Virus record (IMG/VR): IMGVR_UViG_3300042569_001383
Span: 24,125 to 88,124 of that record
From: a virus
Lineage: Duplodnaviria > Heunggongvirae > Uroviricota > Caudoviricetes
Length of the DNA: 64,000 bases
Direction: 5' to 3' (one strand)
Shown: positions 1 to 64,000 of the stretch, piece after piece
How the letters are laid out: every line of letters starts with the position of its first letter
How positions within the stretch are numbered: position 1 is the stretch's first letter
Position numbers and translations under genes: made by a program
Notes under the pieces: model-generated
The model's input: the letters and a program-made list of their open reading frames with translations, nothing else
Database searches by the model: none
What the model was told of the DNA's origin: nothing

Positions 1-983
1 CAATTTCCTGTATATAAAACTGGTACATGTGGCAATGATAAATCTTCAGCAATCCAAATCGTATCGCTACATGGTTGGTATTCATTGTCTGCAGTTACAT
101 CAAATAATGCAAATTCTAAATCCGTTAAACCATAGTCATAGTTCTTTTGGATTCCTGCACCATAGATTTCACCATACACCACAAAGCCATTGCCAATTGC
201 ATCTTTGCCAAATCGTTTCACTAAACTCCACAATTTGGATTTGATATCATATTGTTCAGCAACCGTTCTCCATACGTCGGTTGAGTAGAATCCTTGTGAG
301 TCAGATCCTTTTTCAACATTGTGCGAACCATATACATATTCATATTCCAACCATTCCCAGCCTGGCAATGACAATAAAGGAACATTGCGTTGCAACCAAA
401 TACGCGTTTTATCAAACAAAGACAACGATGTTTTCTTTACGATTCCATAACGGGCATTGGTACCATGCAATTTACGGGTAATTTGCACTATATCCGTTTC
501 GCTAAACATTCCTTTAACATTTTTCAAGTTAGGGAATTTGTAGTATACATGGAAGTTAGAGTTTGCACGGTATCGAATTTTCTTGCCAGAAGACAATTGA
601 ACTTGTGTAACTGGAGGTTCGTATTTGTATACTCCTAAAATCTCCATCATGTCATCGCCGTCCTTAACATTGTTTGCCAATGACTTAGGTTCTAGGTACT
701 TGAATGGGATAAGTAAACATTCAGAATACACTCCTCGCAATTTAACGGTTCTAACTCGTTGTCCTTTACGAAGATAACTAGTCACTTGCATCAAGTCTGA
801 CAATGCATCAGGAATTACCGCATCTGTTGTAGCAACCACAACTTTGTCGCCTACGACATATTCGCCTTTCTTTGTGATAGCATTCCATCCTCCAACAACT
901 GCTAATTCAATGTTGTCAGCGCCATTAATGGCTTTTACTTCAGTTACGCTTCCTACGTAACATACACTGTTTTGATTTTCCAT
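1..983 (-). CDS. RNA ligase, Rnl2/Rnl5-like. C-terminus lies beyond the window edge. Absent from the ORF track because no stop codon falls inside the window.
   Basis: Manual minus-strand translation from the ATG at 981-983 stays open to position 3. Motif I KLHGTN (T4 Rnl2 has KIHGTN) sits about 170 residues in. The downstream segment VYGEIYGAGIQKNYDYG matches T4 Rnl2 VFGEFAGPGIQKNVDYG. An extra N-terminal domain of about 150 aa resembles the Rnl5-type architecture. Confidence 0.75.
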   Translation of the reverse strand, partial: MENQNSVCYVGSVTEVKAINGADNIELAVVGGWNAITKKGEYVVGDKVVVATTDAVIPDALSDLMQVTSYLRKGQRVRTVKLRGVYSECLLIPFKYLEPKSLANNVKDGDDMMEILGVYKYEPPVTQVQLSSGKKIRYRANSNFHVYYKFPNLKNVKGMFSETDIVQITRKLHGTNARYGIVKKTSLSLFDKTRIWLQRNVPLLSLPGWEWLEYEYVYGSHNVEKGSDSQGFYSTDVWRTVAEQYDIKSKLWSLVKRFGKDAIGNGFVVYGEIYGAGIQKNYDYGLTDLEFALFDVTADNEYQPCSDTIWIAEDLSLPHVPVLYTGN

Positions 984-998
984 TTCTTATTGTGTTAT

Positions 999-1736
999 TT
1001 ATTGTTCAAAAGTTGGTTTTAACCATAGTCCTCTACCGAATACCAAATCGAGAAATCCTGGTATATGATGCGTATCAACATCGTGTAACAATCTCAATGT
1101 TTCCGTAGTGTCATGTTTCATCATTTTGAAAATCTCTTCTCTAATTCTTTCTGCAGATACTGTGATTTTTAATTTTTCCAAGATATCTTGTTGTCTCATT
1201 GCTTTGAAAATATCTGGATGAATTTTAAATCCTTTGGTAATTGAAAATCTCAAAGCCCTAAGGATCCTTAATGGATCATCCATCATTGTAATTCTAGCAT
1301 CTAATGGAGTTCTTAACATTTTAGCATCTAAATCGTCTTTTCCGCCGAACAAGTCAATTAAATGTCCATCTTCGGATATTGCCATTGCGTTGAGAGTAAA
1401 GTCTCTTCTCATAAGATCATCCTCAATCGTTCCTAACTCCAATATTGGCTGTCTTGTTCCAGGTTTGTATCCAATTTCTTTTCTTGCAAGAACAAAGTCT
1501 GCAACAAGTCCTTCATTTGGATCTCCTTTTGGAAATTTGGCTCTAATTGTAAACATTTCTGGAGTAGATAGGAAGATTGTAAATTCTTTATGTTCCATGT
1601 ATTGTGTCATGATTTGGAATCCTTCTTCTACCGTTCTATCCAAATTGTCAAGTACAAACGTGAAATCAATATCTTTAGAATCAATTCCTAAGAATTGGTC
1701 TCTTACACAACCACCTACTTTGAATATCTTTGGCAT
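999..1736 (-). CDS. tRNA nucleotidyltransferase (CCA-adding enzyme), poly(A) polymerase head-domain family
   Basis: N-terminal GGCVRD motif (family consensus GGxVRD) and the RRDFTLNA motif typical of class II CCA enzymes. 245 aa, minimal head and neck. Confidence 0.7.
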   Translation of the reverse strand: MPKIFKVGGCVRDQFLGIDSKDIDFTFVLDNLDRTVEEGFQIMTQYMEHKEFTIFLSTPEMFTIRAKFPKGDPNEGLVADFVLARKEIGYKPGTRQPILELGTIEDDLMRRDFTLNAMAISEDGHLIDLFGGKDDLDAKMLRTPLDARITMMDDPLRILRALRFSITKGFKIHPDIFKAMRQQDILEKLKITVSAERIREEIFKMMKHDTTETLRLLHDVDTHHIPGFLDLVFGRGLWLKPTFEQ

Positions 1737-1798
1737 ACTTTTATTTTCTTATAATATAAGAAATTAAAGTTAAATTTCAAACCAAATACATGAATTTA

Positions 1799-2008
1799 TT
1801 AGCAACTTCCGTAACGGAATGACATAAATCCATTATTGTCGTCATCTGGAAAAAATCCTAATTTGTCAAGTCGTTCTATATCGTCTTCTGAAACTTCTCC
1901 TTCAATTCCACAAACATGAAGAACATCATGTTCGCAATAGGTTGGATATTTGTTAGCAGGATCCATGTACTTAGCTAATATTGTTAGCGCCTCAATTAAT
2001 TCATTCAT
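1799..2008 (-). CDS. hypothetical small protein
   Basis: 69 aa ORF with co-directional packing. No recognisable motif. Confidence 0.3.
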   Translation of the reverse strand: MNELIEALTILAKYMDPANKYPTYCEHDVLHVCGIEGEVSEDDIERLDKLGFFPDDDNNGFMSFRYGSC

Positions 2009-2018
2009 ATTTTTTGTT

Positions 2019-2426
2019 TTAAACTGTATGTTCTATTTGTACTCTTACACAATTTTGTGGCAATCGATTCAAATGCCTATAGTTATTAATGTAACCCATC
2101 ATGTTGCCACTTCCAACAGCATTTGCAGAATGCACTACAACTTCAACAACCGGTTTACCATCCAACCATTGATTGACTAACCATTTTGTGCAATCCATTC
2201 CAGTTTTCTCCGTAATGTTGTCGTAATTGATAGTGTAATTTTTAACGACGCCATAATGCCATTCGCGCATTGCAGAGTCACCTAAATCGTGATCCAATGA
2301 GATAAGCTCAATATTATCAAGTCCTATGCTATTGATTTTTTGCACGAACTCATCATAGTTTCGAACTACAACCCAATCTTTAGCAACTGGCGTTCTTACG
2401 TCGTCTAGGTATATTTTCTTTTTCAT
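2019..2426 (-). CDS. cyclic-phosphate processing receiver (cREC)-like domain protein
   Basis: N-terminal YLDDVR and SLDHDLG motifs recalled from the cREC family that accompanies polynucleotide kinases in RNA-repair loci. 4 bp overlap with the upstream kinase ORF. Confidence 0.45.
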   Translation of the reverse strand: MKKKIYLDDVRTPVAKDWVVVRNYDEFVQKINSIGLDNIELISLDHDLGDSAMREWHYGVVKNYTINYDNITEKTGMDCTKWLVNQWLDGKPVVEVVVHSANAVGSGNMMGYINNYRHLNRLPQNCVRVQIEHTV

Positions 2427-2809
2427 AATTTTATTTCAAAACGGTTACGCATTTGTTCTAATTTGTCTGTAGGTACATCGTGCACATTGACACCACCATG
2501 GCGATTTTCTACAATTAATGCCGTTACTCGATATCCATGAGTTTCAGCTAATTTGTAGTAGGCATCCATTTCCCATTCTTGAGTGAATGTGTTTGAGACT
2601 ACAATTCGTTCTTCATTTCGCATCATGGCTAAATAAACTAAATCTTGACACCAAGCGTGTGCTGATTTTAATTTTGAAACATGAAATACGTAGTTATTGT
2701 TTGAATCTAAGAAAAACATGTCGGCTTCATAGTGTTCTCCACCAAATAACTTAGCTACCGTTGATTTACCACTACCAGGTAAACCTCTTAATAAGATTAA
2801 TTCTTTCAT
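2423..2809 (-). CDS. polynucleotide 5'-kinase (P-loop), homolog of the T4 Pnkp kinase domain as a stand-alone protein
   Basis: Walker A LLRGLPGSGKST at the N-terminus. Architecture parallels the T4 Pnkp kinase domain (GCPGSGKST ... ISDTNL versus VSNTFT). Confidence 0.65.
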   Translation of the reverse strand: MKELILLRGLPGSGKSTVAKLFGGEHYEADMFFLDSNNNYVFHVSKLKSAHAWCQDLVYLAMMRNEERIVVSNTFTQEWEMDAYYKLAETHGYRVTALIVENRHGGVNVHDVPTDKLEQMRNRFEIKL

Positions 2810-2812
2810 AAC

Positions 2813-3262
2813 TTAAAAATTACCTGGAGCTACTTGGAAACAAGTTAAGCCGTTGTTTCTCCACATTTGTACTACTTTATCTCTGTCATCGAATACGCAG
2901 AATACTCTATCCGCGCCTAATTCATCTAACCATTGTTTCTTTAAAACGTCATCTGGTGTGAAGGATCCTTCAGGTCTCATCATCATTGCGTCTGGGTAAA
3001 TGCCGTGTTGAGCTAACCACTTTTCTGTTTCAACTCTACTGATTGAATCTCTTCCAGAGAAAATCACCATGTTGTATCCTTGCAATTGCAATGCACAGAA
3101 TGAAGCCATTACCGGTAGGTTTGGTTGGTCTAATGCAATGTTTTGTGGATCAAAGAATACTTTCCAATTGATTTTGCCGTCTGCTTTAGCAGCTAACGCT
3201 CTTCTTTCATCAATCAAAGCTAATGTACCATCCAAATCAAATATAACTGTGTCTTTTCTCAT
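2813..3262 (-). CDS. polynucleotide 3'-phosphatase (HAD/DxDGT family), homolog of the T4 Pnkp phosphatase domain as a stand-alone protein
   Basis: VIFDLDGTLA (T4 Pnkp VIFDVDGTLA), FSGRDS (T4 VSGRES), and the C-terminal DDRDKVVQMWRNNGLTCFQVAPGNF (T4 [25 protein letters not shown]). Confidence 0.8.
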   Translation of the reverse strand: MRKDTVIFDLDGTLALIDERRALAAKADGKINWKVFFDPQNIALDQPNLPVMASFCALQLQGYNMVIFSGRDSISRVETEKWLAQHGIYPDAMMMRPEGSFTPDDVLKKQWLDELGADRVFCVFDDRDKVVQMWRNNGLTCFQVAPGNF

Positions 3263-3274
3263 AACTTCGTTTTT

Positions 3275-3288
3275 TTATATTATATGAA
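3275..3288 (-). promoter_or_regulatory. motif A (gene-sense TTTCATATAATATAAAAAAA) upstream of the Pnkp-phosphatase gene
   Basis: Plus-strand tatattatatgaaa. One of seven or more near-identical copies 5-30 nt upstream of minus-strand start codons. Confidence 0.45.
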
Positions 3289-3289
3289 A

Positions 3290-3501
3290 TTAATCTAACG
3301 TTTCAAAGTCTACGTCTGGAATTGTTTCGCAAAAAAGAAAATGAGTTGGAGTTCTCAATACATGATCCGATCCAACCCAATCTCTAACTGCTTGTACATA
3401 ATCCATATTGGGGTGTTCGTTTTCTTCTTTGCAGAAATGTGATATCGTTTGCGTTCTTAAGATTTTATACGCAATCCCATTATGTATTTGTATTTGATTC
3501 A

Positions 3502-3502
<1 letters not shown>
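3290..3502 (-). CDS. hypothetical protein
   Basis: 70 aa ORF immediately downstream of GroEL. Confidence 0.3.
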
Positions 3503-5133
<1,631 letters not shown>

Positions 5134-5154
5134 TTATAACTTTTATATAAATAT
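5134..5154 (-). promoter_or_regulatory. motif B (plus-strand TTATAACTTTTATATAAATAT) upstream of groEL
   Basis: 21-mer identical to the element at 29841-29861. Contains a T4 late-promoter-like TATAAATA box. Confidence 0.45.
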
Positions 5155-5163
5155 AATATGTTT

Positions 5164-7362
5164 TTAAATTGCCTTTTCCAAGAACTTTCGATTAACTGTT
5201 TTGGATACATCGGTCATGTTCATTGGATTGATAAATTGTGCATCTGGTCCGTACATTGTTCTAAACTTATATGCCGTCGAGTGTGATGCGCCGCCTACAT
5301 GTATGAAATATGAAATAATATCAATTCCTAATTGTCGGTATGACGTAATAACTGATTTTGTAAATTGAACTCCATTATAACCATGTGCACATCCATTAAT
5401 AGAAGTTGGCTCGCCGTCTGAATAATTAATGAATATACATTCATCGCCTTTTGCGTCAATTCGTATATCAGATTCAATGCTTTTAAATGCTAATCCTTCT
5501 GGCGTGCATCCGAATATTTCTAGATATTTAAACAAGTTTCTAATTTTACTCATTTTATCGTGTGCGGAATCATATGCATATAACGTTATACATTTTTCTT
5601 TTAAATTTGAAAATTGTGCAGTTCCACGTAATGATATTTGTACACGTATGCCGGTTGTCATGGATGCTGCTTGTGCAATTGCTACTGCTGATGTGATTGC
5701 ATTTTGAAATTTTGTTCCACTCATTGATCCAGATGCATCAATTGAAATATGAATAAAATAATTTTTGAATCGATCTGTCACAATTTTATGAAATACATCA
5801 ACGTTATTGTATCCTAACTGCGCTACTAAACGTCTATCAATTTTACCAGATTGCAACCTAGTTGTTTTAAGAGTCTTATCTGAGTTTCTTACTTGCAATT
5901 TGCTTCCTAATTGTTTACCTAAAATAACACCTTGTGTAACTGCAGCTTCATTTTCTCGTATGCGTTTTGCATTACTCCAACCACCTGTTTTGTAGTTTTG
6001 ATATCCATTTATAAATGAAGCAGAGTCTCTAACAAACAATTCCGGAAGCGAACAAATAATAGGAGCTGTTAATTTTTTAATAACAATTGCATCTATAGGA
6101 TCACTTTTACCAGGACCAGTATATACCGTACGACTCTCGGTACCAGATTCTTTCAAAGCACGAACCATTGCGTTTTGAGTTTTCGATAACCTTCCATTTT
6201 TTGGTGTTTTACCTAATATGAAAGTGCGTTGCTTTTCAATTGCATTGTTTAGTTTATCGGCATCGCGTTGAGACATTGGCTCTGGTTCATCTTCTTCTTC
6301 TTCGTCTTCTTCGTCTTCTTCGTCTTCAACAGCTTCTAATTCTTCCTCAACATCAAATTCTTCGTCATCATTTACATTCGTTTCTTCCGTATCGTCACTT
6401 TCATCCCCGTCCGATGTATTTTGTGGTTGGGGAGACTCATTGGAATCTGATTCCATATCGTCTGCAGGATCCGATAGAACAAACTCGTTGTTATTATCAT
6501 CTTTATCAGATGGTTGCATTTGTTTAGTTTCATCGCTTTTCGGTTTCGATTTCGGTTTTTCTTCACGATTATTTGCCGTTGCTACTGCAAGTTTAATTAT
6601 CTTGAATAATTCACATGATAATAACAAAGCATCATTCGTTGAATGCAAACGATTAATATGTTTTAAATCAATCAATGTCCATATCGTTTCCAATTGTTTC
6701 AGCGTTTTAAGCTGACGATTTGGATTGGTAAAATTAATAATATGAAACATGTAATCATCCCAAGTTTCCTTGTTCTTTTGCTTGGTAGTTAATGCTTTAT
6801 CAATGATTTTGTCATTGAAGTATCGATTATACATGGCCTCATAATATACTCTGTATCCAGGTGCATTTGTGTATACATGATAATCGATTCTTCTATCTTC
6901 AATCCAATTCAATAAACCTTTAATATTATTAAGTTCCGAAGTAGTTAACAAATCACCGCATCCATGTTCTCTAGCAATATCAGCCATTTTCGTATCTTGA
7001 AGTGTCGACGTTGCATACCCATACGAAGTTTTAAACAAACTAAAATCGGTTAATGCAATATGCGAGCCTTCATGTAATGCTAAACCAACAGCTGGATCGA
7101 AATGTTTATCTTCTAGCTTTGTTCCGATAACAACGCGGTCACCATCGGTATAACTAGAATCATTGCTTTGAAACACAACAGGAATTTGCTTGCCGGTAAC
7201 AATTGTAACGAAATTACCAATTGCTCTTTGTGCTGCAGCCAATTTTGTTAAATCTAATTCAGATCCATTCTTAAAATTGGTATCAAAATCATACCAAAAG
7301 CTAGATGCAGATTTACTGGAAAACTTTGTAACTGATATTGGTTTACTATTTTGATTTGCCAT
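5164..7362 (-). CDS. CobT-like von Willebrand factor A domain protein with a long acidic low-complexity insert
   Basis: vWA MIDAS motif ISIDASGSMSG. Extended D/E-rich tracts (EEDEEDEEEEDEPEP). Lies directly downstream of an AAA+ MoxR/CobS-like ATPase, as in phage cobS/cobT pairs. Confidence 0.6.
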   Translation of the reverse strand: MANQNSKPISVTKFSSKSASSFWYDFDTNFKNGSELDLTKLAAAQRAIGNFVTIVTGKQIPVVFQSNDSSYTDGDRVVIGTKLEDKHFDPAVGLALHEGSHIALTDFSLFKTSYGYATSTLQDTKMADIAREHGCGDLLTTSELNNIKGLLNWIEDRRIDYHVYTNAPGYRVYYEAMYNRYFNDKIIDKALTTKQKNKETWDDYMFHIINFTNPNRQLKTLKQLETIWTLIDLKHINRLHSTNDALLLSCELFKIIKLAVATANNREEKPKSKPKSDETKQMQPSDKDDNNNEFVLSDPADDMESDSNESPQPQNTSDGDESDDTEETNVNDDEEFDVEEELEAVEDEEDEEDEEEEDEPEPMSQRDADKLNNAIEKQRTFILGKTPKNGRLSKTQNAMVRALKESGTESRTVYTGPGKSDPIDAIVIKKLTAPIICSLPELFVRDSASFINGYQNYKTGGWSNAKRIRENEAAVTQGVILGKQLGSKLQVRNSDKTLKTTRLQSGKIDRRLVAQLGYNNVDVFHKIVTDRFKNYFIHISIDASGSMSGTKFQNAITSAVAIAQAASMTTGIRVQISLRGTAQFSNLKEKCITLYAYDSAHDKMSKIRNLFKYLEIFGCTPEGLAFKSIESDIRIDAKGDECIFINYSDGEPTSINGCAHGYNGVQFTKSVITSYRQLGIDIISYFIHVGGASHSTAYKFRTMYGPDAQFINPMNMTDVSKTVNRKFLEKAI
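6290..6345 (-). repeat. short in-frame GAA/GAC-type simple repeat encoding the poly-acidic tract of the CobT-like protein
   Basis: Plus-strand ttcttcttcttcgtcttcttcgtcttcttcgtcttc. Confidence 0.5.
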
Positions 7363-7374
7363 GATTATATTTTA

Positions 7375-7389
7375 TTATATTATATGAAA
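7375..7389 (-). promoter_or_regulatory. motif A upstream of the CobT-like gene
   Basis: Plus-strand tatattatatgaaaa. Confidence 0.45.
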
Positions 7390-7426
7390 ATATTTATACG
7401 ATTCCAAGCAAAGTGCCATTTCCTAT

Positions 7427-8590
7427 TCAAAAAGGCATATCTTCGACGTTGGGCTCATTTGTATTGAAAATATCTTTTATTTCAGTGGCAACATGTTTCT
7501 GAATAATCTGTTTCACATAGGTTCTTTCGGAGTCAGCACCACCAGATGCATCAAAGAAAGGCAATACGGAAACTTCCATTGATTCTGACAAGGTAAAATC
7601 ATCTGCCAATAACTCACATACTCGAACTGTCATACGAGTTGATATCATTGTACTCAACTTGCCTTCTTCAGATTTCCATTCTTTTCTGGTTGCATCTGCA
7701 ATGTCAGCTACCGCATGAATCAATTCCGGTGAAACTCGGTCTTTATACCGTTTTGTTAACAATGATTCTTCTTGAGACAAAGAAAGGATATCAACTTCAA
7801 TGATTTCAAAACGATCCATTAATGCACGGTCCAATACGCGAGTCGATGTATACTCAGTACCGATATTTGCAGTGGCAATGAATGAGACACCGGATGCTAC
7901 ACGAATAGTTGGAGAATTAACATCTTCATCCAATCTCAAATAGCGTTGACCTTCATCTAAAACAGTCATCAATATGTTCCATGCTTCCGGATGCGCTCTG
8001 GATAACTCATCTAACAATATCACAGCAGAATCCGTTTGAATTGCTCTTACGAATGCCGATTCGTCAAATGTAGTTTCGCCGTCTTGGAAATGCGTGTTAC
8101 CAATAAGAGTTGCCCTAGGATCTTGCGTAGCTCCTAAGTTGAAATAAAAGAATGGACGATCCGTTGCTACCGGCAATGCTTTTGCGGCTTGAGTCTTACC
8201 ACAACCTGCAGGGCCAACCATCATGATGTTTTTTCCGCGGACTGCTGAACGAACTAGATACTTCCATTTAATGTCAGACATTTCTAAGTCATTTGGCTTA
8301 ATCTTGTATGAATTCTTAATCAATTCCAAAACAGGATCCATTTCTCTTTCCTCTTGCACTTGCAATACGGGTTGTTTATATTGTATTTGACGACCTGTAT
8401 CGTCTGTTGCTGGTACTCGACGTGCTCGACCCGTTGTATGGTCAAATACCAAATTTTGATTGTTGGTGTATGCCGCATTTATCATAACTGGCCTAAATAA
8501 CTCAGAAATGTCTGCTCCTGTGTTAACATCAATTACGGTTAAATAACCTGGCGTTGAATCATCAATTCTTCCTGTTTGTATCGTATTCAT
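7427..8590 (-). CDS. CobS-like AAA+ ATPase (MoxR family)
   Basis: Walker A MMVGPAGCGKTQAAKA, Walker B ILLDE, 387 aa. Paired with the vWA protein. Confidence 0.7.
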   Translation of the reverse strand: MNTIQTGRIDDSTPGYLTVIDVNTGADISELFRPVMINAAYTNNQNLVFDHTTGRARRVPATDDTGRQIQYKQPVLQVQEEREMDPVLELIKNSYKIKPNDLEMSDIKWKYLVRSAVRGKNIMMVGPAGCGKTQAAKALPVATDRPFFYFNLGATQDPRATLIGNTHFQDGETTFDESAFVRAIQTDSAVILLDELSRAHPEAWNILMTVLDEGQRYLRLDEDVNSPTIRVASGVSFIATANIGTEYTSTRVLDRALMDRFEIIEVDILSLSQEESLLTKRYKDRVSPELIHAVADIADATRKEWKSEEGKLSTMISTRMTVRVCELLADDFTLSESMEVSVLPFFDASGGADSERTYVKQIIQKHVATEIKDIFNTNEPNVEDMPF

Positions 8591-8601
8591 ATATCTTTTT
8601 T

Positions 8602-8617
8602 TATATTATATGAAAAA
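8602..8617 (-). promoter_or_regulatory. motif A upstream of the CobS-like gene
   Basis: Plus-strand tatattatatgaaaaa. Confidence 0.45.
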
Positions 8618-8634
8618 TATATACAAATTCAAAG

Positions 8635-9903
8635 TTATCTTATGATTTTTTTTGCCGTTCCATCGTCATATACTTCAAGCAATAGCCCCGATTCGGTTGG
8701 CATAGCTTCTTTCCCCAGCAAGTTTAGTACTCGCACTACATGGCGTATTTTGTTGGTGTTATCAATTAATATTGGACCGTATACTTTGTAATTTCCATCC
8801 ACATCATGTTGAACCAATTGATAGTAATTTAAACTGGCATTTGGTGCCGATTCGGTTACATGATATATGTTTTTTGTGTTTGAATTTGTAGCTGACGGAT
8901 GCGTGGCAATTGTGTTCCATGTTTCGCCATTTTGACTAACTTGTACTTCGAAATGCGAACTATTCCATTCTGATGCAGTTGCCCAATCGAATGCATTGTA
9001 TGAATCATGTGCATATCCTTCAAAATACATTAATTCTACCGGTAATGCCAAAATTTGATTGATTGTTGCTTGATATCCGTTCCATGTTCCAATATTGGAT
9101 ACATCGCTAGTAAATCGAATAGTTATTGCACTATTTGATTGAGTTGTTACATAGGATAAATTAGTAGCAGTTCCCGTTAATGTTGCTAATAATGGAGCCG
9201 ATGTGTTGAAGCCATCATATACATATAAATAATCATAATCAGTTTCAATGTTTAAACTAGAAATATTTAATTCTAATTTTTTAGTTGGATCTGTTGGTGT
9301 AAATGTTATGGTTTGTGATAAGTTATTTCCATATGTTTCAGCATAACTACCTTGATCTATAATTGTTATGGATTCATTAACTGTTTGTGAACAATTGCCT
9401 AGCATCGGAAGCAATGTGTTTTGCACGGTGTTTGTTGAAGTCCAAGACATATCATCAATATATCGTTCTTGTGCACCCGATGCACGAGTATCTCTGACTC
9501 TAACATATACGTTGCTTAATGCAGATAAGTTAATTGTATATTGTTGATATGTAGCAGTAATGCTTGTTATGGTACCTCGACTCGTCCATGTAGTTCCGTT
9601 AGGCGAAGTTTCAATAACACAGCTCCACGCCGTTGTGTTTGTACTACGACGATACCAAAATGAAAAAACACCTGGAGATGCAATTATTGGAGTTCGAATC
9701 CAATCGCCTGATCCATTAAAACCTATAGCACGTCCACCAGTTCGAGTAGGCGTTGTTACCGTGATCACGGAGTTTATTGTCCAGGTTCCTCCTTGGGTTG
9801 TTACTGTTGTAGTTCCGAAGCTTTCGTATACTTGATATCGACTGCATTGTGTATGTACCAATGTACTAAATAATATTGCAATGATTGCAATGTACCATTT
9901 CAT
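8635..9903 (-). CDS. secreted Thr/Ser-rich protein with a T9SS (Por) C-terminal sorting domain
   Basis: N-terminal signal peptide MKWYIAIIAILFSTLVHTQ. C-terminal ~70 aa (VRVLNLLGKEAMPTESGLLLEVYDDGTAKKIIR) fits the type A T9SS CTD pattern. Confidence 0.55.
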   Translation of the reverse strand: MKWYIAIIAILFSTLVHTQCSRYQVYESFGTTTVTTQGGTWTINSVITVTTPTRTGGRAIGFNGSGDWIRTPIIASPGVFSFWYRRSTNTTAWSCVIETSPNGTTWTSRGTITSITATYQQYTINLSALSNVYVRVRDTRASGAQERYIDDMSWTSTNTVQNTLLPMLGNCSQTVNESITIIDQGSYAETYGNNLSQTITFTPTDPTKKLELNISSLNIETDYDYLYVYDGFNTSAPLLATLTGTATNLSYVTTQSNSAITIRFTSDVSNIGTWNGYQATINQILALPVELMYFEGYAHDSYNAFDWATASEWNSSHFEVQVSQNGETWNTIATHPSATNSNTKNIYHVTESAPNASLNYYQLVQHDVDGNYKVYGPILIDNTNKIRHVVRVLNLLGKEAMPTESGLLLEVYDDGTAKKIIR

Positions 9904-10016
9904 TGTAAGTCCTTATTTTTATGTTTGTTTTTGCGATTGTATGTTTTTTTGCTTTTTTGCACGATGGGTCTAGTTGCTGCCCAAATTTCTTGCATGGTAA
10001 CTTCTATCTTCTTCAT
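9900..10016 (-). CDS. possible small basic protein (38 aa), below the ORF-track cutoff
   Basis: ATG at 10014-10016 preceded by promoter-like motif A at 10021-10036. Stop overlaps the next start as ATGA at 9900-9903. Translation MKKIEVTMQEIWAATRPIVQKSKKTYNRKNKHKNKDLQ. Confidence 0.2.
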   Translation of the reverse strand: MKKIEVTMQEIWAATRPIVQKSKKTYNRKNKHKNKDLQ

Positions 10017-10052
10017 ACTTATAAATATATGAAATAGTTTTGTAATTTCCAA

Positions 10053-10520
10053 TCACCATTTGCGACAAGACCAATATCGAGCTGTTGTTCTATCCTTTGC
10101 AGTCTGACACCGATGACGGGCTCTAAATGAACGTCGACGTGCTGGATTATTTTTGCGTATACGCATTGTTTTTTGACCAGCTTTTTTTGCTGAAGTGCCA
10201 CCATGACCGAAATTAACTTTAACTACATTGCCTTTGTCATTTTTAACATACACTTTGAATTTTTTCACATCACCACGAGTTGGTTTTCCTAGTTGAACTT
10301 TGCGACCTTGGTATTCCGCTTCATTAAGACCCGGTACCATTATTTCAATCATCTCTGGCTTATCTGTGGCATACGCTTCTTTAATGTATTCAATCAGACA
10401 TTGTTCACAATAGCCTTCAGCTTCTTTGATTGGAACGCAGTTAGGTACTTGTTTTCCGCCTTTATCTTTCATTCCATATTGTTGGTAATCTTTCCAACAA
10501 GCTTCGTCGATGTAATGCAT
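10053..10520 (-). CDS. hypothetical protein with a basic C-terminus
   Basis: 155 aa, Arg-rich tail. Confidence 0.35.
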   Translation of the reverse strand: MHYIDEACWKDYQQYGMKDKGGKQVPNCVPIKEAEGYCEQCLIEYIKEAYATDKPEMIEIMVPGLNEAEYQGRKVQLGKPTRGDVKKFKVYVKNDKGNVVKVNFGHGGTSAKKAGQKTMRIRKNNPARRRSFRARHRCQTAKDRTTARYWSCRKW

Positions 10521-11269
10521 TATAATTCCTGTCGTATACTTAATTTAGGGAGATATGTTCTCCACGTTGTTAATATGGTTTCTTTGTCTGCTGGTTTCAA
10601 TGCGCCGTTGTCAACCCATAAGTCCAAATAGTCGTTTACGATGCCTTTAAAAGGTTGTTTGCTTTTTTTGGCTTTTGTATATAACCCATGAATCATTGCC
10701 GGGATTTCTTTTGGAAGTAAAAAATAATGAACTGGTGCTTTTTGTCCGATTTCAATCTTTTTACGAAGTGCCTGATCTGATGCAATGTATTTTCCGGACT
10801 TCAAGTTCCAACCGCTTTGTGTGATATGTTCTATTTCATGGCGTAATACATCGCGTAAATGCGTTGCAATCTCGCTTAAAATAGTAGGGTAGTCAGCTGG
10901 ATCTATTGTGAATCTAACTTCAATTAATGGCGGGCTTTCTGCGTTTTGTTTGGTTTCATTGTAAGCATCGCCACCGTATTTAAAATCAGCCAATCCTTGT
11001 ACCCACATAACTTTGAGTTCTAAGTAGAATTCTAAAGGAATTTGTGAATTTTCAACTTCCTGGAAATATACATGTTTGAACTGGGCATCATCATTGATAT
11101 CAGGAGTATTTTCATCGGCTTTAAAATATATTTTCTGGCCGGAGAATTTGCCATCTGGGTCTGTTACGGCTGAGTAACTATCTTTAACTACTGTTAATAA
11201 TTGTCTAGACAATGCAGTTACTAAACTGTCATAACGACCTTCAATGATTAAAGATTTAAGTGATACCAT
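10520..11269 (-). CDS. hypothetical protein
   Basis: 249 aa ORF, co-directional, no motif recognised. Confidence 0.4.
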   Translation of the reverse strand: MVSLKSLIIEGRYDSLVTALSRQLLTVVKDSYSAVTDPDGKFSGQKIYFKADENTPDINDDAQFKHVYFQEVENSQIPLEFYLELKVMWVQGLADFKYGGDAYNETKQNAESPPLIEVRFTIDPADYPTILSEIATHLRDVLRHEIEHITQSGWNLKSGKYIASDQALRKKIEIGQKAPVHYFLLPKEIPAMIHGLYTKAKKSKQPFKGIVNDYLDLWVDNGALKPADKETILTTWRTYLPKLSIRQEL

Positions 11270-11280
11270 ATTAATAAATA

Positions 11281-11838
11281 TTATTCAAGTAAATTATAGT
11301 TCCAATACGTATCTTTATTTTCGTTGTATGGATTGCCTGTTTGTTGATAGTAACAATTGAGACATAGCATTTGTAAATTTTCAATGCGATGATTTGTTAC
11401 GTCTCCATCAATATGGTCCAATCTCAAAGGAACGGTGTCGTCGGTTACTCTTCTTTCTGAATAACCGCAACACGTACATTCTTCTGGCATAATTGCCAAT
11501 GCCAATAATCTATTGCGGAGTTTCCATGATGGATATTGTGGAAATTTTCCTTCAAGTATCCCGTCAATTGAATATATTCCTTTTCTTGCACTTGCAATGT
11601 TTTTAGGTATTCCAACTCCGAATTGATTTTTATGCAACTCATACAACGTTTTTCCACTATCTCGGTCCGTATACAATCTAGCATATTTTTTATATGTAGT
11701 AAACGATACTTTTAAAAATCGAGCAGCTTCGGCATTTGATTTGGTATTTTCCATGGCATATCGGATTTCGCTTTCAGGAATATCCAATGCAGTTTTACCT
11801 AATCCGTAAATGTATTTATATGGTTGCTTTTCTTCCAT
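11281..11838 (-). CDS. HNH homing endonuclease, free-standing
   Basis: HNH core LDHIDGDVTNHRIENLQMLCLNCY with flanking Cys pairs (CTCCG ... CLNC). Occupies an intergenic slot between unrelated genes. Confidence 0.75.
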   Translation of the reverse strand: MEEKQPYKYIYGLGKTALDIPESEIRYAMENTKSNAEAARFLKVSFTTYKKYARLYTDRDSGKTLYELHKNQFGVGIPKNIASARKGIYSIDGILEGKFPQYPSWKLRNRLLALAIMPEECTCCGYSERRVTDDTVPLRLDHIDGDVTNHRIENLQMLCLNCYYQQTGNPYNENKDTYWNYNLLE

Positions 11839-12224
11839 TAATATACTCCATGTTTTCTCAATTCATTTACTGCATCTTTTACTGCAGTTTTGTTGTCATA
11901 CATTTCGGATAGCAATGATTTTAATTTAACCGCACAATCATTGAAAAATGTTGGATGAACTTTGCTTTGTTTTTGTACATCAGCAATCCAATACGAGTAA
12001 GCTGGATATGTTTCATTGAATTGGTCACTAGATGTTCTGTTTGCCCAAAATTCAATTTGATCCTTGAGTGGCCACATATGAAGTGGAACTGATGCATCTT
12101 TACGAATTGCTGACTCAAATGGTTTATTGGCATTTCTTTTTGCATTTCTGCTAATAAACTTGTCCATGATGTTGATGGAACGATCTTTAGGCGACATGCC
12201 CGTGTGTGCTGACTTTTTACCCAT
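11838..12224 (-). CDS. hypothetical protein
   Basis: 128 aa ORF. Confidence 0.4.
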   Translation of the reverse strand: MGKKSAHTGMSPKDRSINIMDKFISRNAKRNANKPFESAIRKDASVPLHMWPLKDQIEFWANRTSSDQFNETYPAYSYWIADVQKQSKVHPTFFNDCAVKLKSLLSEMYDNKTAVKDAVNELRKHGVY

Positions 12225-12392
12225 TACTTTGTTTTTTCGGTTATTATAACTAATTTACGCCATGCATCTTCTGCACGGTATATGTATTTCTTAAATTGTA
12301 AAATGTCTTGAGATTTTCGCGCAATTTCAGCTTTTTTCATGTTTCGGTGATATGATGCATGATAAAAACCAATTGTAAATCTACGAAAAATA

Positions 12393-12707
12393 TTAAGTAT
12401 TCGTTTCATGTTTTTCTATAGTTACCGTTAATCTAAATTTTGTAAGCAATTCTGCCGTACTCATGCACTCATCATGCGAGTCAATGAATATTGCACAACG
12501 TTTCTTGTTGTGCGTAATCAATGCACATTGGTGTGCTTGAAATTGATTATGACCACAAACGTCTATCAAACAATCAATTACATAATCAAATGAAATTTTG
12601 TTGTCATTATGCAATATAACTGCCCATACGCCTTTTTTATTTTTCGATTTGGTCTTTGACATCTCTGATAATACTACATTGTTCATATAACTCATTTTTT
12701 TCACCAT
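12393..12707 (-). CDS. clpS: ClpS-like ATP-dependent Clp protease adaptor. The true start may be an internal ATG near 12662.
   Basis: VWAVILHNDNKISFDYVIDCL ... QAHQCALITHNKKRCAIFIDSHDECMSTAE matches the ClpS core (VILHNDDYTTMEFVI ... AVH..G.A.CGV ... E.AE). Confidence 0.65.
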   Translation of the reverse strand: MVKKMSYMNNVVLSEMSKTKSKNKKGVWAVILHNDNKISFDYVIDCLIDVCGHNQFQAHQCALITHNKKRCAIFIDSHDECMSTAELLTKFRLTVTIEKHETNT

Positions 12708-12872
12708 ACTTCAAGGCTTCAGACAAAAAATTCAATTTTCGTTCTTGGTTCCATGAATTGGGCCATTCCCAATCATTGCCGGCCATTGCATTTATCGATT
12801 CGATGAATAATTGATTAATAAAATTTTCCATTGCCATAACATATTATATAAAAAAATAAAACTAGTTCAAAG

Positions 12873-13589
12873 TTATTTTAACTTTAATTTCTGTCCGATT
12901 TGTATGGTGTCGGATTTCAATTGATTTATGCGTTTCAACGAGTCAACTGTAGTTTTATATTTTACTGCAATTGCCGATAACGTGTCACCTGGTTTAACAG
13001 CATATACATCACTCATTGCTTTTTGTTTTTGAGTATCCCACCAATTGGTAAAATAATTTGACGTTGTTTTAGGTTTATTTGGATTATACGATGCAAATTG
13101 TGCAGCATTCCAATCCATTCTGCGTTTCAACCCTGTACTACCAGCTTGATAGTCTTGGCGGTTCAAATATTCAACGCTAGCTTCTTTCCATTTGTTTGCA
13201 TTCATCAATTTTACAGTATCATATGTACGTTTAAGTTCACCACGGAAACATGCATTGATAAGTGCTTGTTGAATGTTTTCTGGCAATGTTGCGTATGCTG
13301 GTACTAGCATAATTGCTTTGTCTACCGCAACTTTTAAATCAGTAGCCAATTGTTGTGTTGCTTGTTGTTCGGTAATACCATCACGGAATTTTCCAGATTG
13401 CAATTCAGCATCTGTAATTTTGTGGCCATATGCAATGGTTGGATTTCCGCCTTCGGGACTAGTATGTGGATACCAACGTTTTGCAGATGAATTCCAACCA
13501 GATTTAATGCTGTTCTCCCAATTTTTAATCATGGAAATAAAATTGGAATTAATTGCAGCTTCTACTAACAACGTTGTTAACCGTATCAT
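12873..13589 (-). CDS. endolysin: GH24 (T4 lysozyme-like) muramidase with a C-terminal LysM domain
   Basis: EGGNPTIAYGH catalytic region and the KWKEASVEYLNRQDY segment parallel T4 lysozyme. C-terminal YAVKPGDTLSAIAVKYKTTVDSLKRINQL is a LysM. Confidence 0.85.
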   Translation of the reverse strand: MIRLTTLLVEAAINSNFISMIKNWENSIKSGWNSSAKRWYPHTSPEGGNPTIAYGHKITDAELQSGKFRDGITEQQATQQLATDLKVAVDKAIMLVPAYATLPENIQQALINACFRGELKRTYDTVKLMNANKWKEASVEYLNRQDYQAGSTGLKRRMDWNAAQFASYNPNKPKTTSNYFTNWWDTQKQKAMSDVYAVKPGDTLSAIAVKYKTTVDSLKRINQLKSDTIQIGQKLKLK

Positions 13590-13921
13590 TACTTACCTCG
13601 TTCTTCGCGTATGATTAGTTCACCCAATACTTCTAATCGGCCAACTTCACGTTGAAATTCAATTGGCGTCATACCCAATGAAATCTTTTTAAGTGTTTCA
13701 TTGAATTCTTTTTTTGCAGCTTCAATATCAAATCGACCCGCGGTTGCTCGTTTATAGTATGGAGCTTTAACTTTGAAATGATGCCAAGTTAGTAATGCCA
13801 ACCCACCTTTTTCTTCCGCTGTTGTTGCAATCTTAGCAGCGCCTTCACCTCGGGTTTCTGCAAATTCCTCAAACTTATCATTGGTTTGTTTGGATTCAAA
13901 AAGTAAATTCATTAATTTCAT
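13589..13921 (-). CDS. hypothetical protein
   Basis: 110 aa ORF. Confidence 0.35.
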   Translation of the reverse strand: MKLMNLLFESKQTNDKFEEFAETRGEGAAKIATTAEEKGGLALLTWHHFKVKAPYYKRATAGRFDIEAAKKEFNETLKKISLGMTPIEFQREVGRLEVLGELIIREERGK

Positions 13922-13933
13922 ATTAATAAATAT

Positions 13934-14572
13934 TTACTTGTTTGTTTTATCTTGTTTGAACTCCGTCATGTATGAATAATCGGTTTCATAGCCAGCTTTA
14001 CCTTCAACTGAATAAACTGTCATATCAATTTTATATCCTGGATTTTTGTCGATTCGTTTAAACGTCCATGCATTATCCATCCATATGATGCGGTTATTTG
14101 GATAAATAAAATAATTGCCGTTGTCCATTTTAAAAACATGTCCACATTTGTGTTCCGGTGTTTCTGAAAAGTTCGTATCTAATACGTTGCGATTTTCATG
14201 ACTCCAATCCAATGTATACATGTACGTGCCTTGTCTTTTGGTACCTGATATTGAAATTAAATCAGCACGTAACCCAGCCATACGTTCTCTAACTGCTACA
14301 TCGATATACGAAGAAAAACAATCCCAATAAACATGTTCCGTTAATGGCAATCGGTCTGCATCTTTACGCCAACAAAATGCATGTATTGGCCGTCTTGTCC
14401 AATTCACTCCATTTTCTAAGAAAGCTTCAAATAACGGCGATCGTTTTTGTATAGATGCAACACTATGCACATCAGCAGCAGTGTATTCGCCAATACCCGT
14501 TTCATGATTAAATAAAAATTCATTGCGAATCCAACACGTCATGGTTGGTATATTTGCGTTCAAGTAAGCCAA
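13934..14572 (-). CDS. hypothetical protein
   Basis: 212 aa ORF. Confidence 0.4.
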   Translation of the reverse strand: MAYLNANIPTMTCWIRNEFLFNHETGIGEYTAADVHSVASIQKRSPLFEAFLENGVNWTRRPIHAFCWRKDADRLPLTEHVYWDCFSSYIDVAVRERMAGLRADLISISGTKRQGTYMYTLDWSHENRNVLDTNFSETPEHKCGHVFKMDNGNYFIYPNNRIIWMDNAWTFKRIDKNPGYKIDMTVYSVEGKAGYETDYSYMTEFKQDKTNK

Positions 14573-14985
14573 TCGATTTCCTCTTTATTGTATAAACACG
14601 TTAATTCTTCTCCTGGCAATATTGTTTTGATTGTCACATACCTATCTCGTGTTAAATCGTGTTGCACGTTTGGTTGTTCGGAATGATTAATATAATATGC
14701 CATGTTAATATTATTATATGTTCTAGATAGCCAAAATCCAAATTGATTTGAATTGCATGTGCACTTTAAGTGTTGTTTAAGTGCATCATCGTGTATTACT
14801 GCATACGGTATGAATGTGGTATCTGGAGTTACATCTTCAAACAATGCGAAGCCAACAGCTATTTCCGTAAGGGCGAAAACGCCAACTCCGTCACATACGC
14901 GCGACGGAGCTAACTTTGTTTTTGCAAATTGATTGATACTATCAATAATAGTTATCATGTTATTTCTTATGTTTTGAAATTTCAA
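14560..14985 (-). CDS. SET-domain protein (putative protein lysine methyltransferase)
   Basis: GVGVFALTEIAVGFALFE (SET N-region), YINHSEQPN (NHSCxPN signature) and GEELTCLY (GEELtxxY post-SET-like motif) in a 141 aa protein. Confidence 0.55.
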   Translation of the reverse strand: MKFQNIRNNMITIIDSINQFAKTKLAPSRVCDGVGVFALTEIAVGFALFEDVTPDTTFIPYAVIHDDALKQHLKCTCNSNQFGFWLSRTYNNINMAYYINHSEQPNVQHDLTRDRYVTIKTILPGEELTCLYNKEEIDWLT

Positions 14986-15370
14986 TTGCTGCCAATTGTT
15001 TAAGTGCTGCTTTTTTCGTAGGATGAGTACCTAAAACGTGGTTTCCTTGTTTAGGTTTAACTACCCATTTTCCATCTCGATGTTCAATGCGTTCGTCTAT
15101 CATACCTTTTAAATGATTTTTAAAATCTACCGGTAAGAATTGTGGTTTTTGTGAATTGTATTCGTCTGAATCATGTCCTTCGGTGTTTGATGTTAAAAAA
15201 TGATATACTTCTTCAACATCGTCAGTTGATGTAGCAATATGATCCGCAGCCCAATCGTGTCCGTTATTTAGTAACTGATCTATGTAGTGCGGATCCATAT
15301 TCATCAACTCACCAATTGCATGATGCATCGTTTTCAAGTTTTCAAAAAACATGTAATTCTTTGGTTTCAT
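14960..15370 (-). CDS. hypothetical protein
   Basis: 136 aa ORF. Confidence 0.35.
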   Translation of the reverse strand: MKPKNYMFFENLKTMHHAIGELMNMDPHYIDQLLNNGHDWAADHIATSTDDVEEVYHFLTSNTEGHDSDEYNSQKPQFLPVDFKNHLKGMIDERIEHRDGKWVVKPKQGNHVLGTHPTKKAALKQLAAIEISKHKK

Positions 15371-15375
15371 GTTAT

Positions 15376-15546
15376 GCCTTGTTTTTAGCTACAATTGACC
15401 AAATTGCACCTGTTAATGTTACGATGCTACCAATAACTTCAGTTACAATAGTTTCATCAACCAATCCTCGCATCACAACAATACCACCGATAAAGGTTAA
15501 TGCGTGACGAACGATTCCTAATACTTGTTCTTGTGTAAGTTTCATA
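15376..15546 (-). CDS. small two-TM membrane protein (56 aa, possible holin or membrane peptide), below the ORF-track cutoff
   Basis: Manual translation MKLTQEQVLGIVRHALTFIGGIVVMRGLVDETIVTEVIGSIVTLTGAIWSIVAKNKA shows two hydrophobic segments. Preceded by promoter-like motif B at 15554-15568. Confidence 0.4.
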
Positions 15547-15553
15547 ATTTTCC

Positions 15554-15568
15554 TTTTATATAAATATC
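15554..15568 (-). promoter_or_regulatory. motif B core (cttttatataaatat) upstream of the 56 aa membrane-protein ORF
   Basis: Same 15-nt core as at 5140-5154 and 29847-29861. Confidence 0.35.
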
Positions 15569-16398
15569 TAGGCAGTATATAACCATCTAGGATTAACTTT
15601 AATTACATATTTATCAGGACGTATGGTATCTCGGTGTATTACATGTCCAATCTGCAATACCGGGCCACCTGTCACATCTGCTGGATTTACGGTTGAGTAT
15701 AGACCAATTGAACTATCTTGTACGAATACAGAATTACCAATTGCTATAGTATCATCATCTTGTATTGGAATTCCGCCTATAGGAGTACCTCCTACTCGAA
15801 ATCCTGTAATATATCCAGATAGTAATATCATTCCGTTGCTGGCGTTGCTATTCAATGCAACTCCCATTAATGGAAATTTGTTTACATCATATGATGATTG
15901 CTCTAGTTTTTTCCAATCGCCGCCGGCGTTTAAATACATCGCCGAACAAGAACTAGCAGTTGCTTGAGATGTATCGCCGGAAATAATCTCACCATATGCA
16001 AAAAACGTACTAGCTTTATCGAGTAAACCATCAATCGAGCCAGATGCATAATAATATGTAAGTGAACCTGTTATCATTACATCATCAGTTACAGTTACTG
16101 GTCCGTCAAACAGATTAGATCCACTTGTTATTAATCCATTTCTTAGAGTAACAGATCCGGTAACTATTAAAGAGCCAGTAACGGTTAATGAGCCAGTTAT
16201 TCTAGCACTACCGGTATATGGAAATCCTGCTGACACACCGCTTAATTGCGAACCATCTCCCTTAAAAGATCCGGAGAAAGAACCTGTTGCAATTATTGTA
16301 TCTGTTGATACGCCACTTAATGCATCTATAGCTCGGGTTACATGTTCTGATTGTATAGTACCACCATCCGTAATACCTGTTTTATTTATTATTGCCAT
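15568..16398 (-). CDS. Gly/Ser/Thr-rich fiber-like structural protein (putative tail fiber or collar)
   Basis: Repetitive GS(L/I)TVTGS segments typical of beta-helical fiber proteins. Confidence 0.35.
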   Translation of the reverse strand: MAIINKTGITDGGTIQSEHVTRAIDALSGVSTDTIIATGSFSGSFKGDGSQLSGVSAGFPYTGSARITGSLTVTGSLIVTGSVTLRNGLITSGSNLFDGPVTVTDDVMITGSLTYYYASGSIDGLLDKASTFFAYGEIISGDTSQATASSCSAMYLNAGGDWKKLEQSSYDVNKFPLMGVALNSNASNGMILLSGYITGFRVGGTPIGGIPIQDDDTIAIGNSVFVQDSSIGLYSTVNPADVTGGPVLQIGHVIHRDTIRPDKYVIKVNPRWLYTA

Positions 16399-16572
16399 TT
16401 ATGTTCCTTTTTTTATATATCGGCCAATTCTTTGTTTGCTCATTCATCCACTCTTGCCTATCATCACAACCGCAGTCGGTATTCAATATTTTTGCAATTT
16501 GTTTTGCAATTTGATCTAAGCCCGTTGCCGATGTTATTTGCTTAATATCATCGCCCAATCCTCGACTTGTAC

Positions 16573-17625
16573 TCATACGTTATTCCAATCCGTTAATGCA
16601 TTTCTGATTTGCATCAACAAAGTTTGTTGTTGTCCGTTCATCGGTATTTCAAATACTCGAGTTCCTGGAAATGTATATTGTTGTTCTGGATGCAATATTT
16701 TTGAGAAACCCGTATCGTCAATTCCTAATACCGGATATGCAACGCGTTGCATCGTTATGCGATTGCTAGGAATCATGGTGCAACGTCCCGGATGTTCCCA
16801 TTGACCACGTGGATCTTCTACAGCATCTGTATGTTGCATTATGGTATTCCAATCCGTTTCCGACATTATTTGTTTGCGTTTCATGTGACTTGCTAATAAA
16901 TCAACGTGCGATGTGGGTTTGGTAACATCTGCTACAGTTTCTACTGTTAATTGATTCATTGTATTTGTTTGTAACATGTTCTTTAAACGTTCTAAATAGC
17001 CGGTGTTACGTAGCTTCTTGTAAGCTAAATTTTCAATGGAATATTCACCTTCGGCTTCTAAACCGGTTTCACGCATTCTGCGTAATTGCAACAATATGGT
17101 TTGTATTTTGATATGCAATTGCGGGTCTTCTGGTTGCAATGCATCAATTGCATATTCAATTGGTTGTGCTTTTTGGTCAATTATATCATCATCAATTGTG
17201 ATTACGTCAGCCGATGGTTGTTTGATCCATTTATCATGTGCCAATGAATATTCTCCAACCGTTGAATGCAATTCTTCATTGGAATCTTGTGCATACAATT
17301 CAATAGCCATGCCTTGATATGTTAACGGATAATTTGCGTTCCACAATGATTTTTTTGCCATCATGTAATTTTTAACAAGATGTAAATTTTTATCTACGGC
17401 ACCATAATCAATTACAACATGCAAATCAATATCACTATGTTCCGTCCAATTGTAATTGGCATTGCTACCTATTAAAATTATGTCCAATATTGGTACATTG
17501 ATATCTAAAAAATCATAAAAATGTTTTGCAATCTTAACGAATTTCAATCGCAACTTTGGTTTAAGCGTAACACCATCCCAAAGCTTTGGATTCAATGTAC
17601 TTTGCGTTTCATATTCGTTTATCAT
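16573..17625 (-). CDS. nucleotidyltransferase of the Pol-beta superfamily (cGAS/DncV-like or MNT-like)
   Basis: LIGSNANYNWTEHSDIDLHVV matches the GS-x9-13-DxD NTase core, followed by a helical C-terminal region. Start is 3 nt downstream of the preceding 618 aa ORF, so probably translationally coupled. Confidence 0.5.
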   Translation of the reverse strand: MINEYETQSTLNPKLWDGVTLKPKLRLKFVKIAKHFYDFLDINVPILDIILIGSNANYNWTEHSDIDLHVVIDYGAVDKNLHLVKNYMMAKKSLWNANYPLTYQGMAIELYAQDSNEELHSTVGEYSLAHDKWIKQPSADVITIDDDIIDQKAQPIEYAIDALQPEDPQLHIKIQTILLQLRRMRETGLEAEGEYSIENLAYKKLRNTGYLERLKNMLQTNTMNQLTVETVADVTKPTSHVDLLASHMKRKQIMSETDWNTIMQHTDAVEDPRGQWEHPGRCTMIPSNRITMQRVAYPVLGIDDTGFSKILHPEQQYTFPGTRVFEIPMNGQQQTLLMQIRNALTDWNNV

Positions 17626-17627
17626 GA

Positions 17628-19484
17628 TTAAAACCAGCTTTTATTTTGTTGAATTCGTTTTTGTTTTTCTTTTTTCTGTTGTTGCAATCTAGGATCTTCG
17701 TCTGATACGATTTTAAATTTAACATTTGGATCGTATTCCTTACCGGCATTTGCTCCTAATGCATCGGCAGCTGTATTAATAGTGGCGCCGATAATCGGAA
17801 TGCTTTTAACAGTTTCAACGCCGGCTGTAACTGTTGGTGTTATCATGTCACCTGCGTACCCGCCAATATTTATTACAGATTTCAATGCTGGATAAAATAA
17901 TCCGTTAACATCATCTTTAGTTTCGATGCCAGCTGCCATTAACGCATCTTCACCTATATCACTCATTTCATTGTATATAACTGGTACGTAATTTGACCAA
18001 CGGTCTCTAGCTGTTGCAATTATTGCCGAAGTTGCATAATCGCTACCAAAATATGTTCCTAATGCATTTACTTCGTTGTTCATGAATTGTACATACATTG
18101 GATTTTTAATATCTTCTGCATTTCTAATTATCTTGTTCATCGTCGAATTATACACATCAGGTACGTTCGTTTTTAAATATTCAAGTTGTTTTTGCCTAAT
18201 TTTTGCTGGTGAAAAATTAGGTTTCCATGTAATCCAATCTTCGTATTGTTTCCAATCTTTAGCTATCTTTTCTGCTTCGGCTTTTGGCAATTTGTTTAAA
18301 TACGAACCTAAATCTTTACCAATATTTGTTAATAATTCAACTTGATTTGGACTAGTTTGCAACAATACGTTCAATTTAGCTGGATTATTCATATTTTTTG
18401 CAAATTTGAGATTCATAGCACTTTTCAACGCTTTTAATTCATTTGGACCTAATGCTGTAGTAAATGTATTTCTTAATCTACGAACTACACCACCACCGAA
18501 GAATCTTTTTAAACCGCCTAGTTGATTCAATTCTTTTCTAACTCTTAAGATGCTACCTCGTTTTCCGGCGCTAGCCGCATTATCGCTAGCTTTAAGTAAT
18601 ATGTCGTCTGCGCCGTCAGCATTTTTCTTCATAAAGTCGGCAAATTCACCTAATGCTTTATATGCGCTGTCTGGTAATGCCCATTTAGCTGATTTTCTAA
18701 ATTGATTCATGTAGTCCGCAACGTCACCCATTCCTTCGACCAACATTTCCATTTCTCTTCTGTTTAGTTTTCCTTTATTTTTAATATATAACCAAACTTC
18801 GTCAGCTGATTTTCTTCCGCGCCATGCAAGTGCTAATGCATCGCCGGCTCTTCGAAATCCTTTAAGAGCCACTTTAAGTGGTATAGCAATTGCAGATCCT
18901 ACTACTGGTATAGCACCGATTAAACTTAAAAATCCTTCGAGCCAATTTTCTCGGCCAAAAGAAATCGCAGCATTTATAATATCAGCAATATCACCAAATC
19001 CAGGAATTAGTCCCACTACATCTAACGCTAATTGCAAATAATCAACCCAAGATTCTTCGGTGTTTGTTTTGTCTTCTGCAGAAACCGGTGTCCACGTTGG
19101 TTTTCCATTTTTTAATTCAATTGCGCCTTTAATATTAGTTTTGTCTGATTTATCATATATCGTAATGCCTTTATATTTTGGGCTTTCCCCATATATGAAT
19201 TCAATTCCTTGATTAGTAGAATATGCTGTACCATTTTCGAAGAAATCCATAATATCGTCGCCAACTTGCAATTCCCATATCGCTTTTTTTCCAGCTTGTG
19301 TTGCAAATGGCAATGGATATGGTCGTGCACCAATCTTTTTTAGCTTTTCTTCATATTTAGCAAACGGACCAGACCACTTTGCGTCAGGTTCGAATCCCGG
19401 AAATTCATCGGCTTTTGATTTAACTAACGCTTCTGTTAATAGTCGCGTCATCAAAACTTTATTTTCTTGTAAATTATATTTCAT
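17628..19484 (-). CDS. hypothetical large protein (618 aa), partner of the nucleotidyltransferase
   Basis: Long ORF, Gly-rich C-terminal third, no motif recognised. Confidence 0.4.
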   Translation of the reverse strand: MKYNLQENKVLMTRLLTEALVKSKADEFPGFEPDAKWSGPFAKYEEKLKKIGARPYPLPFATQAGKKAIWELQVGDDIMDFFENGTAYSTNQGIEFIYGESPKYKGITIYDKSDKTNIKGAIELKNGKPTWTPVSAEDKTNTEESWVDYLQLALDVVGLIPGFGDIADIINAAISFGRENWLEGFLSLIGAIPVVGSAIAIPLKVALKGFRRAGDALALAWRGRKSADEVWLYIKNKGKLNRREMEMLVEGMGDVADYMNQFRKSAKWALPDSAYKALGEFADFMKKNADGADDILLKASDNAASAGKRGSILRVRKELNQLGGLKRFFGGGVVRRLRNTFTTALGPNELKALKSAMNLKFAKNMNNPAKLNVLLQTSPNQVELLTNIGKDLGSYLNKLPKAEAEKIAKDWKQYEDWITWKPNFSPAKIRQKQLEYLKTNVPDVYNSTMNKIIRNAEDIKNPMYVQFMNNEVNALGTYFGSDYATSAIIATARDRWSNYVPVIYNEMSDIGEDALMAAGIETKDDVNGLFYPALKSVINIGGYAGDMITPTVTAGVETVKSIPIIGATINTAADALGANAGKEYDPNVKFKIVSDEDPRLQQQKKEKQKRIQQNKSWF

Positions 19485-19502
19485 GGCGTTTAAATGTATT
19501 TG

Positions 19503-20177
19503 TTACAAAGTGTTTAACATGGCAATCATTCGGGGACATGGATATATGTCAATTTTATCTCGACGATAACTGTTATGTGAATACAATCCATTTTCGCCTC
19601 GAAGTGCTTTGGTATTCACAGCAAACATTTGCTCGTAATTGTAAGTTAAATCAATTTTATACATATTTTTCCAATATGTTAATAATTGACGGGTTGATTC
19701 AATTTGTGCATCCGAATATTTGTGGAAGTAACGATATCCTTTGTAAGCTAAAGGTAATTCAGTTACTTGATCAGCCGGAACTTCGCGGTCAACGTAGTTA
19801 TAAAATTTACCGTTGCGACTTTCTAATTGTCCCCAATTGCAAATTTCAATACCAATTGAATGTTTATCTAATTCTACATATGGTACTTTGTATGCACGAA
19901 ATACTTCTTGTTTAACACCTAAATGATATGCCCAATGGCGTGAACTAAATGCTTGGCAAATTTCGCCATCTGGACTTGTTCGATTGCCTGGACCTGATAT
20001 AGTTACACAAGTTGCAATGCGGCCGCGGTCATCTGTGTTCCAATTGCTAATTGTAGCAACGCCTGATGAATTACCGGCGGTATGATGCAATACAATTTGT
20101 TTCTTTGCAACTTCTTGTTTGAAGTATTGTGATTCTGCTAATGGAACTTGTTTAATTTTTGTTAAATCTAAACTCAT
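19503..20177 (-). CDS. N-acetylmuramoyl-L-alanine amidase (Amidase_2/PGRP-like)
   Basis: IVLHHTAG and HWAYHLG motifs reminiscent of the T7 lysozyme and AmpD family. Confidence 0.55.
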   Translation of the reverse strand: MSLDLTKIKQVPLAESQYFKQEVAKKQIVLHHTAGNSSGVATISNWNTDDRGRIATCVTISGPGNRTSPDGEICQAFSSRHWAYHLGVKQEVFRAYKVPYVELDKHSIGIEICNWGQLESRNGKFYNYVDREVPADQVTELPLAYKGYRYFHKYSDAQIESTRQLLTYWKNMYKIDLTYNYEQMFAVNTKALRGENGLYSHNSYRRDKIDIYPCPRMIAMLNTL

Positions 20178-20620
20178 AACTCCGTTTCTTTTTTTGTTTG
20201 ACGCTCCCCTTTGTGGAAGTCAATTTTATCTAATATTTGATTTAATAGTGGCGATGGAATCCATCCTATCATTGATGCATTCTTCAATGCACTGATTATC
20301 TGAAATACAATAAATGGTATAAGTATAGTTTCACTCAACCAACTAGTTCCAGCAAATCCTTTTTCTACTGTTAACAATACCGTAGTGAATATCACCCAAA
20401 CAACTGCAGTTCTTAAAACTTTTAATGCTTTAAAGGTTAAAAATCCTTCACGTTTGATTCCAGCCATTACGCCGAAAAATCCATCGAGTAATACAACTGC
20501 TAGTACGGATAAATATTGTTCAAAATTATCCATCGTTAAATTGTAAAAATATGAACAAACGAATGAGATTGCTGTCGTAAACGAAAATGCTATTAATGGA
20601 ATTGTCTTCATTCTTTGCAT
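20174..20620 (-). CDS. multi-TM membrane protein, putative holin, co-transcribed with the amidase
   Basis: 148 aa with about four hydrophobic helices and a charged C-terminal tail (KGERQTKKETEL). 4 bp overlap with the amidase gene. Confidence 0.45.
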   Translation of the reverse strand: MQRMKTIPLIAFSFTTAISFVCSYFYNLTMDNFEQYLSVLAVVLLDGFFGVMAGIKREGFLTFKALKVLRTAVVWVIFTTVLLTVEKGFAGTSWLSETILIPFIVFQIISALKNASMIGWIPSPLLNQILDKIDFHKGERQTKKETEL

Positions 20621-20672
20621 GGTTCTGTGGTTTTATGTTAGTAAACTATTATTATCTATGTATAAATATGGT

Positions 20673-21836
20673 TTACTTACATTTAATTAGATTTTTTTCA
20701 TATGTTTCCGCAGACCATATAGTAATTAACAAATTACCTAACGCAAATGTTTCTCCAGGCTGATTGAACTCTGAAAGTAAACTATCTGCAGCTAGAATTT
20801 CCGGTAATTGTTGTATGTATTGAAAATCCGTATTTGTAATACGTTTCACATCAAATGCAACTATGATATCATTTTCATCATTCGGAACGTTTTGATTGAT
20901 GTGTAATACTCGAGTTCTTAAATCGTATCGAGTATTAGGTTGTTCTCGTTCAATATATGCATTGACAATCACTTCCATTTCATCTTCTATGTATATTCTA
21001 TCGCACCATGGTTCTAATGCTTCTAATACCGGAAGTGTGCAATTGTGTACTACGAATGCAATGTTGTATTTAGGCGCGTTGCTTTTACTGCCCCACTTTC
21101 TGATATAGTTTCGATTGGATGCTAATTCGATTGCTTGAGTTCTTCGTTCATATTCTTCTGAAAAACGAGATGTTTTGGATACGAAGTGATAACACATTGC
21201 ATCTAATGCTGTAAAACATTCCATTCCTAACATTTTCCATCTACGTATTAAATCATCATCTTCACAAAACATTGGATTGTATAGCGGGTCTAATCCTCCA
21301 ATTTCTAACAATTCTTTTCTAGGCATACACATAAAAAACGTAATACCTGGCTCCGTTTTGTCTTCATAACGTGCATGTTCGATTTCACAATACTCGCGGA
21401 ACAAGTCTTTAGAGAACGTTTCCAATGACTGTCCAAAATCGAATATCAATTTACCAGGACGAGTATGATCACCGAATATAGGCGGTTCTATTGTGGTATA
21501 CGACACTATTCGATTGGGTGCTACATGTTTTTCTAAATTTTCTAAAAACTTTGGACCTAATACTATATCATTATGCAAATATGCTACGTAATCACTAGTA
21601 GCAATAGTTGCTGCCATATTAAATGTATCAGAAAATGTTTTATTTTCTTCGGAATAGAAATATCGTACGTATTTATCACGTAATGAATCTAACCATTCAT
21701 GCGTTCCGTCAGTTGATCCATAACTTACAAAACATAGTTCCACATCCGGATATAGTTCTCGAGTTGTTTCGTAAAAATGTTTGTTGTAGTCTAAATTATT
21801 TTTTAATCCTACTAGTAGTGATATGTTATTTTTCAT
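20673..21836 (-). CDS. glycosyltransferase, GT2-like (GT-A fold)
   Basis: N-terminal LCFVSYGSTDGTHEWL pattern typical of GT2 nucleotide-sugar binding regions. Confidence 0.5.
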   Translation of the reverse strand: MKNNISLLVGLKNNLDYNKHFYETTRELYPDVELCFVSYGSTDGTHEWLDSLRDKYVRYFYSEENKTFSDTFNMAATIATSDYVAYLHNDIVLGPKFLENLEKHVAPNRIVSYTTIEPPIFGDHTRPGKLIFDFGQSLETFSKDLFREYCEIEHARYEDKTEPGITFFMCMPRKELLEIGGLDPLYNPMFCEDDDLIRRWKMLGMECFTALDAMCYHFVSKTSRFSEEYERRTQAIELASNRNYIRKWGSKSNAPKYNIAFVVHNCTLPVLEALEPWCDRIYIEDEMEVIVNAYIEREQPNTRYDLRTRVLHINQNVPNDENDIIVAFDVKRITNTDFQYIQQLPEILAADSLLSEFNQPGETFALGNLLITIWSAETYEKNLIKCK

Positions 21837-22714
21837 TTTAAGTATTTACTTTGTAATTTTTGAACTTCGTCGATTAATTTACTATCCGATTCTTGTCGAA
21901 ATTGATTTCTATCATTGGTATTAACTAATAAATTACCATATGCATTTAATCGATACTTATGATTTTCGGAAACAACTAAATTTTCAACTACCCATTGTTG
22001 TACATCCAAGTTGGCGTGTTTTAAGATTTGAGCCCCATACATTAAAAATGTATCATCTGGTCCATATGATCCAAATGAATCTGGCAAATCTATTAATTGA
22101 AGTAAATTTGCAGATATTAAATTGAACCAGCCACCGCCTAATTTAAAAGTTGGTATTGGTTTTAACAAAGGATTTCCATACATCGTAGTTATAACGGTAT
22201 ATGGATCTATAAATGTTTTGTTATCCCATGGAAAATTTGAATATGATGAATTCATTAAAACATTCCAAGAATCATCCCACAATTTTGGAATCTGTGGAGA
22301 GATTATAAAATAATCATTATTAACGTGTTTAGCTGAATCTAATAATAATTTTAATGTTAATGGCGAAAAGATTAAATCGGCATCTAAATAAATAAATGCG
22401 TCTACATCTTTATATGTTCGTATACTATGTCTACGTTTATCTGCACACCCCATGCACGTTTCATCGATATTAATATCTGATATAACGGTGCACCAATCAA
22501 AACAGGTATTGATACAATGATTAAACTTTTCTATGAAAAATTCTTTTGGTATTTTTGAATTTTCCCAATCTACAAAGTTTAAATTTAAAGTTATATCTAA
22601 TGTTACGTGATCATCGGAATCTAGATAATGACTACTTATTTTAAGTTGTTTCGATTGCCATTCAAACCAATCAATTTCATATGGCATTAAATGAACTATA
22701 ATTTGTGTTTTCAT
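21833..22714 (-). CDS. putative glycosyltransferase (DxD-like YLDADLIF) or hypothetical
   Basis: Embedded in the GT island. Possible DxD motif. Confidence 0.3.
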   Translation of the reverse strand: MKTQIIVHLMPYEIDWFEWQSKQLKISSHYLDSDDHVTLDITLNLNFVDWENSKIPKEFFIEKFNHCINTCFDWCTVISDINIDETCMGCADKRRHSIRTYKDVDAFIYLDADLIFSPLTLKLLLDSAKHVNNDYFIISPQIPKLWDDSWNVLMNSSYSNFPWDNKTFIDPYTVITTMYGNPLLKPIPTFKLGGGWFNLISANLLQLIDLPDSFGSYGPDDTFLMYGAQILKHANLDVQQWVVENLVVSENHKYRLNAYGNLLVNTNDRNQFRQESDSKLIDEVQKLQSKYLK

Positions 22715-23571
22715 ATGTATGTTTTATATAATTGTATGTGTTGGCTAGCAACGTATTTGCTATTGCATTTTTGTTTAATATATTCCGGAGCAATTGTTTC
22801 AATTGATTGAATGTCCCCATTAACATCGATAATGTACATGTATCCTGGTACATCGCAACACCACCCTTCTAATGTAGTTCTGCCTAATAATATGCCAGCA
22901 GTAAAATGCATCATTTGAACTAGGTTTTCGGTATCCCATCGTTTATCTACATACTTGATGTTCGGATGATTGAAATTATGACGACTTTCACTCATTATAT
23001 ATAAGTCCCAATCATTTTCTATGCATTGTTGAACTATATGTCGAACTGCATTAAATCTAATTGGATCTAATACTTCGCCAACAAATATGCCAGAGTATCG
23101 TTCTAGTTTTTCAGCTTCGATGCTATTAAATCTAGTTTGATCAATTGGATTATAAATTAATGAAACTTTGTTTTTCGGAATTTTATAATCATTAATCAAC
23201 ATGTCCGCAATGGGTTTTCTTATTGCAATGTAGTGTGCAATCCTAGGATCTAATACCGGATCTTCTGACCTAATTTCCGAATGAATAATGCTAATAATTG
23301 GAGTATCTTTAAAATGTTCTAACATAAACAAGTTAACTTGTGGTTGACTTGCTACTATTATATCGTATTTTTCCGTGATATCCAAGTTTGTCGTATCTAA
23401 TTGTCGTACGTGTTGTAATTTCAGTCTAACTTGATTCATCCAATCAATTTGCCGCAACGTAAACAATGTCACATCATGTCCTGCTAAATCTAATTCTCTG
23501 GCTAATTCATAGTGATATAATTCACTACCGCCTAAGCCATTGGCATTAATACAAGCTAAAAGTATTTTCAT
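22711..23571 (-). CDS. GT-B-like glycosyltransferase N-domain protein
   Basis: MKILLACINANGLGGSELYHYELARELDLAGHDVTLFT resembles the Glyco_trans_4-like N-domain. The protein is short at 286 aa. Confidence 0.4.
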   Translation of the reverse strand: MKILLACINANGLGGSELYHYELARELDLAGHDVTLFTLRQIDWMNQVRLKLQHVRQLDTTNLDITEKYDIIVASQPQVNLFMLEHFKDTPIISIIHSEIRSEDPVLDPRIAHYIAIRKPIADMLINDYKIPKNKVSLIYNPIDQTRFNSIEAEKLERYSGIFVGEVLDPIRFNAVRHIVQQCIENDWDLYIMSESRHNFNHPNIKYVDKRWDTENLVQMMHFTAGILLGRTTLEGWCCDVPGYMYIIDVNGDIQSIETIAPEYIKQKCNSKYVASQHIQLYKTYI

Positions 23572-24164
23572 GGTTTAAATCTATTATAGTTATTTAATAT
23601 TGATTGATTATAATCTCGATGTCCATTTTGCAAATCAGAATATGATGGTAATTGATATGCAATCATCGGATCGCACATATATACGTTATGATTAGACATT
23701 AAGTTGTAATAATGCACATCTATTTCGCACGTTTTTGGTAAATTTAGTATGGTATCATAAAATCGTTCATGAACGAAATATGCATGTGCAGCGTACGCGC
23801 CATTTAATTTTAATAAAGTATCTGAAATGCGAGTGGCGCGTGTTTGTAAATTCGCTCCTAAAAAAAACATATCCCATTCGAATGTTTGTACTTCCGTAAA
23901 TGCATTGTTTAATATGTCAACAACATTATCGGTAAATATGGCATCATCTTCTAATATTAAAACGTATGGAAGTTCATTTTCTTTCGCTAATCGTATACAT
24001 TTAAGATGTGATTCGAAACATCCCATTGCTGGATTAAAATGTTGAATAGCATCGACGATTTGGGCTTGCGATAATTCTAATTTAGTTATTTCATTGATAA
24101 TGTGATAATATCGATCTTTACGATGTTTTAAATTTATAACATATGTTGGTATTTTTATTTTCAT
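23568..24164 (-). CDS. glycosyltransferase family 25-like (LPS/LOS beta-glycosyltransferase type)
   Basis: N-terminal YVINLKHRKDRYYHI pattern as in GT25 (INL..R..R). Confidence 0.5.
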   Translation of the reverse strand: MKIKIPTYVINLKHRKDRYYHIINEITKLELSQAQIVDAIQHFNPAMGCFESHLKCIRLAKENELPYVLILEDDAIFTDNVVDILNNAFTEVQTFEWDMFFLGANLQTRATRISDTLLKLNGAYAAHAYFVHERFYDTILNLPKTCEIDVHYYNLMSNHNVYMCDPMIAYQLPSYSDLQNGHRDYNQSILNNYNRFKP

Positions 24165-24934
24165 TTTTTAACGATAAGTAACCAATTTGGGTTGGCATGA
24201 GTTTTAGGATACTCAGGTAACACTTCGACTGAACTAAAATATTTAGTCATTTCATTAATTAAAAATTCTTTTCGATCATCCCATATATTCATTAAAAAAT
24301 ATCCGTATTGGCAATGTTTAATTATAGTTTCAATATAAAAACTAATACCAGCCCTATCAAATTCGCTTAAGCACCAATTTGAGATAACTAAATCATATGA
24401 TTTTAGTGGAATTTCCGTTGTTTTAAAAAAGTTAATATTAGAATAGTTAAATAAATCTAAATACGTATTGCATAATGATAAAGTTTCTTTAACATCAACA
24501 CAACTATATGTATTAATACCATAATCTAAAACAATTTTTGCTTGTCCTCCGTAACCCGAACCAATTTCTACAATATCAAATTTTGAAATATCTCCGAAAT
24601 TATGTTTTAAACTTTGTACTATATTCATGAAGTATAAAGTACCGGGCGATATATCTCCTATTTTCGGATACGAATATATATTAGGAGACCCATATATATC
24701 ATTTGTTTTAAATTTATCAATGTGCCGCAATATATCAGTATCGTCTTTAACATTATCATATAAAACATCTGATACATGTTTTCCTAATACGTCATTACCA
24801 ATAACGCATCGAAAAATATGATTTTGTTTAAATGTATCAAACGCCGTTTGATTATTAACAATGTGTTCACATTCTTGCAAGAATGTATTTCCTATTTCAT
24901 TTTGAAATATCCAGTTTCCGTCAAATTGTACCAT
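24161..24934 (-). CDS. class I SAM-dependent methyltransferase
   Basis: IVEIGSGYGGQA Rossmann GxGxG motif followed by an acidic residue at the expected spacing. Confidence 0.5.
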   Translation of the reverse strand: MVQFDGNWIFQNEIGNTFLQECEHIVNNQTAFDTFKQNHIFRCVIGNDVLGKHVSDVLYDNVKDDTDILRHIDKFKTNDIYGSPNIYSYPKIGDISPGTLYFMNIVQSLKHNFGDISKFDIVEIGSGYGGQAKIVLDYGINTYSCVDVKETLSLCNTYLDLFNYSNINFFKTTEIPLKSYDLVISNWCLSEFDRAGISFYIETIIKHCQYGYFLMNIWDDRKEFLINEMTKYFSSVEVLPEYPKTHANPNWLLIVKK

Positions 24935-24935
24935 G

Positions 24936-25580
24936 TTATATTAAATTTTCTTTTTTGAATACTTGTTCCCATCCGTTTTCTTTCTTAAATCCTGACCGCA
25001 TGAAATTGAAATATATACGTTCAGATACTGCATTTAATAAAATAGTTGGATTCAAATTTGAAGTAAATGTATTGCCAACTAATTCAAAATCCCATGGGCT
25101 GTATTCTGGTTTCATTACTGTTTTAAGAAATTCCGTTTTCCATATTGCTGGTTGTACGGAATTCTGGTATAAACTATCGTTGTCTAATTTATACAATGAA
25201 TCTTTGATATGTGTTAGTTTATATTCAACCCAATCCGTAACAATTTCGAACATGATTTTATCAGCTGAATATTGATTCATGATATCGATATGAGTTTTAA
25301 TAAAATCGGCACCGATATTAGTAGTCATATAATAATCATCTAAAATAAAACAAACGTATTCCGTTTTAATTTGATTTAAACCAGCTAATATGCGTTGTCC
25401 CCAAGTTAATCCTAAACCTGGCAGTATGTTATTATACTCCCCAGGCATTGGTATCGTTTCTCCAACTACTATAACTTCACAATCTATATTCCAATATCGT
25501 TTAAATAAAATATCAAAATTTTTCCAAATTGGATTATATGCATCACACGTTCCAATTAATATAGTTAACGTATCTTTCAT
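24936..25580 (-). CDS. hypothetical protein in the glycan island (possible GT-A)
   Basis: 214 aa. FILDDYYM has possible DxD character. Confidence 0.3.
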   Translation of the reverse strand: MKDTLTILIGTCDAYNPIWKNFDILFKRYWNIDCEVIVVGETIPMPGEYNNILPGLGLTWGQRILAGLNQIKTEYVCFILDDYYMTTNIGADFIKTHIDIMNQYSADKIMFEIVTDWVEYKLTHIKDSLYKLDNDSLYQNSVQPAIWKTEFLKTVMKPEYSPWDFELVGNTFTSNLNPTILLNAVSERIYFNFMRSGFKKENGWEQVFKKENLI

Positions 25581-26437
25581 ATTAAATTTTTAATTTCATT
25601 TATAGTAAAATGTTCTACTTCGTTTGAATATGGGCCTTCTTCTAATACCTTTTCGTGCATATTTTCTCCAGGCTGCAATCCAATAACTTTAATAGAAATA
25701 GATTGACCGTTTCCGTATTTAAGAATCATTGCTTGTAACAAATCATCTATACGCATAGATTTCATGATAGGACAATATGGTTTTGAGTCGGTTGAATGTT
25801 TCATACAATCAATTATTAATTGAATCGCCTCATCTACTGACCAGAAGAATCTAGTCGCACTTGGTTCAGTAACGATAACTTCTTTTCCTTGTTCGATTAA
25901 ATCTTTCCATTTGCAAAGAACCGAGCCTGTTGAATATAAAACATTTCCATATCTTACGGTACGATACATTACATTAGGATTCAATTCTTCATATTGTTTA
26001 ATTGCACGCTCCATTAAGAATTTAGTAGCACCGTATACTCCGGCAACTTGTGCTGCTTTATCCGTTGAAACCGATAATATGAATTTCAACGTTGGATGAT
26101 TTATAGATTGTTCTAGAATATTTATTGACCCAATGACATTGGTTTTGATATTCTCTCTAACGAATTTTTCTGCTAAGCCTACATGTTTTGATGCAGCTAA
26201 ATGAAAAACACCAGTTACATTTTGCATTGCTTGTCGTACTTCGAACTCATCTGATATATCTCCGGTGTATATGTCGACTTTCGGATACGTTTCTTTAAGT
26301 GTGATTAATTTGCCTTCATCTCTGCTAATAACTCGTACATTTCCGCCTTGTTTTAATATATAACCAACTAACGGATATCCTAAGAATCCAGAACCACCTG
26401 TAATTAGATACAATTTATCTTTTTCAATTGTTATCAT
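25577..26437 (-). CDS. NAD-dependent sugar epimerase/dehydratase (SDR family, CapD/PseB-like)
   Basis: LITGGSGFLG Rossmann motif at the N-terminus. YxxxK region present. 286 aa. Confidence 0.75.
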   Translation of the reverse strand: MITIEKDKLYLITGGSGFLGYPLVGYILKQGGNVRVISRDEGKLITLKETYPKVDIYTGDISDEFEVRQAMQNVTGVFHLAASKHVGLAEKFVRENIKTNVIGSINILEQSINHPTLKFILSVSTDKAAQVAGVYGATKFLMERAIKQYEELNPNVMYRTVRYGNVLYSTGSVLCKWKDLIEQGKEVIVTEPSATRFFWSVDEAIQLIIDCMKHSTDSKPYCPIMKSMRIDDLLQAMILKYGNGQSISIKVIGLQPGENMHEKVLEEGPYSNEVEHFTINEIKNLI

Positions 26438-26440
26438 GTT

Positions 26441-27070
26441 TTATCCTATTTTTTCGTAATATTCGTTCTGTTTTTCTTGTTTTTCAATATCTTTAACGTG
26501 AATCAATGCAAACTCTTCAATATCTGCTGGAAGAACTGCTTCTAATCGAAATCCGGTTAATGTTTCGTGTACACGTCCGGTCCATGTAATTTCTGGAATG
26601 TTTTTGCAAATTCTAGATTGGAAATCTGGATAATTGATGCGTTTACGCGAATCAACTCGCCAACCCCATTTTTCAATGTGAGCATCAGTGATTCCATTAA
26701 CTCGATTAACGCGTGGCACTCGAATCATGTCAGCTGGCGTATTTATAGATAAAATGTCGGGTAAAATTCGCATAAAATAATCAGTAACCATTTCATCAGC
26801 ATCGAGGAATACAATGTAATCTCCATTACATAATGATTTTAAACGATTTTTCCACGCTGCAAAATCACCATCGAAATTATCTTTATGCCAAGCAAATTCT
26901 CCATTAACTGAATGTGAACGCAAATAGTTTTCAATTTCTAAATCACCATTTTTTGCATCGTATAAAACCACAATGTTATCTTGCAGTCTTTTTGTTTTTA
27001 ACAAGTGTGTAATTAATCTTTGAATTTCAACGAACTCATTACATACCGTAATTGCGTAACTTATTTTCAT
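26441..27070 (-). CDS. glycosyltransferase, GT2-like
   Basis: ISYAITVCNE start and FLDADEMV DxD motif. Confidence 0.55.
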   Translation of the reverse strand: MKISYAITVCNEFVEIQRLITHLLKTKRLQDNIVVLYDAKNGDLEIENYLRSHSVNGEFAWHKDNFDGDFAAWKNRLKSLCNGDYIVFLDADEMVTDYFMRILPDILSINTPADMIRVPRVNRVNGITDAHIEKWGWRVDSRKRINYPDFQSRICKNIPEITWTGRVHETLTGFRLEAVLPADIEEFALIHVKDIEKQEKQNEYYEKIG

Positions 27071-27100
27071 ATTGTTTTATTTATAATAAATATTTAATGA

Positions 27101-28345
27101 TTAATTTCCAACCTTTTGTAATTTAGGCAATTTCAATTCAAAAGCTTTTGGTATTGTAGAAACACCAGCATCTATAATTTCCAATGCTTGATCATATATT
27201 AAACTAACAGCTTCTTCTGTAAATGCACTAATTGCAAAATAACGTTGACGTTTTCCTAAGGTTAACCATGTTTTATAATTTTTAAGTACTTCTTGCATCA
27301 TTTTGCCAGCGTATCCGTAATCTGGAGTAAACCATTTTGCATCGGCAATTAAAAATTCATTTTGTGCCGACGGATGTATTGTAGTTAATTGACCAGGTAT
27401 AGCACATATGAAATCTTTCTTTAAGAAATCAGCTTGTCCTGAATAATGCGGAGCAATAATAGGCTTACCGGTACTGGAAAATTCTAATAATGGTCGGCCA
27501 AATCCTTCTGCTTTTGTAAATGATATCATAGCCTTAACTTTTGTGTGATTGTATAACGCATTCATTTCTGCTGTGGTTAAATCACCATGTAACAAGTATA
27601 TGTTAGGCAATTTATCCGTTGCTGGGAACATGTTTTTAATTTGTGTTATTTTGTCTTTGATTTCGAATCGATCCGTTATCGAATAAGTTGCTCCACTCGT
27701 TTTAAGTAACAATGCAGGTGCTGATTTTTTATTTTTAAATGTATTGAAAAAACAATGAATTAATCCACTAATATTTTTTCTATCTTCGCCGGCTTGTCCT
27801 TGCAACCAATGTCCTACACTTAATAATACATCGGATTCTGGGATATTATCTAAACCAGCAACTGATGTTGTTATGTTTTTATTATCATATGCAACCGTAT
27901 CGAAATATTCCGGAATTACAATTAATTGTGTGGTAATAGTTAATGCGTTTCTTTTAGCTGTTTCCACAAATACTGATTTAGTAAATTCACTCGGAACAAT
28001 TACTACTTGCATTTGATTGATTTTTGCAATCCAATCGGCAGGACAAATATCTCCTTCGGTACCGGCAGTTACACCGATATTGTATTTTCCGATTGATTGA
28101 AATTCGTTTGGTACTGTAATTTGTATCCAAATATCAGGCTGTGCTGTTAATGGCAATGGTATGATTCTTTGTTGCCAATCCATTGGAATTGGATATGTAA
28201 ATGGAGTATGTCCCCATGGCATTGAAAGTAATTTAATGTCCCATTCGGTGCCACGTTTATCAATAAATTGTTTGATAATTTCGCGTGCGTGGTGTCCGTA
28301 ACCGCTTTGTGTAGCTAATGGTGATGATATAACTGCTGTTCTCAT
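27101..28345 (-). CDS. GT-B glycosyltransferase (GT4-like)
   Basis: AEGFGRPLLEFSSTGKPIIA matches the GT1/GT4 E-x7-E donor-binding motif. Confidence 0.55.
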   Translation of the reverse strand: MRTAVISSPLATQSGYGHHAREIIKQFIDKRGTEWDIKLLSMPWGHTPFTYPIPMDWQQRIIPLPLTAQPDIWIQITVPNEFQSIGKYNIGVTAGTEGDICPADWIAKINQMQVVIVPSEFTKSVFVETAKRNALTITTQLIVIPEYFDTVAYDNKNITTSVAGLDNIPESDVLLSVGHWLQGQAGEDRKNISGLIHCFFNTFKNKKSAPALLLKTSGATYSITDRFEIKDKITQIKNMFPATDKLPNIYLLHGDLTTAEMNALYNHTKVKAMISFTKAEGFGRPLLEFSSTGKPIIAPHYSGQADFLKKDFICAIPGQLTTIHPSAQNEFLIADAKWFTPDYGYAGKMMQEVLKNYKTWLTLGKRQRYFAISAFTEEAVSLIYDQALEIIDAGVSTIPKAFELKLPKLQKVGN

Positions 28346-29832
28346 TGTACTATTCCTGTTTTCTCGTAGTTTGTTTCTGTAATTGGTGTTAACGTGTATC
28401 GCATTTTAAGTAGCGGTTTAGATGCAAACAAGTATTCAATCATTTCAATCATTTTTTTACCCATTTGTTCTGCAGTTAATCCGTTTTGCAATGCCCATTC
28501 GCGTCCTGCATTTCCCATTTGTTCGCGAAGCGTTTCTGGTGTATCGTACCAATATCGAATTGCATTGGCTACATCTTCATATGATACTCGGTCATCGAAT
28601 ATATATGGTGTTTGGGGTGATCCTTGAAGTGAACGATTGCTTGGAAATACTGGTTTCGCCCAAACTCCGTGCAATTTATATTTACCGGTGTGGTTCGAAG
28701 AAAAGTCAGCATCAAATTGTATCCATTCTTCATTTTCATCAACGAAACCACATTGATCTTGCAATCCGCCGGTAACATTGTTAACAATTGGAGTGCCAGC
28801 TAACATTGATTCCGTTGAGCTTAGTCCCCACCCTTCATTTGAACCAATATTCACTGTAACGTCAACTACATTGTACAATGCATTAAGTTCTGGCGCTGTC
28901 ATTTTTGCTTCTGAAAATAAAACCTTACAATCAGGTGCCAATGTTTTCCATACCGCACGTAAATCAGTTCCATTTCCATCTACAACTTGCGTGTGCATTA
29001 ACAAGGCAACTCTCGAACGTTGTTCTTTAGGTAATTGATCAACAAATGTTTTAAATGCTAAAATCAAATCTCCAGGTTGTTTTCTTCGAATATTTCTGTT
29101 ATTCCAAAATACTACAAAATCAACTCCATTTGCTCGTTTAACTTGATCATACATTTTGATATATGTAGGATCTGTTGCTTCTAATGGTTTGTATATGTTA
29201 TGATTTAAACCATGTGGGACAAAACCTGTAATAACTTCGTTCACATTAACATTCGATGGAACAGTTTCATCGTAATCGTAATTTACAACCCCAAATCCAT
29301 TCTGTTTAAGTACTTCTCTATGGATATTGTCCGATTGCTTGCTAATTCCCATAATCAAATCACAACTACCGTAAAAAGGCGCATTCCACATTGGATATGG
29401 TAAATCGTCCCAAATTGAATAGTATATTAATGGAATACCATACGTTGTTTTAATTTCATGTTCAATTGCATATAACCAAGTCCAATAACGTGGATCCGTA
29501 AAATGAAATATTGCATCTGGTTTTTCTTGTTGAAGAATTGAAAATAAAATATTTCTATCTCCATATCCATTCCATGCAATCAATTTAACTGATGCATCAT
29601 CTACTCCAGTTTCTTTGCGAATATCTTCTGACAAATCAAATCCTTTGCCAGCGTCGGGGTGTTGTAATGCCGCACCCAATTGAACCCAATCATACTTGTG
29701 AACTGTATTCAAAATGATTTCTTTGCTAATCGTTCCGATTCCAGACGGTAATCGAAAATCATCGGCTAACAATAAAATTTTCTTTTTCTTCGGCTTGTTA
29801 GGGTCGATTTTTTGTAACTTTGGTAACTCCAT
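28342..29832 (-). CDS. GT-B glycosyltransferase (GT4-like), first gene of the island in transcription order
   Basis: NEGWGLSSTESMLAGTPIV E-x7-E motif. Preceded by the conserved motif B promoter-like element at 29841-29861. Confidence 0.5.
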   Translation of the reverse strand: MELPKLQKIDPNKPKKKKILLLADDFRLPSGIGTISKEIILNTVHKYDWVQLGAALQHPDAGKGFDLSEDIRKETGVDDASVKLIAWNGYGDRNILFSILQQEKPDAIFHFTDPRYWTWLYAIEHEIKTTYGIPLIYYSIWDDLPYPMWNAPFYGSCDLIMGISKQSDNIHREVLKQNGFGVVNYDYDETVPSNVNVNEVITGFVPHGLNHNIYKPLEATDPTYIKMYDQVKRANGVDFVVFWNNRNIRRKQPGDLILAFKTFVDQLPKEQRSRVALLMHTQVVDGNGTDLRAVWKTLAPDCKVLFSEAKMTAPELNALYNVVDVTVNIGSNEGWGLSSTESMLAGTPIVNNVTGGLQDQCGFVDENEEWIQFDADFSSNHTGKYKLHGVWAKPVFPSNRSLQGSPQTPYIFDDRVSYEDVANAIRYWYDTPETLREQMGNAGREWALQNGLTAEQMGKKMIEMIEYLFASKPLLKMRYTLTPITETNYEKTGIVQ

Positions 29833-29840
29833 TTTATCCT

Positions 29841-29861
29841 TTATAACTTTTATATAAATAT
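29841..29861 (-). promoter_or_regulatory. motif B upstream of the glycosyltransferase island
   Basis: Identical 21-mer to the groEL upstream element. Confidence 0.45.
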
Positions 29862-29863
29862 GA

Positions 29864-30268
29864 TTATCCTAAGATAACCACCGGTTTTTGTAACTTGTTA
29901 ACATTAGAATATGCTGTTTTTAATACAGGATCTAATGCAGATTCGTTTGACATTATTATCATGTAATCACAACGTTGTGCAATTAATTTCATGCGATGAT
30001 GTAATTGACTAAAATGATATGGCTTTCCGTAATAAGTCTCAGGCATTGCTGAATATATATTGTATCCTGAAAATGAAGGATTATATTCTTCATATTGAAT
30101 GCCAAATTCCAATGCATATTTTTTAACCATGTGATTTGCTCCTTCATTTCCTCCTGCTCCTATAACAATTAATTCGGTACCGAATCTGGCTTTAAGTTGT
30201 TGCAAAGTTTCTTGCACTTTTCTTCGGTTTTGCCATCCGGTATTTCCAATTACTGCAATTTTATTCAT
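29864..30268 (-). CDS. SLOG/DprA-like Rossmann protein (DUF2493-like)
   Basis: IAVIGNTGW ... VIGAGGNEGANHMV ... MIIMSNESALDP pattern recalled from Smf/DprA-LOG superfamily phage proteins. Confidence 0.45.
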   Translation of the reverse strand: MNKIAVIGNTGWQNRRKVQETLQQLKARFGTELIVIGAGGNEGANHMVKKYALEFGIQYEEYNPSFSGYNIYSAMPETYYGKPYHFSQLHHRMKLIAQRCDYMIIMSNESALDPVLKTAYSNVNKLQKPVVILG

Positions 30269-30507
30269 CGTTTTTCATATAAAAATTTAACGCCTTTTGG
30301 ATAATGTCCATATACTAATCGCAACATGGATTCCAATGTTTTTCGATTTTCTTTGTGGTCTGGACCCGTGATATCAGTGCACAATTTATATTCCATTGTA
30401 TCCCATCGTTTGCCACCCCATGTTCTGTGATTTTCTATATCAAACTGATATACGTATATATGTTCGTGTTCGTGTTTCATTCTCTTATTCGATTTTCTTT
30501 TGGACAA
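30265..30507 (-). CDS. hypothetical protein
   Basis: 80 aa ORF. Confidence 0.3.
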   Translation of the reverse strand: MSKRKSNKRMKHEHEHIYVYQFDIENHRTWGGKRWDTMEYKLCTDITGPDHKENRKTLESMLRLVYGHYPKGVKFLYEKR

Positions 30508-31433
30508 CGTTCATAATCTGTTTTGAATGGACAATATTTGCAATTTGCAGCTCCGCGACCTGCTGTTGCTAGATATTTGCCATTTGCGTTCTTTACACCG
30601 GCATTATCAAAACATTGTTCAACAAATGAATCAATTTGTTTTTGTACTTTTTTGCGATTTACTGATCCAGCGGATGGTCTTACGAGTTGCACACGCTTTT
30701 GAGGAAACATTGATTCTGCTACAATCTTTCTTTTAACAATGAAAAATTCAACATCGATGCTATCAACATCGGTACCGAATTGTTTGCTAAAATAATTCTT
30801 ATAAGCAATCAATTGTGCCATTTTCAATGAATCTGATTTTGCATTTGCATTCCAACCACTACGAGATGTCTTTATGTCGTAAATATAAATGCGATTAGTT
30901 TCAGTGTTCCTAATAACTAAATCTATGAAACCATACCAATACACTGACGGATTCTTATCAGATGCTTGTACACAAAGTTCCATTTCTATTGCAACCAATT
31001 CGTGATTTTTTGTTGAAAAGTATTGTTTGCGTCGTTTCTTGAACCAATCCAGGATAGCAACCCCATCTTCAAGATATTCTGCTAATTGTAATGGATTTGA
31101 AAAATGGTTGCCACCTGTTTCCGTTACGCATCGTAAATATTCTTCACGTAACTTGTTTGTGAGAATTGATTGCAAATCCAATGACTCAGCTTTCTTAACT
31201 GATTCGGTATACATTACCGTTAAGAAATATTGCAACGTCTCGTGAAATGCAGTTCCAAACACAGTGTCAATGCTTGACTGAAATGGAGCTAATCCATCAA
31301 TGTAATTCAATTTCCATGATAATGGACAACGTTCATACAATGACCATTGTGAATATGATATTTTGCGAGGAACAGAATTTGGATCAATCTGCGATAATTT
31401 GTATATAGGCAGTAAATAATTTCCTTGTTTCAT
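30477..31433 (-). CDS. PD-(D/E)XK nuclease with a C-terminal Cys cluster (Cas4/RecB-like exonuclease)
   Basis: GFIDLVIR ... YIYDIKTS gives a D ... D-x-K arrangement. C-terminal CKYCPFKTDYERCP is a Cas4/AddB-like Fe-S Cys cluster. Motif A lies upstream at 31437-31452. Confidence 0.6.
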   Translation of the reverse strand: MKQGNYLLPIYKLSQIDPNSVPRKISYSQWSLYERCPLSWKLNYIDGLAPFQSSIDTVFGTAFHETLQYFLTVMYTESVKKAESLDLQSILTNKLREEYLRCVTETGGNHFSNPLQLAEYLEDGVAILDWFKKRRKQYFSTKNHELVAIEMELCVQASDKNPSVYWYGFIDLVIRNTETNRIYIYDIKTSRSGWNANAKSDSLKMAQLIAYKNYFSKQFGTDVDSIDVEFFIVKRKIVAESMFPQKRVQLVRPSAGSVNRKKVQKQIDSFVEQCFDNAGVKNANGKYLATAGRGAANCKYCPFKTDYERCPKENRIRE

Positions 31434-31436
31434 ACT

Positions 31437-31452
31437 ATATTATATGAAATTA
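31437..31452 (-). promoter_or_regulatory. motif A upstream of the Cas4-like nuclease gene
   Basis: Plus-strand tatattatatgaaatt. Confidence 0.4.
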
Positions 31453-31531
31453 ATATTAAAAAACCAAAAGAACAGTAAAAAAGTGCTAACATTTCTGCTA
31501 GCACTTGTAAATAAATTAAATTAATCGGTGG

Positions 31532-32461
31532 TTACTTTATATTCAAAAAGGTACCACTACCTCCTGCAATCGTGGATGGTAACTTACCGTCCCATGCTTG
31601 TGCTTTTAAATATTCAATATACATTGGAGTCAATTCGTTTTGTTTTAGCTTGATAACCTTTGCTGCTGCTGCGGCATTAATTACTTGCTCCGCACTGTCT
31701 GCCCTAGCTACTGCAATTTTGCGTTTTCCATCTGCAATTGCCGTTAATGCTTGTTGTTCCGATGCTTGTGCTTGTTGAATTGATTTTGTTTTAGCAATAA
31801 TTGATTCTTGCAATGCTTCAGGTGGTGTGATATTTGTTCTTAATTGTGACACATTAAACCACTTAGAAAGTCTTATGTTACATTCGGTAACGATTGCAGC
31901 TTCAAATGCTTGTCGGTGATTAAATATACTATCAACTTCCCATTTATTGGCTTCGTCATTGACAGCACCGATAATTGCATTTTTTAGCCAGTTTAATTCA
32001 ATCTCTGTAATTGGTTTTCTTAAATTAATAAACATGTCACCTATAGCATCTTCTTTTAATGAATAGTTAAATGATGGTTTAATAGTGGCTGGAAATCCGC
32101 CTTTAAGAATAACCGTTTGGTCATCATACTCAATATGTTGCTGAAATATTGGGAATTCTAATACTTGTTCGGTCCATGTATTATACACAACCCATCCGGT
32201 CTTGTATTGGTAACTAGAAACTCCCCTTTGATTGCCGACTAAGTTAACTTTTAATCCTTTGTTACCAGCATCAATTTTTTCAATTGCAAATGGTTGAATC
32301 CCGGAGATTAGTAAACCTACAATCAAAATTGCAACCGGTTTGATAATTTTACTAAAATCAATATTGGCATCACCATATTTGTCTGTGGTTACCAAGCTTG
32401 AAGAAAAAGCCGTTATAACAGCTAATACTGTAAAGATTACAGCAATAATAATTGAAATCAT
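31532..32461 (-). CDS. SPFH/band-7 (prohibitin/HflK-like) membrane protein
   Basis: N-terminal TM anchor MISIIIAVIFTVLAVITAF, a central SPFH-like region, and an Ala/Gln-rich coiled C-terminal region (QAQASEQQALTAIADGKRKIAVARADSAEQ). Confidence 0.6.
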   Translation of the reverse strand: MISIIIAVIFTVLAVITAFSSSLVTTDKYGDANIDFSKIIKPVAILIVGLLISGIQPFAIEKIDAGNKGLKVNLVGNQRGVSSYQYKTGWVVYNTWTEQVLEFPIFQQHIEYDDQTVILKGGFPATIKPSFNYSLKEDAIGDMFINLRKPITEIELNWLKNAIIGAVNDEANKWEVDSIFNHRQAFEAAIVTECNIRLSKWFNVSQLRTNITPPEALQESIIAKTKSIQQAQASEQQALTAIADGKRKIAVARADSAEQVINAAAAAKVIKLKQNELTPMYIEYLKAQAWDGKLPSTIAGGSGTFLNIK

Positions 32462-32643
32462 AATTTGTTAAAGATTTGTTTTGAAATTAATTTAATTGTT
32501 TCCCAAGTTAAATAAAAAATTACAATTGTGCTTGGCCACAATATATAATTTGAAACTTCTCGCGAGATGACGTATTCGAAATAAAAATACACAATCATCA
32601 CATACGCCATTAAAATGGCAGGTAATCTAATTTTGTCTTTCAT
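32458..32643 (-). CDS. small membrane protein
   Basis: 61 aa, hydrophobic, 4 bp overlap with the SPFH gene. Motif A lies upstream at 32658-32673. Confidence 0.35.
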   Translation of the reverse strand: MKDKIRLPAILMAYVMIVYFYFEYVISREVSNYILWPSTIVIFYLTWETIKLISKQIFNKL

Positions 32644-32657
32644 TTAATTTATTTTTT

Positions 32658-32673
32658 TATATTATATGAAATT
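32658..32673 (-). promoter_or_regulatory. motif A upstream of the small membrane protein/SPFH operon
   Basis: Plus-strand tatattatatgaaatt. Confidence 0.45.
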
Positions 32674-32956
32674 ATTTTGTAGATTCCAACCGTTCTATCT
32701 CTTTTAATGCACGTTGCATATAAAGAATGTCATCTAATTTTTCTTCAATGCTATGTTGTAGCCATTCTTTGAGAGACAGATCCGTGCGATCCAAGTCGAC
32801 GCCGTACTTTGCTTTGCCAATTTGAGCTCGCATTACGAATCGGTCAATAATTGAATCAACGATACTATCTGTTTTTGGTATTATTCGTTCGGTTTCAAAT
32901 TGGTCAAATTGGTGCATCGGAAAACCTGTTTGTGGGTCAATTGGTATATATGTCAT
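32672..32956 (-). CDS. hypothetical protein
   Basis: 94 aa ORF. Confidence 0.3.
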   Translation of the reverse strand: MTYIPIDPQTGFPMHQFDQFETERIIPKTDSIVDSIIDRFVMRAQIGKAKYGVDLDRTDLSLKEWLQHSIEEKLDDILYMQRALKEIERLESTK

Positions 32957-33402
32957 TTTATTCCTTTCAATAATTTCTTTTTGTCTCCTTCACTATACCC
33001 ATACATTGTTAAAATGCGTTCACATTGAGTTTTATCCATCAAATCAATATAATCTGTAGCTTCTGATTTGCTGACTTGATAATGTTCTGCGAATTGCTCA
33101 ATTAACGCTTTTTCATACTTATCTTCGGATTTGCCTTTTATGTATTTGGCAAAACCTTTGGATGCTGGAAGGAATTCGTGATACAAACGATATGTCTCTT
33201 GTGGACGTAACAAACCAATTGTATATGTTTGAAATTCATTAACCAATTCCACCAATTCCATTCTCATACTCAACCAACGATTCACAATAAAAGGAGCAAA
33301 TTTCTTTTGATCCGATTCGGACCATTTTGACCATTCTTTCTTTTTATGCGTTAATCCATCAATGAAATCGAAAATTGTTGCACCTTTTTTTTCTTCTGCC
33401 AT
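32953..33402 (-). CDS. hypothetical protein (possible clamp-loader small subunit by position)
   Basis: 149 aa. Sits in the clamp-loader neighbourhood as gp62 does in T4. No motif support. Confidence 0.3.
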   Translation of the reverse strand: MAEEKKGATIFDFIDGLTHKKKEWSKWSESDQKKFAPFIVNRWLSMRMELVELVNEFQTYTIGLLRPQETYRLYHEFLPASKGFAKYIKGKSEDKYEKALIEQFAEHYQVSKSEATDYIDLMDKTQCERILTMYGYSEGDKKKLLKGIK

Positions 33403-33404
33403 GT

Positions 33405-33620
33405 TTATAGTTTATATTTTTTGCGATATTGTTCTTCTAATTGTTTACCTAATCCAATTTCTAATATTACAGCATTATCCGGAATGCCGATTAATTTTGT
33501 TGCATCTAAAATATCATCGATTGTCTTGTTCCGGAACGATTTCATTTTAGTTTTTGCATTGCTTCGAGAAGAAGTTTTAAAAACTACAGTTACGGTACTT
33601 TTATGATATTGTATAGACAT
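33405..33620 (-). CDS. hypothetical protein
   Basis: 71 aa ORF. Confidence 0.25.
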   Translation of the reverse strand: MSIQYHKSTVTVVFKTSSRSNAKTKMKSFRNKTIDDILDATKLIGIPDNAVILEIGLGKQLEEQYRKKYKL

Positions 33621-33841
33621 TATTTAGATTTTAATTTAATTGGCTGAAATTCTTCCGGCACTGCGCCACAATCATCACAACGAAATACCGGAATTGGAAC
33701 CATTGTGTCTTTATCTGCGCCAGTTAACAATTTAGATACCTTGTTAATTGCCGTAACTTGACGAAAATACATTCCATCGCACGCTTTACAGATAATTGGT
33801 TGCATATCCGTCGGATTGATGCCTTTTGCTATTAAACTCAT
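33620..33841 (-). CDS. zinc-ribbon protein
   Basis: CKAC ... CDDC four-Cys arrangement in 73 aa. Confidence 0.35.
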   Translation of the reverse strand: MSLIAKGINPTDMQPIICKACDGMYFRQVTAINKVSKLLTGADKDTMVPIPVFRCDDCGAVPEEFQPIKLKSK

Positions 33842-34764
33842 AATTCTCCTACTAAATTGGCAAACATTGCCATTATGTTAATTTCTTTATCTACAACACT
33901 AGCATCTTTGAATTGTGCTTCCGCTAAAATTAAAATGCAAGGTGCAATATGGCCATGTGCGAATTCATCTAAATTGTCGTATAAAAATGTATACAATGGC
34001 GTAAAGTCTTTAACTTTGCTGTCAGCAATACATTGACGTATTTTTGTGAATGTTGCTTTTTTGTCTTTAGCATTCTTAAGCATTTCTAACACTTCAGACA
34101 TATAATTTGCTTGAATTGCACTTGCTTTATCTAATTGCAATACTCCGCTAACTACCGATGCTTGTGCGGCATTGATTGCACGTCTAACATCCGGATATGA
34201 TGCATTAATAATTGCAGCAATATCTTTGATGTCATATTTAATGCTTTTTTCTTCAAGCACCGTTACTAAGCGTTTTGCAACATCAGTTTTATTTGGAGGT
34301 GTTATTGCAAATGTCTGACAACGAGATTGAATTGGATCAATTATCTTTTCAACATAATTACATGTTAAAATGAAACGTGTCGTTTTGCTATAAGTTTCCA
34401 TTAAATTGCGAAGTGCTGCTTGTGCATTTGGCGTTAAATAATCAGCTTCATCCAATATAATAATTTTCCATCGTTTAAATCCAACGGTTGATGCATAACG
34501 CTTAATTTTGTCGCGAACTGCGTCTACTGAGTTTTCATCTGATGCATTAATATACATTAAATCGGCATCAACACTTCCGGCAATAATTTTTGCCAATGTT
34601 GTCTTACCAGTACCAGCTGATCCATAAAACAATAAATGTGGTACGTCTCCATTTTCAATGAAGATTTTAACTTTTTCAATGATATGCTCGTTTCCGATAT
34701 AACCATCTAATGTGTTAGGGCGAAATGATTCTACCCAAAGCGTGTTTTCTGTGTTTCCGTACAT
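33838..34764 (-). CDS. clamp loader AAA+ subunit (T4 gp44-like, RFC small-subunit-like)
   Basis: Walker A LLFYGSAGTGKTTLAKII, Walker B IIILDEAD, SRC-like SRCQ motif. Confidence 0.75.
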   Translation of the reverse strand: MYGNTENTLWVESFRPNTLDGYIGNEHIIEKVKIFIENGDVPHLLFYGSAGTGKTTLAKIIAGSVDADLMYINASDENSVDAVRDKIKRYASTVGFKRWKIIILDEADYLTPNAQAALRNLMETYSKTTRFILTCNYVEKIIDPIQSRCQTFAITPPNKTDVAKRLVTVLEEKSIKYDIKDIAAIINASYPDVRRAINAAQASVVSGVLQLDKASAIQANYMSEVLEMLKNAKDKKATFTKIRQCIADSKVKDFTPLYTFLYDNLDEFAHGHIAPCILILAEAQFKDASVVDKEINIMAMFANLVGEL

Positions 34765-34771
34765 ATTTTAT

Positions 34772-35200
34772 TTATTTACCTGTTGAACCAAATCCACCAG
34801 CTCCGCGATCCGAATCGGAAAGTTCTTCTGTTTCCTCAAACATAATCGTTGGATATGGTAATATTATTAATTGACCTACTCGCTCACCTACTTGGAATAC
34901 TTTAGCATTCAATAATCCGTTAACGGGGCGAAACTTAAACATAATTTCACCACGATACCCAGAGTCAACAACACCTACATGATTTGTTAGATATAAATCT
35001 GTTTTGCTATTTGATGATCTAGGGAATATTAAACCAACATACCCTTCCGGTATTTCAACTGCTAATCCGGTACCATAAACAACATTTCCATATTGATCCT
35101 GAGTTGCCGATACTGCTGTCAAATCCAATCCAGCATCACCCGGCTTTGAATATGCCGGGATAACTGCGTCTACATGTAATTTTTTAATTTTTACTTGCAT
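34772..35200 (-). CDS. dut: dUTP diphosphatase
   Basis: AGLDL, PRSS and GVVDSGYRGE (dUTPase motif 3) motifs, plus a C-terminal Gly-rich motif 5. Confidence 0.9.
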   Translation of the reverse strand: MQVKIKKLHVDAVIPAYSKPGDAGLDLTAVSATQDQYGNVVYGTGLAVEIPEGYVGLIFPRSSNSKTDLYLTNHVGVVDSGYRGEIMFKFRPVNGLLNAKVFQVGERVGQLIILPYPTIMFEETEELSDSDRGAGGFGSTGK

Positions 35201-35203
35201 ATC

Positions 35204-35914
35204 TTAATTCTGTAACATTACTAACCAATAACTTGATTCAAAATCAGATCCAACAAAATCAATACGTGCTAATCCATCTGGAGAAACATGTAATTGACCA
35301 GCGTCGCCTCTATTTGCAACAAGTACTTCTTTTAATTTGTCTGCTGAAAAACAAACCGGATCCATATCTTCACTTGTTGTAGTTCCAACTTCAAATGAAA
35401 TATTATCAGAGTTAACTGTCGTGTAATTGATAATGAATTTAATTACGCCGCTTTTAACTTGCACTGCAAAGTTTTTAGCATCAGGCAATGCATTTTTTGC
35501 TTTGATAAATTTGCTAATAAATTCTTCATTTACTGCAATTTGAATTTGATAGTCTGGCTCAGTGTTAATAGTTGGAACCGCCGGAATAACTGTGGTATCT
35601 GCTAACATGAAAGTTGCTTTAGTACTGCCTTCCGAAATTGTCATTGCATAATTTTTACCTGCCGCATCCTTAACATCAATATTGATATTTTCTCCAACCG
35701 CACCCAACATTTTAATTAATGCACCCGTGTGATTAATACCCAATGTACCTTTCATAAACGGCGTTGTTAACCATTGAATTTTTCCTACTACGGTTTGATC
35801 CATATCGATTAATTCACACCCAACTCCGGTTTCATTTTCTTTCAAAATAACCGCTTCGCAGTTACCAGCTAAATAATATCTACTGATAAATGACTGTAAT
35901 TTACTTTTTTCCAT
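35204..35914 (-). CDS. sliding clamp (T4 gp45-like)
   Basis: 236 aa. Position next to the clamp loader. N-terminal and central segments resemble gp45 (ATFMLADTTVIPAVP versus gp45 STIFWPAADPSTVVAP). Confidence 0.5.
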   Translation of the reverse strand: MEKSKLQSFISRYYLAGNCEAVILKENETGVGCELIDMDQTVVGKIQWLTTPFMKGTLGINHTGALIKMLGAVGENINIDVKDAAGKNYAMTISEGSTKATFMLADTTVIPAVPTINTEPDYQIQIAVNEEFISKFIKAKNALPDAKNFAVQVKSGVIKFIINYTTVNSDNISFEVGTTTSEDMDPVCFSADKLKEVLVANRGDAGQLHVSPDGLARIDFVGSDFESSYWLVMLQN

Positions 35915-35926
35915 TTTGTGACCTTT

Positions 35927-37189
35927 TTAAAATTTAAAGAATTTATTGAAATTTTCTGCATCTGTAGTTGAAATGCTACTTCCGCCGAACTTTTTATATG
36001 TTTTAATGTATTTTTCGTACGTATTCAATGCTGCATCTGGATCTCCGAACATTTCGTGTAATGAAAGGATTACATCATATAAATCTTTAGGAACAACCGT
36101 TTCTAATAATTCAACGTGACTGTCTACCATTTGATTGATATCTTCTGCTGCGCGGACGTATAAATGCGTATTATGAACAACCATTCTAGGCATAGCTTCT
36201 TGTGAATAACGATCCAATCCAGTTGCGGTTTGTCCACCTAATAATTCATAAGTAAAATCTTCGCACGCAGGGCATCCTAATGAACACGGAACATGCTGTG
36301 TTAAATCTATGCTAGTTGCATCGGGTCTACCTTGTTTAATATGATTCTTTCTGCGATATTCAGCATTTTTTGGAAAATACAATTCAGAAAACGTTTGAGT
36401 TTTGTAATTTGTTGAATGCAAATATGTTCCAAATACTGGATATTGTCCTGGCGAGGAAGAATCCGTAGTAATGTATATTCTATTGCCGGTATGTTTATTC
36501 ATTAATTTTTGCAATGTTGCTAAAATGAAAAAATCCGAAATTTTACTAATACCTAATAAATGTACATATTCTAATCTAGGATTTTCAAATTCGCGATTTT
36601 TTAACATTAATGCCACCGCAAACATGAAATCTACTAATTTTTGAGGACCACCAATCGCCCACCCTTGGAAATCAAAATGTTTAAATTTATGATACCACCA
36701 AGTATATTCATCGGTATTTGATCCTTGCAACATGTTTAAGAATTTGGTTTTTCCACTTTGATGTTTTTCAAACCAAGCAAAATTATCAAAACTAATGTCA
36801 GCACAATGTGCAAATTGATTTCTATATTTATTTTTCGGCGGAATATCTAAATTTGCAGCTACATCGCTATTAGCTTCTAACCAATGAAAGATTTTTTCTC
36901 GTAATTCATTGCTATATGGCAATGCACCGGTTGCAACCTGATATCCACCTGAGTCGCCAAATGTTAATACATCTTTTTCTAAACCCAATTGTTCTCGAAA
37001 ATCCATTTTTTTATAATGATGCCCCGCAGTAACCAAGAAGTAAGGGTGTCGCCATTCTTTTGGATATCGAGAATCAAAGAATTTTACGGGTGCACCGCTT
37101 TCAAATTTCATATCCTTCTTAAATGCAGATACCATAGATCCTGCAGATAGAGACGGAAAATATATGAAACGTTTATTTTGTTCGTTCAT
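35927..37189 (-). CDS. dpdA: DpdA-like DNA-guanine transglycosylase (TGT family)
   Basis: VLTFGDSGGYQV matches the TGT catalytic DSGGFQ loop. C-terminal Cys/His cluster HVPCSLGCPAC ... H resembles the TGT zinc site. FolE, QueD and QueE lie 5-10 kb away. Confidence 0.65.
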   Translation of the reverse strand: MNEQNKRFIYFPSLSAGSMVSAFKKDMKFESGAPVKFFDSRYPKEWRHPYFLVTAGHHYKKMDFREQLGLEKDVLTFGDSGGYQVATGALPYSNELREKIFHWLEANSDVAANLDIPPKNKYRNQFAHCADISFDNFAWFEKHQSGKTKFLNMLQGSNTDEYTWWYHKFKHFDFQGWAIGGPQKLVDFMFAVALMLKNREFENPRLEYVHLLGISKISDFFILATLQKLMNKHTGNRIYITTDSSSPGQYPVFGTYLHSTNYKTQTFSELYFPKNAEYRRKNHIKQGRPDATSIDLTQHVPCSLGCPACEDFTYELLGGQTATGLDRYSQEAMPRMVVHNTHLYVRAAEDINQMVDSHVELLETVVPKDLYDVILSLHEMFGDPDAALNTYEKYIKTYKKFGGSSISTTDAENFNKFFKF

Positions 37190-38234
37190 TGTATTCCTTT
37201 AGTTTATTAATTAATTGTTTTGCTGAAAAAAAGTTATTATGTAACTTTTGCACTAATTGTGCTATTGATTCTGATATTTCTTTGTGTTCGTATTCTAAAA
37301 TTGCACGTGCTGCGTCATTTACCGAATCAGCTCGTTTAAACATCGGGTCATACATTTCCGTATAAGACAACCGATTTGGTACTATAGGACATGCACCAGC
37401 ACACGCTGATTCATACATCGAAATACCCAATGTTTCTTGGTCTGCAAATGAAACTGCAAATCGTGCACGTTGTAGCAATTCATGATATTGCGATTTCGTT
37501 AAATTCATTTCCATTGCTACACAAAATTGATAATGTTTCAAGTCTGGATGTTTTGCTAATCTTTGAAATAAATCTAATCGTTTCTCAGGAGCTATTCGAT
37601 GCGGAAATACTATGATATTTTCTTTTTTAGCCCACAACTGCGGAGCAATCATTGTTTCCGTGTATTCCATTGGCCAACCCGTTCTATCGAAAGTCGGATT
37701 ATGTGCAATATCATACGTTTTCTTCATTAAATTAAAATGCGCACTAGTTGCTAACCAATTATGGTCAAATGCACCAATGAATGCTTGTTCTGCGTGCCTA
37801 ATCCATGGTTTATCTCCCACGAGACGTCCTAAAAAGTCATACGGGTCATATGAACCCGCGTGCCATAATCCGTGCGTTACAACGGGAATATTTAAAAGTT
37901 CACTCATGTATTTAACATTGATGATACCCGGGTGCCATGCATCGGTAAATACTATTTGGTCACCCGGATTAATTTTGCCTTGAGTAAATAACTCAGCTAA
38001 ACGATGCGTTTGCGTTGCCTTGTACATGTTAGTGCCACCAAAGTTCAAAAATGCACCTGGAGTAACGGCATCTGGTATATCAAAGTCGCCTTCGATTACT
38101 TCAACGTCAAATCCATTATCTCGCAATAAAGCGGGAACGTGCCATTTCCATTCGCAAGTATATCGAGTAGGTACTGATTCTAAATCTACTAAAAATATTT
38201 TCATGTTACCTTTCAATGATTGCACCGTTTTCAA
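37173..38234 (-). CDS. GT-B glycosyltransferase resembling T4 DNA beta-glucosyltransferase
   Basis: C-terminal ADQETLGISMYESACAGACPIV E-x7-E motif. N-terminus MKIFLVDLESVPTRYT resembles T4 BGT MKIAIINMG ... FKTVPSSETIY. Overlaps the DpdA-like gene by 17 nt. Confidence 0.45.
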   Translation of the reverse strand: MKTVQSLKGNMKIFLVDLESVPTRYTCEWKWHVPALLRDNGFDVEVIEGDFDIPDAVTPGAFLNFGGTNMYKATQTHRLAELFTQGKINPGDQIVFTDAWHPGIINVKYMSELLNIPVVTHGLWHAGSYDPYDFLGRLVGDKPWIRHAEQAFIGAFDHNWLATSAHFNLMKKTYDIAHNPTFDRTGWPMEYTETMIAPQLWAKKENIIVFPHRIAPEKRLDLFQRLAKHPDLKHYQFCVAMEMNLTKSQYHELLQRARFAVSFADQETLGISMYESACAGACPIVPNRLSYTEMYDPMFKRADSVNDAARAILEYEHKEISESIAQLVQKLHNNFFSAKQLINKLKEYNERTK

Positions 38235-38556
38235 AATCTTCCCAAACTTCTACTTTATACAAACTTGGAAATGATTCTAATAACCACTCTCCAATCATTT
38301 CACATGACATTGAACCAAATTCTAATACATTAGTCTCGGAACCAGTAAATCCTATACGAAGACCTTTTTGTATTTTGCGATTCAATAAGATAAATTCTTC
38401 ATCTCGGTCCGTATGCGTTACATTTGCATAACAACGGAAACCAAACATGTGTCGATGTCTATCTGATAAAAATGCTACTTCTGGAAAAATGTCTTTAGCA
38501 TCAGGCCAACAATGAAACCCTTCGATACTAAATGTTACTACTACACTATATTTCAT
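38206..38556 (-). CDS. hypothetical protein
   Basis: 116 aa ORF between the GT-B gene and the DNA polymerase. Confidence 0.3.
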   Translation of the reverse strand: MKYSVVVTFSIEGFHCWPDAKDIFPEVAFLSDRHRHMFGFRCYANVTHTDRDEEFILLNRKIQKGLRIGFTGSETNVLEFGSMSCEMIGEWLLESFPSLYKVEVWEDFENGAIIER

Positions 38557-38579
38557 AACTTATTATATATAATTTATCA

Positions 38580-41096
38580 TCATTTTCCAAAGGAAAAGAA
38601 TTTTTTTGCGTTATTATTTTCTGGAAAAGCTCCCCAATTCATTGCAGCGTAAAAATCATCTAATTTATTTTGAAGTTCTTGTCTGAATATTTTATTACGG
38701 TCAATGTACTGTTCCACAAATTCCATGGTTGGTATTGGATCTTCATAACCTCTAAGTGCCATTGTATCGAATCCATATGGATTATCTGCTAAATACGCCC
38801 ACTTAACCTTTTCTCCATTTTGTATCGGAGTAATATCTTTGATTTTATGCATATGTAAAAAATCATTGAAATTGATTGCGGCTTTAACGTGTGCTGGAGT
38901 TCCTTTTGGATATCCGGTGAATGGACGTCGTCCTTTTACGAATTTTGAAATTTCCTTGACTCCGGAGTTTTTCATTACATTCAATACTTGTGAATTTTTC
39001 AATCCGGATTTGAAATTATGTATTACATCGGATGTCGTTGTTTTATCTCGTTCCTTAAGAATATTCCACAATGTTTCTTTCATGATTTTTTTGAAATCTT
39101 CCGGGAAACTAGACCTAACAACATCTAATCCTTTGATGTCTAATTTATCGGTAGGTTTTCCTTCTTTAAAAATAACCCATTGTGCGTAACGTTTCTTTGC
39201 AATCCACAAACCAGATTTTGCAATGTATTCTTGTTTAATTTGGAATCGATGCGTGCGTGTATTGTGAAACTTGTCTGCATATATATCATACATTGCATTA
39301 ACTTTGCGTTGAACTTCAGATGCAATTTCATTGGTTTTTTCAATCATAAATTGTTCGTCGGTTTCATCGCAATCTGGATATCGTGCTTTGATTAATGGCA
39401 AACTAGATACAAAGGTTGAATCTGTATCAGTATAAAATGCATATTCTGCGCGCATTCCGGTTGCATTGATAAAATGATCCGCACCAATTTCTTTTGTGTA
39501 ATGTGAATTGATTACTTTTGCTGAAAATTTAATGATGCTTTGTCCTGTTGCTGTAATCGCACCTGCATTATCTAAGTCATGGAATCTAAATGTTTTTAAA
39601 CCTAATACTCCGTAAAATGAATTAAGCAATACTTTTTGTGTTAATTGTAATGCATCGTAAAATTTATATTGTTCAGATCCAACAGCATATTCATCGCGTT
39701 TATCTTTGTATTCTACACGTTCATTAAACCATTTTTCTAGAATAGTTGGTAAGAATCCTTTAATATCGGTTCGATATACAGCTCCGTTGCTAGCAACTGT
39801 ATATTTGTTATCTTCAAGCCAATTGCGAACATTTTGTGCATACGTGCCATCTGTGAAATATACCTGCGTAGCTTCTGGTTTTAATAAACATTCCGAATCC
39901 CAATTTTGAATAACAGTTACTTTGGTTTCTGGAGATATATTCAAACTCATGATGATACTTGGATACAAAGAAGTTAAATCTAAGTCATAAATCCATTTAT
40001 ATAATCCAGGTACTGGCGCCATTACATAAGCTCCTGCCAATGCATCGGATTCAGTTTCTTCTTCTACAAAGCGGAATCGTTTATTTGGAGCAACTAAATT
40101 GTTACGTTTTAAATCGACAATTGCTGCACCATCTAAATATTTAGATGCATAATATACATCTTCATAAGGAACATGTCCTTTGTGACAAATTGTACGTGCT
40201 AACGGTATCAATTGCAATTTATCATCTAAATCATGCACTAAATTAACATCGACCATGTTATATTCAACAAATTTATTGATATCAGTGGCAAACAATTGAT
40301 TCAAGTCGCCTTCGTATTCTACTTTACCTCGTCCTAATTCAAATTTAGCAACGGTGTCTAAACGATAATTGGCTAATTCAGTGTAAGTAAACTTTTTATA
40401 CAAAGTTAAATAATCTAAACTAGATACACCAAATATTTTGTATCGTTCTCGATTTTTATTCCATTCAACTATTCCAGCTGGTGACAATTTTTTTGTGGCT
40501 TGTACACCTAATATGTTTTTAATTCGATTGATTAAATATGGAATATCGTAATTATCAGTATTCCATCCGGAAATTACTGTGGGTTGTATTTCTGCGAATA
40601 TGTTAATGAATCGAGTTAACATTGTAGCTTCTGACGTAAATACTTCAACTACATAGCCATCACCACCAAACCCGTTGCATTCTAAACGACGTTCTTCGTC
40701 TAATAGCAATACGCGTCTATCGTTGGTTGATTTAGAATAATATGCAATTGATGTAATTCTTGCACGTGCTTCTGCTGCGGTTGAATAACCATTTTCATCG
40801 CGTTCCGTTTCAATATCAAAAAAGAAATCACGATGACCTTTTGACGGTTCATCTGATTCATGATATAAATCTATTAATGTTCGAATTTCTTCATTTATAT
40901 CAGATTCATATGCTTCTGAATTATCTTTAAAATTTCCTTCAACGCGACTTAATCGAGTTCCGTCCAATGACAGACTTGTGCCATTTTTGTCTGGCATATA
41001 TGCATATGGTTTGAATGGAAACTTTTGGTGTCCTAATTCATCATCCCACACGTGCATTATGCCCGTTTTTTTATCGTAACCTATTGACTGAAACAT
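38580..41096 (-). CDS. DNA polymerase, family B (T4 gp43-like)
   Basis: DLTSLYPSII (motif A, DxxSLYPS), YTDTDS (motif C), KxxxNSxYG-like motif B region, and an N-terminal exonuclease region. 838 aa. Confidence 0.95.
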   Translation of the reverse strand: MFQSIGYDKKTGIMHVWDDELGHQKFPFKPYAYMPDKNGTSLSLDGTRLSRVEGNFKDNSEAYESDINEEIRTLIDLYHESDEPSKGHRDFFFDIETERDENGYSTAAEARARITSIAYYSKSTNDRRVLLLDEERRLECNGFGGDGYVVEVFTSEATMLTRFINIFAEIQPTVISGWNTDNYDIPYLINRIKNILGVQATKKLSPAGIVEWNKNRERYKIFGVSSLDYLTLYKKFTYTELANYRLDTVAKFELGRGKVEYEGDLNQLFATDINKFVEYNMVDVNLVHDLDDKLQLIPLARTICHKGHVPYEDVYYASKYLDGAAIVDLKRNNLVAPNKRFRFVEEETESDALAGAYVMAPVPGLYKWIYDLDLTSLYPSIIMSLNISPETKVTVIQNWDSECLLKPEATQVYFTDGTYAQNVRNWLEDNKYTVASNGAVYRTDIKGFLPTILEKWFNERVEYKDKRDEYAVGSEQYKFYDALQLTQKVLLNSFYGVLGLKTFRFHDLDNAGAITATGQSIIKFSAKVINSHYTKEIGADHFINATGMRAEYAFYTDTDSTFVSSLPLIKARYPDCDETDEQFMIEKTNEIASEVQRKVNAMYDIYADKFHNTRTHRFQIKQEYIAKSGLWIAKKRYAQWVIFKEGKPTDKLDIKGLDVVRSSFPEDFKKIMKETLWNILKERDKTTTSDVIHNFKSGLKNSQVLNVMKNSGVKEISKFVKGRRPFTGYPKGTPAHVKAAINFNDFLHMHKIKDITPIQNGEKVKWAYLADNPYGFDTMALRGYEDPIPTMEFVEQYIDRNKIFRQELQNKLDDFYAAMNWGAFPENNNAKKFFSFGK

Positions 41097-41109
41097 CGAG
41101 TCTTTCTTT

Positions 41110-41616
41110 TTAATTTAATTTATAAACATCTGGTAATTCTCTTTGAATTCCGTTATTATCTAATCCATAGCCCAAAATCCACTCATCATCAATTTCAAAT
41201 CCACAAAAATCAGTTAAATCTACACCATTTTTACGTTTAAACAAAGTAACAACTTTTACCTCAGCAGGTTGGCGACTATTTATCATGAACAATGCTTCTA
41301 GAATAGTAGAACCAGTATCACAAATATCGTCAACTAAATATACTTGTTTGTTGTGTAAATCTAACTCTAAATCCTTAAGACAAATTACGCCACCAGAATT
41401 GTCTTGTCCACTATATGATTTTAAACGTATAAAATCTAATTCACTCGTAACACTTAATGCACGAGTAAGATCCGAAAAGAAATGTATTGAACCATTTAAA
41501 ATGCAAATCATTACCGGTGGTAAACTTGATTTTGATTTTCGATAATCTTGTGTAATTTCAACTGCTAGTTGATATACTCGATTTGCGATTACATCTTTTG
41601 TAATGAATTTTTCCAT
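41110..41616 (-). CDS. hpt: hypoxanthine-guanine phosphoribosyltransferase
   Basis: PRPP-binding motif VYLVDDICDTGSTI. 168 aa type I PRTase. Confidence 0.8.
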   Translation of the reverse strand: MEKFITKDVIANRVYQLAVEITQDYRKSKSSLPPVMICILNGSIHFFSDLTRALSVTSELDFIRLKSYSGQDNSGGVICLKDLELDLHNKQVYLVDDICDTGSTILEALFMINSRQPAEVKVVTLFKRKNGVDLTDFCGFEIDDEWILGYGLDNNGIQRELPDVYKLN

Positions 41617-41822
41617 AAACGATATATTCCGTAAAGATTGATTGCTATGATAACTAAACTTAAAACCATATGACTGATATTGTTAATATGCAAATCATAT
41701 ACAATCCAACCGATATCGCCTGATATCCAAGTTATCATTGCGGCTTTATTATATCCACGTGCATTAGCAACATAGCCAACTAATACCAATGCCGTGCTTA
41801 CCCATCCTAGAATTTCTATCAT
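41589..41822 (-). CDS. small membrane protein
   Basis: 77 aa with two hydrophobic helices. Confidence 0.3.
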   Translation of the reverse strand: MIEILGWVSTALVLVGYVANARGYNKAAMITWISGDIGWIVYDLHINNISHMVLSLVIIAINLYGIYRLWKNSLQKM

Positions 41823-42118
41823 GGTTTCAAATTTATCATTGCAATTTCATGTTCGCGAACTAGAATAAAATCGGTTGATCCTAATTGTACTTTCTTTTGT
41901 GAACCTAAATTACCAGAATAAATTTTAACTCGGTCTCCGGATTTTACAGTCATAGGAATTTTATTTCCGGTTTGAGTAAATAATCCATCTCCTACTGCAT
42001 AAACATCACATTCGATATAATCATCCAATGAATTCATAATGATAATACCACTTTGAGTTTTATCTTGTTTTTCTAATTGTTTTAGGAGTACTTGATCTCC
42101 AATTGGTTTCCATTCCAT
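41819..42118 (-). CDS. groES: co-chaperonin GroES (Cpn10, functional analog of T4 gp31)
   Basis: 99 aa. MEWKPIGDQVLLKQLE ... SGIII parallels GroES MNIRPLHDRVIVKR ... GGIVL. Mobile loop and roof hairpin spacing are conserved. Confidence 0.7.
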   Translation of the reverse strand: MEWKPIGDQVLLKQLEKQDKTQSGIIIMNSLDDYIECDVYAVGDGLFTQTGNKIPMTVKSGDRVKIYSGNLGSQKKVQLGSTDFILVREHEIAMINLKP

Positions 42119-42133
42119 AACTTATTCCTATTT

Positions 42134-42385
42134 TTATTTATTAAACATTTCCGTAACTGATTGTGGTGTTATATTGCTACCAACCAATCTTCCCGTAACT
42201 GTGCCGTTATTATCAATTATAACAACACACGGTACATTGCGAATACCATATTGTTCACAAGTTGATTTATTTGTATCAACATCAATGAATTGTACCGGCA
42301 ACGTTTGTGATAATTGTTGCATTTTTGGTTTTATCATTTTACATGGTCCACACCATTCTGCCGTAAAATATAATATTTTTTTCAT
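42134..42385 (-). CDS. trx: thioredoxin
   Basis: WCGPC active site, 83 aa. Confidence 0.85.
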   Translation of the reverse strand: MKKILYFTAEWCGPCKMIKPKMQQLSQTLPVQFIDVDTNKSTCEQYGIRNVPCVVIIDNNGTVTGRLVGSNITPQSVTEMFNK

Positions 42386-43171
42386 TTATACTCCTCGTTT
42401 CGTATCAAATGCAATGATGTGGTCTCTTCCGGTCATATTATAACCTTTTTCTGCACACATATCAAATACAATTGGATACATTTTTATTAATTCATCTCTA
42501 GTGTCGCCAGCTGGCATTATGTATGTTTTATGTTTTGGAATACCCATTTCTACTCGGAATGTTTCAATTTCTTCTAAATTTTCCGGTGTTCCATCCCATA
42601 CTGGTTTATAATGATAATCATGATGATATGCAATCATTTTTGCAATATTTTCTCGATGCAACCTAAATTTATTATGTTGCTTAATCATACGTTCATCAAC
42701 TACGTCACCTAATGGTGTCGTTGCTCCAATTACCGGTACCGAGTTATTAAATTTAGGAGATAATGAAACTAAGTCAAATGGAATTTCAGTTTCAACGTAA
42801 TGTGAGCCTTCTGTCTCAATTGTGGTAATGATACCACGCTTGCTAGCAAACATAGTCAATTCATTCATTAATGCCGGGTGCATTGTCGGAGAACCGCCTG
42901 TAATCATCATTTCTTTAACGTGAGGATTAGCATCATATATTGCAATGATATCATTGAATGTGAAAGTTCCTTTTTCCGGATGTATACTAGTATACCAACT
43001 ATCACACCAACCGCCTTCACCAAAATAGCATCTATGAGTGCATCCCGTTGTTCTTACTGCAATTGTAGGTCTGCCAAATCGACTGCCTTCGCTTTGCACA
43101 CAACGATACAATTCAATGATTGGTAATGTTTTATTGTAATCTGTAATTCTATTAGAATGGGAGGTCGTCAT
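42386..43171 (-). CDS. queE: 7-carboxy-7-deazaguanine synthase QueE (radical SAM)
   Basis: QSEGSRFGRPTIAVRTTGCTHRCYFGEGGWCDSW parallels E. coli QueE QGEG ... G.P..F.R..GC ... C.WCD. ITGGSP cluster motif. Confidence 0.8.
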   Translation of the reverse strand: MTTSHSNRITDYNKTLPIIELYRCVQSEGSRFGRPTIAVRTTGCTHRCYFGEGGWCDSWYTSIHPEKGTFTFNDIIAIYDANPHVKEMMITGGSPTMHPALMNELTMFASKRGIITTIETEGSHYVETEIPFDLVSLSPKFNNSVPVIGATTPLGDVVDERMIKQHNKFRLHRENIAKMIAYHHDYHYKPVWDGTPENLEEIETFRVEMGIPKHKTYIMPAGDTRDELIKMYPIVFDMCAEKGYNMTGRDHIIAFDTKRGV

Positions 43172-43499
43172 GTTCTTCCTGTATTATTAATGTATCAAGT
43201 CTTTTAACTAATTGTGCGAACTGCGTTTCCAGGTTAATAAGTCTTTGATGTAATTCCGTTAAATTATTTAAAGGTGCAGTGGGTGTAGGTTCTTTGCCAA
43301 AATATTCATCTAAGAATGATACTGGATATGTAGCTACTGAAGTAAATTCTGTCGTTTGCAATGCTTCCGGTAACGGTTCATATACAATTTTAATTCGCTT
43401 TGCCTTTGCTGCTGCGTTAACTTCTCGTCCTAAACCAGATTGTTTAGATGCTTGTCCTCTATATGTATACAAGGACATGTATTGTTCATTACTCTCCAT
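43152..43499 (-). CDS. hypothetical protein
   Basis: 115 aa ORF between queE and queD. Confidence 0.3.
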   Translation of the reverse strand: MESNEQYMSLYTYRGQASKQSGLGREVNAAAKAKRIKIVYEPLPEALQTTEFTSVATYPVSFLDEYFGKEPTPTAPLNNLTELHQRLINLETQFAQLVKRLDTLIIQEEHDDLPF

Positions 43500-43974
43500 A
43501 AATTGCTGAGTTTTTATTATGTTCGTTAAATTCTACTTGAGTAACACGTACTCTATTATTTGTTTCTTCTAGTACAAATTCATTTACTTTATCGTAGATG
43601 TATTTTGCGAATTGTTCTGCTCCGGTAGCAGGAATAATTCTTAGCTGGATAAGTTCTATTTCGTTCATTGCTTTAAAGTATGGCAACAAAGGATCATCTT
43701 CAGCTATAATTGTAGTGTGATCAAACGTATGATCCATCCATGCTTTAGGATTCATTCCTCCAATAGTACATTTAGCACGTTTCATACCACCAAAATCCCA
43801 GACCCAATTTTTTTCATCTAGTTCACCTTCAAATGTGATTTTAAATGAAATGCCATACCCGTGTAAGAATTTGCAATGTGTATCTTCTGCTCGCCATTGA
43901 CGGAAACAAGTTGAGTAACCGTCGAATAATTTTGTTGAATTATATTTTGCCATTTTATCCTTCTTTACTATCAA
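43489..43974 (-). CDS. queD: QueD-like 6-carboxy-5,6,7,8-tetrahydropterin synthase (T-fold)
   Basis: CKFLHGYG resembles the CxxxHGH zinc motif, with the second His replaced by Tyr. Size and context fit. Confidence 0.55.
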   Translation of the reverse strand: MIVKKDKMAKYNSTKLFDGYSTCFRQWRAEDTHCKFLHGYGISFKITFEGELDEKNWVWDFGGMKRAKCTIGGMNPKAWMDHTFDHTTIIAEDDPLLPYFKAMNEIELIQLRIIPATGAEQFAKYIYDKVNEFVLEETNNRVRVTQVEFNEHNKNSAIYGE

Positions 43975-44365
43975 ATTTATAATCGTCTGGAGTTGATGTT
44001 TGCATATTGCATTTTACTACATTATACGTGGTAAATGGCCTAGTAACTATTTTTACAATGTCATTGCGTTTTAATAATTCTAATTCCGGACACTCTAATG
44101 ATAACATGATGCGACAACGATTTAACATTGTCGGCGGAATTGATTTTAATAAATCAGGTGTCACTTCCAATGTAACGATGTATCGCATATCTAACATTTC
44201 TTCGATAATTTGCCAATTTGGCTTATCTGTTATGTAACTAATACACAAGTAAATATGTGGATATTCATCCCAATTATTTGGTATTTGAGTTCTAACAAAT
44301 ACCGTAGCGATATCCGTTAATGGACCTTCTACCTCTTTGCCGTAAAAATATTCTACTCCAAACAT
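43955..44365 (-). CDS. hypothetical protein
   Basis: 136 aa. Motif A lies upstream at 44375-44390. Confidence 0.35.
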   Translation of the reverse strand: MFGVEYFYGKEVEGPLTDIATVFVRTQIPNNWDEYPHIYLCISYITDKPNWQIIEEMLDMRYIVTLEVTPDLLKSIPPTMLNRCRIMLSLECPELELLKRNDIVKIVTRPFTTYNVVKCNMQTSTPDDYKFDSKEG

Positions 44366-44374
44366 ATGTTTTTA

Positions 44375-44390
44375 TTTATTATATGAAATT
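44375..44390 (-). promoter_or_regulatory. motif A variant upstream of 43955-44365 (head of the queD-queE segment)
   Basis: Plus-strand tttattatatgaaatt. Confidence 0.4.
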
Positions 44391-44392
44391 AA

Positions 44393-45313
44393 TCAATCAT
44401 TCCAAACCAAAAAGCTACGAATAAATTTCGTATCTCCATTTCTATGCAAAGATTCAGCAAATGCTTGTTTATAATCTTTAGAATCATATGCATTGGTCCA
44501 AACCCAATCAACATCTAAAACTCCTTGTTCAATTAGTTCTGGAGTTCGTTTCATTATGATAGGAAACGATTTGGATCTAGGAGATGGAAATGAATATTGT
44601 AAATTTTTCCATAATGGTTTCCAAAATGTGGTATGTACTGGTTGATTGAATGATGCAGCCAAATATATATGTGCATTATCATTAGCTACATCCGTTATGC
44701 GTTCGTAATTTTCTTGTTTACCACTTAATTCCAAAATGACGTCATATGTATCACAAGTGTCAAACGTAACAAATTTGGCGCCAATTCGGTTCCATTGTTC
44801 TTCATTATGATTTCCAATTACATGAATTGATAACTTTGGCAATATGTGTTTAAGATATTGTGCAGCTAAATTAGATACAAAACCAGATCCAACTATTAGA
44901 ATATGTTTCATATCAACATGATGATTCCAAAAATATAGTATTTGATTTGCAATGTTTACCGAACACGCAACTGGCTCAATGATATATTTTGTACTCAATT
45001 CTGGTACTCGAGTTGTATTAGGTTCCGTTGCATAAAAATATGGAGAATATGCTAAATCATCTCGAGATGCAACAAAATCGCCTACTTTGAATTCCGTTAT
45101 ATCGGCTCCAACTGCAACCACTTCGCCTACCGATTCGTGTCCGAAACAACCATATGGAATTTCAATTTTACCTGTGTATTGGTCAATATCACTTCTGCAA
45201 ATGCCGGTATATTTAGTTTTGATTAAAATTTGATCGGGACGCATTTCGCCTAAATCGAAATCATAATCATTGATAGTTTCACCTCCGAAACTATGAAATA
45301 TGGTTGTTTTCAT
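44393..45313 (-). CDS. zinc-dependent medium-chain dehydrogenase/reductase (alcohol/sugar dehydrogenase-like)
   Basis: GHESVGEV catalytic zinc motif and GICRSD. Second Rossmann motif IVGSGFVS. Confidence 0.7.
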   Translation of the reverse strand: MKTTIFHSFGGETINDYDFDLGEMRPDQILIKTKYTGICRSDIDQYTGKIEIPYGCFGHESVGEVVAVGADITEFKVGDFVASRDDLAYSPYFYATEPNTTRVPELSTKYIIEPVACSVNIANQILYFWNHHVDMKHILIVGSGFVSNLAAQYLKHILPKLSIHVIGNHNEEQWNRIGAKFVTFDTCDTYDVILELSGKQENYERITDVANDNAHIYLAASFNQPVHTTFWKPLWKNLQYSFPSPRSKSFPIIMKRTPELIEQGVLDVDWVWTNAYDSKDYKQAFAESLHRNGDTKFIRSFLVWND

Positions 45314-46240
45314 TTAATATATTATGTTTTTGATTTGTGTAACTGTTTGAATTGATTCCGTAAAGTTTTCTAATATCGAGTGAATTTCAGTATCATATGC
45401 CTGATGTTTTTTATATGTTGCGTCATCTGCAAACATGTATTCTTGCAACATGGAATTATATGCCGATTCCGGACATAACCCAGATATGAAATCAAATACT
45501 TCTCCGGATTTCATATGAAATTTCCATTTTACTACATCGGAGTCTGTATCATATTTCCATGTACTTATGCATTGTATATCAATTCCGTTTGATTCAGCAA
45601 ATACAATAGCACAATCATCTACATCGTAAATTCCATTTGCATGAAATTGTCCGTAAGACGACTCGTTTGTTACAGTATCCATATCATATTGCTGATAACA
45701 AGTTGCGTGTATATTTTGCAAAGGTTGATTGGTAACGCGTTGTGCGACACTTAATAAATGTGGCATCAAATCACGTGAAACTCCGCCACCTGCTAATTTT
45801 TTATTAGTAAACCAACTGCCTGCTCCTGGAATTCTATTTTGATTCACCCAAAACAATTGCAAAGCTTTGATATTCGATGTATCAATAGAATCAAATATGA
45901 TGCGATGTTGATTGTTTTTTACCATGAACAATTTAGAGTTAGGATATGTTTCGTAAAAAGATATCCAACGGTGAACATCAGCAAAACCAGGCTTTTCTAC
46001 TACAATTGTAGCTACGCCATGTTTTGCCATAATTTCAGCAACAGTTTCGTGTGTAAAATTTGGAGTACAAACAATACCCATATCTACATGTATGTTTCGC
46101 AATGCATCTTCAATATATAAAAAATCAGCGTTTGCGTCTGGATTGATGTCTACCGTAATTACATTCCATCCGATAGATTTACATACATCAACATACAATT
46201 TACCAATACCTAATCCAACAATTGCTACTGTCTTATGCAT
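45314..46240 (-). CDS. Gfo/Idh/MocA-family NAD(P)-dependent oxidoreductase
   Basis: N-terminal VAIVGLGIGK Rossmann motif and VVEKPGF (the EKP signature of this family). Confidence 0.7.
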   Translation of the reverse strand: MHKTVAIVGLGIGKLYVDVCKSIGWNVITVDINPDANADFLYIEDALRNIHVDMGIVCTPNFTHETVAEIMAKHGVATIVVEKPGFADVHRWISFYETYPNSKLFMVKNNQHRIIFDSIDTSNIKALQLFWVNQNRIPGAGSWFTNKKLAGGGVSRDLMPHLLSVAQRVTNQPLQNIHATCYQQYDMDTVTNESSYGQFHANGIYDVDDCAIVFAESNGIDIQCISTWKYDTDSDVVKWKFHMKSGEVFDFISGLCPESAYNSMLQEYMFADDATYKKHQAYDTEIHSILENFTESIQTVTQIKNIIY

Positions 46241-46937
46241 TGTAACCTTTTATAAATTCGTAAAATTCAAATCGAGTGCTAGAATCAGTCATAAATGCAC
46301 CCGATAACTTTGCAGTTTTCATTGATGCACCACGATGTTTTACTCCTCGACATGATACACAGTTATGAGTTGCTTCAATCATAACTGCTACGCCTTTATT
46401 GTCAGTAATAAGTTCGTCGATTGCATGTTGTATTGCCACTGTTAATTGTTCTTGAATTGCTCCGCGTCTTCCAAAATGTTCAACTACTCGATTCAATTTA
46501 CTTAAACCTACTACATTGCCATTTTCTGCTGGAATATATGCAATATGAACTAAACCTTCAATTGTTTGATGATGGTGACTACACATCGATGTTAATGGAA
46601 TTCCTCCTTCAAACACAATTCCATCATATCCATCGCTAGGGAAAGATGTGATATCAGACATTGGTTCGTAACGACCTTTCCATAAATCATTAACATATGC
46701 TTTTGCTACACGACGAGGTGTATTATCCGAGTTTGGATCATTTTCCCACGCAACACCTAGTGCACGTAAAAACTCACCATAATGATGAGCAGCATCATCG
46801 ATAATCTCTTGTTTCTCTACATCGGTTAATCTTGCATCTGGTCCGAATATTATTTGTTTTGTTGCTAATTGTGTTGAGATGCCATTAGCAAAACCAGATT
46901 TAACTAATTCTAAATTTTTTCTTTGTTCTTGAGTCAT
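46233..46937 (-). CDS. folE: GTP cyclohydrolase I FolE
   Basis: MCSHHHQTIEG (CEHH motif) and GLVHIAYIPAENGNVVGLSKLNRVVEHFGRR (GTP-CH-I signature). Confidence 0.9.
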   Translation of the reverse strand: MTQEQRKNLELVKSGFANGISTQLATKQIIFGPDARLTDVEKQEIIDDAAHHYGEFLRALGVAWENDPNSDNTPRRVAKAYVNDLWKGRYEPMSDITSFPSDGYDGIVFEGGIPLTSMCSHHHQTIEGLVHIAYIPAENGNVVGLSKLNRVVEHFGRRGAIQEQLTVAIQHAIDELITDNKGVAVMIEATHNCVSCRGVKHRGASMKTAKLSGAFMTDSSTRFEFYEFIKGYNA

Positions 46938-46988
46938 AACTTGTTTCTTATTTATATTATAAGATAATTTATTTAAAATTCAAAGTTT

Positions 46989-47441
46989 TTACATGTTTGG
47001 ATCGCCTGGAGTATCTATTCCGGACCAATCGTATTTTGTCAGTTGAACTAAATTTACTTTGATTTTTGAATTTCCTAATGCCCAATTGGCTACGAGTCTA
47101 TGATGTCCATCGTATATTGCCTTTTCGCCATTACTAAATTGAACAACATTGATACGAGGTAATTTATCGATGTTATCAAGCAGTTGCTTTACTTTGTTTG
47201 CTTGAATGTTTGGTTGCGTTATATGAATATCCGATATGTCTACGTATACAATATGATGTTTCTCTTCATGTCGTTCGTATGCAACTATAACATCATTCCA
47301 ACTGTGTTGACTTTTATTAAAAATACTTTCTATATTTTTAGCATCATCAAATAGTTTGCCAGCTGGTAATCTATCAATTTTTTGATAAGCTAAATTACTA
47401 GAAGATTCAATTTCTTTTAATATGTGTCGTAATCGTATCAT
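46989..47441 (-). CDS. hypothetical protein with a ParB/Srx-like DGHHR motif, paralog of the next gene at its termini
   Basis: AIYDGHHRLVA resembles the DGQHR/ParB-Srx motif. Shares the MIRL.HILKE N-terminus and a YDWSGIDTPGDPNM C-terminus with 47448-47867. Confidence 0.4.
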   Translation of the reverse strand: MIRLRHILKEIESSSNLAYQKIDRLPAGKLFDDAKNIESIFNKSQHSWNDVIVAYERHEEKHHIVYVDISDIHITQPNIQANKVKQLLDNIDKLPRINVVQFSNGEKAIYDGHHRLVANWALGNSKIKVNLVQLTKYDWSGIDTPGDPNM

Positions 47442-47447
47442 AGTTCT

Positions 47448-47867
47448 TTACATTATTGGATTGCCCGGAGTATCTATACCAGATGCATCATATTTTGTTT
47501 TTTGAATATTAGTGTAAAATTCATTATCTAACCATCTGGTGCCATATTTTTTTATAAATCTTTGAAAAAATGGTAAATTTGTTAATTCAGTAGTACCATT
47601 TATCATTTCAGCATCATAAAATTTATTTCCTAACTTTACCCATGAATGTCCATTTGGGTCATTTGGAAAGTCAAAAGACCATTGATGATCTCCTCCAAAC
47701 CGTTCCATGAACAATGATGCCCATATATCACAATAACCATCGTTAATTTCTTGTGGGGTTAATGATTTGTAATCTTCCCTATACTCATCATTTATCCTAT
47801 CAATTAATTCAGATTGAAATTTGTTATCAATATAAGACTCTTTCAATATATCTTTTAATCGTATCAT
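47448..47867 (-). CDS. hypothetical protein, paralog of the previous gene (shared N and C termini)
   Basis: MIRLKDILKE ... YDASGIDTPGNPIM. Confidence 0.4.
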   Translation of the reverse strand: MIRLKDILKESYIDNKFQSELIDRINDEYREDYKSLTPQEINDGYCDIWASLFMERFGGDHQWSFDFPNDPNGHSWVKLGNKFYDAEMINGTTELTNLPFFQRFIKKYGTRWLDNEFYTNIQKTKYDASGIDTPGNPIM

Positions 47868-47868
47868 A

Positions 47869-48090
47869 TTAATAAATATCTTTTAGGATAGTTTCGCCTT
47901 TTTTATGTTTAGGCTCATAAGGACAATGTCGACATCCGTTGCCACAACATGTTCCGCGTCTTCGATGATACTCTTCAGTCATTACTCGATAACCGTTAGT
48001 ATCATAATAAAAGTCCGTTGGAAGGAGCTTGTTGCCAAACTCCTTCACGAACTGTTGTTGTATCCAATCTTTTGATGCCGGTTGTATCAT
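47869..48090 (-). CDS. small Cys-rich protein
   Basis: CCGNGCRHCPY cluster. Immediately upstream of the RNR. Confidence 0.3.
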   Translation of the reverse strand: MIQPASKDWIQQQFVKEFGNKLLPTDFYYDTNGYRVMTEEYHRRRGTCCGNGCRHCPYEPKHKKGETILKDIY

Positions 48091-49946
48091 TATTTTATCT
48101 CACATGCACCGCCTGCACACGCTAACTCGCCTGACAAGTCGGTATTATCATCTAATTCAATTACTTGACTCAAATCAATGTTATGAAGTGATTGCATCAT
48201 CGTGTCATATGTTTCTTTGCTACAATCTTCGAAGGGAGCTTGCGTATACGTTCCTCCATTATAGGGTAAAACTGATAAACCGTTGTAATGATCTCTGTTT
48301 TCCCACATCCATTCTCCAGCCAAGTCCCATTCATCATCTTTCAACGATACCGTTGCTGATACGTTGTGTGTATTGTTTCCAGTTCTATGTCCCGGTTTAA
48401 CCCATTCCAAATGTACTTTTTTAATACGGTCCAATAATTGGAAAGGAGATTCAAAACGCATAATTGCGCCTTCTGGTGCTTTTTGTGGAATTGAAATAAC
48501 TGCAGTATCGTGTGGACGGAAATATTCATCTTCAATCAATTCCGGATGGTTTGTTGCTAAATATGAATAAATTGCTTCATTTTTTCCTACACGGATACGA
48601 CGAATATAATAATCATTGTGCCATGCGTGTATTCCTGAACTCGTTCCTAATGCTAATGATGTTGTTCCTGCTGGTTTAACCGTTGTAGTACGTGCTGAAC
48701 GATTAATTCCGATTAATTCTGCTACTCTTGCATTTTCTTCTTTAACTGCTTTTGCTGCGGATTTCATATCATAGCCTAATACGGTGCCAGATCCAATACC
48801 TGTCATTGATACACCAATTAATGCATCTTTTTCAGTGGTTCTTTGCCAAATTGGACGTAGATAATGGAAACTAGTATATCCTGCTTGAAGCGTACCAATA
48901 AATGCAGCTGCGCGAACTCGTGCTTCTAAATCTTCTTGTGATTCAATATCAGATGCATTTACTTCGCATAAATTACAGAATTGGAAAGGACGTAATGCAA
49001 TTTCACAACATGGATTAGTTCCCCAATCTTTATCATTTGTCAAATAAATTCCAGGTTCTCCAGCTCCAGATAATTCAACACGTTTCCATAAATCCATAAA
49101 GAATTCTTTGGTAAGTTTATGGCGCATCAATGTTGCGGAGTTATTTGCACGACCTCTTTGTGGATTTGTTTCCCACCAATTTCCTGATTTACATGCAATC
49201 ATTTCTTCATCGTCTGCAGAGAACAAACTAATCAATGCTGCTCTACGAATACCACCTGCTAACACTGCATCAGCAACATGGCATACCATATCATGTACTT
49301 CGATTGGAGATAGTTTATCGCCATCTTCTTTTGCATCCAAAATACCTTGTAATTTAATCAAACATTCTTTTAAAGGCTGCGGTCCTGGAGCTTTTCCTCC
49401 CGATGTAACCAATCTTGCTCCTTTTTGACGAATGTCGGAAAAATCAAAAGTAAATGATGAACCTCCTGTGAAATATGATTTAACGAGTACTTTAACAGCA
49501 TCTGCCCAACCTTCAATTGAATCTGCAATCAAGTATCGACGATTCTTTTTAGGATTTGGTTTGTGTATTTCTGGTAATTGTTCAACATGATGTTTTTGAA
49601 CCGAATAACCTACTCCAGTTCCACCTAATAAAAGGAACATTGCTTCACCAAATGCTCTGTGGTCATCAATTGGTAAATATGCACAATTATAAATTCTATT
49701 AGGCGAAATTTCAATTGGTTTTCCTCCGAATTGCAAGCTACGCATCGATGGCAATACTTTTTTATCATAAACAAAACGATATGCAGATTCAATTTCCGTT
49801 TCTAGTTCCGGATATTTTTTAATGTGCATTTGCTTGTTTCTTGTAACTAATTCTTCCCATGTTTCTCGACGATTGAGTTCCGGAAGATATTTTGCATACT
49901 TCATGTATACAGTAATCTCGCTTAAAATTTTGTTGGAAATTTCCAT
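48090..49946 (-). CDS. ribonucleotide reductase catalytic subunit (likely class II, adenosylcobalamin-dependent; no NrdB seen)
   Basis: NPCCEIALRPFQFCNLCEV parallels the NPCGEI ... CNL active-site finger. C-terminal ACAGGACEIK redox Cys pair. 618 aa. Confidence 0.75.
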   Translation of the reverse strand: MEISNKILSEITVYMKYAKYLPELNRRETWEELVTRNKQMHIKKYPELETEIESAYRFVYDKKVLPSMRSLQFGGKPIEISPNRIYNCAYLPIDDHRAFGEAMFLLLGGTGVGYSVQKHHVEQLPEIHKPNPKKNRRYLIADSIEGWADAVKVLVKSYFTGGSSFTFDFSDIRQKGARLVTSGGKAPGPQPLKECLIKLQGILDAKEDGDKLSPIEVHDMVCHVADAVLAGGIRRAALISLFSADDEEMIACKSGNWWETNPQRGRANNSATLMRHKLTKEFFMDLWKRVELSGAGEPGIYLTNDKDWGTNPCCEIALRPFQFCNLCEVNASDIESQEDLEARVRAAAFIGTLQAGYTSFHYLRPIWQRTTEKDALIGVSMTGIGSGTVLGYDMKSAAKAVKEENARVAELIGINRSARTTTVKPAGTTSLALGTSSGIHAWHNDYYIRRIRVGKNEAIYSYLATNHPELIEDEYFRPHDTAVISIPQKAPEGAIMRFESPFQLLDRIKKVHLEWVKPGHRTGNNTHNVSATVSLKDDEWDLAGEWMWENRDHYNGLSVLPYNGGTYTQAPFEDCSKETYDTMMQSLHNIDLSQVIELDDNTDLSGELACAGGACEIK

Positions 49947-49988
49947 GTGTATAATCTTGTTTTAATAAATTTATAAATTGTTTTTAGA

Positions 49989-50017
49989 TAAAAAAAGGCC
50001 GGAATTACTTCCGAACC
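49989..50017 (-). terminator. rho-independent terminator downstream of the helicase gene
   Basis: Minus-strand reading GGTTCGGAAGTAATTCCGGCC followed by TTTTTTT (plus-strand A-run 49990-49996), i.e. a CGGAA-loop-TTCCG hairpin with a U-tract. Confidence 0.4.
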
Positions 50018-50038
50018 TAATTTTATATAAATATAGTT

Positions 50039-51394
50039 TTAACCTAAACTTCCACCCAAATCTTTGAATTTTTGAGCTAAATTTTTCTTAATTAAATTCT
50101 CGCCAGTTTTCATTGTTTGGGTTGTTTGCTTGCCTTGAGTTGTTTGTGGTTCAAAGAATTGGAATTGCCCATTATTAGTATTAATTTTACTTGGAAGCGT
50201 AATTCCATCTGGTCCGAAACGATTCTTAATAACATGTCCACGTCCTGTACCTGACATTTTATCTTCAACTTTTCTAGAAAGTGACATTAAGAAATCCGCA
50301 ACCATTACTTTACCATATGAAGATGCTATTTTGTCAGCTTCGATAACATCTTCCTCCAAAGCAGATCTACCTGCTTGTGAAGCGGTCCAAATAGGGATAT
50401 CGTACTCTCCTGCCATTCCGCGTAATTCTTCATATAATTCTTCAAGTGCTTCATGTTTGTCTTTTTTAGCATTAATTTTTAATAAATCGCCGTAATCTAC
50501 AATAACTAATTTTGGCGTTTTACCCATCATTATGGTTTTTTCAAAATGTGCTTTTAATCCTAATACACCGACTGATTTTGTTGGAAAATATTTTACAATT
50601 AAATCGCCACGCAATGAATCCATTTTCTCTTGCACCGTGTCTTGATGATGTTTCAAGGTTTGTGCATTGATACCCGTTAATACCGAGTCATATCGTTGTC
50701 CGACATAATTTTCATTGAGCTCCAATGTATAATGTATAACGGTATGTCCGGCTTTAATTGCATTTGCACCAATATTAATAAGCATCCACGATTTACCAAT
50801 ACCTGCAGGTGCCATTACTACTCCTAATTCACCTGGAGCTAAACCGCCGTCCATTAAATCATCTACTACGTCCCATCCCGTTGTAATGGTATGTCGCGAC
50901 GCCTCCGCATATCGTGCTGAAATATTTGCTTTGTAATCCAAACCAATATTGGTGTCAGCACCAGCTTTCATAGCCCCATCAATCTTAGTTTTTATCTCAT
51001 CGTAGTTACCCATTTTAAGTAAACCTACCGAATCCATAATTGCACGCTTAATTTCTTGATTCTTACAAAATTTAAGAATTTCATCTTTCACAAAAGAAAG
51101 GTCATCGGATTCCATGTAGCGGAATACTTCCTTTAATTGTTCTAAGATTGCCGTCTTTAATATGTCATTATCAATTTCAGTAATTTTAACCTTAAGTACG
51201 TCTTTTGAAGGAGGTGTTTTGTATTCTCTGAAGTGAGTAAGAATGATTTCCAATAACCAACTATTTGCATCTGATTCAAAATAGTCTGCTTGTATTATAT
51301 CTGCTATTTGTTGTAGGAATGCTCTGTCCGTAAACATTGCAGCTAAAACTTTTACTTGAAAGCCGTAGCCGTATTCCGATAATTTATCTGTCAT
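50039..51394 (-). CDS. replicative DNA helicase (DnaB/T4 gp41-like)
   Basis: Walker A GVVMAPAGIGKSW, Walker B LVIVDYGDLL, and the RecA-like C-terminal domain pattern. Confidence 0.85.
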   Translation of the reverse strand: MTDKLSEYGYGFQVKVLAAMFTDRAFLQQIADIIQADYFESDANSWLLEIILTHFREYKTPPSKDVLKVKITEIDNDILKTAILEQLKEVFRYMESDDLSFVKDEILKFCKNQEIKRAIMDSVGLLKMGNYDEIKTKIDGAMKAGADTNIGLDYKANISARYAEASRHTITTGWDVVDDLMDGGLAPGELGVVMAPAGIGKSWMLINIGANAIKAGHTVIHYTLELNENYVGQRYDSVLTGINAQTLKHHQDTVQEKMDSLRGDLIVKYFPTKSVGVLGLKAHFEKTIMMGKTPKLVIVDYGDLLKINAKKDKHEALEELYEELRGMAGEYDIPIWTASQAGRSALEEDVIEADKIASSYGKVMVADFLMSLSRKVEDKMSGTGRGHVIKNRFGPDGITLPSKINTNNGQFQFFEPQTTQGKQTTQTMKTGENLIKKNLAQKFKDLGGSLG

Positions 51395-51429
51395 ATAACC
51401 AATATAATTAAAATATGTTTAAAACCAAA

Positions 51430-52479
51430 TTAAATTTGTGTTTGTTTTGCAAAAGCGTTTAATGATAACCATGTATTAGTTAACCACTCTGGTAAATTTT
51501 TCATTACAGACCACATTTTATCTTCATAAAACAGTCTTTGAAATTCACTGCGATTAAGTTCTGGTATAGGTTGTCCTACAATGCCTCGAATTTTTGTTGC
51601 CGTTTGCGCTGGAATATCTAACAATTTAATATTCATTAAACGATAATTTTTATCAATTACATCGTAATTTGCTAGTACTTTTTGATGATTTTTCGACTCC
51701 GTTAATAAATTACATTTATTGCGTAAATCATCCAATGTAAATTCTTTGGTGCTAGCAAGTTCCGGAAACGTTTTCAATATAGTTTTTGGACCAAAACCAT
51801 CGACACCTGGAATATTATCTGATGCATCGCCTGTAAATGTTCGATACACAACATAGTTCATTGGGTGTACTCCAAATTCTTCTAACAATGCCGCTTCATC
51901 ATACATTTTCTTTTTAATAGGTGACCATACTTGTATAGCAGGACTTATTAATTGATAAAAATCGCGATCCGTTGATACAATTGTCATTTTTTTGCAAACA
52001 TCTTGATACATGTCAGCAACGTATGCAATTGTATCGTCTGCTTCAATTCCATCCATTGATATAAATGTAATTGGCAAATTATCTAAGTATGAAATCAACC
52101 GACTAAATTGATGTCGCATTGATTCTTGTTCTTGTTCCAATGTAGTTTCGTGATGATCGTGTCTTCGCAATTTAGTTTTATTGGCTCTATTGCCTTTGTA
52201 ATCACCGTATATTTTTTTGCGTTTTGCAGATCCACCTTTACCATCAAATACGATAATCAATCGAGTTGGGCGAAAATCACGCACAGTTTTTCCAACAGAA
52301 TATAAAAATCCGGATATTCCTCCGATGTGGTCACCATCCTCGTTATAACTAGGCGTGGCGCCAAAGCTACGAATAAAAGTATTCAAGCCGTCAACCAACA
52401 TGATATGATCATCGACGTTTGACGGACTTGAAAGCTTTTCTTTTTGTAACTCTTTAAACAATTTTTGATACTTATTCAT
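51430..52479 (-). CDS. 5'-3' exonuclease / flap endonuclease (T4 RNase H-like)
   Basis: IMLVDGLNTFIR N-terminal motif and acidic clusters (DGIEADD, TDRDFYQL) of the FEN family. Confidence 0.8.
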   Translation of the reverse strand: MNKYQKLFKELQKEKLSSPSNVDDHIMLVDGLNTFIRSFGATPSYNEDGDHIGGISGFLYSVGKTVRDFRPTRLIIVFDGKGGSAKRKKIYGDYKGNRANKTKLRRHDHHETTLEQEQESMRHQFSRLISYLDNLPITFISMDGIEADDTIAYVADMYQDVCKKMTIVSTDRDFYQLISPAIQVWSPIKKKMYDEAALLEEFGVHPMNYVVYRTFTGDASDNIPGVDGFGPKTILKTFPELASTKEFTLDDLRNKCNLLTESKNHQKVLANYDVIDKNYRLMNIKLLDIPAQTATKIRGIVGQPIPELNRSEFQRLFYEDKMWSVMKNLPEWLTNTWLSLNAFAKQTQI

Positions 52480-53642
52480 TATCCTTCTTCGTCGTAAACT
52501 TCATCGGTGATAATTACATCATCAATTCCGCCATCGATTCCTGCTTGATATTTGAAAATATACGCATCGCAAATTCTCTGATATAACCGTTCTTTAATTT
52601 CCGGGTGTTCTATCACCTTTTCCATAAAGTTTTTTGATTGAAATTTAACTTCGCCATGAACAACCCCAGTTTCAATATCTACATCTTCCAATGTATAATG
52701 TGCTCCAGATTGTTTAACTAAGTCAAATTTCTTCATTGTTTCTAACCAACCTCCATAATTGTCAATTCCGCTATCATAATAGATTTCGTAATTTACTTTT
52801 CTATGTGGCGGTCCCATTCGATTTTTAACAACTTGAACTTCGGTTTTACTTCCTACTACTTGTTCAACGCCATTAATTTTTGCTTTAATCATTCCGGTGT
52901 TTTTAAGACGCAATCTAACCGATGCGTGGAATGGAATTGCTTTACCACCCGCAGTTGTCCATTGGTCTCCAAATGAAACTCCCATTTTTGTACGAAGCTG
53001 ATTGGTAAATATCAAACAAATTCTTTCTCTTGCAATCCAATTGGTTACTTTACGCATTGCTTTGGATAAGATAATTGATTTTGATGTTGCATACCCATCT
53101 TTATCGTATTCAGCTGACATTTCTATTTTTGTCGATGCACCCATGATTGAATCCACAATAATCGTAACTAAACGATCTTTGTCTGATTTACGTACTTGTT
53201 CTACAATTGTTTCGATTGTTTCAAATATTTCTTCAACCGTTTCCATTGGAACATACAACATGGTTTTTAAATCAACTCCAATTGCTGTCAAAAATTCAGA
53301 ACTAGTTGCAGCTTCAGTATCAATATAAACTGCCAATCCACCTTTTTTCTGCGTTTCTGCTAAGGTATGTGACGCTAGCAATGATTTACCCGATGCTTCT
53401 AAACCGGTAATTTCAGTAATCCGCCCGACAGGAAATCCTCCATTAGGGCGGTTTGAGATTGCTAAATCAAGTGAGTCGCATCCTGATGAAATCCATTCTT
53501 TAACGTTGCTAGGAGAATCATCATCCCCATCTAAAAAGAATGCAGTTTTAAGTGCTTGACCTTTAAATTGTTTGTTGATACTATCTGCTAACGTGTTTGC
53601 TAAACTGTCTTCCAGTTCTGACTTACTTTTTGTTTTAGCCAT
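52479..53642 (-). CDS. UvsX/RecA-family recombinase
   Basis: Walker A GLEASGKS, Walker B IIVDSI, RecA-like L1/L2 region. Confidence 0.85.
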   Translation of the reverse strand: MAKTKSKSELEDSLANTLADSINKQFKGQALKTAFFLDGDDDSPSNVKEWISSGCDSLDLAISNRPNGGFPVGRITEITGLEASGKSLLASHTLAETQKKGGLAVYIDTEAATSSEFLTAIGVDLKTMLYVPMETVEEIFETIETIVEQVRKSDKDRLVTIIVDSIMGASTKIEMSAEYDKDGYATSKSIILSKAMRKVTNWIARERICLIFTNQLRTKMGVSFGDQWTTAGGKAIPFHASVRLRLKNTGMIKAKINGVEQVVGSKTEVQVVKNRMGPPHRKVNYEIYYDSGIDNYGGWLETMKKFDLVKQSGAHYTLEDVDIETGVVHGEVKFQSKNFMEKVIEHPEIKERLYQRICDAYIFKYQAGIDGGIDDVIITDEVYDEEG

Positions 53643-53652
53643 TTATAACTCC

Positions 53653-54444
53653 TTACTTGAATAAATCATTAAATGCAGCAGAAACGTCTTCTACTTTAGT
53701 TGCAGCTGGTGCAGTTGCTTTTGAAGTTTTTGCTGGTGCCGTTGTTGGTGCATCATCTTCATCTTCATCTTCGGTTGAACTTACATCAGAATCAGCATTT
53801 TCTGGATTCATCCATTCTGTTAATGCTTTTTCCAATTCGTCATACGTTGGCTCCGGGAATAAATCAGTGATTTGTGGCTGATTCATAATTTTTTGTGCAA
53901 TCTCTTTGTCTTCGGTTGCCGGTTGTGTGTTAGGTTTAACACGAATTGATGTTTTAGGATAATTTGCTCCTTCTGCTGGAGTAAATTCTACATCGATATC
54001 ACGACCATTCATTAAGTCGGTAATATCACCGTAATCTGGATCTGAAATAATTGATAATAATTCAGTGTAGATTTGTTTTCCGAATCCCCAGAATTTAACT
54101 CCTTCTGATTCTTTTCCACGAACGATTACAGGAACATAAGTTCTCATTTTCGGTTCGATTTTACGACCCATTAACCACTCATCTTTGTCGCCAGTTTTCT
54201 TAAGTTTGTCTGCGAATTCAACGATTGGATCTGGGTTTCCAAATGTGATTGGAGATAACATTGAACGTTTTGCAATGTCATAATGAAAATACAATTCTAA
54301 GAACGGATTTTCTTTTCTGTGTACGTAAGGTACGATTCGGATTCTTGTTTTGCCTGATTCAGGTTTCCACAAATTTTGTTTTTTGTCATCAGCTTTGTTT
54401 AACTGATTTAGTTTTGCCTTAATTGCTGTTAAATCTAACGCCAT
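53653..54444 (-). CDS. single-stranded DNA-binding protein (T4 gp32-like)
   Basis: N-terminal KAKLNQLNK ... WKPESGKTRIRIVP parallels the gp32 N-terminus. Acidic C-terminal tail (EDEDEDD). Sits between uvsX and downstream genes. Confidence 0.55.
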   Translation of the reverse strand: MALDLTAIKAKLNQLNKADDKKQNLWKPESGKTRIRIVPYVHRKENPFLELYFHYDIAKRSMLSPITFGNPDPIVEFADKLKKTGDKDEWLMGRKIEPKMRTYVPVIVRGKESEGVKFWGFGKQIYTELLSIISDPDYGDITDLMNGRDIDVEFTPAEGANYPKTSIRVKPNTQPATEDKEIAQKIMNQPQITDLFPEPTYDELEKALTEWMNPENADSDVSSTEDEDEDDAPTTAPAKTSKATAPAATKVEDVSAAFNDLFK

Positions 54445-54548
54445 AAGTCTTCCTTTTGTTAATTTGTTAATATATACTTGTTTACTTATTAATTATAATT
54501 AATAAATGCGATAATTCAAAGTTAATTGTTAAGTTTTTTTGTTTTTTT

Positions 54549-54800
54549 TTAATATCCGTCATTTTCAATATCATCGGCAAGTTTTTCAATTGCTTTGATA
54601 ATTGGAAGAATTTGACGATTATACATTTGTTGTTTACCAGGTTGTTCTGTAATGTCATCAACATCATCAGCTGTCATGGTGGTAAGTTCAGCTATTGCAT
54701 TTAAAATATGCTGGTATACTTTCTTTTCAGAATCTGATAATGGGCTCGTTGCTGATGCTTTGTATTCTTGTTCTTTAAGAAAGTTTTTTAATTTAATCAT
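54549..54800 (-). CDS. hypothetical protein
   Basis: 83 aa. Motif B-like element upstream at 54808-54826. Confidence 0.3.
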   Translation of the reverse strand: MIKLKNFLKEQEYKASATSPLSDSEKKVYQHILNAIAELTTMTADDVDDITEQPGKQQMYNRQILPIIKAIEKLADDIENDGY

Positions 54801-54824
54801 TGCGGTTCCTTATATAAATAAATA

Positions 54825-55211
54825 TTACTTCCAAGAAATTTTCTTGAAAAATACAAGGTCAATTACCCGGTATCCTGAATCTTCAGTTAATATAAATGAA
54901 TTATGATACATCGTCCAATCCAGTTGGTAAGATTTATCTAACACGCCGTTGTTTACTGCCAAGATTATCTCATTCAAAGCATTTACTGTATACAATGTGT
55001 TTGTCTCTTTTTTACGATGTATGCTAATAGTATTCTGTCCGCGTTGTGTACCAACATCTGCATTATATGTGCAATACAAATTATCCGTTGCATCTGCATT
55101 AGCAAATACAAATATTCTGCGTTCTGGTATTATGTAATTTTGTTGTACGTAATCTACAACTATGTTTAAATCTGATTTATGTGCAAAAGTGCACAATAAT
55201 TGTGTTTTCAA
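54825..55211 (-). CDS. hypothetical protein
   Basis: 128 aa ORF. Confidence 0.3.
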   Translation of the reverse strand: MKTQLLCTFAHKSDLNIVVDYVQQNYIIPERRIFVFANADATDNLYCTYNADVGTQRGQNTISIHRKKETNTLYTVNALNEIILAVNNGVLDKSYQLDWTMYHNSFILTEDSGYRVIDLVFFKKISWK

Positions 55212-56452
55212 AATTCATATTCCTCGGTTATGTCGGTGTCGGTTAAATCAATTTTATCTGCACCAATTGCTTTTTCAATAATACGAATTTTGCCGGCATC
55301 TATTACTACATAACGGAAATCATTGGTAACTCGTATACGATCTTTTCTGAATACAATGAATTGCAAATCTCCAGCAACAATAGAATCTACAGCTTCTTGC
55401 AAATCCGTATCCAATGCATCAGGATTTCTAACGTATTTTAAACGTCGCAATTCTGCATTAATATATGTTATATCTCGGCTACCATCTTCAATTGGTTTAA
55501 TAACTAATGATCCATCCGGATTTTTTTTCAATGGTTCAATTGACATTTCTACCGGTGTTGCATTTGGTCCACGAAGTATAACATTGGTATATCCTTGAAT
55601 GTCGGAATTCAATGCATTTGCTTCGCGATAAAATTGCATTAAATAGCCTTTATCTTTCATGTTTAAATTGCCGGCTAAAATAAATGCACGGCGGTCATCT
55701 AAATATGCAATTGCATCAAGTAACGGTTGGTCGAAATATTTATGGAAATCATATTTTGGATTTTCTACTGTTCCGCGTAATTGATCTATGCGTTTCAATG
55801 TAGTTACAATTTCATCCCAAAATTTGAATCTGGTAACACTTCCTTTTGTTCCCAAACGAATTGATTTTGCATTGCCTTTTCCACCCGTATAATCTTTGAT
55901 TTCGTATGGTTGTCCGTTAGCTGTCATGTCGAAGGAAGAACCACCTCCGTTTATTTGCGAGCCATCAATTAACGTAGCCAAGAAAATTTCGCCTTTTCCT
56001 AATCCTTTTGGTTCCAATCTAAATAAATCATGTGCTAAACCGCTACGAATGTTGATTTGATTCAATGCATCTTCTGAAATACCATTTTGTGAATACAACA
56101 TGTTTGCAAATTCGATGCATTGTTCTTGTTGCATGCTATTTAAAAAATTCAATGTAATGCCATCTGCTTCTGTTGGTAGTAATCGTAAAAATGTTGCAAA
56201 TTGTTCCGATTTGCCAGCTTCACCAATTGCACTAGTTAACATTTGATTTTCTATGGAATCAAACTGAATCGATTCGGCAATCAATTCTTTTACATTGCCT
56301 TGTGCACGTTCAACAATTCGACGTGCTTCGTCATTTGATATGTTTGCTACTTCGAGAATAACATGATACAATACCTCATAATCCTTTGCTGTCGTAGGAT
56401 ATCCTTTTGGTAGTCTGTAACACCACTCCGTTAAAATTAAATCTATATTCAT
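55208..56452 (-). CDS. hypothetical protein with a possible PD-(D/E)XK-like nuclease core
   Basis: GEIFLATLIDG ... DMTANGQPYEIKD gives a D-x8-E-x-K arrangement after a beta-strand-like segment. 4 bp overlap with the downstream PolA-like gene. Confidence 0.3.
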   Translation of the reverse strand: MNIDLILTEWCYRLPKGYPTTAKDYEVLYHVILEVANISNDEARRIVERAQGNVKELIAESIQFDSIENQMLTSAIGEAGKSEQFATFLRLLPTEADGITLNFLNSMQQEQCIEFANMLYSQNGISEDALNQINIRSGLAHDLFRLEPKGLGKGEIFLATLIDGSQINGGGSSFDMTANGQPYEIKDYTGGKGNAKSIRLGTKGSVTRFKFWDEIVTTLKRIDQLRGTVENPKYDFHKYFDQPLLDAIAYLDDRRAFILAGNLNMKDKGYLMQFYREANALNSDIQGYTNVILRGPNATPVEMSIEPLKKNPDGSLVIKPIEDGSRDITYINAELRRLKYVRNPDALDTDLQEAVDSIVAGDLQFIVFRKDRIRVTNDFRYVVIDAGKIRIIEKAIGADKIDLTDTDITEEYEF

Positions 56453-57771
56453 ATTGTAATAATATTCATTTTATTATAATTATTGCCCGCTTTAATTTTA
56501 ACCGGAAAATTGCCTTGTTCTAATACATGTTTAATGGTTGGTAATAACACCTTTGCTTCGGAAAATTCAATATCAAACAATACAGAGTCATATGTATATA
56601 ACACCATGCAACTTTGATGACCATTTAACACATCTTGCACTTGCCGTAGCTTTTGTACAGATACTTCGGTTTCTACTGCTTGCAAATAGTAATTGAATAG
56701 CTTGTTTGCTGTCATGTTTTTCAAAGTATCTGCCGTTAATCGTCGTTTAATTATAGGGGTTTCAATGTAATGTTTAGATTTCCATGTTGCCCATAACTTG
56801 TATATAAAATCATTAACTAGTTTAAAAAATGGAATAGTTAAAAATTCAGAATCAATTCCACCGTAAAGTAGCCGGAATGTTATAGATTTGCTTTCTTCAC
56901 GTTGCGTGTCTGATAATTCCATTACACCAAAATAAAATCGTCCTAAATAATCATGTATTGATGATGTCGGCAATTCGTATTGCACTAATCTGGCAATCAA
57001 TCTAACGTGGTATGAATCGAAATCCATTTCCACCAATGCCCCATTATCAAAACGACTACAAAATGCACTACGAGTTCCATCTTCTTTGTTCATTGCTGCA
57101 AAATTGAAACCTCTAAACGCATTGCTAGGTCGACCCGTTAATGTATGATAATTATACTGCGTATACACTTTGTTTTGCGTAATCAATTCTGGCATTCGAA
57201 ATATATCGGTAACTGCTAATCCGGCAGATTCTAATTTAGCAAAAACTTGTGGATAAGTTTCATTGAATTGGTTGTATGAATCAGTCATTTTTGCATTGAT
57301 ACACATTGGCCAAGCATAGTGCCGGATCTTTTGACACATCTCTAAATGTTTTTGCAATGGAACAATTGCATTAATATGTTCCAAAGCAACATGCCGTCTC
57401 CAATAAAAACGATGGGCTGCAGTTGGATAATGCGATTCATCATAGGCTTCTCCGTATGTATACCACCACAACGTTTTAATATCCCAAACCTCGGTGTTTC
57501 CTCCCATATGAAGCCATTGCTTCTTGTCATGGATAAATATATTGCGTAATTCTAAAAACTCCGGGACAAGTTCTGGAAAGCCCCGTAATTGTTCCGTATG
57601 CCGTATTGGAATTAAATATTCTTCATCTGAATCTAGAAAAATATAAATTGCAATCAATTGAGTTTGAGATGCATGCATCACAGGACTTGCAAGTATTGGA
57701 ACTAACAATGTCTTGTACTCATGTATTCGATTCAATATGTTGCGTACGTCTTGTTCATGATCCAGTATCAT
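56449..57771 (-). CDS. family A (Pol I-like) DNA polymerase domain protein, minimal
   Basis: MDFDSYHVRLIARL (motif A, DYSQIELR-like), REESKSITFRLLYGG (motif B, RxxxKxxxFxxxYG) and VLYTYDSVLFDI (motif C, HDE-like). The track start at 57798 is a TTG extension. The first ATG at 57769-57771 directly follows motif A (57775-57790). Confidence 0.5.
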   Translation of the reverse strand: MILDHEQDVRNILNRIHEYKTLLVPILASPVMHASQTQLIAIYIFLDSDEEYLIPIRHTEQLRGFPELVPEFLELRNIFIHDKKQWLHMGGNTEVWDIKTLWWYTYGEAYDESHYPTAAHRFYWRRHVALEHINAIVPLQKHLEMCQKIRHYAWPMCINAKMTDSYNQFNETYPQVFAKLESAGLAVTDIFRMPELITQNKVYTQYNYHTLTGRPSNAFRGFNFAAMNKEDGTRSAFCSRFDNGALVEMDFDSYHVRLIARLVQYELPTSSIHDYLGRFYFGVMELSDTQREESKSITFRLLYGGIDSEFLTIPFFKLVNDFIYKLWATWKSKHYIETPIIKRRLTADTLKNMTANKLFNYYLQAVETEVSVQKLRQVQDVLNGHQSCMVLYTYDSVLFDIEFSEAKVLLPTIKHVLEQGNFPVKIKAGNNYNKMNIITI

Positions 57772-57774
57772 ACT

Positions 57775-57790
57775 ACAATTATATGAAAAA
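57775..57790 (-). promoter_or_regulatory. motif A variant immediately upstream of the PolA-like gene ATG
   Basis: Plus-strand acaattatatgaaaaa. Confidence 0.35.
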
Positions 57791-57798
57791 AAATTCAA

Positions 57799-58422
57799 TT
57801 ATCCAAGATTTATGTCACGTGGAACAACAAAATCAGTATCAGTATAATATTGCAATGGATTTGTTAATATCTGAGAAATTCCTGGCAAAGTTGTTTGCAA
57901 TTGCGTTATGGCATTGGTATTTAATTCAACAACTCCTGGCTTGTATATGGGTTGATACACAGTTTCAGTTTCTCCGGCAATATACCATTTACATGATGCA
58001 GCCGTATATAAATTTATATCTAGTTCATTGTTGTAATTAACATATTGTTTTTGTGAAATTTCAAAATATGCCGGTTCATTGACTTTTTTTAAAAAATATC
58101 TAGTAATGAATTTGTTAGCAATGTCTAGTGCTGTTATGATTGGTTGCGTTGACCGAATTGAATTGTAATTAGGTTTACTTTGTTTGCGTATATCATTATA
58201 CGTAGCAACTGACTCGGGTTCTTGTACTAGAACATACAATGGTTGAGATGTAGATTCATTCCATGTTGCACCTGTATATGTTTCTTGAGTTACAGTATAA
58301 CGATGATACAATCCTTTGTATTCTTGTTTGTCTGCAGTTTGCCATTCCGCACCAAACGTATACAAATTGTTTTGGATTTCGGATTCATTGTATTTTAATT
58401 TTATTCTGCTCATATCAATCAA
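57799..58422 (-). CDS. hypothetical protein
   Basis: 207 aa ORF. Confidence 0.35.
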   Translation of the reverse strand: MIDMSRIKLKYNESEIQNNLYTFGAEWQTADKQEYKGLYHRYTVTQETYTGATWNESTSQPLYVLVQEPESVATYNDIRKQSKPNYNSIRSTQPIITALDIANKFITRYFLKKVNEPAYFEISQKQYVNYNNELDINLYTAASCKWYIAGETETVYQPIYKPGVVELNTNAITQLQTTLPGISQILTNPLQYYTDTDFVVPRDINLG

Positions 58423-60649
58423 ATTTTGGACGCATTAAACAACTTACTTGTGTAGTCCATTCTCCTGCTGTGGATATGGTATGTGTTATACCTTTAATAG
58501 TAAACGTGCTATTAGTTCGATATTTTGCAGGTATTCCAGGAAAATCCAATATATCTCCATAACGTAAACCATTGATACCATCAATAGTAAACTCAGCTTC
58601 AATCGGAAATGTTGGGGCTGCTACTTGATTGGTTTGTTTAATCGTAGGAAATGGATATTGTAAATATTTTTTTAATGCCGTTTGCAACGTGCTTCGTTTT
58701 TCGCTAGATGTCGGATCTTTGCCGTATGTTTCTCTTGCCGTAAGTAATTCGTTGTAATATTTATCGTGTAAATCCGCATATTGGCGTGCTAATTTTTCAG
58801 TTGTTTCTTTGTTGGCACCATATGTTGTTAATTCATCCACAATAACTTCTTTACCATCAACTAATACCGTTGTTGGAGTTCGCGTAGATGTTCCATTATT
58901 ATACATGAAATTAATATATGGCGCTAAATCGCTTTCCGAAACTTTGTCTGTGCTATTAATTGCGTACATTAAACTTTGAACCTGACTTGGTAGTTTCGCG
59001 GACAGTTTAAAATCTCGCACGACGGTTCCACGCGGATCTGATGCAAACATTGGAAGTAAATACGGTTTCGGTTGCGTATTTTTAATAGATTTAATCCAAT
59101 TTATATCTCGGTAATACAAAACTTGCAAGTCTTCAGGATCTGTTATTAATTTTAAAGCAATTGCACCAGCCGTTTCTCGATTAATTTTATTGCCAATTTC
59201 AACTAAAAATTTACCAACTGTAAATTCATCTGGTTTGTTCTTTAATTCTGTTGAAATTTGATTGATTATTTCTAAGTTTATGAAAATCATTCCGGTTCGG
59301 CCTACCGAGTTTGTTTCTTTAGTATAAAATGAATATTCATCGCTTAATTTTTCCTTTGTCCAAAATTTAGGTTTATTATTAATTTCTCCGTAACTGTCAG
59401 ATGTATATGTTTTATCTCGTTCTGACAATATTAGTATGTTATCAGGATCTGCAGAGACTAAACCTGGATAAAAATTACTATAGCAATTGGCGTTCGTATC
59501 CGAATATATTGTAGGTGATTCTACAATATTGTTTATTTTAGTTAATATTTTTTTATTAAGAAAATCAATAAGATAATTAAGATTAATGTAATTATTTCGT
59601 GCACCCGACTCAGTTTTCATGTTCCATATCCAATATAATAATTTGTCTGTGCCGGCTACTTTTCCGGAAGCAAAATTAGTTCGTCCGGAGTTTGATCGTT
59701 TATATAGAGATTCAACTTCTTTGTAAATTTCACTATAAAATGTATTTGGATTGCGAACTAATGCGTCAGTGTTATCAGTTGTTGTAGATGTAGTAGTGGC
59801 AGTTTGCATGATCATGGACAAGTCAGTATATGTTTGACTAGTACCTAGAATATAAATTGTCATCGTAACCGTGCCATCTTGATTGTATGTATATTCAAAT
59901 GCAGTTATTAATCCTTCAAATTGCATTTTATTCATTTTTAACAATTCATCATATTCTGCTTCGGCTTCTGGATAATTTTTTTTAATCACATCACGTGCTG
60001 GCAATGCAGATGGTTTCAATTTACCGTTAATGTTTGCAACGTTTAATGTCATTAATGCGGAATCGGGATGTTCGAATTGAACCATGCAATAACGTCCAGG
60101 ACGTGCATAAACGGATTCCATGAAGTTCAAATCTCTGTCAGGATTTGGTATTGTTATGTTGATTGTTACTTTGTTTGTAGTTGCGCGCGAATTATCATTA
60201 ATTGCCATGCTAGCTTGTGTAATAAATGGCGGTATGCGTTTTGACGTGTTAGTGTATGTATTAACAACCGTGTCGGTAATTGCTTCCGACAACAATGTAG
60301 TTCGTTTTAAAATCTTATTGTTGATAGTACTAGTTATTAGTTTAAAATCGACATCGACTTGCGGTACCGCCCATCGACTTTCACCTAAGGTATATACGCG
60401 ATCCGTTAAAAATCCGTTTGGGCCACCTGGCATATATTCTTCGCCTATCACGTTGCGACCTCCTAACGTATGAACTATTTTATTTTTGTCTCGTTTATTG
60501 CCTTCATATGCTGTAATTGCTACATTGGCAATTTTTTCGGTCATGTAACGAAGTGCCGTTTCACTACGGTCTGTTTTTCCAGCACGTGCTCTTGCATCTA
60601 ATTCTGCTTGCAAGTTTTTATCGATTTCGGAATAAAATATTTGACTCAT
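58415..60649 (-). CDS. large hypothetical protein, possibly virion-associated
   Basis: 744 aa, Thr/Asn-rich. No motif recognised. Confidence 0.35.
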   Translation of the reverse strand: MSQIFYSEIDKNLQAELDARARAGKTDRSETALRYMTEKIANVAITAYEGNKRDKNKIVHTLGGRNVIGEEYMPGGPNGFLTDRVYTLGESRWAVPQVDVDFKLITSTINNKILKRTTLLSEAITDTVVNTYTNTSKRIPPFITQASMAINDNSRATTNKVTINITIPNPDRDLNFMESVYARPGRYCMVQFEHPDSALMTLNVANINGKLKPSALPARDVIKKNYPEAEAEYDELLKMNKMQFEGLITAFEYTYNQDGTVTMTIYILGTSQTYTDLSMIMQTATTTSTTTDNTDALVRNPNTFYSEIYKEVESLYKRSNSGRTNFASGKVAGTDKLLYWIWNMKTESGARNNYINLNYLIDFLNKKILTKINNIVESPTIYSDTNANCYSNFYPGLVSADPDNILILSERDKTYTSDSYGEINNKPKFWTKEKLSDEYSFYTKETNSVGRTGMIFINLEIINQISTELKNKPDEFTVGKFLVEIGNKINRETAGAIALKLITDPEDLQVLYYRDINWIKSIKNTQPKPYLLPMFASDPRGTVVRDFKLSAKLPSQVQSLMYAINSTDKVSESDLAPYINFMYNNGTSTRTPTTVLVDGKEVIVDELTTYGANKETTEKLARQYADLHDKYYNELLTARETYGKDPTSSEKRSTLQTALKKYLQYPFPTIKQTNQVAAPTFPIEAEFTIDGINGLRYGDILDFPGIPAKYRTNSTFTIKGITHTISTAGEWTTQVSCLMRPKFD

Positions 60650-60942
60650 CGTATTGCGTTTATTCTTGTAGTATATGTTGTAACTTCATTGTTTGTGGCA
60701 TTTGGTATGCGTAGTATTGCACCTTGTGGCACTCGCAATGTTCCTTTTCCAATTCCATTTGCAGCTGCAATTACCCACCACATTGCGGCATCACCATAAA
60801 ATCTATCGGCTAATGTATCTAAACGTTCAACCGTAATGGTTTGTATGTATGTATCAGATATGCCTACGATGTTTGGCAGTATCGTAGTTTGTTGGCGCAA
60901 TTTTTCAGAATCGGTTTGAATCAATTTGTTTAAGTATCTCAT
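60646..60942 (-). CDS. hypothetical protein
   Basis: 98 aa ORF. Confidence 0.3.
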   Translation of the reverse strand: MRYLNKLIQTDSEKLRQQTTILPNIVGISDTYIQTITVERLDTLADRFYGDAAMWWVIAAANGIGKGTLRVPQGAILRIPNATNNEVTTYTTRINAIR

Positions 60943-60948
60943 AGTATA

Positions 60949-62322
60949 TTAAAAGTTAAATGTTGATAATGTATTTGCTATAGATGATAATAATTCTGGA
61001 TTAGTTCGAAGTACTTTTAATTGGTTTTGTTGCATATTATCACTTAACCAGTTATCGCTACCTTGAATTGGTCCAAATGTATCATGGCGTTTTGCCAATG
61101 AATAAAATTGTCCGCCTTTTTGTGGTAACCAATCTGATATAATACTAAATGATAATGACACTTGCACTTTATATGGAACTTGCATCATGGTTGCATCATC
61201 TTCAATGTTAATTTCCCATGGCGATTCCGAATCTCCAAACGTGTAACTCAAACTAGAAATAATAACCGGTACTTGATTGAATAAATCGCCTATCGTTATT
61301 CGCATCCATGGCCCCGTTAATCCAATTGTATTTCCGGAATAGTCAGGTGCAGTAAATCCTGCAAGTGCATTCAATTTGCGATATATTGGTTTCATTTCAT
61401 CGCGATCCGTTGCATATACGGTAAAATCAACACTTACATCACGTGAATATGATGAATAATGATAATTAGGGTCTGCTCGTCCAATCATGTTTACTGGAGT
61501 CCATGATGGTTGATATGTATCGGTAATTGAATCCATGGTTGCACGAAATACAATTATTTCATCAGTTGCAGTTGGGTCGCCTGGTCGTAATTTAGGTCCA
61601 GTTAAAAAGAATTTTATGAAATCCTGAGTTGTATCAAGTTTATTTATTAAAAGACTTAACGGGCCTTTATCTTTAATGAGACCTTGTTTTCTCCATTCAT
61701 ATGCTTGATCAAGTCGTACATCTTTTCTATAATCAATCACATTAACTCGGTCTCCACGAAATGGTATTGCAGCAACAGCTGTTATCGGCGTCCATGATTG
61801 TTCTGCATTATCCCAACGCGTTGCAACTTGACTTCGAAGCGTAAAATCTGCGCGAATTGCATTTGGTGATCCATGATCTCCCCAACCATAACCAAATTTT
61901 CCAGGTGCATTTCTATTAAATAAGTTGTATATTCCGCCCGGAGTTTTAGATGCTGCTAAATACAATGCTGCTCGTTTATTGAATTCACCATTAGACATAA
62001 TAGCACTTGCACCATCATATCTCGTATCTAATGATAATCCTAGTGCAACATTGGATTTTCTTGAACGAAAGTCGTTGTATATGGTACCAGGTATGTTGTA
62101 TGCTTGTCGAATTGGAGACGTTGAATATGTAGAGGCTGACCCGCCTTTATTAATTAAATTGGTTAGTATTGGCGATATTTGCGTAAGGCCTGTTGCAGTA
62201 CCAACGTTACCAAATATTGTAGCAGCAATGTTAAGTGGCAAAACATCGCGATTCGAAAAAATTTTATCTTCGCTTTGTTTTTTACGAAATGCAGCTGCGG
62301 CTATTTGATTAGTAGTACTCAT
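60949..62322 (-). CDS. hypothetical protein, possibly structural
   Basis: 457 aa. Confidence 0.35.
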   Translation of the reverse strand: MSTTNQIAAAAFRKKQSEDKIFSNRDVLPLNIAATIFGNVGTATGLTQISPILTNLINKGGSASTYSTSPIRQAYNIPGTIYNDFRSRKSNVALGLSLDTRYDGASAIMSNGEFNKRAALYLAASKTPGGIYNLFNRNAPGKFGYGWGDHGSPNAIRADFTLRSQVATRWDNAEQSWTPITAVAAIPFRGDRVNVIDYRKDVRLDQAYEWRKQGLIKDKGPLSLLINKLDTTQDFIKFFLTGPKLRPGDPTATDEIIVFRATMDSITDTYQPSWTPVNMIGRADPNYHYSSYSRDVSVDFTVYATDRDEMKPIYRKLNALAGFTAPDYSGNTIGLTGPWMRITIGDLFNQVPVIISSLSYTFGDSESPWEINIEDDATMMQVPYKVQVSLSFSIISDWLPQKGGQFYSLAKRHDTFGPIQGSDNWLSDNMQQNQLKVLRTNPELLSSIANTLSTFNF

Positions 62323-62326
62323 GTTG

Positions 62327-64000
62327 TTATCCGTTTATTCCTTGATTAAACTTGAAGTTTGCGGCACTTGCTGCTGCGGTTACATCGTAATTTACTTCAA
62401 CTTTCATGTTACGCAACGATGCCATGATTGCTGCGGCTATTGGTGCTGGATCAACGATAGCCATGCTGTTGCCAGTATTGCCAGTTAATGTATTAACAGC
62501 TGAATCTAATTTGCCTCGTTCTGTGCTAGCTAAAAGTGCTGCCCCATCTGAAACTGTTGCAAATTTATCTGCTGGATGAAATTGTATCATGGCATCATTG
62601 ACTAGCAATGCATCTTCATTGTCAATAACAGGCGTAGTAGGTGTATTCGGCACACTTGGACCTGCCGATTTACCGAGAAATGTTGTTGTATACGAGTCAA
62701 TTTTACTGATTAAATCTTTTAATGTTTGCCCCACTACTGGTATATATCCAGCGAATTGGTCTAATGCTGTGTTTGTGGCGCGCGTTGCATCGCCCATTAC
62801 TTGCAAGTGACCAATTAAAGTTGCAGTTTCTTTGGTACCAAATGGTTTTAAGAAATCTTTAGATGCTTGATATGAACCTTCAGCTTCAGTTCGCGCTTTT
62901 TCAATTGCATTTTTTTGCGTTGTGCCCGTTAACATATGCACGTTAATACCTTCGGTGCGTTCTCTTTGCAACATGTCAGCATATAATTCGTCAGTTGTTT
63001 TTTGACTTTCGCTTTCTTTTAATTTTTTAAGAATTTCTTGTTGAGCTTCTGGAAGTTTTTTTGCAGCTACTATGAATTGTTCTTGTCCCATGTCCATGAA
63101 TTCTTCAATTTTAGCTTTATCCATACCGCCTTGTTCCATCAATTTTTGAATTTGACGTTGACGAGTTAATTCTGCAACAGTGAACCCAGTTAAATTTGCA
63201 AGTTGTTCTTTAGCATAATAATTATTACCATCTAAGATATCACCTTGTGTCGATAATAAATCATTCATAGCTTTAACTTGAGCTTCTGCATTTCCGGAGA
63301 GTTTTGCTATACGTAAATTTTCAGTAATGCTTTGATTCTTATCGTTAGTTAATCGTTTGCCACTTAATAATTGATATTCTAATTCGGCACCAACTGATTC
63401 TTCGATATTCAACATTTTAGTTGCCATGGCTTCAATTTGCTTGAATGTTGTTCCTAATAGTTTGGCTTTAACTATAGATTTTTCTAACGAACCTGGCATT
63501 TTATTGTATTGAGTTTGAATGTCAGCTCCTAAATCTGCGATATCTGATACAACACCTGCAAATGTTCCTGCCATTCCTGTTGCTGCGTCAAATGATGCTG
63601 CCCATGCTTGTGTCGTTTTCAATAATTGTACACTGTCTTGCCCCGCACCTGCTGCGTATAGTTGATAATTGTTTGCAGCATCACCTGTCAATCCTAGATT
63701 TTCTGTTAACAATTGATTAACTCCTAGGAGTTGATGTCCAAAGTTTTCTTTGAGTTTATAAGCAGCGTTTCCAGCACCGGTTATTAATTTTGACATACCA
63801 GGCAATATTTTATTTATGTCTTGTGCATATTTTCTAACGTTTTCACCGCCGGTTTCTAAAACTTTAGACATTTCGTCGTATTTTTCACCTAATTCCGCGG
63901 CTGTTATAGATGTTATACCAAATGATTTATTTAATGATTTATTTCGTTGCTCTAAAAATGTTGCGGACTTAATAGCGTTTACCATTGAAGTCTCGAACAC
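62327..64000 (-). CDS. large Ala/Gln/Lys-rich helical protein, partial (N-terminus beyond the window); possibly tape-measure or internal virion protein
   Basis: Composition and predicted coiled regions only. Confidence 0.3.
   Translation of the reverse strand: MFETSMVNAIKSATFLEQRNKSLNKSFGITSITAAELGEKYDEMSKVLETGGENVRKYAQDINKILPGMSKLITGAGNAAYKLKENFGHQLLGVNQLLTENLGLTGDAANNYQLYAAGAGQDSVQLLKTTQAWAASFDAATGMAGTFAGVVSDIADLGADIQTQYNKMPGSLEKSIVKAKLLGTTFKQIEAMATKMLNIEESVGAELEYQLLSGKRLTNDKNQSITENLRIAKLSGNAEAQVKAMNDLLSTQGDILDGNNYYAKEQLANLTGFTVAELTRQRQIQKLMEQGGMDKAKIEEFMDMGQEQFIVAAKKLPEAQQEILKKLKESESQKTTDELYADMLQRERTEGINVHMLTGTTQKNAIEKARTEAEGSYQASKDFLKPFGTKETATLIGHLQVMGDATRATNTALDQFAGYIPVVGQTLKDLISKIDSYTTTFLGKSAGPSVPNTPTTPVIDNEDALLVNDAMIQFHPADKFATVSDGAALLASTERGKLDSAVNTLTGNTGNSMAIVDPAPIAAAIMASLRNMKVEVNYDVTAAASAANFKFNQGING

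Follow-up and report, generated by a model that had tools for sequence, protein, structure and literature searches.

What could a phage do with a phosphatase, a kinase, a cREC protein, a tRNA-nucleotidyltransferase-like enzyme and an RNA ligase encoded side by side? The DNA that we analyzed, a 64-kb stretch that we call the window, comes from an uncultured phage whose host is probably Flavobacterium. Clusters that combine cREC, kinase, phosphatase, ligase and CCA enzyme have been described in phages before (Iyer et al. 2021, 2022), and the cassette reported here belongs to that known type of phage RNA-repair cluster, yet is an unusually complete combination. The explanation we favor, with a probability of about 0.7, is that the phage uses this island to heal and seal RNA ends and to add nucleotides to tRNA 3′ ends.

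Anatomy of the cassette

Re-reading the ORF positions, we find six minus-strand ORFs. The sequence-only reading of this DNA had described five adjacent minus-strand genes; their strand and coordinates are correct, but a sixth ORF of 69 aa lies among them. All five domain identities are borne out by Pfam profile matches, and the gene order, with the phosphatase before the kinase, is confirmed too.

3275–3307, minus strand: P1, bipartite promoter-like motif TTTGAA-N13-TTCATATAATATAA (exact match to the full 33-nt pattern)
2813–3262, minus strand: standalone PNKP-type HAD 3′-phosphatase, 149 aa (Pfam HAD_PNKP, 1.9e-30)
2423–2809, minus strand: minimal P-loop kinase, 128 aa (Pfam AAA_33, 1.4e-12)
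2019–2426, minus strand: cREC (cyclic-phosphate-processing receiver-like) protein, 135 aa (Pfam cREC_REC, 4.8e-22)
1799–2008, minus strand: 69-aa ORF between the cREC and CCA genes (ORF list; also gene-called on independent contigs)
1749–1781, minus strand: P2, second bipartite promoter-like motif TTTGAA-N13-TTCTTATATTATAA (pattern scan)
999–1736, minus strand: short class II tRNA-nucleotidyltransferase-like enzyme, 245 aa (PolyA_pol, 5.6e-20; PolyA_pol_RNAbd, 1.9e-6)
1–983, minus strand: Rnl5-architecture ATP-dependent RNA ligase (PHA02142 OB, 5.3e-14; RNA_ligase, 1.4e-13)

A single co-directional block of 3.4 kb holds all the parts of the cassette. The kinase starts 3 nt past the HAD stop, and its stop shares 4 nt (ATGA) with the start of cREC, which suggests co-translation of the two; gaps of 10 nt and 15 nt follow further along. 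But one strand carries all the plausible genes across the 64 kb, with short gaps, and for that reason adjacency alone is weak evidence. What is established in the cassette is its gene anatomy, the family memberships, the conservation of catalytic residues and the recurrent genomic linkage of the modules.

The whole set had also been placed under one promoter, a motif at 3275–3288. The motif is real: it is a 14-mer, TTCATATAATATAA, with four exact occurrences on that strand, the minus strand, and it forms the downstream half of the bipartite motif, for which we observe 8 sites in the window versus 0.13 expected, allowing up to 3 mismatches. P1 can also be read as TTGAAA-N16-TATAAT and scores 11/12 in a sigma-70-type scan; 12 nt separate its end from the start codon of the HAD gene, and its upstream half falls within the 3′ end of a 70-aa ORF (3290–3502). 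The idea of one promoter for everything had to be given up, because a second full bipartite motif is found upstream of the CCA gene. P2 departs from the pattern at 2 of its 20 specified positions, scores 10/12 in the same type of scan, and stops 12 nt short of the CCA-type gene, within the 62-nt gap that is the sole sizeable intergenic space of the cassette. Probably, then, two putative phage promoters serve an HAD-kinase-cREC-orf69 unit and a CCA-like-ligase unit that may extend into the downstream ORFs.

The phosphatase, the kinase and cREC

The HAD protein is predicted to remove RNA 2′,3′-cyclic, 3′- and 2′-phosphates. Its noted likeness to the C-terminal domain of T4 Pnkp is confirmed by BLASTP (33% identity, T4 residues 162–301), in an alignment that pairs D9, D11, S69, K108 and D126 with T4 Pnkp D165, D167, S211, K258 and D278. 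The nucleophile, the acid-base residue, the Ser, the Lys and the Mg-binding Asp of T4 Pnkp are all retained (residue roles from PMC3592404). Matches in the PDB include Capnocytophaga Pnkp1 (4xrp, 8.2e-17) and T4 Pnkp (1ltq, 7.7e-11).

The 128-aa kinase is a predicted polynucleotide 5′-OH kinase. T4 Pnk is the structure nearest to its model, yet the sequence match to T4 Pnk is confined to a 22-residue P-loop segment, and with similarity limited to the P-loop no counterparts of T4 Arg38 and Arg126 can be mapped. It belongs to a large family of standalone proteins of about 128 aa with more than 8000 matches, and it rarely neighbors an HAD gene (4/80 viral loci). On these grounds we reject a recent fission of a T4-like Pnkp, and with it the description of these two genes as a T4 Pnkp that has been split: kinase and HAD are independent modules.

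For cREC, to our knowledge, activity has never been experimentally demonstrated. With a PNKP-type HAD present, the need for cREC is not obvious. The 69-aa ORF has no significant match in Pfam, PHROG or NCBIfam, and among the first 169 loci it occurs only in a contig identical to the window over their overlap.

The ligase

The ligase begins with an ATG at 983, so that the window holds codons 1–327 of 385 and 175 nt more lie past its start. We read these from contigs L001–L003, which show 0 mismatches to the window over the shared 1,221–1,736 nt, counted from the CCA gene start onward. Within the window are the N-terminal OB domain and the NTase domain, the latter carrying motif I (K171-L-H-G-T-N) as well as Ia, III and IIIa; for motifs IV and V we depend on the contigs identical over the overlap. 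The invariant residues are K171, E272, E350 and K366.

Both an Rnl5-like N-terminal domain and an Rnl2-like motif I, KLHGTN, had been read here, and both are present. Motif I differs from the KIHGTN of T4 Rnl2 solely by L for I, whereas the Rnl5 ligases DraRnl and NgrRnl have KLDG (PMC4408790). The domain order is that of Rnl5, an OB domain followed by the NTase, without C-terminal appendage and with only 19 residues past the motif V lysine. The family profile and NgrRnl align over their full lengths (5cot, 1.4e-62, versus 2.4e-5 for T4 Rnl2). The best NCBIfam model, TIGR02306 (the DraRnl family), gives 114 bits, under its 151-bit equivalog cut-off. Unlike classic-type Rnl5 members, to which its identity is only 27–29%, this ligase has 26–39 residues inserted behind motif I and a conserved VGDSH tail at its C terminus.

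In T4, anticodon-loop ligation is done by an Rnl1-type ligase. Rnl5 enzymes seal nicks in duplexes and their physiological substrates are not known (PMC4408790, PMC5397189); the naming of PrrC or RloC as the target went well beyond what these genes say.

The CCA-type enzyme and its tRNA context

The nucleotidyltransferase consists of head and neck, with motifs A–E, and no body or tail. It matches phrog_24229 at 7.3e-59 and aligns to residues 38–258 of the 502-aa cca1 (9ns2), and it scores far under the cut-off of every NCBIfam CCA/PcnB model. Its relatives are mostly 225–265 aa long (nearest 150 cluster representatives). Its closest known counterparts are the CCA-adding enzymes of class II, together with short phage forms (phrog_24229; for example in Cellulophaga phage phi4:1 and Microbacterium phages). 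It shares the class II head-domain motifs GGxVRD...DxD, RRD, DDPLRxLRAxRF and ER...E, and its identity to genes of cultured phages that carry the annotation tRNA nucleotidyltransferase is 43–48%. Characterized class II enzymes, in contrast, have about 390–500 aa. In the literature searched we found no biochemical study of the short form. The absence of the tRNA-binding body and tail domains counts against the explanation we favor.

Among 80 loci centered on the short CCA-type gene, 23 have tRNA genes no more than 6 kb away, in many cases immediately upstream, and in 170 of the 192 distinct tRNA genes of related loci the CCA is not encoded. The occurrence of CCA-less tRNA genes beside this gene in relatives makes maturation of phage tRNAs a rival to repair of toxin-clipped ends. 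A proposed role against 3′-end nucleases is therefore weaker than claimed, given also the missing body and tail, while the identity of the enzyme stands; a role in tRNA maturation is no less likely.

Linkage in related phages

Do these families occur together elsewhere? Of 80 kinase-centered viral loci, 47 have an Rnl1- or Rnl5-type ligase encoded on the same strand no more than 6 kb away, which supports a functionally linked RNA healing and sealing group; cREC is there in 13, CCA in 4 and HAD in 4. The 80 CCA-centered loci have a ligase in 34, the kinase in 24 and cREC in 14. The same kinase has Rnl1 as its neighbor in some loci and Rnl5 in others, which argues that the two ligases serve one pathway. 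As an example, one locus repeats the order HAD-kinase-CCA-Rnl5 with a kinase just 70% identical. In E. coli Vequintavirus, the kinase family appears alongside Rnl1, a phosphoesterase, Sir2 and MazG, a neighborhood that has been read as RNA repair (PMC9503650). These loci come from related phages, and therefore the counts are not independent events. Among the loci compared, every contig with the complete five-enzyme set is identical to the window or nearly so.

A proposed pathway and its alternatives

In the following scheme the activities, the substrates and the biological trigger are all inferred. A metal-independent ribonuclease from the host or a competitor would cleave a tRNA or other structured RNA. 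The PNKP-type HAD would convert the cyclic or mono-phosphate end to a 3′-OH via an aspartyl-phosphate intermediate, as T4 Pnkp does, and cREC may assist or treat a related end. The P-loop kinase would phosphorylate the 5′-OH. The Rnl5-type ligase, adenylylated at K171, would then seal the 3′-OH/5′-PO4 break, which a duplex-like fold would present as a nick. Finally, the head-and-neck-only CCA-type enzyme could supply missing tRNA 3′-terminal nucleotides, on phage tRNAs without an encoded CCA, on damaged host tRNAs, or on both.

A tentative alternative, roughly one chance in three, is that the island does tRNA housekeeping and is not a counter-defense system: its CCA-type enzyme would mainly finish phage tRNAs transcribed without CCA, and the enzymes for healing and sealing would work on tRNAs or tRNA-like RNAs of the phage itself, to process or maintain them. 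It overlaps with the repair island, differing in purpose alone. The CCA-less tRNA genes of relatives speak for it, as do tRNA-like elements with inserts that adjoin the ligase and CCA genes there, and the fact that in tRNA-rich cultured phages the short CCA-type gene routinely bears the name tRNA nucleotidyltransferase. However, we find no tRNA gene in the 64-kb window or in the 3–4 kb past the ligase (L001, L002), 57 of the 80 CCA-centered loci have none within 6 kb, ordinary tRNA maturation does not need a kinase, phosphatase or ligase, and the host usually supplies the CCA-adding enzyme. Much less probable is that cREC stands outside the RNA-repair chemistry and instead degrades immune signals of the cyclic ADP-ribose or cyclic-nucleotide type, being present here through clustering of counter-defense genes. 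Those who defined it proposed cADPr or 2′,3′-cyclic nucleotide processing and report frequent fusion to Nudix (PMC7824862, PMC9503650), which count in favor, with the nudix hydrolase annotation of cultured jumbo-phage matches; a PNKP-type HAD should clear cyclic phosphate ends by itself (PMC3592404), and HAD and cREC occur together within 6 kb in 0/160 related loci. The ATGA overlap with the kinase argues the other way, as do a kinase, ligase or CCA gene within 6 kb of cREC in 27/160 loci and the absence of NAD- or ADPr-processing genes among the flanking ORFs scanned.

We consider it improbable that the targets of the module are breaks in DNA or in RNA-DNA hybrids, such as an RNA-patched nick in genome replication or repair, and not tRNA. 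T4 Pnkp works on DNA ends too, and a thymidylate-synthase gene is found downstream of our ligase, both of which would fit. So would the sealing by DraRnl and NgrRnl of nicks with an RNA 3′-OH strand, on an RNA or a DNA template, and the radiation sensitivity of Deinococcus upon DraRnl loss (PMC5397189, PMC4408790). Yet a gap of 15 nt separates the ligase from a CCA-type tRNA nucleotidyltransferase upstream of it, the tRNA-repair-type Rnl1 swaps with the Rnl5 ligase beside the same kinase, and relatives have tRNA arrays adjoining these genes. That the genes are unrelated neighbors in an accessory block, their adjacency without functional meaning, is very improbable: the same-strand, short-gap layout of the 64 kb and the restriction of the full set to contigs like the window would agree with it, but the families recur together in many orders, with ligase types replaced, also in distant Proteobacteria phages, and the enzymes make up a chemically complete pathway.

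Comparison with known repair systems

The RNA-repair island that we favor resembles T4 PseT (Pnkp) and RnlA (Rnl1), the tRNA repair pathway against the anticodon nuclease PrrC, in having a 5′-kinase, a DxDxT HAD 3′-phosphatase and an ATP-dependent RNA ligase encoded near one another; in T4, pseT and rnlA lie about 1.4 kb apart. The HAD, at 33% identity to the T4 domain, keeps all aligned catalytic residues, and the kinase model is structurally nearest T4 Pnk with sequence likeness only at the P-loop. T4 has a fused Pnkp; here the genes are separate, phosphatase before kinase, the ligase is of Rnl5 type instead of Rnl1, and cREC and the CCA-type enzyme are extra. T4 counters PrrC, but no PrrC-like nuclease is known from a host of the present phage, for which no candidate host nuclease came up.

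Comparable too are the cREC/nucleotide-kinase/RNA-ligase neighborhoods of Iyer, Burroughs, Anantharaman and Aravind, such as those of Escherichia phage V5 and its kin (PMC7824862, PMC9503650); CCA-adding enzymes and PNK-HAD phosphatases are listed in the jumbo-phage RNA-repair repertoire (PMC7824862). V5-type neighborhoods have a calcineurin-like phosphoesterase where we see a PNKP-type HAD, Rnl1 where we see Rnl5, and sirtuin and MazG, neither of which is here, and they differ from our single co-directional block. The closest solved relative of the HAD (8.2e-17) is the Pnkp1 of Capnocytophaga gingivalis Pnkp1-Rnl-Hen1 (4xrp; PMC4411300), another kinase-phosphatase-ligase system, from Bacteroidota. 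That system is cellular, fuses kinase and phosphatase and includes the Hen1 methyltransferase, absent here, whereas ours is a phage cassette of separate genes.

Layout and predicted promoters of the cassette

We read the cassette at the start of the window as an RNA healing-and-sealing pathway with a tRNA 3′-end-adding enzyme alongside, a reading to which we give a probability of about 0.7. The five minus-strand enzyme genes on which it is built are upheld by ORF listing and translation, at the coordinates that a sequence-only reading had assigned to them. That reading described the five as adjacent; all five are there, but a sixth ORF, orf69, lies inside the set. In order of transcription:

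2813-3262, minus strand, HAD phosphatase (ORF listing and translation)
2423-2809, minus strand, kinase (ORF listing and translation)
2019-2426, minus strand, cREC (ORF listing and translation)
1799-2008, minus strand, orf69, 69 aa, between cREC and the CCA-type gene (gene call, on independent contigs too)
999-1736, minus strand, CCA-type gene (ORF listing and translation)
983 down to the window edge, minus strand, ligase (ORF listing and translation)

The HAD and kinase genes are 3 nt apart, kinase and cREC overlap by 4 nt (ATGA), and the gaps are 10 nt between cREC and orf69 and 15 nt between the CCA-type gene and the ligase, so that the 62 nt between orf69 and the CCA-type gene are the sole sizeable gap. 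Among the first 169 loci of related phages, the only one with an orf69 homologue is a contig identical to the window.

The whole set had been placed under one promoter, a 14-mer at 3275-3288. This element is real, and together with an upstream half it makes up a bipartite motif, TTTGAA-N13-TTCATATAATATAA, which can alternatively be read as TTGAAA-N16-TATAAT. The window has 8 sites at 3 mismatches or fewer, vs. 0.13 expected, and one more with a degenerate upstream half.

Sites of the bipartite motif (pattern scan)
1749-1781, minus strand
3275-3307, minus strand
7375-7407, minus strand
8601-8633, minus strand
12839-12871, minus strand
31435-31448, minus strand
32657-32689, minus strand
44374-44406, minus strand
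46952-46984, minus strand

Every site is on the minus strand and ends 0-14 nt ahead of a start codon, so that the mRNAs would be leaderless or nearly so. The motif looks like the sigma-70 consensus and not like the -33/-7 type of Bacteroidota promoters. Because a second site (1749-1781) falls between orf69 and the CCA-type gene, within the 62-nt gap, the single promoter gives way to a more likely arrangement in two predicted units, one with HAD, kinase, cREC and orf69, and the other with the CCA-type gene, the ligase and the ORFs downstream. A terminator scan predicted no terminator-like site in window positions 1-8000, and therefore read-through from the upstream GroEL gene and 70-aa ORF is possible.

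That GroEL (538 aa, 3502-5118) shares 58-60% identity with chaperonins of bacteria and of Bacteroides phages, and the 70-aa ORF after it (3290-3502) has a start that overlaps the GroEL stop. Searches of Pfam, PHROG and NCBIfam profiles found no significant family match for this ORF or for orf69. A MoxR-like AAA_5 ATPase (7427-8590) adjoins a 732-aa protein (5164-7362) that matches CobT/vWA weakly and includes a long acidic stretch of low complexity; the two look like a MoxR-vWA pair. A CUB / F5_F8-type-C domain protein is at 8635-9903. The minus strand carries all plausible genes of at least 100 aa in the 64 kb, nearly the whole window has a negative GC skew, and GC dips to 0.29 at 24001-26000 vs. 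0.33-0.37 elsewhere in the window. Past the window start, on the overlapping contig L001 (2105-4234) and on a 17-kb contig, six or seven small ORFs of 46-152 aa with no family match lie downstream of the ligase. They are followed by a 391-aa thymidylate-synthase-like gene, and then by an acetyltransferase and PKD and CHU_C domain proteins.

The predicted end-healing enzymes

The phosphatase matches Pfam HAD_PNKP at 106 bits (cut-off 27.6; 1.9e-30), and among solved structures those nearest to it are Capnocytophaga Pnkp1 (8.2e-17) and T4 Pnkp (7.7e-11). It is a standalone HAD domain of the T4 DxDxT type, 33% identical to T4 Pnkp residues 162-301 (BLASTP), with D9, D11, S69, K108 and D126 aligned to T4 D165, D167, S211, K258 and D278; the likeness to the C-terminal domain of T4 Pnkp seen from the sequence alone extends to the catalytic residues. 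In T4 these are the nucleophile, the acid-base catalyst, the Ser and Lys phosphate contacts and a Mg ligand, and the enzyme takes off 2′,3′-cyclic, 3′- and 2′-phosphates (PMC3592404).

The kinase matches AAA_33 (1.4e-12), the 'ATPase' family phrog_2071 (3.6e-41) and, weakly, the polynucleotide kinase family phrog_505. Sequence searches, and an hhalign comparison of the kinase family with T4 Pnkp, bring out a likeness to T4 Pnk at the P-loop only. The catalytic residues of the T4 kinase are Lys15, Ser16, Asp35, Arg38 and Arg126. K15 and S16 occupy the same positions here, and after strand 2, where T4 has Asp35, there is an invariant D30; the comparison found no clear equivalent of Arg38, and the invariant R103/H104 of the lid region lie some 2-3 residues from Arg126 in a weak alignment. 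The motifs HYEAD, VVSNTFTQEWEM and ENRHGG are strongly conserved.

The T4 fusion, with the kinase N-terminal, is absent: each domain has an ORF of its own, and the phosphatase gene precedes that of the kinase, as had been noticed. The further idea that a T4 Pnkp gene has been split was not supported. Since hhalign aligned the P-loop alone, we dropped the idea that a T4-type pseT gene had recently undergone fission. The best 120 homologues are all 126-149 aa, with P-loop kinase/NTPase Pfam domains only and no HAD. With more than 8000 clusters scored, the 128-aa protein is a very abundant standalone kinase of predicted RNA-repair function, mostly labelled 'ATPase' or 'predicted kinase'.

cREC matches PF20274 at 78.9 bits (cut-off 27; E-value 4.8e-22) and has a CheY-like receiver fold in which the acidic residues that follow strands 1 and 3 are conserved; its LDD and DHD motifs are kept even in copies of 32-37% identity. 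A role as phosphodiesterase on cyclic phosphates (RNA>p or ADPr>p) is a prediction in the literature for proteins that 'remain experimentally uncharacterized' (PMC9503650). The nearest cultured relative is in Flavobacterium phage immuto_3-5A (Immutovirus), at 76% identity.

cREC is also more conserved than its neighbors in the same loci: identity to the window is 78-80% for cREC, 60-66% for kinase and ligase, and 64-71% for the CCA-type enzyme. The database has more than 120 cREC clusters of at least 79% identity, and a second lineage is only ~52% identical to the window copy. This unusual conservation is a modest effect.

The ligase

The window covers codons 1-327 of the ligase, and two overlapping contigs (L001 and L002) supply the full 385-aa protein; the three overlapping metagenomic contigs (L001-L003) agree with the window at every position of the 1,221-1,736 nt in common, counted from the CCA-type gene start onward. 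Ahead of the nucleotidyltransferase domain, which matches Pfam RNA_ligase, is an OB domain (PF21189, PHA02142 OB; 5.3e-14, residues 10-93). Among PDB entries the closest is Naegleria NgrRnl, which exemplifies Rnl5: residues 11-127 align with NgrRnl 11-129 at 5.9e-16 (phmmer), and a profile built from 14 members of the ligase family aligns end to end, with NgrRnl residues 5-337 of 340 (1.4e-62). There is no C-terminal appendage, as the protein stops 19 residues past the motif V lysine, K366.

All the nucleotidyltransferase motifs (I, Ia, III, IIIa, IV and V) are found in the alignment of 14 sequences, with K171/G174, S220/N222, G271/E272, F294/D295, E350/G351/V353 and K366 invariant or nearly so. 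Motifs IV (E350-G-x-V) and V were taken from L001, identical to the window over their overlap. Motif I, K171-L-H-G-T-N, is like the KIHGTN of T4 Rnl2 and unlike the KLDG of NgrRnl (PMC4408790). The N-terminal extension and the mixture of Rnl5 and Rnl2 features are thus much as the sequence-only reading had guessed.

An assignment to Rnl2 itself was rejected, as T4 Rnl2 matches over motifs III/IIIa only (2.4e-5; TIGR02307 at 22 bits) and the domain order is that of Rnl5. The DraRnl model TIGR02306 aligns over the full length (E-value 6.8e-33), but its 114 bits fall below the cut-off of 151. Because of this score and the Rnl2-like motif I, we place the ligase in a divergent subclade of Rnl5 architecture whose active site has some Rnl2-like signatures, and do not count it as a DraRnl equivalog. 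The reference Rnl5 enzyme seals 3′-OH/5′-PO4 nicks in duplexes with an RNA 3′-OH strand (PMC4408790).

The CCA-type enzyme and phage tRNAs

The CCA-type gene encodes the head and neck of a tRNA nucleotidyltransferase (PolyA_pol 5.6e-20, PolyA_pol_RNAbd 1.9e-6). Motifs A-E are conserved in 6 sequences: GGCVRD...DID (8-24), RRD (110-112), DDPLRILRALRF (153-164) and SAERIREE (194-201). The enzyme ends ~45 residues past motif E, without the body and tail that bind the tRNA elbow, and aligns with residues 38-258 only of a 502-aa enzyme. Ten NCBIfam CCA/A-adding/PcnB models all score below their own cut-offs, the best at 107.5 bits vs. 290, and the sequence as such does not separate CC-adding, A-adding, CCA-adding and poly(A) specificities. 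The short form makes up a broad family, with ~200 cluster representatives at E-value ≤1e-30, nearly all of 225-265 aa, and it is labelled tRNA nucleotidyltransferase in 500 cultured-phage records. The literature searched contained no biochemical study of such head-and-neck-only enzymes of ~245 aa.

The rebuilding of 3′ ends clipped by toxins had been proposed as a possible job of this gene. The 64-kb window has no tRNA or tmRNA gene, the 3-4 kb past the ligase covered by L001 and L002 have no tRNA gene, and Rfam has no match in window positions 1-12000 at E-values up to 0.1. In related phages, tRNA arrays are often directly upstream of the short CCA-type gene, and 170 of the 192 distinct tRNA genes in related loci (L007-L169) lack an encoded CCA. 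For this reason the finishing of phage tRNAs is a well-supported purpose for the family, one that competes with the repair of clipped ends while leaving room for it. The CCA-less tRNA genes typically end in the discriminator and a C, and then an A-rich trailer.

The tRNA arrays of 12 related loci, adjoining CCA-type and ligase genes, also hold 15 copies of a tRNA-like element of 75-100 nt. Examples, all outside the window:

L098:5191-5283, tRNA-like element
L095:1182-1279, tRNA-like element
L102:3603-3696, tRNA-like element
L057:1591-1684, tRNA-like element

In these copies the acceptor stem is identical (AGTCAGG/CCTGACT) and the D and T arms are conserved, but the middle of 30-55 nt is hypervariable. 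ARAGORN gives them anticodons that are inconsistent or of 2 and 4 nt, and the Rfam tRNA model only 32-44 bits. Possible readings are tRNAs that carry an insert, or a cofactor RNA.

Gene linkage in related loci

A megablast search of window positions 1-8000 against 50,697 phage records found no match; the phage is uncultured, and among cultured phages its relatives are at the protein level only. The CHU_C-domain gene downstream of the ligase indicates a Bacteroidota host; from the cREC identity to the Immutovirus phage, we infer a Flavobacterium-like one. Linkage was counted in two sets of 80 IMG/VR loci, centered on the kinase or on the CCA-type gene.

Loci with each partner within 6 kb of the central gene; loci stem from related phages, so that counts are of non-independent events
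Kinase-centered, 80 loci: Rnl1/Rnl5-type ligase 47 (28 Rnl1, 24 Rnl5, 5 both); cREC 13; CCA-type 4; HAD 4; tRNA genes 22
CCA-centered, 80 loci: Rnl1/Rnl5-type ligase 34; kinase 24; cREC 14; HAD 2; tRNA genes 23

The partners are always encoded in the same direction as the central gene. Gene order varies, and Rnl1 and Rnl5 swap beside the same kinase, in line with the modular shuffling that RNA-repair systems have been described to undergo; the swap speaks for one pathway shared by the Rnl5-type ligase here and the Rnl1 of tRNA repair. One independent phage, with a kinase 70% identical, again has the order HAD-kinase-CCA-Rnl5, without cREC.

None of the 160 related loci (L010-L169) has all five genes, and HAD_PNKP (6 loci) and cREC (27 loci) are never within 6 kb of each other, whereas the window has both. 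The combination is therefore unusually complete. With ~1 co-occurrence expected by chance, the avoidance is suggestive only.

The proposed pathway

In the healing-and-sealing pathway, the HAD phosphatase, perhaps with cREC, would remove a cyclic phosphate or monophosphate from the 3′ end, the kinase would phosphorylate the 5′-OH, and the Rnl5-type ligase would seal the break, with the tRNA 3′-end-adding enzyme acting alongside. The trigger could be anticodon nucleases or other tRNA-cleaving defenses. Three points weigh against the pathway: the kinase is only weakly tied in sequence to characterized polynucleotide kinases, the natural substrate of Rnl5 ligases is not known (PMC5397189), and cREC looks redundant beside a PNKP-type HAD.

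The cassette might also deal with two lesions under a new division of labor, with cREC and HAD working on different blocked ends and the CCA-type polymerase working with the ligase. For instance, a cyclic or otherwise modified phosphate at the tRNA 3′ end might be opened or taken off by cREC, and the monoester left to HAD. The CCA-type enzyme, without body or tail, might by analogy with RlaP be a ligase-associated nucleotide-restoring polymerase, rebuilding nucleotides lost at the break or the CCA end ahead of Rnl5-type sealing. cREC and HAD, never together in the 160 related loci, here flank the kinase gene in one tight block, and cREC overlaps the kinase stop. We hold such a division of labor to be improbable. 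If true, it would provide the first physiological substrate of an Rnl5 ligase and the first cREC activity.

Three of the five enzyme families (Rnl5, cREC, short CCA-type) are without established biological role or activity. As they sit in a compact block with two well-understood end-healing enzymes, they make a convenient set for in vitro reconstitution.

Comparison with known RNA-repair systems

Beside the classical T4 paradigm of RNA repair, this locus is of note for its complete and compact arrangement, for a PNKP-type HAD and cREC together, for Rnl5 architecture with an Rnl2-like motif I, and for its minimal CCA-type enzyme. It is useful for reconstitution and unsurprising to a specialist. 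The same kinase family, at 45% identity, recurs in E. coli Vequintavirus beside a phosphoesterase, Rnl1, Sir2 and MazG, a neighborhood treated as RNA repair in PMC9503650. Phage RNA-repair repertoires with ATP-grasp ligases, polynucleotide kinases, PNK-HAD, cREC and CCA-adding enzymes have already been described (PMC7824862, PMC9503650), and thus the cassette extends a known picture of islands built from such modules without changing it.

What the first reader, a model, noticed from the sequence alone, without database searches (positions are those of the whole stretch)
8635..9903. Phage protein with a host-type T9SS C-terminal sorting signal
The 422 aa Thr/Ser-rich protein has a cleavable signal peptide and a C-terminal ~70 aa segment matching the Bacteroidota type IX secretion CTD. 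This implies it is exported through the outer membrane of the infected cell and probably anchored to the surface by the host T9SS. It may change the cell surface during infection, for example receptor masking, superinfection exclusion or adhesion. It is also the best host-range clue in the window. A 38 aa basic ORF (9900-10016) overlaps its start as ATGA and is preceded by promoter-like motif A at 10021-10036.
Basis: partly seen in the sequence, partly recalled or inferred. Interest (0 to 1): 0.6.

Follow-up and report, generated by a model that had tools for sequence, protein, structure and literature searches.

The report
Phage secreted adhesin, short Bacteroidota tail
An abundant freshwater phage carries a swappable accessory gene for a secreted, non-enzymatic binding protein whose C-terminal end copies a module used by Fluviicola-type Bacteroidota on their own secreted proteins; the module looks like a cut-down type IX secretion signal, but it fails every curated test for one.

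Summary
The 422 aa ORF (8635-9903, minus strand), its Thr/Ser richness, the ATGA overlap with a 38 aa ORF and the upstream motif are all real. The claimed "~70 aa match to the T9SS CTD" is not. TIGR04183, TIGR04131, NF033708 and PF18962 miss the protein, 64 relatives, 73 other proteins with the same tail, and 9-10 bacterial proteins with it.

The protein consists of:
- a signal peptide ending in an invariant Gln (the Bacteroidetes Q-rule);
- a MAM/CBM-like jelly-roll domain;
- a CUB domain;
- an Fn3-like "LPVEL" domain;
- a 37 aa, three-strand tail.

Fn3+tail is a terminal module on hundreds of different secreted proteins in phages and in Fluviicola/Crocinitomicaceae/Flavobacteriales genomes. 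All 120 bacterial loci that were hit carry Bacteroidota labels except one, probably mis-binned. The tail keeps counterparts of the two CTD motifs shown experimentally to matter (the Lβ3β4 glycine loop and the C-terminal Lys strand), but it has no room for the three-stranded half of the CTD sandwich.

The gene sits in a variable slot: filled in 17-20 of 61 related phages, with differing cargoes.

Most likely it is Sec-exported and then displayed on the surface through the host T9SS by a reduced, unmodelled CTD variant. That last step is inferred, not shown. Phage-encoded T9SS cargo has a published precedent. The host assignment is probable but contested.

The parts
10024..10052 (-). Promoter-like element (TTGGAA, 17 nt, TATATT) containing the core TTTCATATA (10034..10026). 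It probably drives the small ORF and the cargo ORF as one transcript.
   Evidence: One search found the sigma-70-type match; the core occurs 9x on the coding strand against 1x on the other, and 8/9 lie 16-28 nt upstream of start codons (binomial 9e-8); the region is conserved upstream of the small ORF in more than 25 related phage loci. The full 16-mer is not enriched.
9900..10016 (-). 38 aa highly basic ORF (MKKIEVTMQEIWAATRPIVQKSKKTYNRKNKHKNKDLQ). It is a conserved backbone gene, and its stop codon overlaps the cargo start codon (ATGA).
   Evidence: conserved at 55-95% identity in at least 36 related IMG/VR loci, whether or not the cargo slot is filled.
9850..9903 (-). Signal peptide, residues 1-18 (MKWYIAIIAILFSTLVHT). 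Predicted signal peptidase I cleavage before Q19 (Q-rule).
   Evidence: Q19 and C20 are invariant in 64 relatives; hydrophobicity peak; helix 2-15 followed by a low-pLDDT linker. Q-rule: PMC5837995, PMC10653852. The cleavage site is inferred, not measured.
9409..9849 (-). N-terminal jelly-roll domain (residues about 19-165) of the MAM / CBM / gingipain cleaved-adhesin type. No catalytic motifs were found.
9049..9393 (-). CUB domain (residues about 171-285). The invariant C171 may pair with C20.
8749..9048 (-). Fn3-fold 'LPVEL...W.TASE.NS..F....S.DG..W....YYRL.Q.D.DG' domain (residues about 286-385).
8638..8748 (-). 37 aa C-terminal tail (IRHVVRVLNLLGKEAMPTESGLLLEVYDDGTAKKIIR), with three strands. 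It is the candidate reduced T9SS sorting signal.
   Evidence: N 97%, G 100%, second G 98%, Y 92%, D 94%, G 97%, K 88% across 238 tails; it always ends at the protein C-terminus; weak, collinear similarity to classical CTDs at the Lβ3β4-like and C-terminal strands; no curated CTD model hit.
8605..8632 (-). Second copy of the promoter-like element (TTGAAT, 16 nt, TATAAT; core at 8615). It lies between the cargo stop codon and the AAA ATPase gene and marks the downstream edge of the insertion slot.

Best explanation
The ORF is an accessory ('moron'-type) gene in a variable slot of an abundant phage group with genomes of about 145-175 kb. It encodes a secreted, non-enzymatic binding protein.

Proposed pathway:
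1. The Sec system exports it. Signal peptidase I cleaves before the invariant Gln19, as the Bacteroidetes Q-rule predicts. The new N-terminus would then be cyclised to pyroglutamate.
2. The mature protein is a string of binding-type beta-sandwich domains: a MAM/CBM-like jelly-roll, then CUB, then an Fn3-like domain.
3. It ends in a 37 aa, three-strand tail. The Fn3+tail pair is a portable C-terminal module. The putative hosts (Fluviicola/Crocinitomicaceae-type Flavobacteriales) and many phages attach it to hundreds of different secreted cargoes.
4. The tail has counterparts of the beta3-loop-beta4 glycine motif and of the C-terminal Lys-bearing strand. These are the two elements shown to be essential for recognition of T9SS type A CTDs. 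The tail has too few residues for the three-stranded half of the CTD sandwich.
5. Most likely, therefore, the tail is a reduced, lineage-specific T9SS sorting signal. It would take the protein across the outer membrane of the infected cell for display or release, where its lectin- or adhesin-like domains bind a glycan or protein ligand.

Shown: the domain architecture, the terminal position of the module, its restriction to Bacteroidota, and the gene's accessory status.
Inferred: the cleavage site, T9SS dependence, surface anchoring, and any effect on infection.
For: Architecture:
- CUB.
- Jelly-roll N-domain.
- Fn3 fold plus a three-strand tail, pLDDT 83-87.

Export signal:
- Invariant Q19 after a conserved hydrophobic leader in 64/64 relatives.
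- Many unrelated cargoes with the same tail also have leaders ending in [SA]-Q.
- The Q-rule is Bacteroidetes-specific (PMC5837995, PMC10653852) and has already been seen in P. gingivalis phage proteins (PMC10367356).

Sorting-module behaviour:
- 134 of 160 fetched sequences have one Fn3 domain plus the tail at the exact C-terminus, on proteins of 130-1,500 aa with diverse N-terminal parts.
- Their cargo domains are typical T9SS cargo: GBD_T9SS_assoc, T9SS-dependent M36 protease and DNase, GEVED, CHU_C-associated Ig.

Cellular counterpart:
- At least 120 bacterial loci carry the tail motif, all Bacteroidota-labelled except one 6.8 kb MAG contig.
- The Fn3+tail form is concentrated in Fluviicola/Crocinitomicaceae/Taishania/Brumimicrobium/Flavobacteriales, including the isolate F. 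chungangensis MAH-3.
- These proteins are 29-41% identical to the phage module up to the last residue, and a few also cover CUB.
- Fluviicola taffensis is described as a gliding Bacteroidetes strain in the T9SS/gliding prediction paper (PMC10515386).

Link to type A CTDs:
- In cellular proteins the same Fn3 domain is followed by a classical PF18962 CTD.
- Real tails score above shuffled and reversed controls against an HMM of those CTDs (median 2.8 bits against -0.7 and -1.1). The alignments are collinear at 'v.veiydlsGrlv' and 'psGiYii'.
- These correspond to motifs Lβ3β4 and C-t., shown essential in RgpB and PorU. The HBP35 signal maps to its last 22 residues (PMC11285876).

Accessory status:
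- The slot upstream of the AAA ATPase gene holds a short-tail gene in 17-20 of 61 syntenic loci, with different cargoes.
- It is empty in 30 loci and holds other ORFs in 9.
- Flanking genes are 70-90% identical where the cargo is 47% identical.

Other support:
- A 71% identical homologue in an unrelated 527 kb phage-like contig lies next to a CHU_C (T9SS type B) protein.
- Precedent: phage-encoded T9SS type A cargo in 'Cryophage' (PMC7468147).
Against: - No curated T9SS CTD model (types A, B or C) matches the protein, 64 relatives, 73 other short-tail proteins or 9-10 bacterial short-tail proteins.
- hhalign of the tail against classical CTDs gives only a 16-column match, probability 6.7%.
- The tail has three strands in 37 aa, not a seven-strand 3+4 sandwich. 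PMC11285876 stresses that an intact, folded CTD is needed.
- The sequences used are related to each other, so its P-values overstate the significance.
- No experiment links this tail to T9SS in any organism, as far as the library searches showed.
- Host uncertainty: the nearest cultured relative, Microcystis phage Mel-JY01, shares 18 collinear ORFs at 30-70% identity.
- The recurrent promoter-like motif is TTG...TATAAT-like, and TAnnTTTG is not enriched.
Confidence: 0.55

Rival explanations
1. The protein is Sec-exported, but the Fn3+tail module is not a T9SS signal. It would be a structural end-cap, or a module that binds the cell envelope or a glycan. The protein would then act in the periplasm, or be released only at lysis, for example to bind debris, polysaccharide or neighbouring cells.
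For: - All curated CTD models fail.
- The tail is too short to form a CTD sandwich.
- No structural match to solved CTDs.
- hhalign is not significant.
Against: - Strict positioning at the extreme C-terminus on hundreds of unrelated cargoes is what a sorting signal does, not a binding domain.
- Near-invariant N..G and terminal K positions coincide with the two functional CTD motifs (PMC11285876).
- Distribution is restricted to the phylum that has T9SS.
- The cargo domains are typical T9SS cargo.
Confidence: 0.25
2. The host is not a Bacteroidota organism (for example a cyanobacterium, as for Mel-JY01). The gene would then be a horizontally acquired passenger, and its Bacteroidota signals would not operate in the real host.
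For: - The closest isolated phage by PolB (45% identity) and by 18 collinear ORFs infects Microcystis.
- The recurrent promoter-like motif is TTGGAA, about 15 nt, TTTCATATAAT, not the Bacteroidota TTTG/TAnnTTTG type, and TAnnTTTG is not enriched.
- There are no tRNAs to help.
Against: - Within this phage group the slot has been filled repeatedly with different cargoes. All carry the same Bacteroidota module and Q-type leaders, which implies continuing function and a Bacteroidota gene pool.
- Mel-JY01 lacks the module.
- Core identity of 30-70% is compatible with hosts in different phyla.
- Leaders are A-rich, with 64% A at -3 and only 26% SD-like motifs.
- GC is 34.7%.
- A 71% identical homologue lies next to a CHU_C protein in another phage.
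Confidence: 0.15
3. The protein is a virion-associated decoration or adhesin (Ig-like, Fn3 and CUB domains on capsid, tail or fibres) and is not a secreted host-surface protein.
For: - Weak Pfam similarities to FNIII-A_GpJ (31/64) and Phage_spike_2 (10/64).
- Fn3 and Ig-like domains are common on virions (general knowledge).
- The T1 and T5 tail-tip proteins appear among the Fn3 structural neighbours.
Against: - A conserved cleavable-type signal peptide with an invariant Gln.
- The gene is absent from about two thirds of close relatives.
- It lies among replication and auxiliary genes, about 45 kb from the baseplate-like ORFs.
- The same module is found on cellular secreted proteins.
Confidence: 0.05
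4. The protein is a lipoprotein: signal peptidase II cleaves before the invariant Cys20, and the protein is lipid-anchored.
For: Cys20 is invariant directly after the hydrophobic leader.
Against: - Position -1 is an invariant Gln, which does not fit a lipobox (G/A/S at -1; established knowledge).
- Other cargoes with the same module have leaders ending in SQ-T or AQ-T with no Cys.
- C171 is also invariant and may be a disulfide partner.
Confidence: 0.04

Closest known systems
T9SS type A C-terminal sorting domain (TIGR04183 / PF18962; e.g. RgpB, HBP35, PorU, PorZ of P. gingivalis)
   Same: - Extreme C-terminal position on Sec-exported proteins of Bacteroidota.
- A hydrophobic-x-(N/D)-x-x-G-x-x-V loop motif, and a final strand with a conserved Lys (PMC11285876).
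- Follows the same Fn3-like domain that precedes classical CTDs in cellular proteins.
   Different: - About 37 aa and three strands, instead of 58-108 aa and a 3+4 seven-strand sandwich.
- Lacks the 'YPNP' N-terminal part and about 17 internal HMM positions.
- Not detected by any curated model.
- No experimental link to T9SS.
'Cryophage' T9SS cargo genes (Bellas et al. 2020, PMC7468147)
   Same: - Phage-encoded secreted proteins with Bacteroidota C-terminal sorting features.
- The genes are hypervariable between phage variants.
   Different: - The Cryophage proteins carry recognised type A sorting domains on enzymes (an endoglucanase, a GH39) and on a PA14-domain protein.
- Here the tail is non-canonical and the cargo is purely binding-type.
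- This phage lineage shares its replication module with Mel-JY01 and more distantly with T4-like cyanophages, and it carries GroEL/GroES- and CobS/CobT-like genes.
Q-rule signal-peptide proteins of P. gingivalis phages (PMC10367356)
   Same: Phage proteins whose predicted signal-peptidase I cleavage exposes an N-terminal Gln, read there as adaptation to Bacteroidota secretion.
   Different: - No C-terminal sorting module was reported there.
- Those are temperate phages of an oral pathogen.
Fluviicola/Crocinitomicaceae secreted proteins with Fn3+short tail (e.g. F. chungangensis MAH-3, loci L076 and L166)
   Same: - Same C-terminal module, at 29-41% identity up to the last residue.
- Some also have MAM-like or CUB domains.
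   Different: - Cellular genes with other cargoes.
- Uncharacterised, and also missed by the T9SS models.
Phage moron-encoded envelope proteins (lambda Bor/Lom, T4 Imm/Sp; from general knowledge)
   Same: A non-essential phage gene whose product is targeted to the host envelope during infection.
   Different: - No sequence or fold relationship.
- Those are small lipoproteins or membrane proteins with shown exclusion or serum-resistance roles.
- No function has been shown here.

Membership tests
T9SS type A CTD (TIGR04183 / PF18962) | Significant match to the curated HMMs | tested here: not met
   No hit at E<=10 for the protein or for 64 relatives. 0 of 73 other short-tail proteins hit, while 7 of 7 positive controls did. 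0 of 9-10 bacterial short-tail proteins hit.
T9SS type A CTD (TIGR04183 / PF18962) | Autonomous seven-strand 3+4 Ig-like beta-sandwich of about 58-108 residues (PMC11285876) | tested here: not met
T9SS type A CTD (TIGR04183 / PF18962) | Motif Lβ3β4 with a conserved Gly, and a C-terminal strand with a conserved Lys (PMC11285876) | tested here: inconclusive
   The pattern is present and highly conserved (N 97%, G 100%, K 88%). It aligns collinearly with classical CTDs, and real tails score above shuffled ones. However, hhalign gives a probability of only 6.7%.
T9SS type A CTD (TIGR04183 / PF18962) | Extreme C-terminal position on a protein with a Sec signal peptide | tested here: met
T9SS type A CTD (TIGR04183 / PF18962) | Occurs in organisms that possess a T9SS | tested here: inconclusive
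   119 of 120 bacterial loci with the tail motif carry Bacteroidota labels. T9SS gene content of those genomes was not checked, and the phage's host is unknown.
T9SS type A CTD (TIGR04183 / PF18962) | T9SS-dependent secretion, with CTD removal by PorU or surface attachment | not testable with these tools
   This needs genetics and proteomics.
T9SS type B (TIGR04131 / PF13585 CHU_C) and type C (NF033708) sorting domains | Match to the curated HMMs | tested here: not met
   No hit for the protein or its relatives. The CHU_C hits include two controls where they overlap the type A CTD; the third hit was not traced. NF033708 hit 2 of 80 members at only E=0.015.
CUB domain (PF00431) | HMM score above the gathering threshold, and the CUB beta-sandwich fold | tested here: met
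Fibronectin type III fold | Seven-strand Fn3 topology | tested here: met
Bacteroidetes Q-rule substrates (signal peptidase I, N-terminal pyroGlu) | Gln at position +1 of the predicted signal peptidase I site | tested here: inconclusive
   Q19 is invariant directly after the hydrophobic leader. The cleavage site is predicted by eye, not by SignalP or mass spectrometry.

The most novel reading that the evidence does not exclude
The Fn3+37 aa tail is a previously unmodelled, minimal class of T9SS sorting signal. It would be a 'half-CTD': it keeps only the four-strand sheet that carries the two recognition motifs and leans on the preceding Fn3 domain in place of the missing sheet. On this reading it is native to Crocinitomicaceae/Fluviicola, with a related Fn3-less form on BspA-type surface proteins of Prevotellaceae. 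Several phage lineages have adopted it as a plug-in cassette that lets them swap secreted cargoes in a fixed genomic slot.
Probability: 0.35. Interest if true: 0.75.

Novelty: new variant of a known kind. Interest (0 to 1): 0.55.

Why it matters
- **Blind spot in T9SS cargo prediction.** If the short tail is a working T9SS signal, current pipelines based on TIGR04183, TIGR04131 and NF033708 miss a whole class of cargo in freshwater Flavobacteriales, in Prevotellaceae and in their phages. The minimal requirements for T9SS recognition would also be smaller than the seven-strand CTD.
- **Phage biology.** It would show an abundant environmental phage group routinely using a host secretion system to decorate infected cells with interchangeable binding proteins. 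That would be a tractable handle on superinfection exclusion, aggregation or particle attachment.
- **Host assignment.** It would give a gene-content marker for host phylum in a phage group that has no cultured Bacteroidota representative.
- **If it is not a T9SS signal.** The module would still be an uncharacterised, very widespread terminal module that needs an explanation.

Tried and rejected
- **A 'virus-only tail'.** My first degenerate DNA pattern gave 0 hits in 596 Gb of bacterial and archaeal genomes against 45 in IMG/VR. I rejected this reading once the tail logo showed the pattern was only about 14% sensitive, because a Lys was placed at the wrong position. A redesigned pattern found at least 120 Bacteroidota loci.
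- **Sequence route to solved CTDs.** A PDB profile search gave nothing below E=0.4.
- **GroEL as a host probe.** The output was saturated by more than 8,000 phage homologues.
- **tRNAs:** none found.
- **TAnnTTTG promoters:** not enriched on the coding strand.
- **The full 16-mer 'motif A':** not enriched. Only its 9-mer core is.
- **A second copy of the module elsewhere in the window:** none.
- **megablast of the region against phage records:** no match.
- **Literature on Mel-JY01:** nothing held in the library.
Full report
**Observation**

The ORF at 8635..9903 on the minus strand exists and encodes 422 aa. It is Thr/Ser-rich: 23.9% T+S, against 12.6% for the window's proteins. Its N-terminus is M-K, then 14 hydrophobic residues, then H-T-Q-C. 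A 38 aa basic ORF (9900..10016) ends in a TGA that overlaps the start codon as ATGA, and TATTTCATATATTTAT lies at 10021-10036.

The window is clearly a large phage. All genes are on one strand and GC is 34.7%. It has a replication module like that of T4-like phages, GroEL/GroES-like and CobS/CobT-like genes, a glycosyltransferase block and baseplate-like ORFs.

That model, the other NCBIfam T9SS models (TIGR04131, NF033708) and Pfam PF18962 all give no hit at E<=10. This holds for the protein and for each of 64 full-length relatives.

What does hit is a CUB domain at residues 171-270. It scores 33 bits against a gathering score of 21.4 and is found in 64/64 relatives. There are also faint F5/8-type-C and choice-of-anchor J signals.

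**Architecture**

AlphaFold2 models were made of the whole protein (pLDDT 83) and of the last 143 residues (pLDDT 87). They show:
- a leader helix (residues 2-15) followed by a low-confidence linker;
- a beta-rich N-domain (about 25-165);
- CUB (about 171-285);
- a seven-strand domain (about 290-381);
- three further strands (389-393, 407-412, 417-421).

So the supposed '~70 aa CTD' is really a 100 aa Fn3-like domain plus a 37 aa tail.

**The family and the signal peptide**

More than 290 relatives were found, all metagenomic. One is named 'CUB domain [uncultured Caudovirales phage]'. Versions of about 425 aa match throughout. Versions of about 560-670 aa carry extra domains (GEVED, Fn3 and others) between CUB and the C-terminal module.

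Q19 and C20 are invariant, and every complete member has [hydrophobic leader]-[ST]-Q-C. A Gln exposed by signal peptidase I is the Bacteroidetes 'Q-rule' (PMC5837995, PMC10653852). It has already been noted in P. gingivalis phage proteins (PMC10367356). The cleavage site here is inferred. SignalP was not available.

**The C-terminal module behaves like a sorting module**

A profile of the last 143 residues matched 105,828 cluster representatives, 589 of them below 1e-30. The fetched sequences fall into two classes:
- 134 of 160 have one Fn3-like domain plus the tail ending at the protein's last residues. These proteins are 130-1,500 aa long, have unrelated N-terminal parts, and nearly all have signal peptides, many ending in [SA]-Q.
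- 22 have 3-10 tandem copies of the Fn3-like domain and no short tail. Most of these end in a classical-looking type A CTD.

All seven such controls that I scanned hit PF18962, including a Chitinophaga horti protein. None of the 73 short-tail proteins scanned did. The cargo domains on short-tail proteins are typical of T9SS cargo: GBD_T9SS_assoc, T9SS-dependent M36 peptidase and endonuclease families, GEVED, and CHU_C-associated Ig.

**Who encodes the tail**

My first degenerate DNA pattern for the tail found 0 sites in 185,579 bacterial and archaeal species genomes and 45 in IMG/VR. All 45 were genuine C-terminal tails. That suggested a virus-only feature. The tail logo then showed the pattern was only about 14% sensitive.

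HMMs confirmed 117 of them. All are labelled Bacteroidota except a 6.8 kb contig binned as 'Kuenenia'. They fall into two groups:
- About 52 loci, mostly Fluviicola, Crocinitomicaceae, Taishania, Brumimicrobium and unclassified Flavobacteriales, have the same Fn3+tail architecture. They include the isolate F. chungangensis MAH-3 and a complete Fluviicola chromosome. They are 29-41% identical to the phage module up to its last residue, and a few also cover CUB.
- About 60 loci from Prevotella, Hoylesella, Muribaculaceae and related Bacteroidales carry large proteins without the LPVEL domain. Among those scanned were BspA-type LRR proteins and an Omp28-like protein. They end in '...YNLNGQRV.....GINIVKYSDGTTRKVVVK'.

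None of the ten bacterial examples tested hits any T9SS model.

**Relation of the tail to classical CTDs**

hhalign of 238 tails against 20 classical CTDs gives only a 16-column local match, with P = 0.005 and probability 6.7%. An HMM of those CTDs scores real tails above shuffled and reversed ones. The medians are 2.8, -0.7 and -1.1 bits, and 3.4% of shuffles reach the real median.

The alignments are collinear. 'I.IDN...kvvkiiNmmGQeV' aligns with 'v.i.g....vqveiydlsGrlv', and 'GIYIIVYDDG' aligns with 'psGiYiiqldkg'. About 17 HMM positions between them and the N-terminal 'YPNP' part are missing. The tails are related to one another, so the nominal P-values are inflated.

Mizgalska et al. 2024 (PMC11285876) report the following:
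- CTDs are 3+4 sandwiches.
- Only the Lβ3β4 loop (I-F-D-M-N-G-R-R-V in RgpB, with one conserved Gly) and the C-terminal strand with a conserved Lys are conserved and needed.
- Both lie on the four-strand sheet.
- The HBP35 signal maps to the last 22 residues.

The tail's near-invariant positions (N 97%, G 100%, K 88%) coincide with these two motifs. The missing residues correspond to the three-strand sheet.

One caveat cuts the other way. 15 of 102 experimentally verified T9SS cargoes match none of the three CTD models (PMC10515386). HMM failure therefore does not exclude T9SS export.

**Genomic context**

The gene is accessory. Locus L005/L169 is collinear with the window, with flanking genes 70-90% identical but the cargo only 47% identical. 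L167 carries a 98.6% identical copy.

Among 61 informative loci retrieved through the neighbouring AAA ATPase gene, the position directly upstream of that gene holds:
- a short-tail gene in 17 loci (20 loci have one somewhere on that strand);
- nothing in 30 loci, where a backbone gene abuts;
- an unrelated ORF in 9 loci;
- no ORF of at least 80 aa within 400 nt in 5 loci.

The cargoes in filled slots differ. Some are the CUB family at 47-99% identity. Others are unrelated 350-390 aa or 666 aa proteins that share only the module.

The 38 aa ORF is a backbone gene, conserved in at least 36 loci regardless of slot state. The cargo gene is inserted between it and the ATPase gene.

**The upstream motif**

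The full 16-mer is not enriched: 10 matches with up to 3 mismatches, against 9.1 expected. Its core, TTTCATATA, is a different matter:
- It occurs 9 times on the coding strand and once on the other.
- 8 of the 9 lie 16-28 nt upstream of start codons (P about 9e-8).
- The aligned sites read TTGGAA or TTTGAA, then about 15 nt, then TTTCATATAAT.
- The copy at 10034 is conserved in related phages.
- The cargo ORF has no copy of its own and is probably co-transcribed with the small ORF.

**Host**

For a Bacteroidota host, probably Crocinitomicaceae/Fluviicola-like:
- the Q-rule leader;
- the Bacteroidota-only module;
- repeated cargo swapping within that gene pool;
- low GC;
- A-rich leaders, with 64% A at -3 and only 26% SD-like motifs;
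- a 71% identical homologue in an unrelated 527 kb phage-like contig, directly followed by a CHU_C (T9SS type B) protein.

Against:
- The nearest isolated relative is Microcystis phage Mel-JY01, with PolB at 45% identity and 18 collinear ORFs at 30-70%. It lacks the module.
- The promoter-like motif is not the TTTG/TAnnTTTG type.

I rate a Bacteroidota host at about 0.75-0.85.

**Comparison with what is known, and verdict**

Phage-encoded T9SS cargo was reported for 'Cryophage' (PMC7468147), with recognised type A domains and hypervariable genes. The idea is therefore not new.

Three things are new here:
- a non-canonical short tail that all curated models miss, in phages and in cells;
- its scale and modular use;
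- a defined insertion slot in a very abundant phage group, for which the GroEL search returned at least 8,000 homologues.

The protein is not a member of the TIGR04183 family by the tests run. It may still work like one. I file it as a new variant of a known kind, with interest 0.55.

Noticed in passing
window 9900-10016 (-): The 38 aa, very basic ORF (MKKIEVTMQEIWAATRPIVQKSKKTYNRKNKHKNKDLQ) is a conserved backbone gene. It is present in at least 36 related phage loci at 55-95% identity. In phages with an empty slot it lies directly upstream of the AAA ATPase gene. Its function is unknown.
   Followed up: partly
window, minus strand, core starts at 57788, 44388, 32671, 31449, 10034, 8615, 7389, 3289: A recurrent promoter-like element: TTGGAA or TTTGAA, about 15 nt, then TTTCATATAAT, lying 16-28 nt upstream of eight start codons. 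The core occurs 9x on the coding strand against 1x on the other. It resembles a TTG/TATAAT promoter more than the Bacteroidota TTTG/TAnnTTTG consensus, so it may be phage-specific.
   Followed up: partly
window 8590-10052 and loci L167-L231: The position between the small ORF and the AAA ATPase gene is a variable insertion slot. It is filled with short-tail secreted proteins of differing cargo in 17-20 of 61 related phages, empty in 30, and holds other ORFs in 9.
   Followed up: yes
L049, L054, L056, L061, L099, L107 and about 55 other Bacteroidales loci: Large Prevotellaceae/Muribaculaceae proteins (those scanned included BspA-type LRR and Omp28-like proteins) end in '...YNLNGQRV.....GINIVKYSDGTTRKVVVK'. 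This is the same short tail without the LPVEL Fn3 domain. TIGR04183 and PF18962 do not recognise it either.
   Followed up: partly
L001 9380-13406 (527 kb metagenomic contig): A huge phage-like contig carries a 71% identical homologue of the cargo gene. A rhomboid-family gene lies upstream, and a 706 aa protein with PF13585 CHU_C (T9SS type B sorting domain) lies immediately downstream. Two 'uncultured phage' records of 635 kb and 462 kb (LR745206, LR756500) also encode the Fn3 module (30-36% identity), and the LR745206 match runs to within three residues of the C-terminus.
   Followed up: no
window 3502-5118, 41819-42118, 5164-8590: The phage encodes GroEL-like and GroES-like proteins and a CobT-like vWA / CobS-MoxR-like AAA ATPase pair. 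The GroEL search returned at least 8,000 homologues; the 120 listed are at least 80% identical, on contigs up to about 175 kb. This is a very abundant uncultured phage group.
   Followed up: no
window 20673-54444 versus L247 (Microcystis phage Mel-JY01, PP395634.1): 18 ORFs of the replication and glycosyltransferase region are collinear with Mel-JY01 at 30-70% amino-acid identity (PolB 45%, one 618 aa ORF 70%). This cyanophage is the nearest cultured relative, although the cargo gene points to Bacteroidota.
   Followed up: partly
L105 (contig CALPRR020000137.1, labelled Candidatus Kuenenia stuttgartiensis MAG): A 6.8 kb contig in a Planctomycetota MAG carries two Fn3+short-tail genes of the Fluviicola type. 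This is most likely a binning error.
   Followed up: no
window 8635-9903: residues C20, C95, C171: C20 and C171 are invariant across 64 relatives, whereas C95 is present only in the closest subgroup. This suggests a conserved disulfide tying the mature N-terminus to the start of the CUB domain. There are twelve N-x-[ST] sequons in the protein.
   Followed up: no

Follow-up and report, generated by a model that had tools for sequence, protein, structure and literature searches.

The stretch of DNA analysed here, referred to as the window, covers 64,000 nt (positions 24,125 to 88,124) of the Caudoviricetes record IMGVR_UViG_3300042569_001383, and it carries at positions 20673-29832 ten consecutive minus-strand genes, exactly as located in a preliminary description of this DNA. 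The phage is T4-like and environmental; its presumed lytic lifestyle is based on T4-like gene content, with no sign of lysogeny genes within the window, and the one basis for a putative Bacteroidota host is 46-65% amino acid relatedness to a Flavobacterium phage. The island lies between replication and lysis genes and includes no fibre genes, and the structural module of this phage is outside the 64-kb window. Neighbouring ORFs either overlap by 4 nt at their start and stop codons or lie 1-30 nt apart, and no terminator-like sites were found on the minus strand within the island. Profile searches (Pfam, NCBIfam, PHROGs) together with fold matching gave a glycan-enzyme assignment for all ten ORFs: a glycosyltransferase fold is assigned to eight, of which three are GT-B and five GT-A, and the remaining pair comprises a sugar 4,6-dehydratase resembling PseB and a sugar O-methyltransferase. 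The ten genes form a single phage-encoded cytoplasmic operon for building an oligosaccharide, and, judged from its gene content, the product may be methylated, as had been proposed. The operon is divided into a core of three genes (26441-29832) and a cassette of the last seven (20673-26437), with a GC content of 31.1% in the cassette versus 34.8% in the core and 35.1% in the rest of the window.

A 22-nt promoter-like element, ATATTTATATAAAAGTTATAAA, is located on the minus strand at 29840-29861, its end lying 8 nt upstream of the operon's first start codon. Its only other copy in the 64 kb is at 5133-5154, before groEL (chance expectation 0.03), in agreement with the preliminary description, which placed this motif before the first gene of the island and before groEL. 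The element is kept upstream of the homologous first gene in about 55 distinct relatives, where the flanking bases diverge, and we infer that it acts as a promoter. A fibre-like gene and the holin have its core in front of them as well, whereas the replication genes carry a different element; that the operon shares it with groEL, the holin and the fibre-like gene is a weak hint of late co-expression, against which stands a further occurrence of the core 80 nt ahead of the gene for ribonucleotide reductase. The upstream neighbour, a YAcAr/SLOG-family protein, is separated from the operon by this element. On the other side, the intergenic region at 20621-20684 (minus strand), which contains a partial promoter-like core, ATATTTATA, at 20661-20669, is followed by two genes not involved in glycan assembly: a minus-strand gene for a holin-like protein with four predicted transmembrane segments, all hydrophobic (20174-20620; phrog_199 holin, 8e-6; 91% amino acid identity in the relative L002 and 64% in phage immuto), and an amidase gene (19503-20177; phrog_1794).

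The first core gene (28342-29832, minus strand) encodes a GT4-like GT-B glycosyltransferase of 496 aa, which exceeds the Pfam cut-off for Glycos_transf_1 (1.4e-6, 28.4 bits, cut-off 26.4) and has an E-x7-E motif (E333-E341). Its syntenic counterparts in relatives share 73-90% amino acid identity, those of the cultured Flavobacterium phage immuto and Microcystis phage Mel-JY01 share 47% and 44-48%, and more than 8000 homologues are found in metagenomes. The second gene (27101-28345, minus strand) overlaps the first by an ATGA sequence, which suggests translational coupling. Its 414-aa product scores under the Pfam cut-off (Glycos_transf_1, 1.7e-4, only 21.6 bits), and its assignment as a GT4-like GT-B enzyme relies on a match to phrog_2170 'glycosyltransferase' (1.4e-16) and on E-x7-E residues, E280 and E288, that are invariant across 40 homologues. 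The nearest solved relative of both enzymes is the GT4 enzyme B736L of chlorovirus NY-2A, matched by the first at 6e-8 and by the family profile of the second at 4e-4, with similarity confined to the C-terminal nucleotide-binding domain. A search of 185,579 species genomes found only two homologues of the second enzyme, each on a contig that looks phage-like, so that by this search the core enzyme family appears to be essentially absent from cellular genomes. The third and last conserved gene (26441-27070, minus strand) encodes a GT2-like GT-A glycosyltransferase of 209 aa (Pfam GT2, 1.3e-6; DAD motif at 90-92) with 36-91% amino acid identity among relatives. All three core enzymes are found in every relative examined and in both immuto and Mel-JY01, and the block of a nuclease followed by three glycosyltransferases is shared with these two phages and a contig binned into a Firmicute MAG at 37-47% amino acid identity, the different host phyla of the three being as reported.

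The cassette begins with an SDR protein of 286 aa (25577-26437, minus strand; Pfam Polysacc_synt_2, 2.3e-62), a PseB/FnlA-like UDP-HexNAc 4,6-dehydratase that matches TIGR03589 PseB at 1.5e-47 and FnlA at 1e-37, both under the NCBIfam equivalog cut-offs, and is predicted to supply a 6-deoxy-HexNAc-type donor. The third cassette gene (24161-24934, minus strand) encodes a 257-aa sugar O-methyltransferase with the SAM motif I VEIGSGYGG, which has no Pfam match at 0.01 and is assigned by NCBIfam TIGR04371, 'putative sugar O-methyltransferase' (7.6e-18, 65 bits versus a cut-off of 44). It is followed by a GT25-like GT-A glycosyltransferase of 198 aa (23568-24164, minus strand; Pfam Glyco_transf_25, 8.5e-16; phrog_2835 and phrog_854 'glucosyltransferase') and a short GT-B-like glycosyltransferase of 286 aa (22711-23571, minus strand), whose Glyco_transf_4 match (1e-11) covers the N-domain only and for which a sequence search for solved relatives returned none. 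The last gene (20673-21836, minus strand) encodes a GT2 glycosyltransferase of 387 aa (Pfam GT2, 3.3e-14) whose C-terminus is extended by about 150 aa; it is 35% identical over its full length to immuto gp169, likewise the final gene of its cluster. These matches recover every enzyme type named in the preliminary description, namely at least two GT2-like and one GT25-like enzymes, two GT4-like enzymes with E-x7-E motifs, a third GT-B-like N-domain protein, an SDR epimerase/dehydratase and a SAM methyltransferase. Its two 'unknowns', by contrast, can now be assigned: although neither belongs to a Pfam family, the second and sixth cassette genes (24936-25580, 214 aa, and 21833-22714, 293 aa; both minus strand) yield AlphaFold models (pLDDT 95.2 and 93.2) whose top Foldseek PDB matches are all GT-A glycosyltransferases, and both have conserved DxD-type motifs. 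For the former these matches are B4GALNT1, TarS, SpsA, TarP and WrtF (E about 1e-7, probability 1.0), with an ILDD motif in which L80 and D82 are invariant; for the latter they are a chlorella-virus hyaluronan synthase, ppGalNAc-T, TarP and mannosylglycerate synthase (E about 4e-7), with an invariant D111-x-D113.

The island is not assembly contamination, a concern of the preliminary description: the same flanks were found in more than 100 independent phage contigs, and relatives have the locus between conserved phage genes rather than within a host polysaccharide locus. Nucleotide similarity to the closest relatives ends at 26441-26443, where the third core gene has its stop codon, or, in more distant relatives, within that gene at 26651-26846, and similarity to the relative L093 starts again at 20684 with 89% nucleotide identity. 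Relatives thus exchange the seven-gene cassette precisely at gene boundaries, with one fixed junction at that stop codon and the other in the intergenic region ahead of the holin. In 45 relatives we distinguished 30 cassette architectures and 169 protein families, mostly representing rare-sugar pathways, methyltransferases and glycosyltransferases; they include epimerase/dehydratases, Gmd, RmlD, cytidylyltransferases, DegT aminotransferases, FkbM and other methyltransferases, GT2, GT10 and GT11. In the distant relative L154 the core enzymes are 43-46% identical to those of the window and the cassette enzymes 53-80%, in nearly the same order, which indicates that whole cassettes move between phages. 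In another relative, L086, three of the cassette genes are 86-87% identical to those of the window, as against 55% for its third core gene. Cassettes can therefore also pass between distantly related members of the lineage, and their swapping resembles the switching of bacterial O-antigen types. The question of whether the island is accessory accordingly has a divided answer, since the cassette is replaceable and the three core genes are present lineage-wide. The earlier claim that such a cluster is uncharacterised in Bacteroidota phages holds for function alone, as a cluster homologous to it can already be found, with annotation, in the deposited genome of a cultured Bacteroidota phage (NC_055915 gp181-gp169) and hypervariable glycosyltransferase islands have been described from aquatic T4-like phages (PMC7029224).

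Three targets had been proposed for the glycan: virion proteins, phage DNA and host surface glycans. We consider it the best reading, with a probability of roughly 45%, that the operon is a cytoplasmic system attaching strain-specific glycans to a conserved acceptor that the phage itself encodes, probably virion proteins. The conservation of the core block at 37-47% identity across phages from different reported host phyla favours a conserved, phage-specified acceptor over a strain-variable host glycan; virion proteins as this acceptor we infer by exclusion and analogy alone. The conserved trio would start the glycan on a conserved acceptor without host specificity, enzymes of the cassette would lengthen and decorate the chain, fixing the 'glycotype' of the phage, and one or more virion structural proteins would be glycosylated in the cytoplasm before or during assembly.

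The main rival, which we hold to be rather doubtful, is remodelling of the host surface, in which lipid-linked host precursors of O-antigen, capsule or O-glycans would be modified by the enzymes at the cytoplasmic face and host flippases and ligases would export the altered glycan, so that superinfection is blocked or progeny are spared loss on debris and lysing cells; the diversity of the cassettes would then follow that of host glycans. The locus does resemble bacterial O-antigen and capsule clusters in its conserved flanks around a low-GC variable centre, in its mosaic module exchange and in its content of rare-sugar pathways, glycosyltransferases (GT2, GT4, GT10, GT11 and GT25 in the lineage) and methyltransferases, and in the window phage it adjoins the lysis genes. 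Published views of glycosyltransferase islands in pelagimyophages (PMC7029224) and cyanomyophages (PMC12801897) likewise favour host O-chain modification, counter to virion glycosylation. Unlike the bacterial clusters, however, the locus is carried by a virulent-type phage and lacks an initiating phosphoglycosyltransferase, Wzx, Wzy, an ABC transporter and a chain-length regulator. The search for transmembrane segments and signal peptides suggested in the preliminary description detected none in the ten island proteins, and none of 436 proteins from the cassette regions of the 45 relatives has at least five transmembrane-like segments, which argues that Wzx, Wzy, an initiating phosphoglycosyltransferase and Gtr-type proteins are missing there; a flippase, polymerase, ligase or initiating transferase was found in none of these 45 cassettes. 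GT-B enzymes using lipid-linked acceptors are soluble or peripheral too, so the lack of transmembrane segments is compatible with host Und-PP-linked intermediates and host export. Remodelling of strain-variable host glycans would nevertheless not lead one to expect a trio kept at about 40-47% identity across attributed host phyla; the near absence of the core enzyme family from the 185,579 genomes searched also counts against it, and the adjacency to lysis genes is not kept in immuto or Mel-JY01.

An acceptor that is soluble or otherwise not part of the virion, such as a free oligosaccharide, a glycolipid or a glycosylated non-structural protein of host or phage, serving for example to change host physiology or to sequester nucleotide sugars, seems improbable to us. 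The solubility of all the enzymes would suit it, as would the YAcAr/SLOG neighbour, a family linked in the literature to nucleotide-centred systems, but that gene lies beyond the promoter-like element and is missing at this position in immuto and Mel-JY01, and strain-level diversity with rare sugars and methylation typifies exposed, selected surfaces rather than internal metabolites. Very improbable is DNA hypermodification, by which sugars would be placed on a modified base, as in T-even glucosyl-hmC and arabinosyl-hmC, to evade restriction, with cassette diversity mirroring an arms race with modification-dependent nucleases. In its favour, a PD-(D/E)XK nuclease always precedes the operon, which sits in the half of the genome that holds the replication genes; a weak Pfam 'GT4-conflict' match (25.7 bits, cut-off 26) is seen for some homologues of the first enzyme; and diverse DNA glycans made by viral glycosyltransferases have been reported (Pyle 2024, as cited in PMC12619734). 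Yet nucleoside LC-UV-MS of immuto DNA, from a phage with a homologous core and a cassette, revealed only dA, dC, dT and fdPreQ1 and no glycosylated nucleoside (PMC10516641), which disfavours DNA glycosylation. The window also encodes FolE, QueD and QueE, a different DNA modification route, about 45 window proteins scanned gave no match to dCMP/dUMP hydroxymethylase-like or T4 AGT/BGT families, and eight transferases plus a methyltransferase far exceed any known DNA glycan. The island has phage-encoded glycosyltransferases in common with the T-even systems, whose hmC pathway was not found in the window, and with the Gtr seroconversion clusters of temperate phages, without GtrA, GtrB or GtrC-type membrane proteins in the locus.

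Among known loci, those of immuto and Mel-JY01 have the order of the window, with a PD-(D/E)XK nuclease, two GT-B enzymes and a small GT2 enzyme followed by a cassette of sugar-modifying and glycosyltransferase genes; their core proteins are 36-48% identical to those of the window, and the loci are known by annotation only, no functional study having been found in the searchable literature. The immuto cassette differs in content (WecE-type aminotransferases, a 'pilin glycosylation protein', a mannosyltransferase and an epimerase), and the immuto lysis genes are elsewhere. Glycosyltransferase-rich hypervariable regions are common to the window phage and other aquatic T4-like phages, such as pelagimyophages and the cyanomyophages P-SSM2, S-SCSM1 and S-SCSM2R, whose islands with glycosyltransferase and deoxy-sugar genes have a putative function (PMC7029224, PMC12801897). 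However, the HRC (Zaragoza-Solas et al. 2020) belongs to the structural module, where it is flanked by VrlC and gp14 and intermingled with tail-fibre genes, whereas the window island has a fixed three-enzyme core and sharp junctions outside that module; only seven INPHARED records match the core enzymes, none of them a pelagimyophage or cyanomyophage. The proposed virion glycosylation would follow the pattern of mycobacteriophages, chloroviruses and Megavirinae. For the mycobacteriophages Che8, Corndog and Myrna, glycans are reported on capsid and tail-tube subunits (Freeman et al. 2023, via PMC12619734 and PMC12363180), and as described in the citing articles their cytoplasmic glycosyltransferases are likewise encoded in an operon outside the structural module, one that is smaller than that of the window and found in phages of Actinobacteria; no conserved core with a swappable cassette over hundreds of relatives is described for these operons. 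Chloroviruses (the PBCV-1 capsid glycans) and Megavirinae, with clade-specific glycan clusters of 6-33 genes, share with the window viral nucleotide-sugar pathways and glycosyltransferases, and furnish virion proteins with rare and methylated sugars like those of bacteria (PMC10117803); in these eukaryotic giant viruses the variation is at the level of clades, whereas the lineage of the window varies cassette by cassette at the level of strains.

The ten minus-strand ORFs of the glycan island (20673-29832), which is transcribed from 28342-29832 onward, have exactly the coordinates given in the preliminary description. Six of their junctions are 4-nt start/stop overlaps, the other three are gaps of 1, 3, and 30 nt, and no terminator-like hairpins were found on the minus strand inside the island. 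Family assignment by profile searches in Pfam, PHROGs, and NCBIfam upheld the GT2, GT25, GT-B, and SDR calls that had been made from the sequence. The first three genes (26441-29832), referred to here as the core or trio, encode two GT4-like GT-B enzymes and a small GT2 enzyme (26441-27070; Pfam GT2, 1e-6). The first GT-B enzyme (28342-29832) matches Glycos_transf_1 with 28.4 bits against a cut-off of 26.4, the second (27101-28345) scores 21.6 bits, which is under the gathering score of 26.4, and both match phrog_2170 'glycosyltransferase' with 1e-16 to 1e-17. Their E-x7-E motifs lie where they had been reported, EGWGLSSTE at residues 333-341 of the first enzyme and EGFGRPLLE at residues 280-288 of the second, and in the latter neither E280 nor E288 varies among 40 homologues, which include those of the cultured Flavobacterium phage vB_FspM_immuto (immuto) and the Microcystis phage Mel-JY01. 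Among solved structures, the GT4 enzyme B736L from chlorovirus NY-2A is nearest to both enzymes, with sequence and profile similarity (6e-8 and 4e-4) confined to the C-terminal domain. The six-frame translation of the window contains the sequence LPKLQK at two places only: one copy lies at the N-terminus of the first core enzyme (MELPKLQK..., 29809-29826) and the other at the C-terminal end of the second (...ELKLPKLQKVGN, 27113-27130). The second core enzyme of immuto ends with three such repeats (LKLPTLKK, IELPQTKK, and VEIPRLKK); judging from this sequence pattern, it may be a docking or association motif common to the first two core enzymes.

The seven genes that follow (20673-26437), referred to here as the cassette, include a GT2 enzyme (20673-21836; Pfam GT2, 3e-14), a short GT-B protein (22711-23571; Pfam Glyco_transf_4 N-domain, 1e-11), and a GT25 enzyme (23568-24164; Pfam GT25, 8.5e-16). 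The SDR protein at 25577-26437 is a PseB/FnlA-like dehydratase (Polysacc_synt_2, 2e-62) that scores 162 bits, short of the cut-off of 408, with the equivalog of PseB, the inverting UDP-GlcNAc 4,6-dehydratase. The SAM methyltransferase of the preliminary description (24161-24934; motif I VEIGSGYGG) had no Pfam match at 0.01 and corresponds to the 'putative sugar O-methyltransferase' family TIGR04371 of NCBIfam, above its cut-off (65 bits vs 44, 7.6e-18). The two proteins that had been left without assignment, 21833-22714 and 24936-25580, have no Pfam family and were modeled with AlphaFold from alignments of metagenomic homologues (pLDDT 93.2 and 95.2, respectively), and the models were compared to the PDB by Foldseek. 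For both models nearly all of the top 50 PDB matches are GT-A glycosyltransferases with a probability of 1.0, the matches of 24936-25580 also including a few nucleotidyltransferases; D111-x-D113 is invariant in the former protein and L80/D82 in the latter, and both are thus predicted to be GT-A-fold glycosyltransferases with a DxD-type acidic motif. In total, eight of the island proteins have a glycosyltransferase fold and the other two are a nucleotide-sugar dehydratase and a sugar O-methyltransferase, so that all ten ORFs are assigned as glycan enzymes by profile and fold, and hydropathy analysis found no hydrophobic or TM-like segments in any of them.

Outside the island, a separate GT-B glycosyltransferase (37173-38234; Glycos_transf_1, 4e-6; phrog_4356) overlaps an unannotated 420-aa ORF (35927-37189), the pair being located between the sliding clamp and PolB genes. 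PDB sequence searches with these two proteins, as well as with 22711-23571 and 24161-24934, gave no informative match. A 'GT4-conflict' Pfam match seen among homologues falls short of the threshold and overlaps with the generic GT4 domain, and it was not taken as evidence of a conflict system.

Almost all genes of the window are on the minus strand, and they include a T4-type replication set (PolB, clamp loader, sliding clamp, gp32-like, UvsX/RecA-like, and DnaB-like helicase), as well as groEL, CobS/CobT-like genes, and a class II ribonucleotide reductase. Besides the full T4-type family B DNA polymerase (38580-41096), a 449-aa ORF (56449-57798) weakly matches family A polymerases (5.7e-10). 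The annotation of immuto includes a family A polymerase, and papers on polymerase swapping have included the lineage of this phage. Other proteins of the window are a CCA-adding/poly(A) polymerase-family nucleotidyltransferase (999-1736; PolyA_pol, 5.6e-20), a protein with weak Pol-beta-type nucleotidyltransferase matches (16573-17625; phrog_36119, 2.5e-45), a protein with a sub-threshold 'chlorovirus glycoprotein repeat' match (15568-16398; 0.0019), and a 422-aa protein with CUB (8e-8), discoidin/F5-F8 type C-like, and GpJ FNIII-like domains (8635-9903) that is probably a carbohydrate-binding fibre or adhesin. The 7-deazaguanine pathway is represented by a QueE-like radical SAM protein (42386-43171), QueD/PTPS (43489-43974), and the GTP cyclohydrolase I FolE (46233-46937), with zinc-ADH-like (44393-45313) and GFO/IDH/MocA oxidoreductase (45314-46240) genes between them, and no QueC, QueF, or DpdA was seen in the window. 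Because immuto replaces all of its dG by fdPreQ1 (PMC10516641), the phage of the window probably has 7-deazaguanine DNA as well.

A megablast search with the island gave no nucleotide-level match among 50,697 phage records, and relatives were therefore sought by protein-level comparison. The nearest isolate by PolB is Mel-JY01 (45%), and the nearest by the island core genes are immuto and Mel-JY01; a Bacteroidota host is plausible. A 77%-identical homologue labeled as coming from a Microbacteriaceae MAG is a probable mis-binning and was not taken as host evidence. The upstream PD-(D/E)XK nuclease, which has 344 relatives in IMG/VR contigs, and the second island glycosyltransferase were used as probes and recovered 144 IMG/VR loci, and over 8000 homologues of the first island enzyme are present in the metagenomic protein collection. 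The first three island genes are kept and syntenic in every locus long enough to judge, with amino acid identities in relatives of 73-90%, 59-90%, and 36-91% in gene order, and other genes stand in place of the seven at 20673-26437. The possibility, raised in the preliminary description, that the island is accessory thus holds for its last seven genes and not for its first three. A YAcAr (YspA/cpYpsA-related SLOG) protein directly upstream of the operon (29864-30268) is 73-97% conserved in close relatives and is missing from the same position in immuto and Mel-JY01.

The two junctions of the cassette are sharp. Nucleotide similarity to the closest relatives ends with the third gene's stop codon (26441-26443) and restarts at 20684, in the intergenic region before a four-TM holin-like gene; in more distant relatives the upstream break falls within the third gene. 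The GC content is 31.1% in the cassette, 34.8% in the trio, and 35.1% in the rest of the window. The cassette regions of 45 non-redundant relatives sort into 30 architecture groups and contain 169 protein families, more than half of which (87/169) were seen once, and complete cassettes comprise 5-11 genes and 4.1-8.6 kb. A Pfam scan of 150 family representatives identified as the commonest content NAD-dependent epimerase/dehydratases, GDP-mannose 4,6-dehydratase, RmlD-type reductases, FkbM and other methyltransferases, GT2, GT10 and GT11 fucosyltransferases, cytidylyltransferases, DegT aminotransferases, and hexapeptide acyltransferases, and several further families resemble, by eye, NeuB-type nonulosonate synthases and RmlC cupins. 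None of the 436 proteins from these regions has at least five TM-like segments by hydropathy, a test that is crude yet adequate for proteins with 9-14 TM segments; the few multi-TM proteins have at most four and are chiefly small holin-like proteins at the boundary. The locus is flanked by nuclease and clamp-loader genes on one side and by holin and amidase genes on the other, with no fibre genes within.

The full cassette of the window was not found in any relative examined; it is a mosaic whose modules occur separately in other relatives. In one relative (locus L086), three cassette genes are 86-87% identical to those of the window at the amino acid level, the core genes being only 55-79% identical. 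A 114-kb contig (IMGVR_UViG_3300042896_000657, locus L154) shares only 43-46% identity with the window in its nuclease and core glycosyltransferases and carries at 6471-12096 nearly the same cassette (dehydratase, GT-A, methyltransferase, GT25, short GT-B, and GT2; 53-80% amino acid identity), in the same order except that the GT-A protein and the methyltransferase have swapped positions. The cassette of this contig is closer to the window than its core is, which indicates, at the level of sequence comparison, that whole cassettes have been exchanged between deeply diverged members of the lineage.

The concern that the island might be assembly contamination or a prophage polysaccharide locus was ruled out, as more than 100 independent contigs of relatives carry it in one strand orientation and between the same phage genes as in the window. 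In a set of 185,579 bacterial and archaeal species with one genome each, the profile of the second enzyme had only 2 matches, both on phage-like contigs; therefore, by its sequence distribution, the locus is a lineage-specific phage feature rather than a captured host polysaccharide locus. Homologous loci with 36-48% identity to the window are present in immuto, where gp181 and gp180 are the core GT-B pair, in Mel-JY01, and in a phage-like contig of 93 kb that was binned with a Firmicute MAG.

The operon starts at a promoter-like ATATTTATATAAAAGTTATAAA element. As described before, the first island gene and groEL are the only genes preceded by the 22-nt motif B, of which 0.03 copies are expected by chance. 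Its 9-nt core, ATATTTATA, precedes the glycan operon, groEL, the holin gene, the ribonucleotide reductase gene (80 nt upstream), and two small ORFs, as well as the CUB/discoidin fibre-like gene. The element gave no clear temporal class for the operon, since the core is found before the holin, groEL, and fibre-like genes but before ribonucleotide reductase too. A second promoter-like element, TTCATATAATA(TAAAAAAA), was observed 5-17 nt ahead of six minus-strand start codons (3262, 7362, 8590, 31433, 32643, and 44365) and ahead of no plus-strand start in the window. It differs from the ATATTTATA core and is found ahead of the nuclease gene, the CobS/CobT-like genes, and the gene that leads into those of the queuosine pathway; several metabolic genes, like the nuclease gene, carry TTCATATAATA and not the element of the operon. 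A scan for sigma-70 promoters gave 67 sites vs 70.9 expected, which is the chance level.

The acceptor of the glycan is argued here by exclusion and analogy. Our preferred candidate is the proteins of the virion, to which we give a probability of about 0.45. A conserved phage-encoded acceptor, fully soluble enzymes, and strain-level diversification with rare and methylated sugars would together point to virion proteins, and the pattern of the island is likened to the established virion glycosylation of mycobacteriophages Che8, Corndog, and Myrna, as summarised in PMC12363180, and of chloroviruses and Megavirinae (PMC10117803). The sharing of an element between the operon and groEL, with its core before the holin and fibre-like genes, adds a weak hint from expression. 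The enzymes might instead remodel glycans of the host envelope, as has been suggested for comparable islands of pelagimyophages and cyanomyophages (PMC7029224; PMC12801897), and the O-antigen-like gene content of the island agrees with that; we nevertheless consider it less likely, since no cassette has an initiating transferase, flippase, polymerase, or Gtr-type component, and since phages assigned to different host phyla all retain the first three enzymes, a pattern that a conserved acceptor fits better than a strain-variable host glycan. Glycosylation of DNA, beyond a possible trace, is unlikely given that LC-UV-MS of DNA from immuto, a relative of the phage of the window, detected only dA, dC, dT, and fdPreQ1, the latter replacing dG (PMC10516641), and that no hydroxymethylase or T4-type DNA glucosyltransferase family is found among about 45 proteins of the window. 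Acceptors other than virion proteins, the host surface, and DNA take up the remainder.

Building on virion proteins as the acceptor, we tentatively propose that a widespread lineage of Immutovirus-like virulent aquatic T4-like phages may coat its own virions with strain-specific, O-methylated glycans of rare sugars, primed by the fixed three enzymes and completed by the O-antigen-like cassette. The sugars of the coat would be of bacterial type, for example 6-deoxy-HexNAc, fucose or sugars of the perosamine type, and nonulosonic acids, and the cassette would be swapped between phages at the two fixed junctions. If so, viral 'serotypes' would arise from cassette switching.

In giant viruses and a few mycobacteriophages, glycosylation of the virion by viral genes is well documented. 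To our knowledge, it has not been established for abundant environmental phages, whose glycosyltransferase islands have been noted repeatedly and never given a target. Phage glycosyltransferase islands, the hypervariable LPS-like regions of aquatic T4-like phages, and virus-encoded virion glycosylation are already known, and the homologous genes are annotated in immuto. Within the searchable literature, the new features are the arrangement of a fixed module of three enzymes, preceded by a conserved element of its own, and behind it an O-antigen-like cassette bounded by sharp junctions, the extreme diversity among the cassettes and the evidence for their transfer as a whole, the position outside the structural and tail-fibre region, and the predicted folds of two glycosyltransferase families that have no Pfam family. 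With its conserved, putatively priming trio, sharp junctions, and 30 architectures in 45 relatives, the locus is a clean, testable case, and its target can be tested directly because immuto, which is cultured along with its host, Flavobacterium sp. LMO8, carries a homologous locus and has published DNA chemistry. A glycan on the virion would represent unrecognized diversity of phage surfaces that could affect adsorption, grazing, particle stickiness, and host range; a glycan on the host would be direct evidence of the long-proposed surface remodelling by lytic aquatic phages. In addition, the cassettes are a reservoir of unannotated glycosyltransferase families, including the two assigned by fold here.

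Among known systems, bacterial O-antigen and capsule loci share with the phage locus conserved flanks, a low-GC mosaic center, and the association of nucleotide-sugar genes with glycosyltransferases. However, loci of the Wzx/Wzy or ABC type need an initiating phosphoglycosyltransferase, a flippase or transporter, and a polymerase, none of which was detected by hydropathy in the island or the 45 cassettes. The Gtr seroconversion clusters found in temperate phages, with a flippase (GtrA), a bactoprenol transferase (GtrB), and a GtrC-type membrane transferase, have no counterpart in the island, which has no membrane proteins and no Gtr-type match in Pfam or PHROGs, or, by TM-like segments, in the cassettes of relatives, and the hydroxymethyl-pyrimidine pathway and AGT/BGT enzymes of T-even DNA glycosylation have none among the window proteins scanned. 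The host-recognition cluster (HRC) of pelagimyophages and cyanomyophages is located within the structural module, from VrlC to gp14, alongside tail-fibre genes (PMC7029224), unlike the locus of the window, which lies between the nuclease/clamp-loader and holin/amidase genes, apart from fibre genes. With the virion glycosylation systems of mycobacteriophages, chloroviruses, and Megavirinae, the island shares soluble glycosyltransferases and sugar-tailoring genes that are clustered and lineage-specific.
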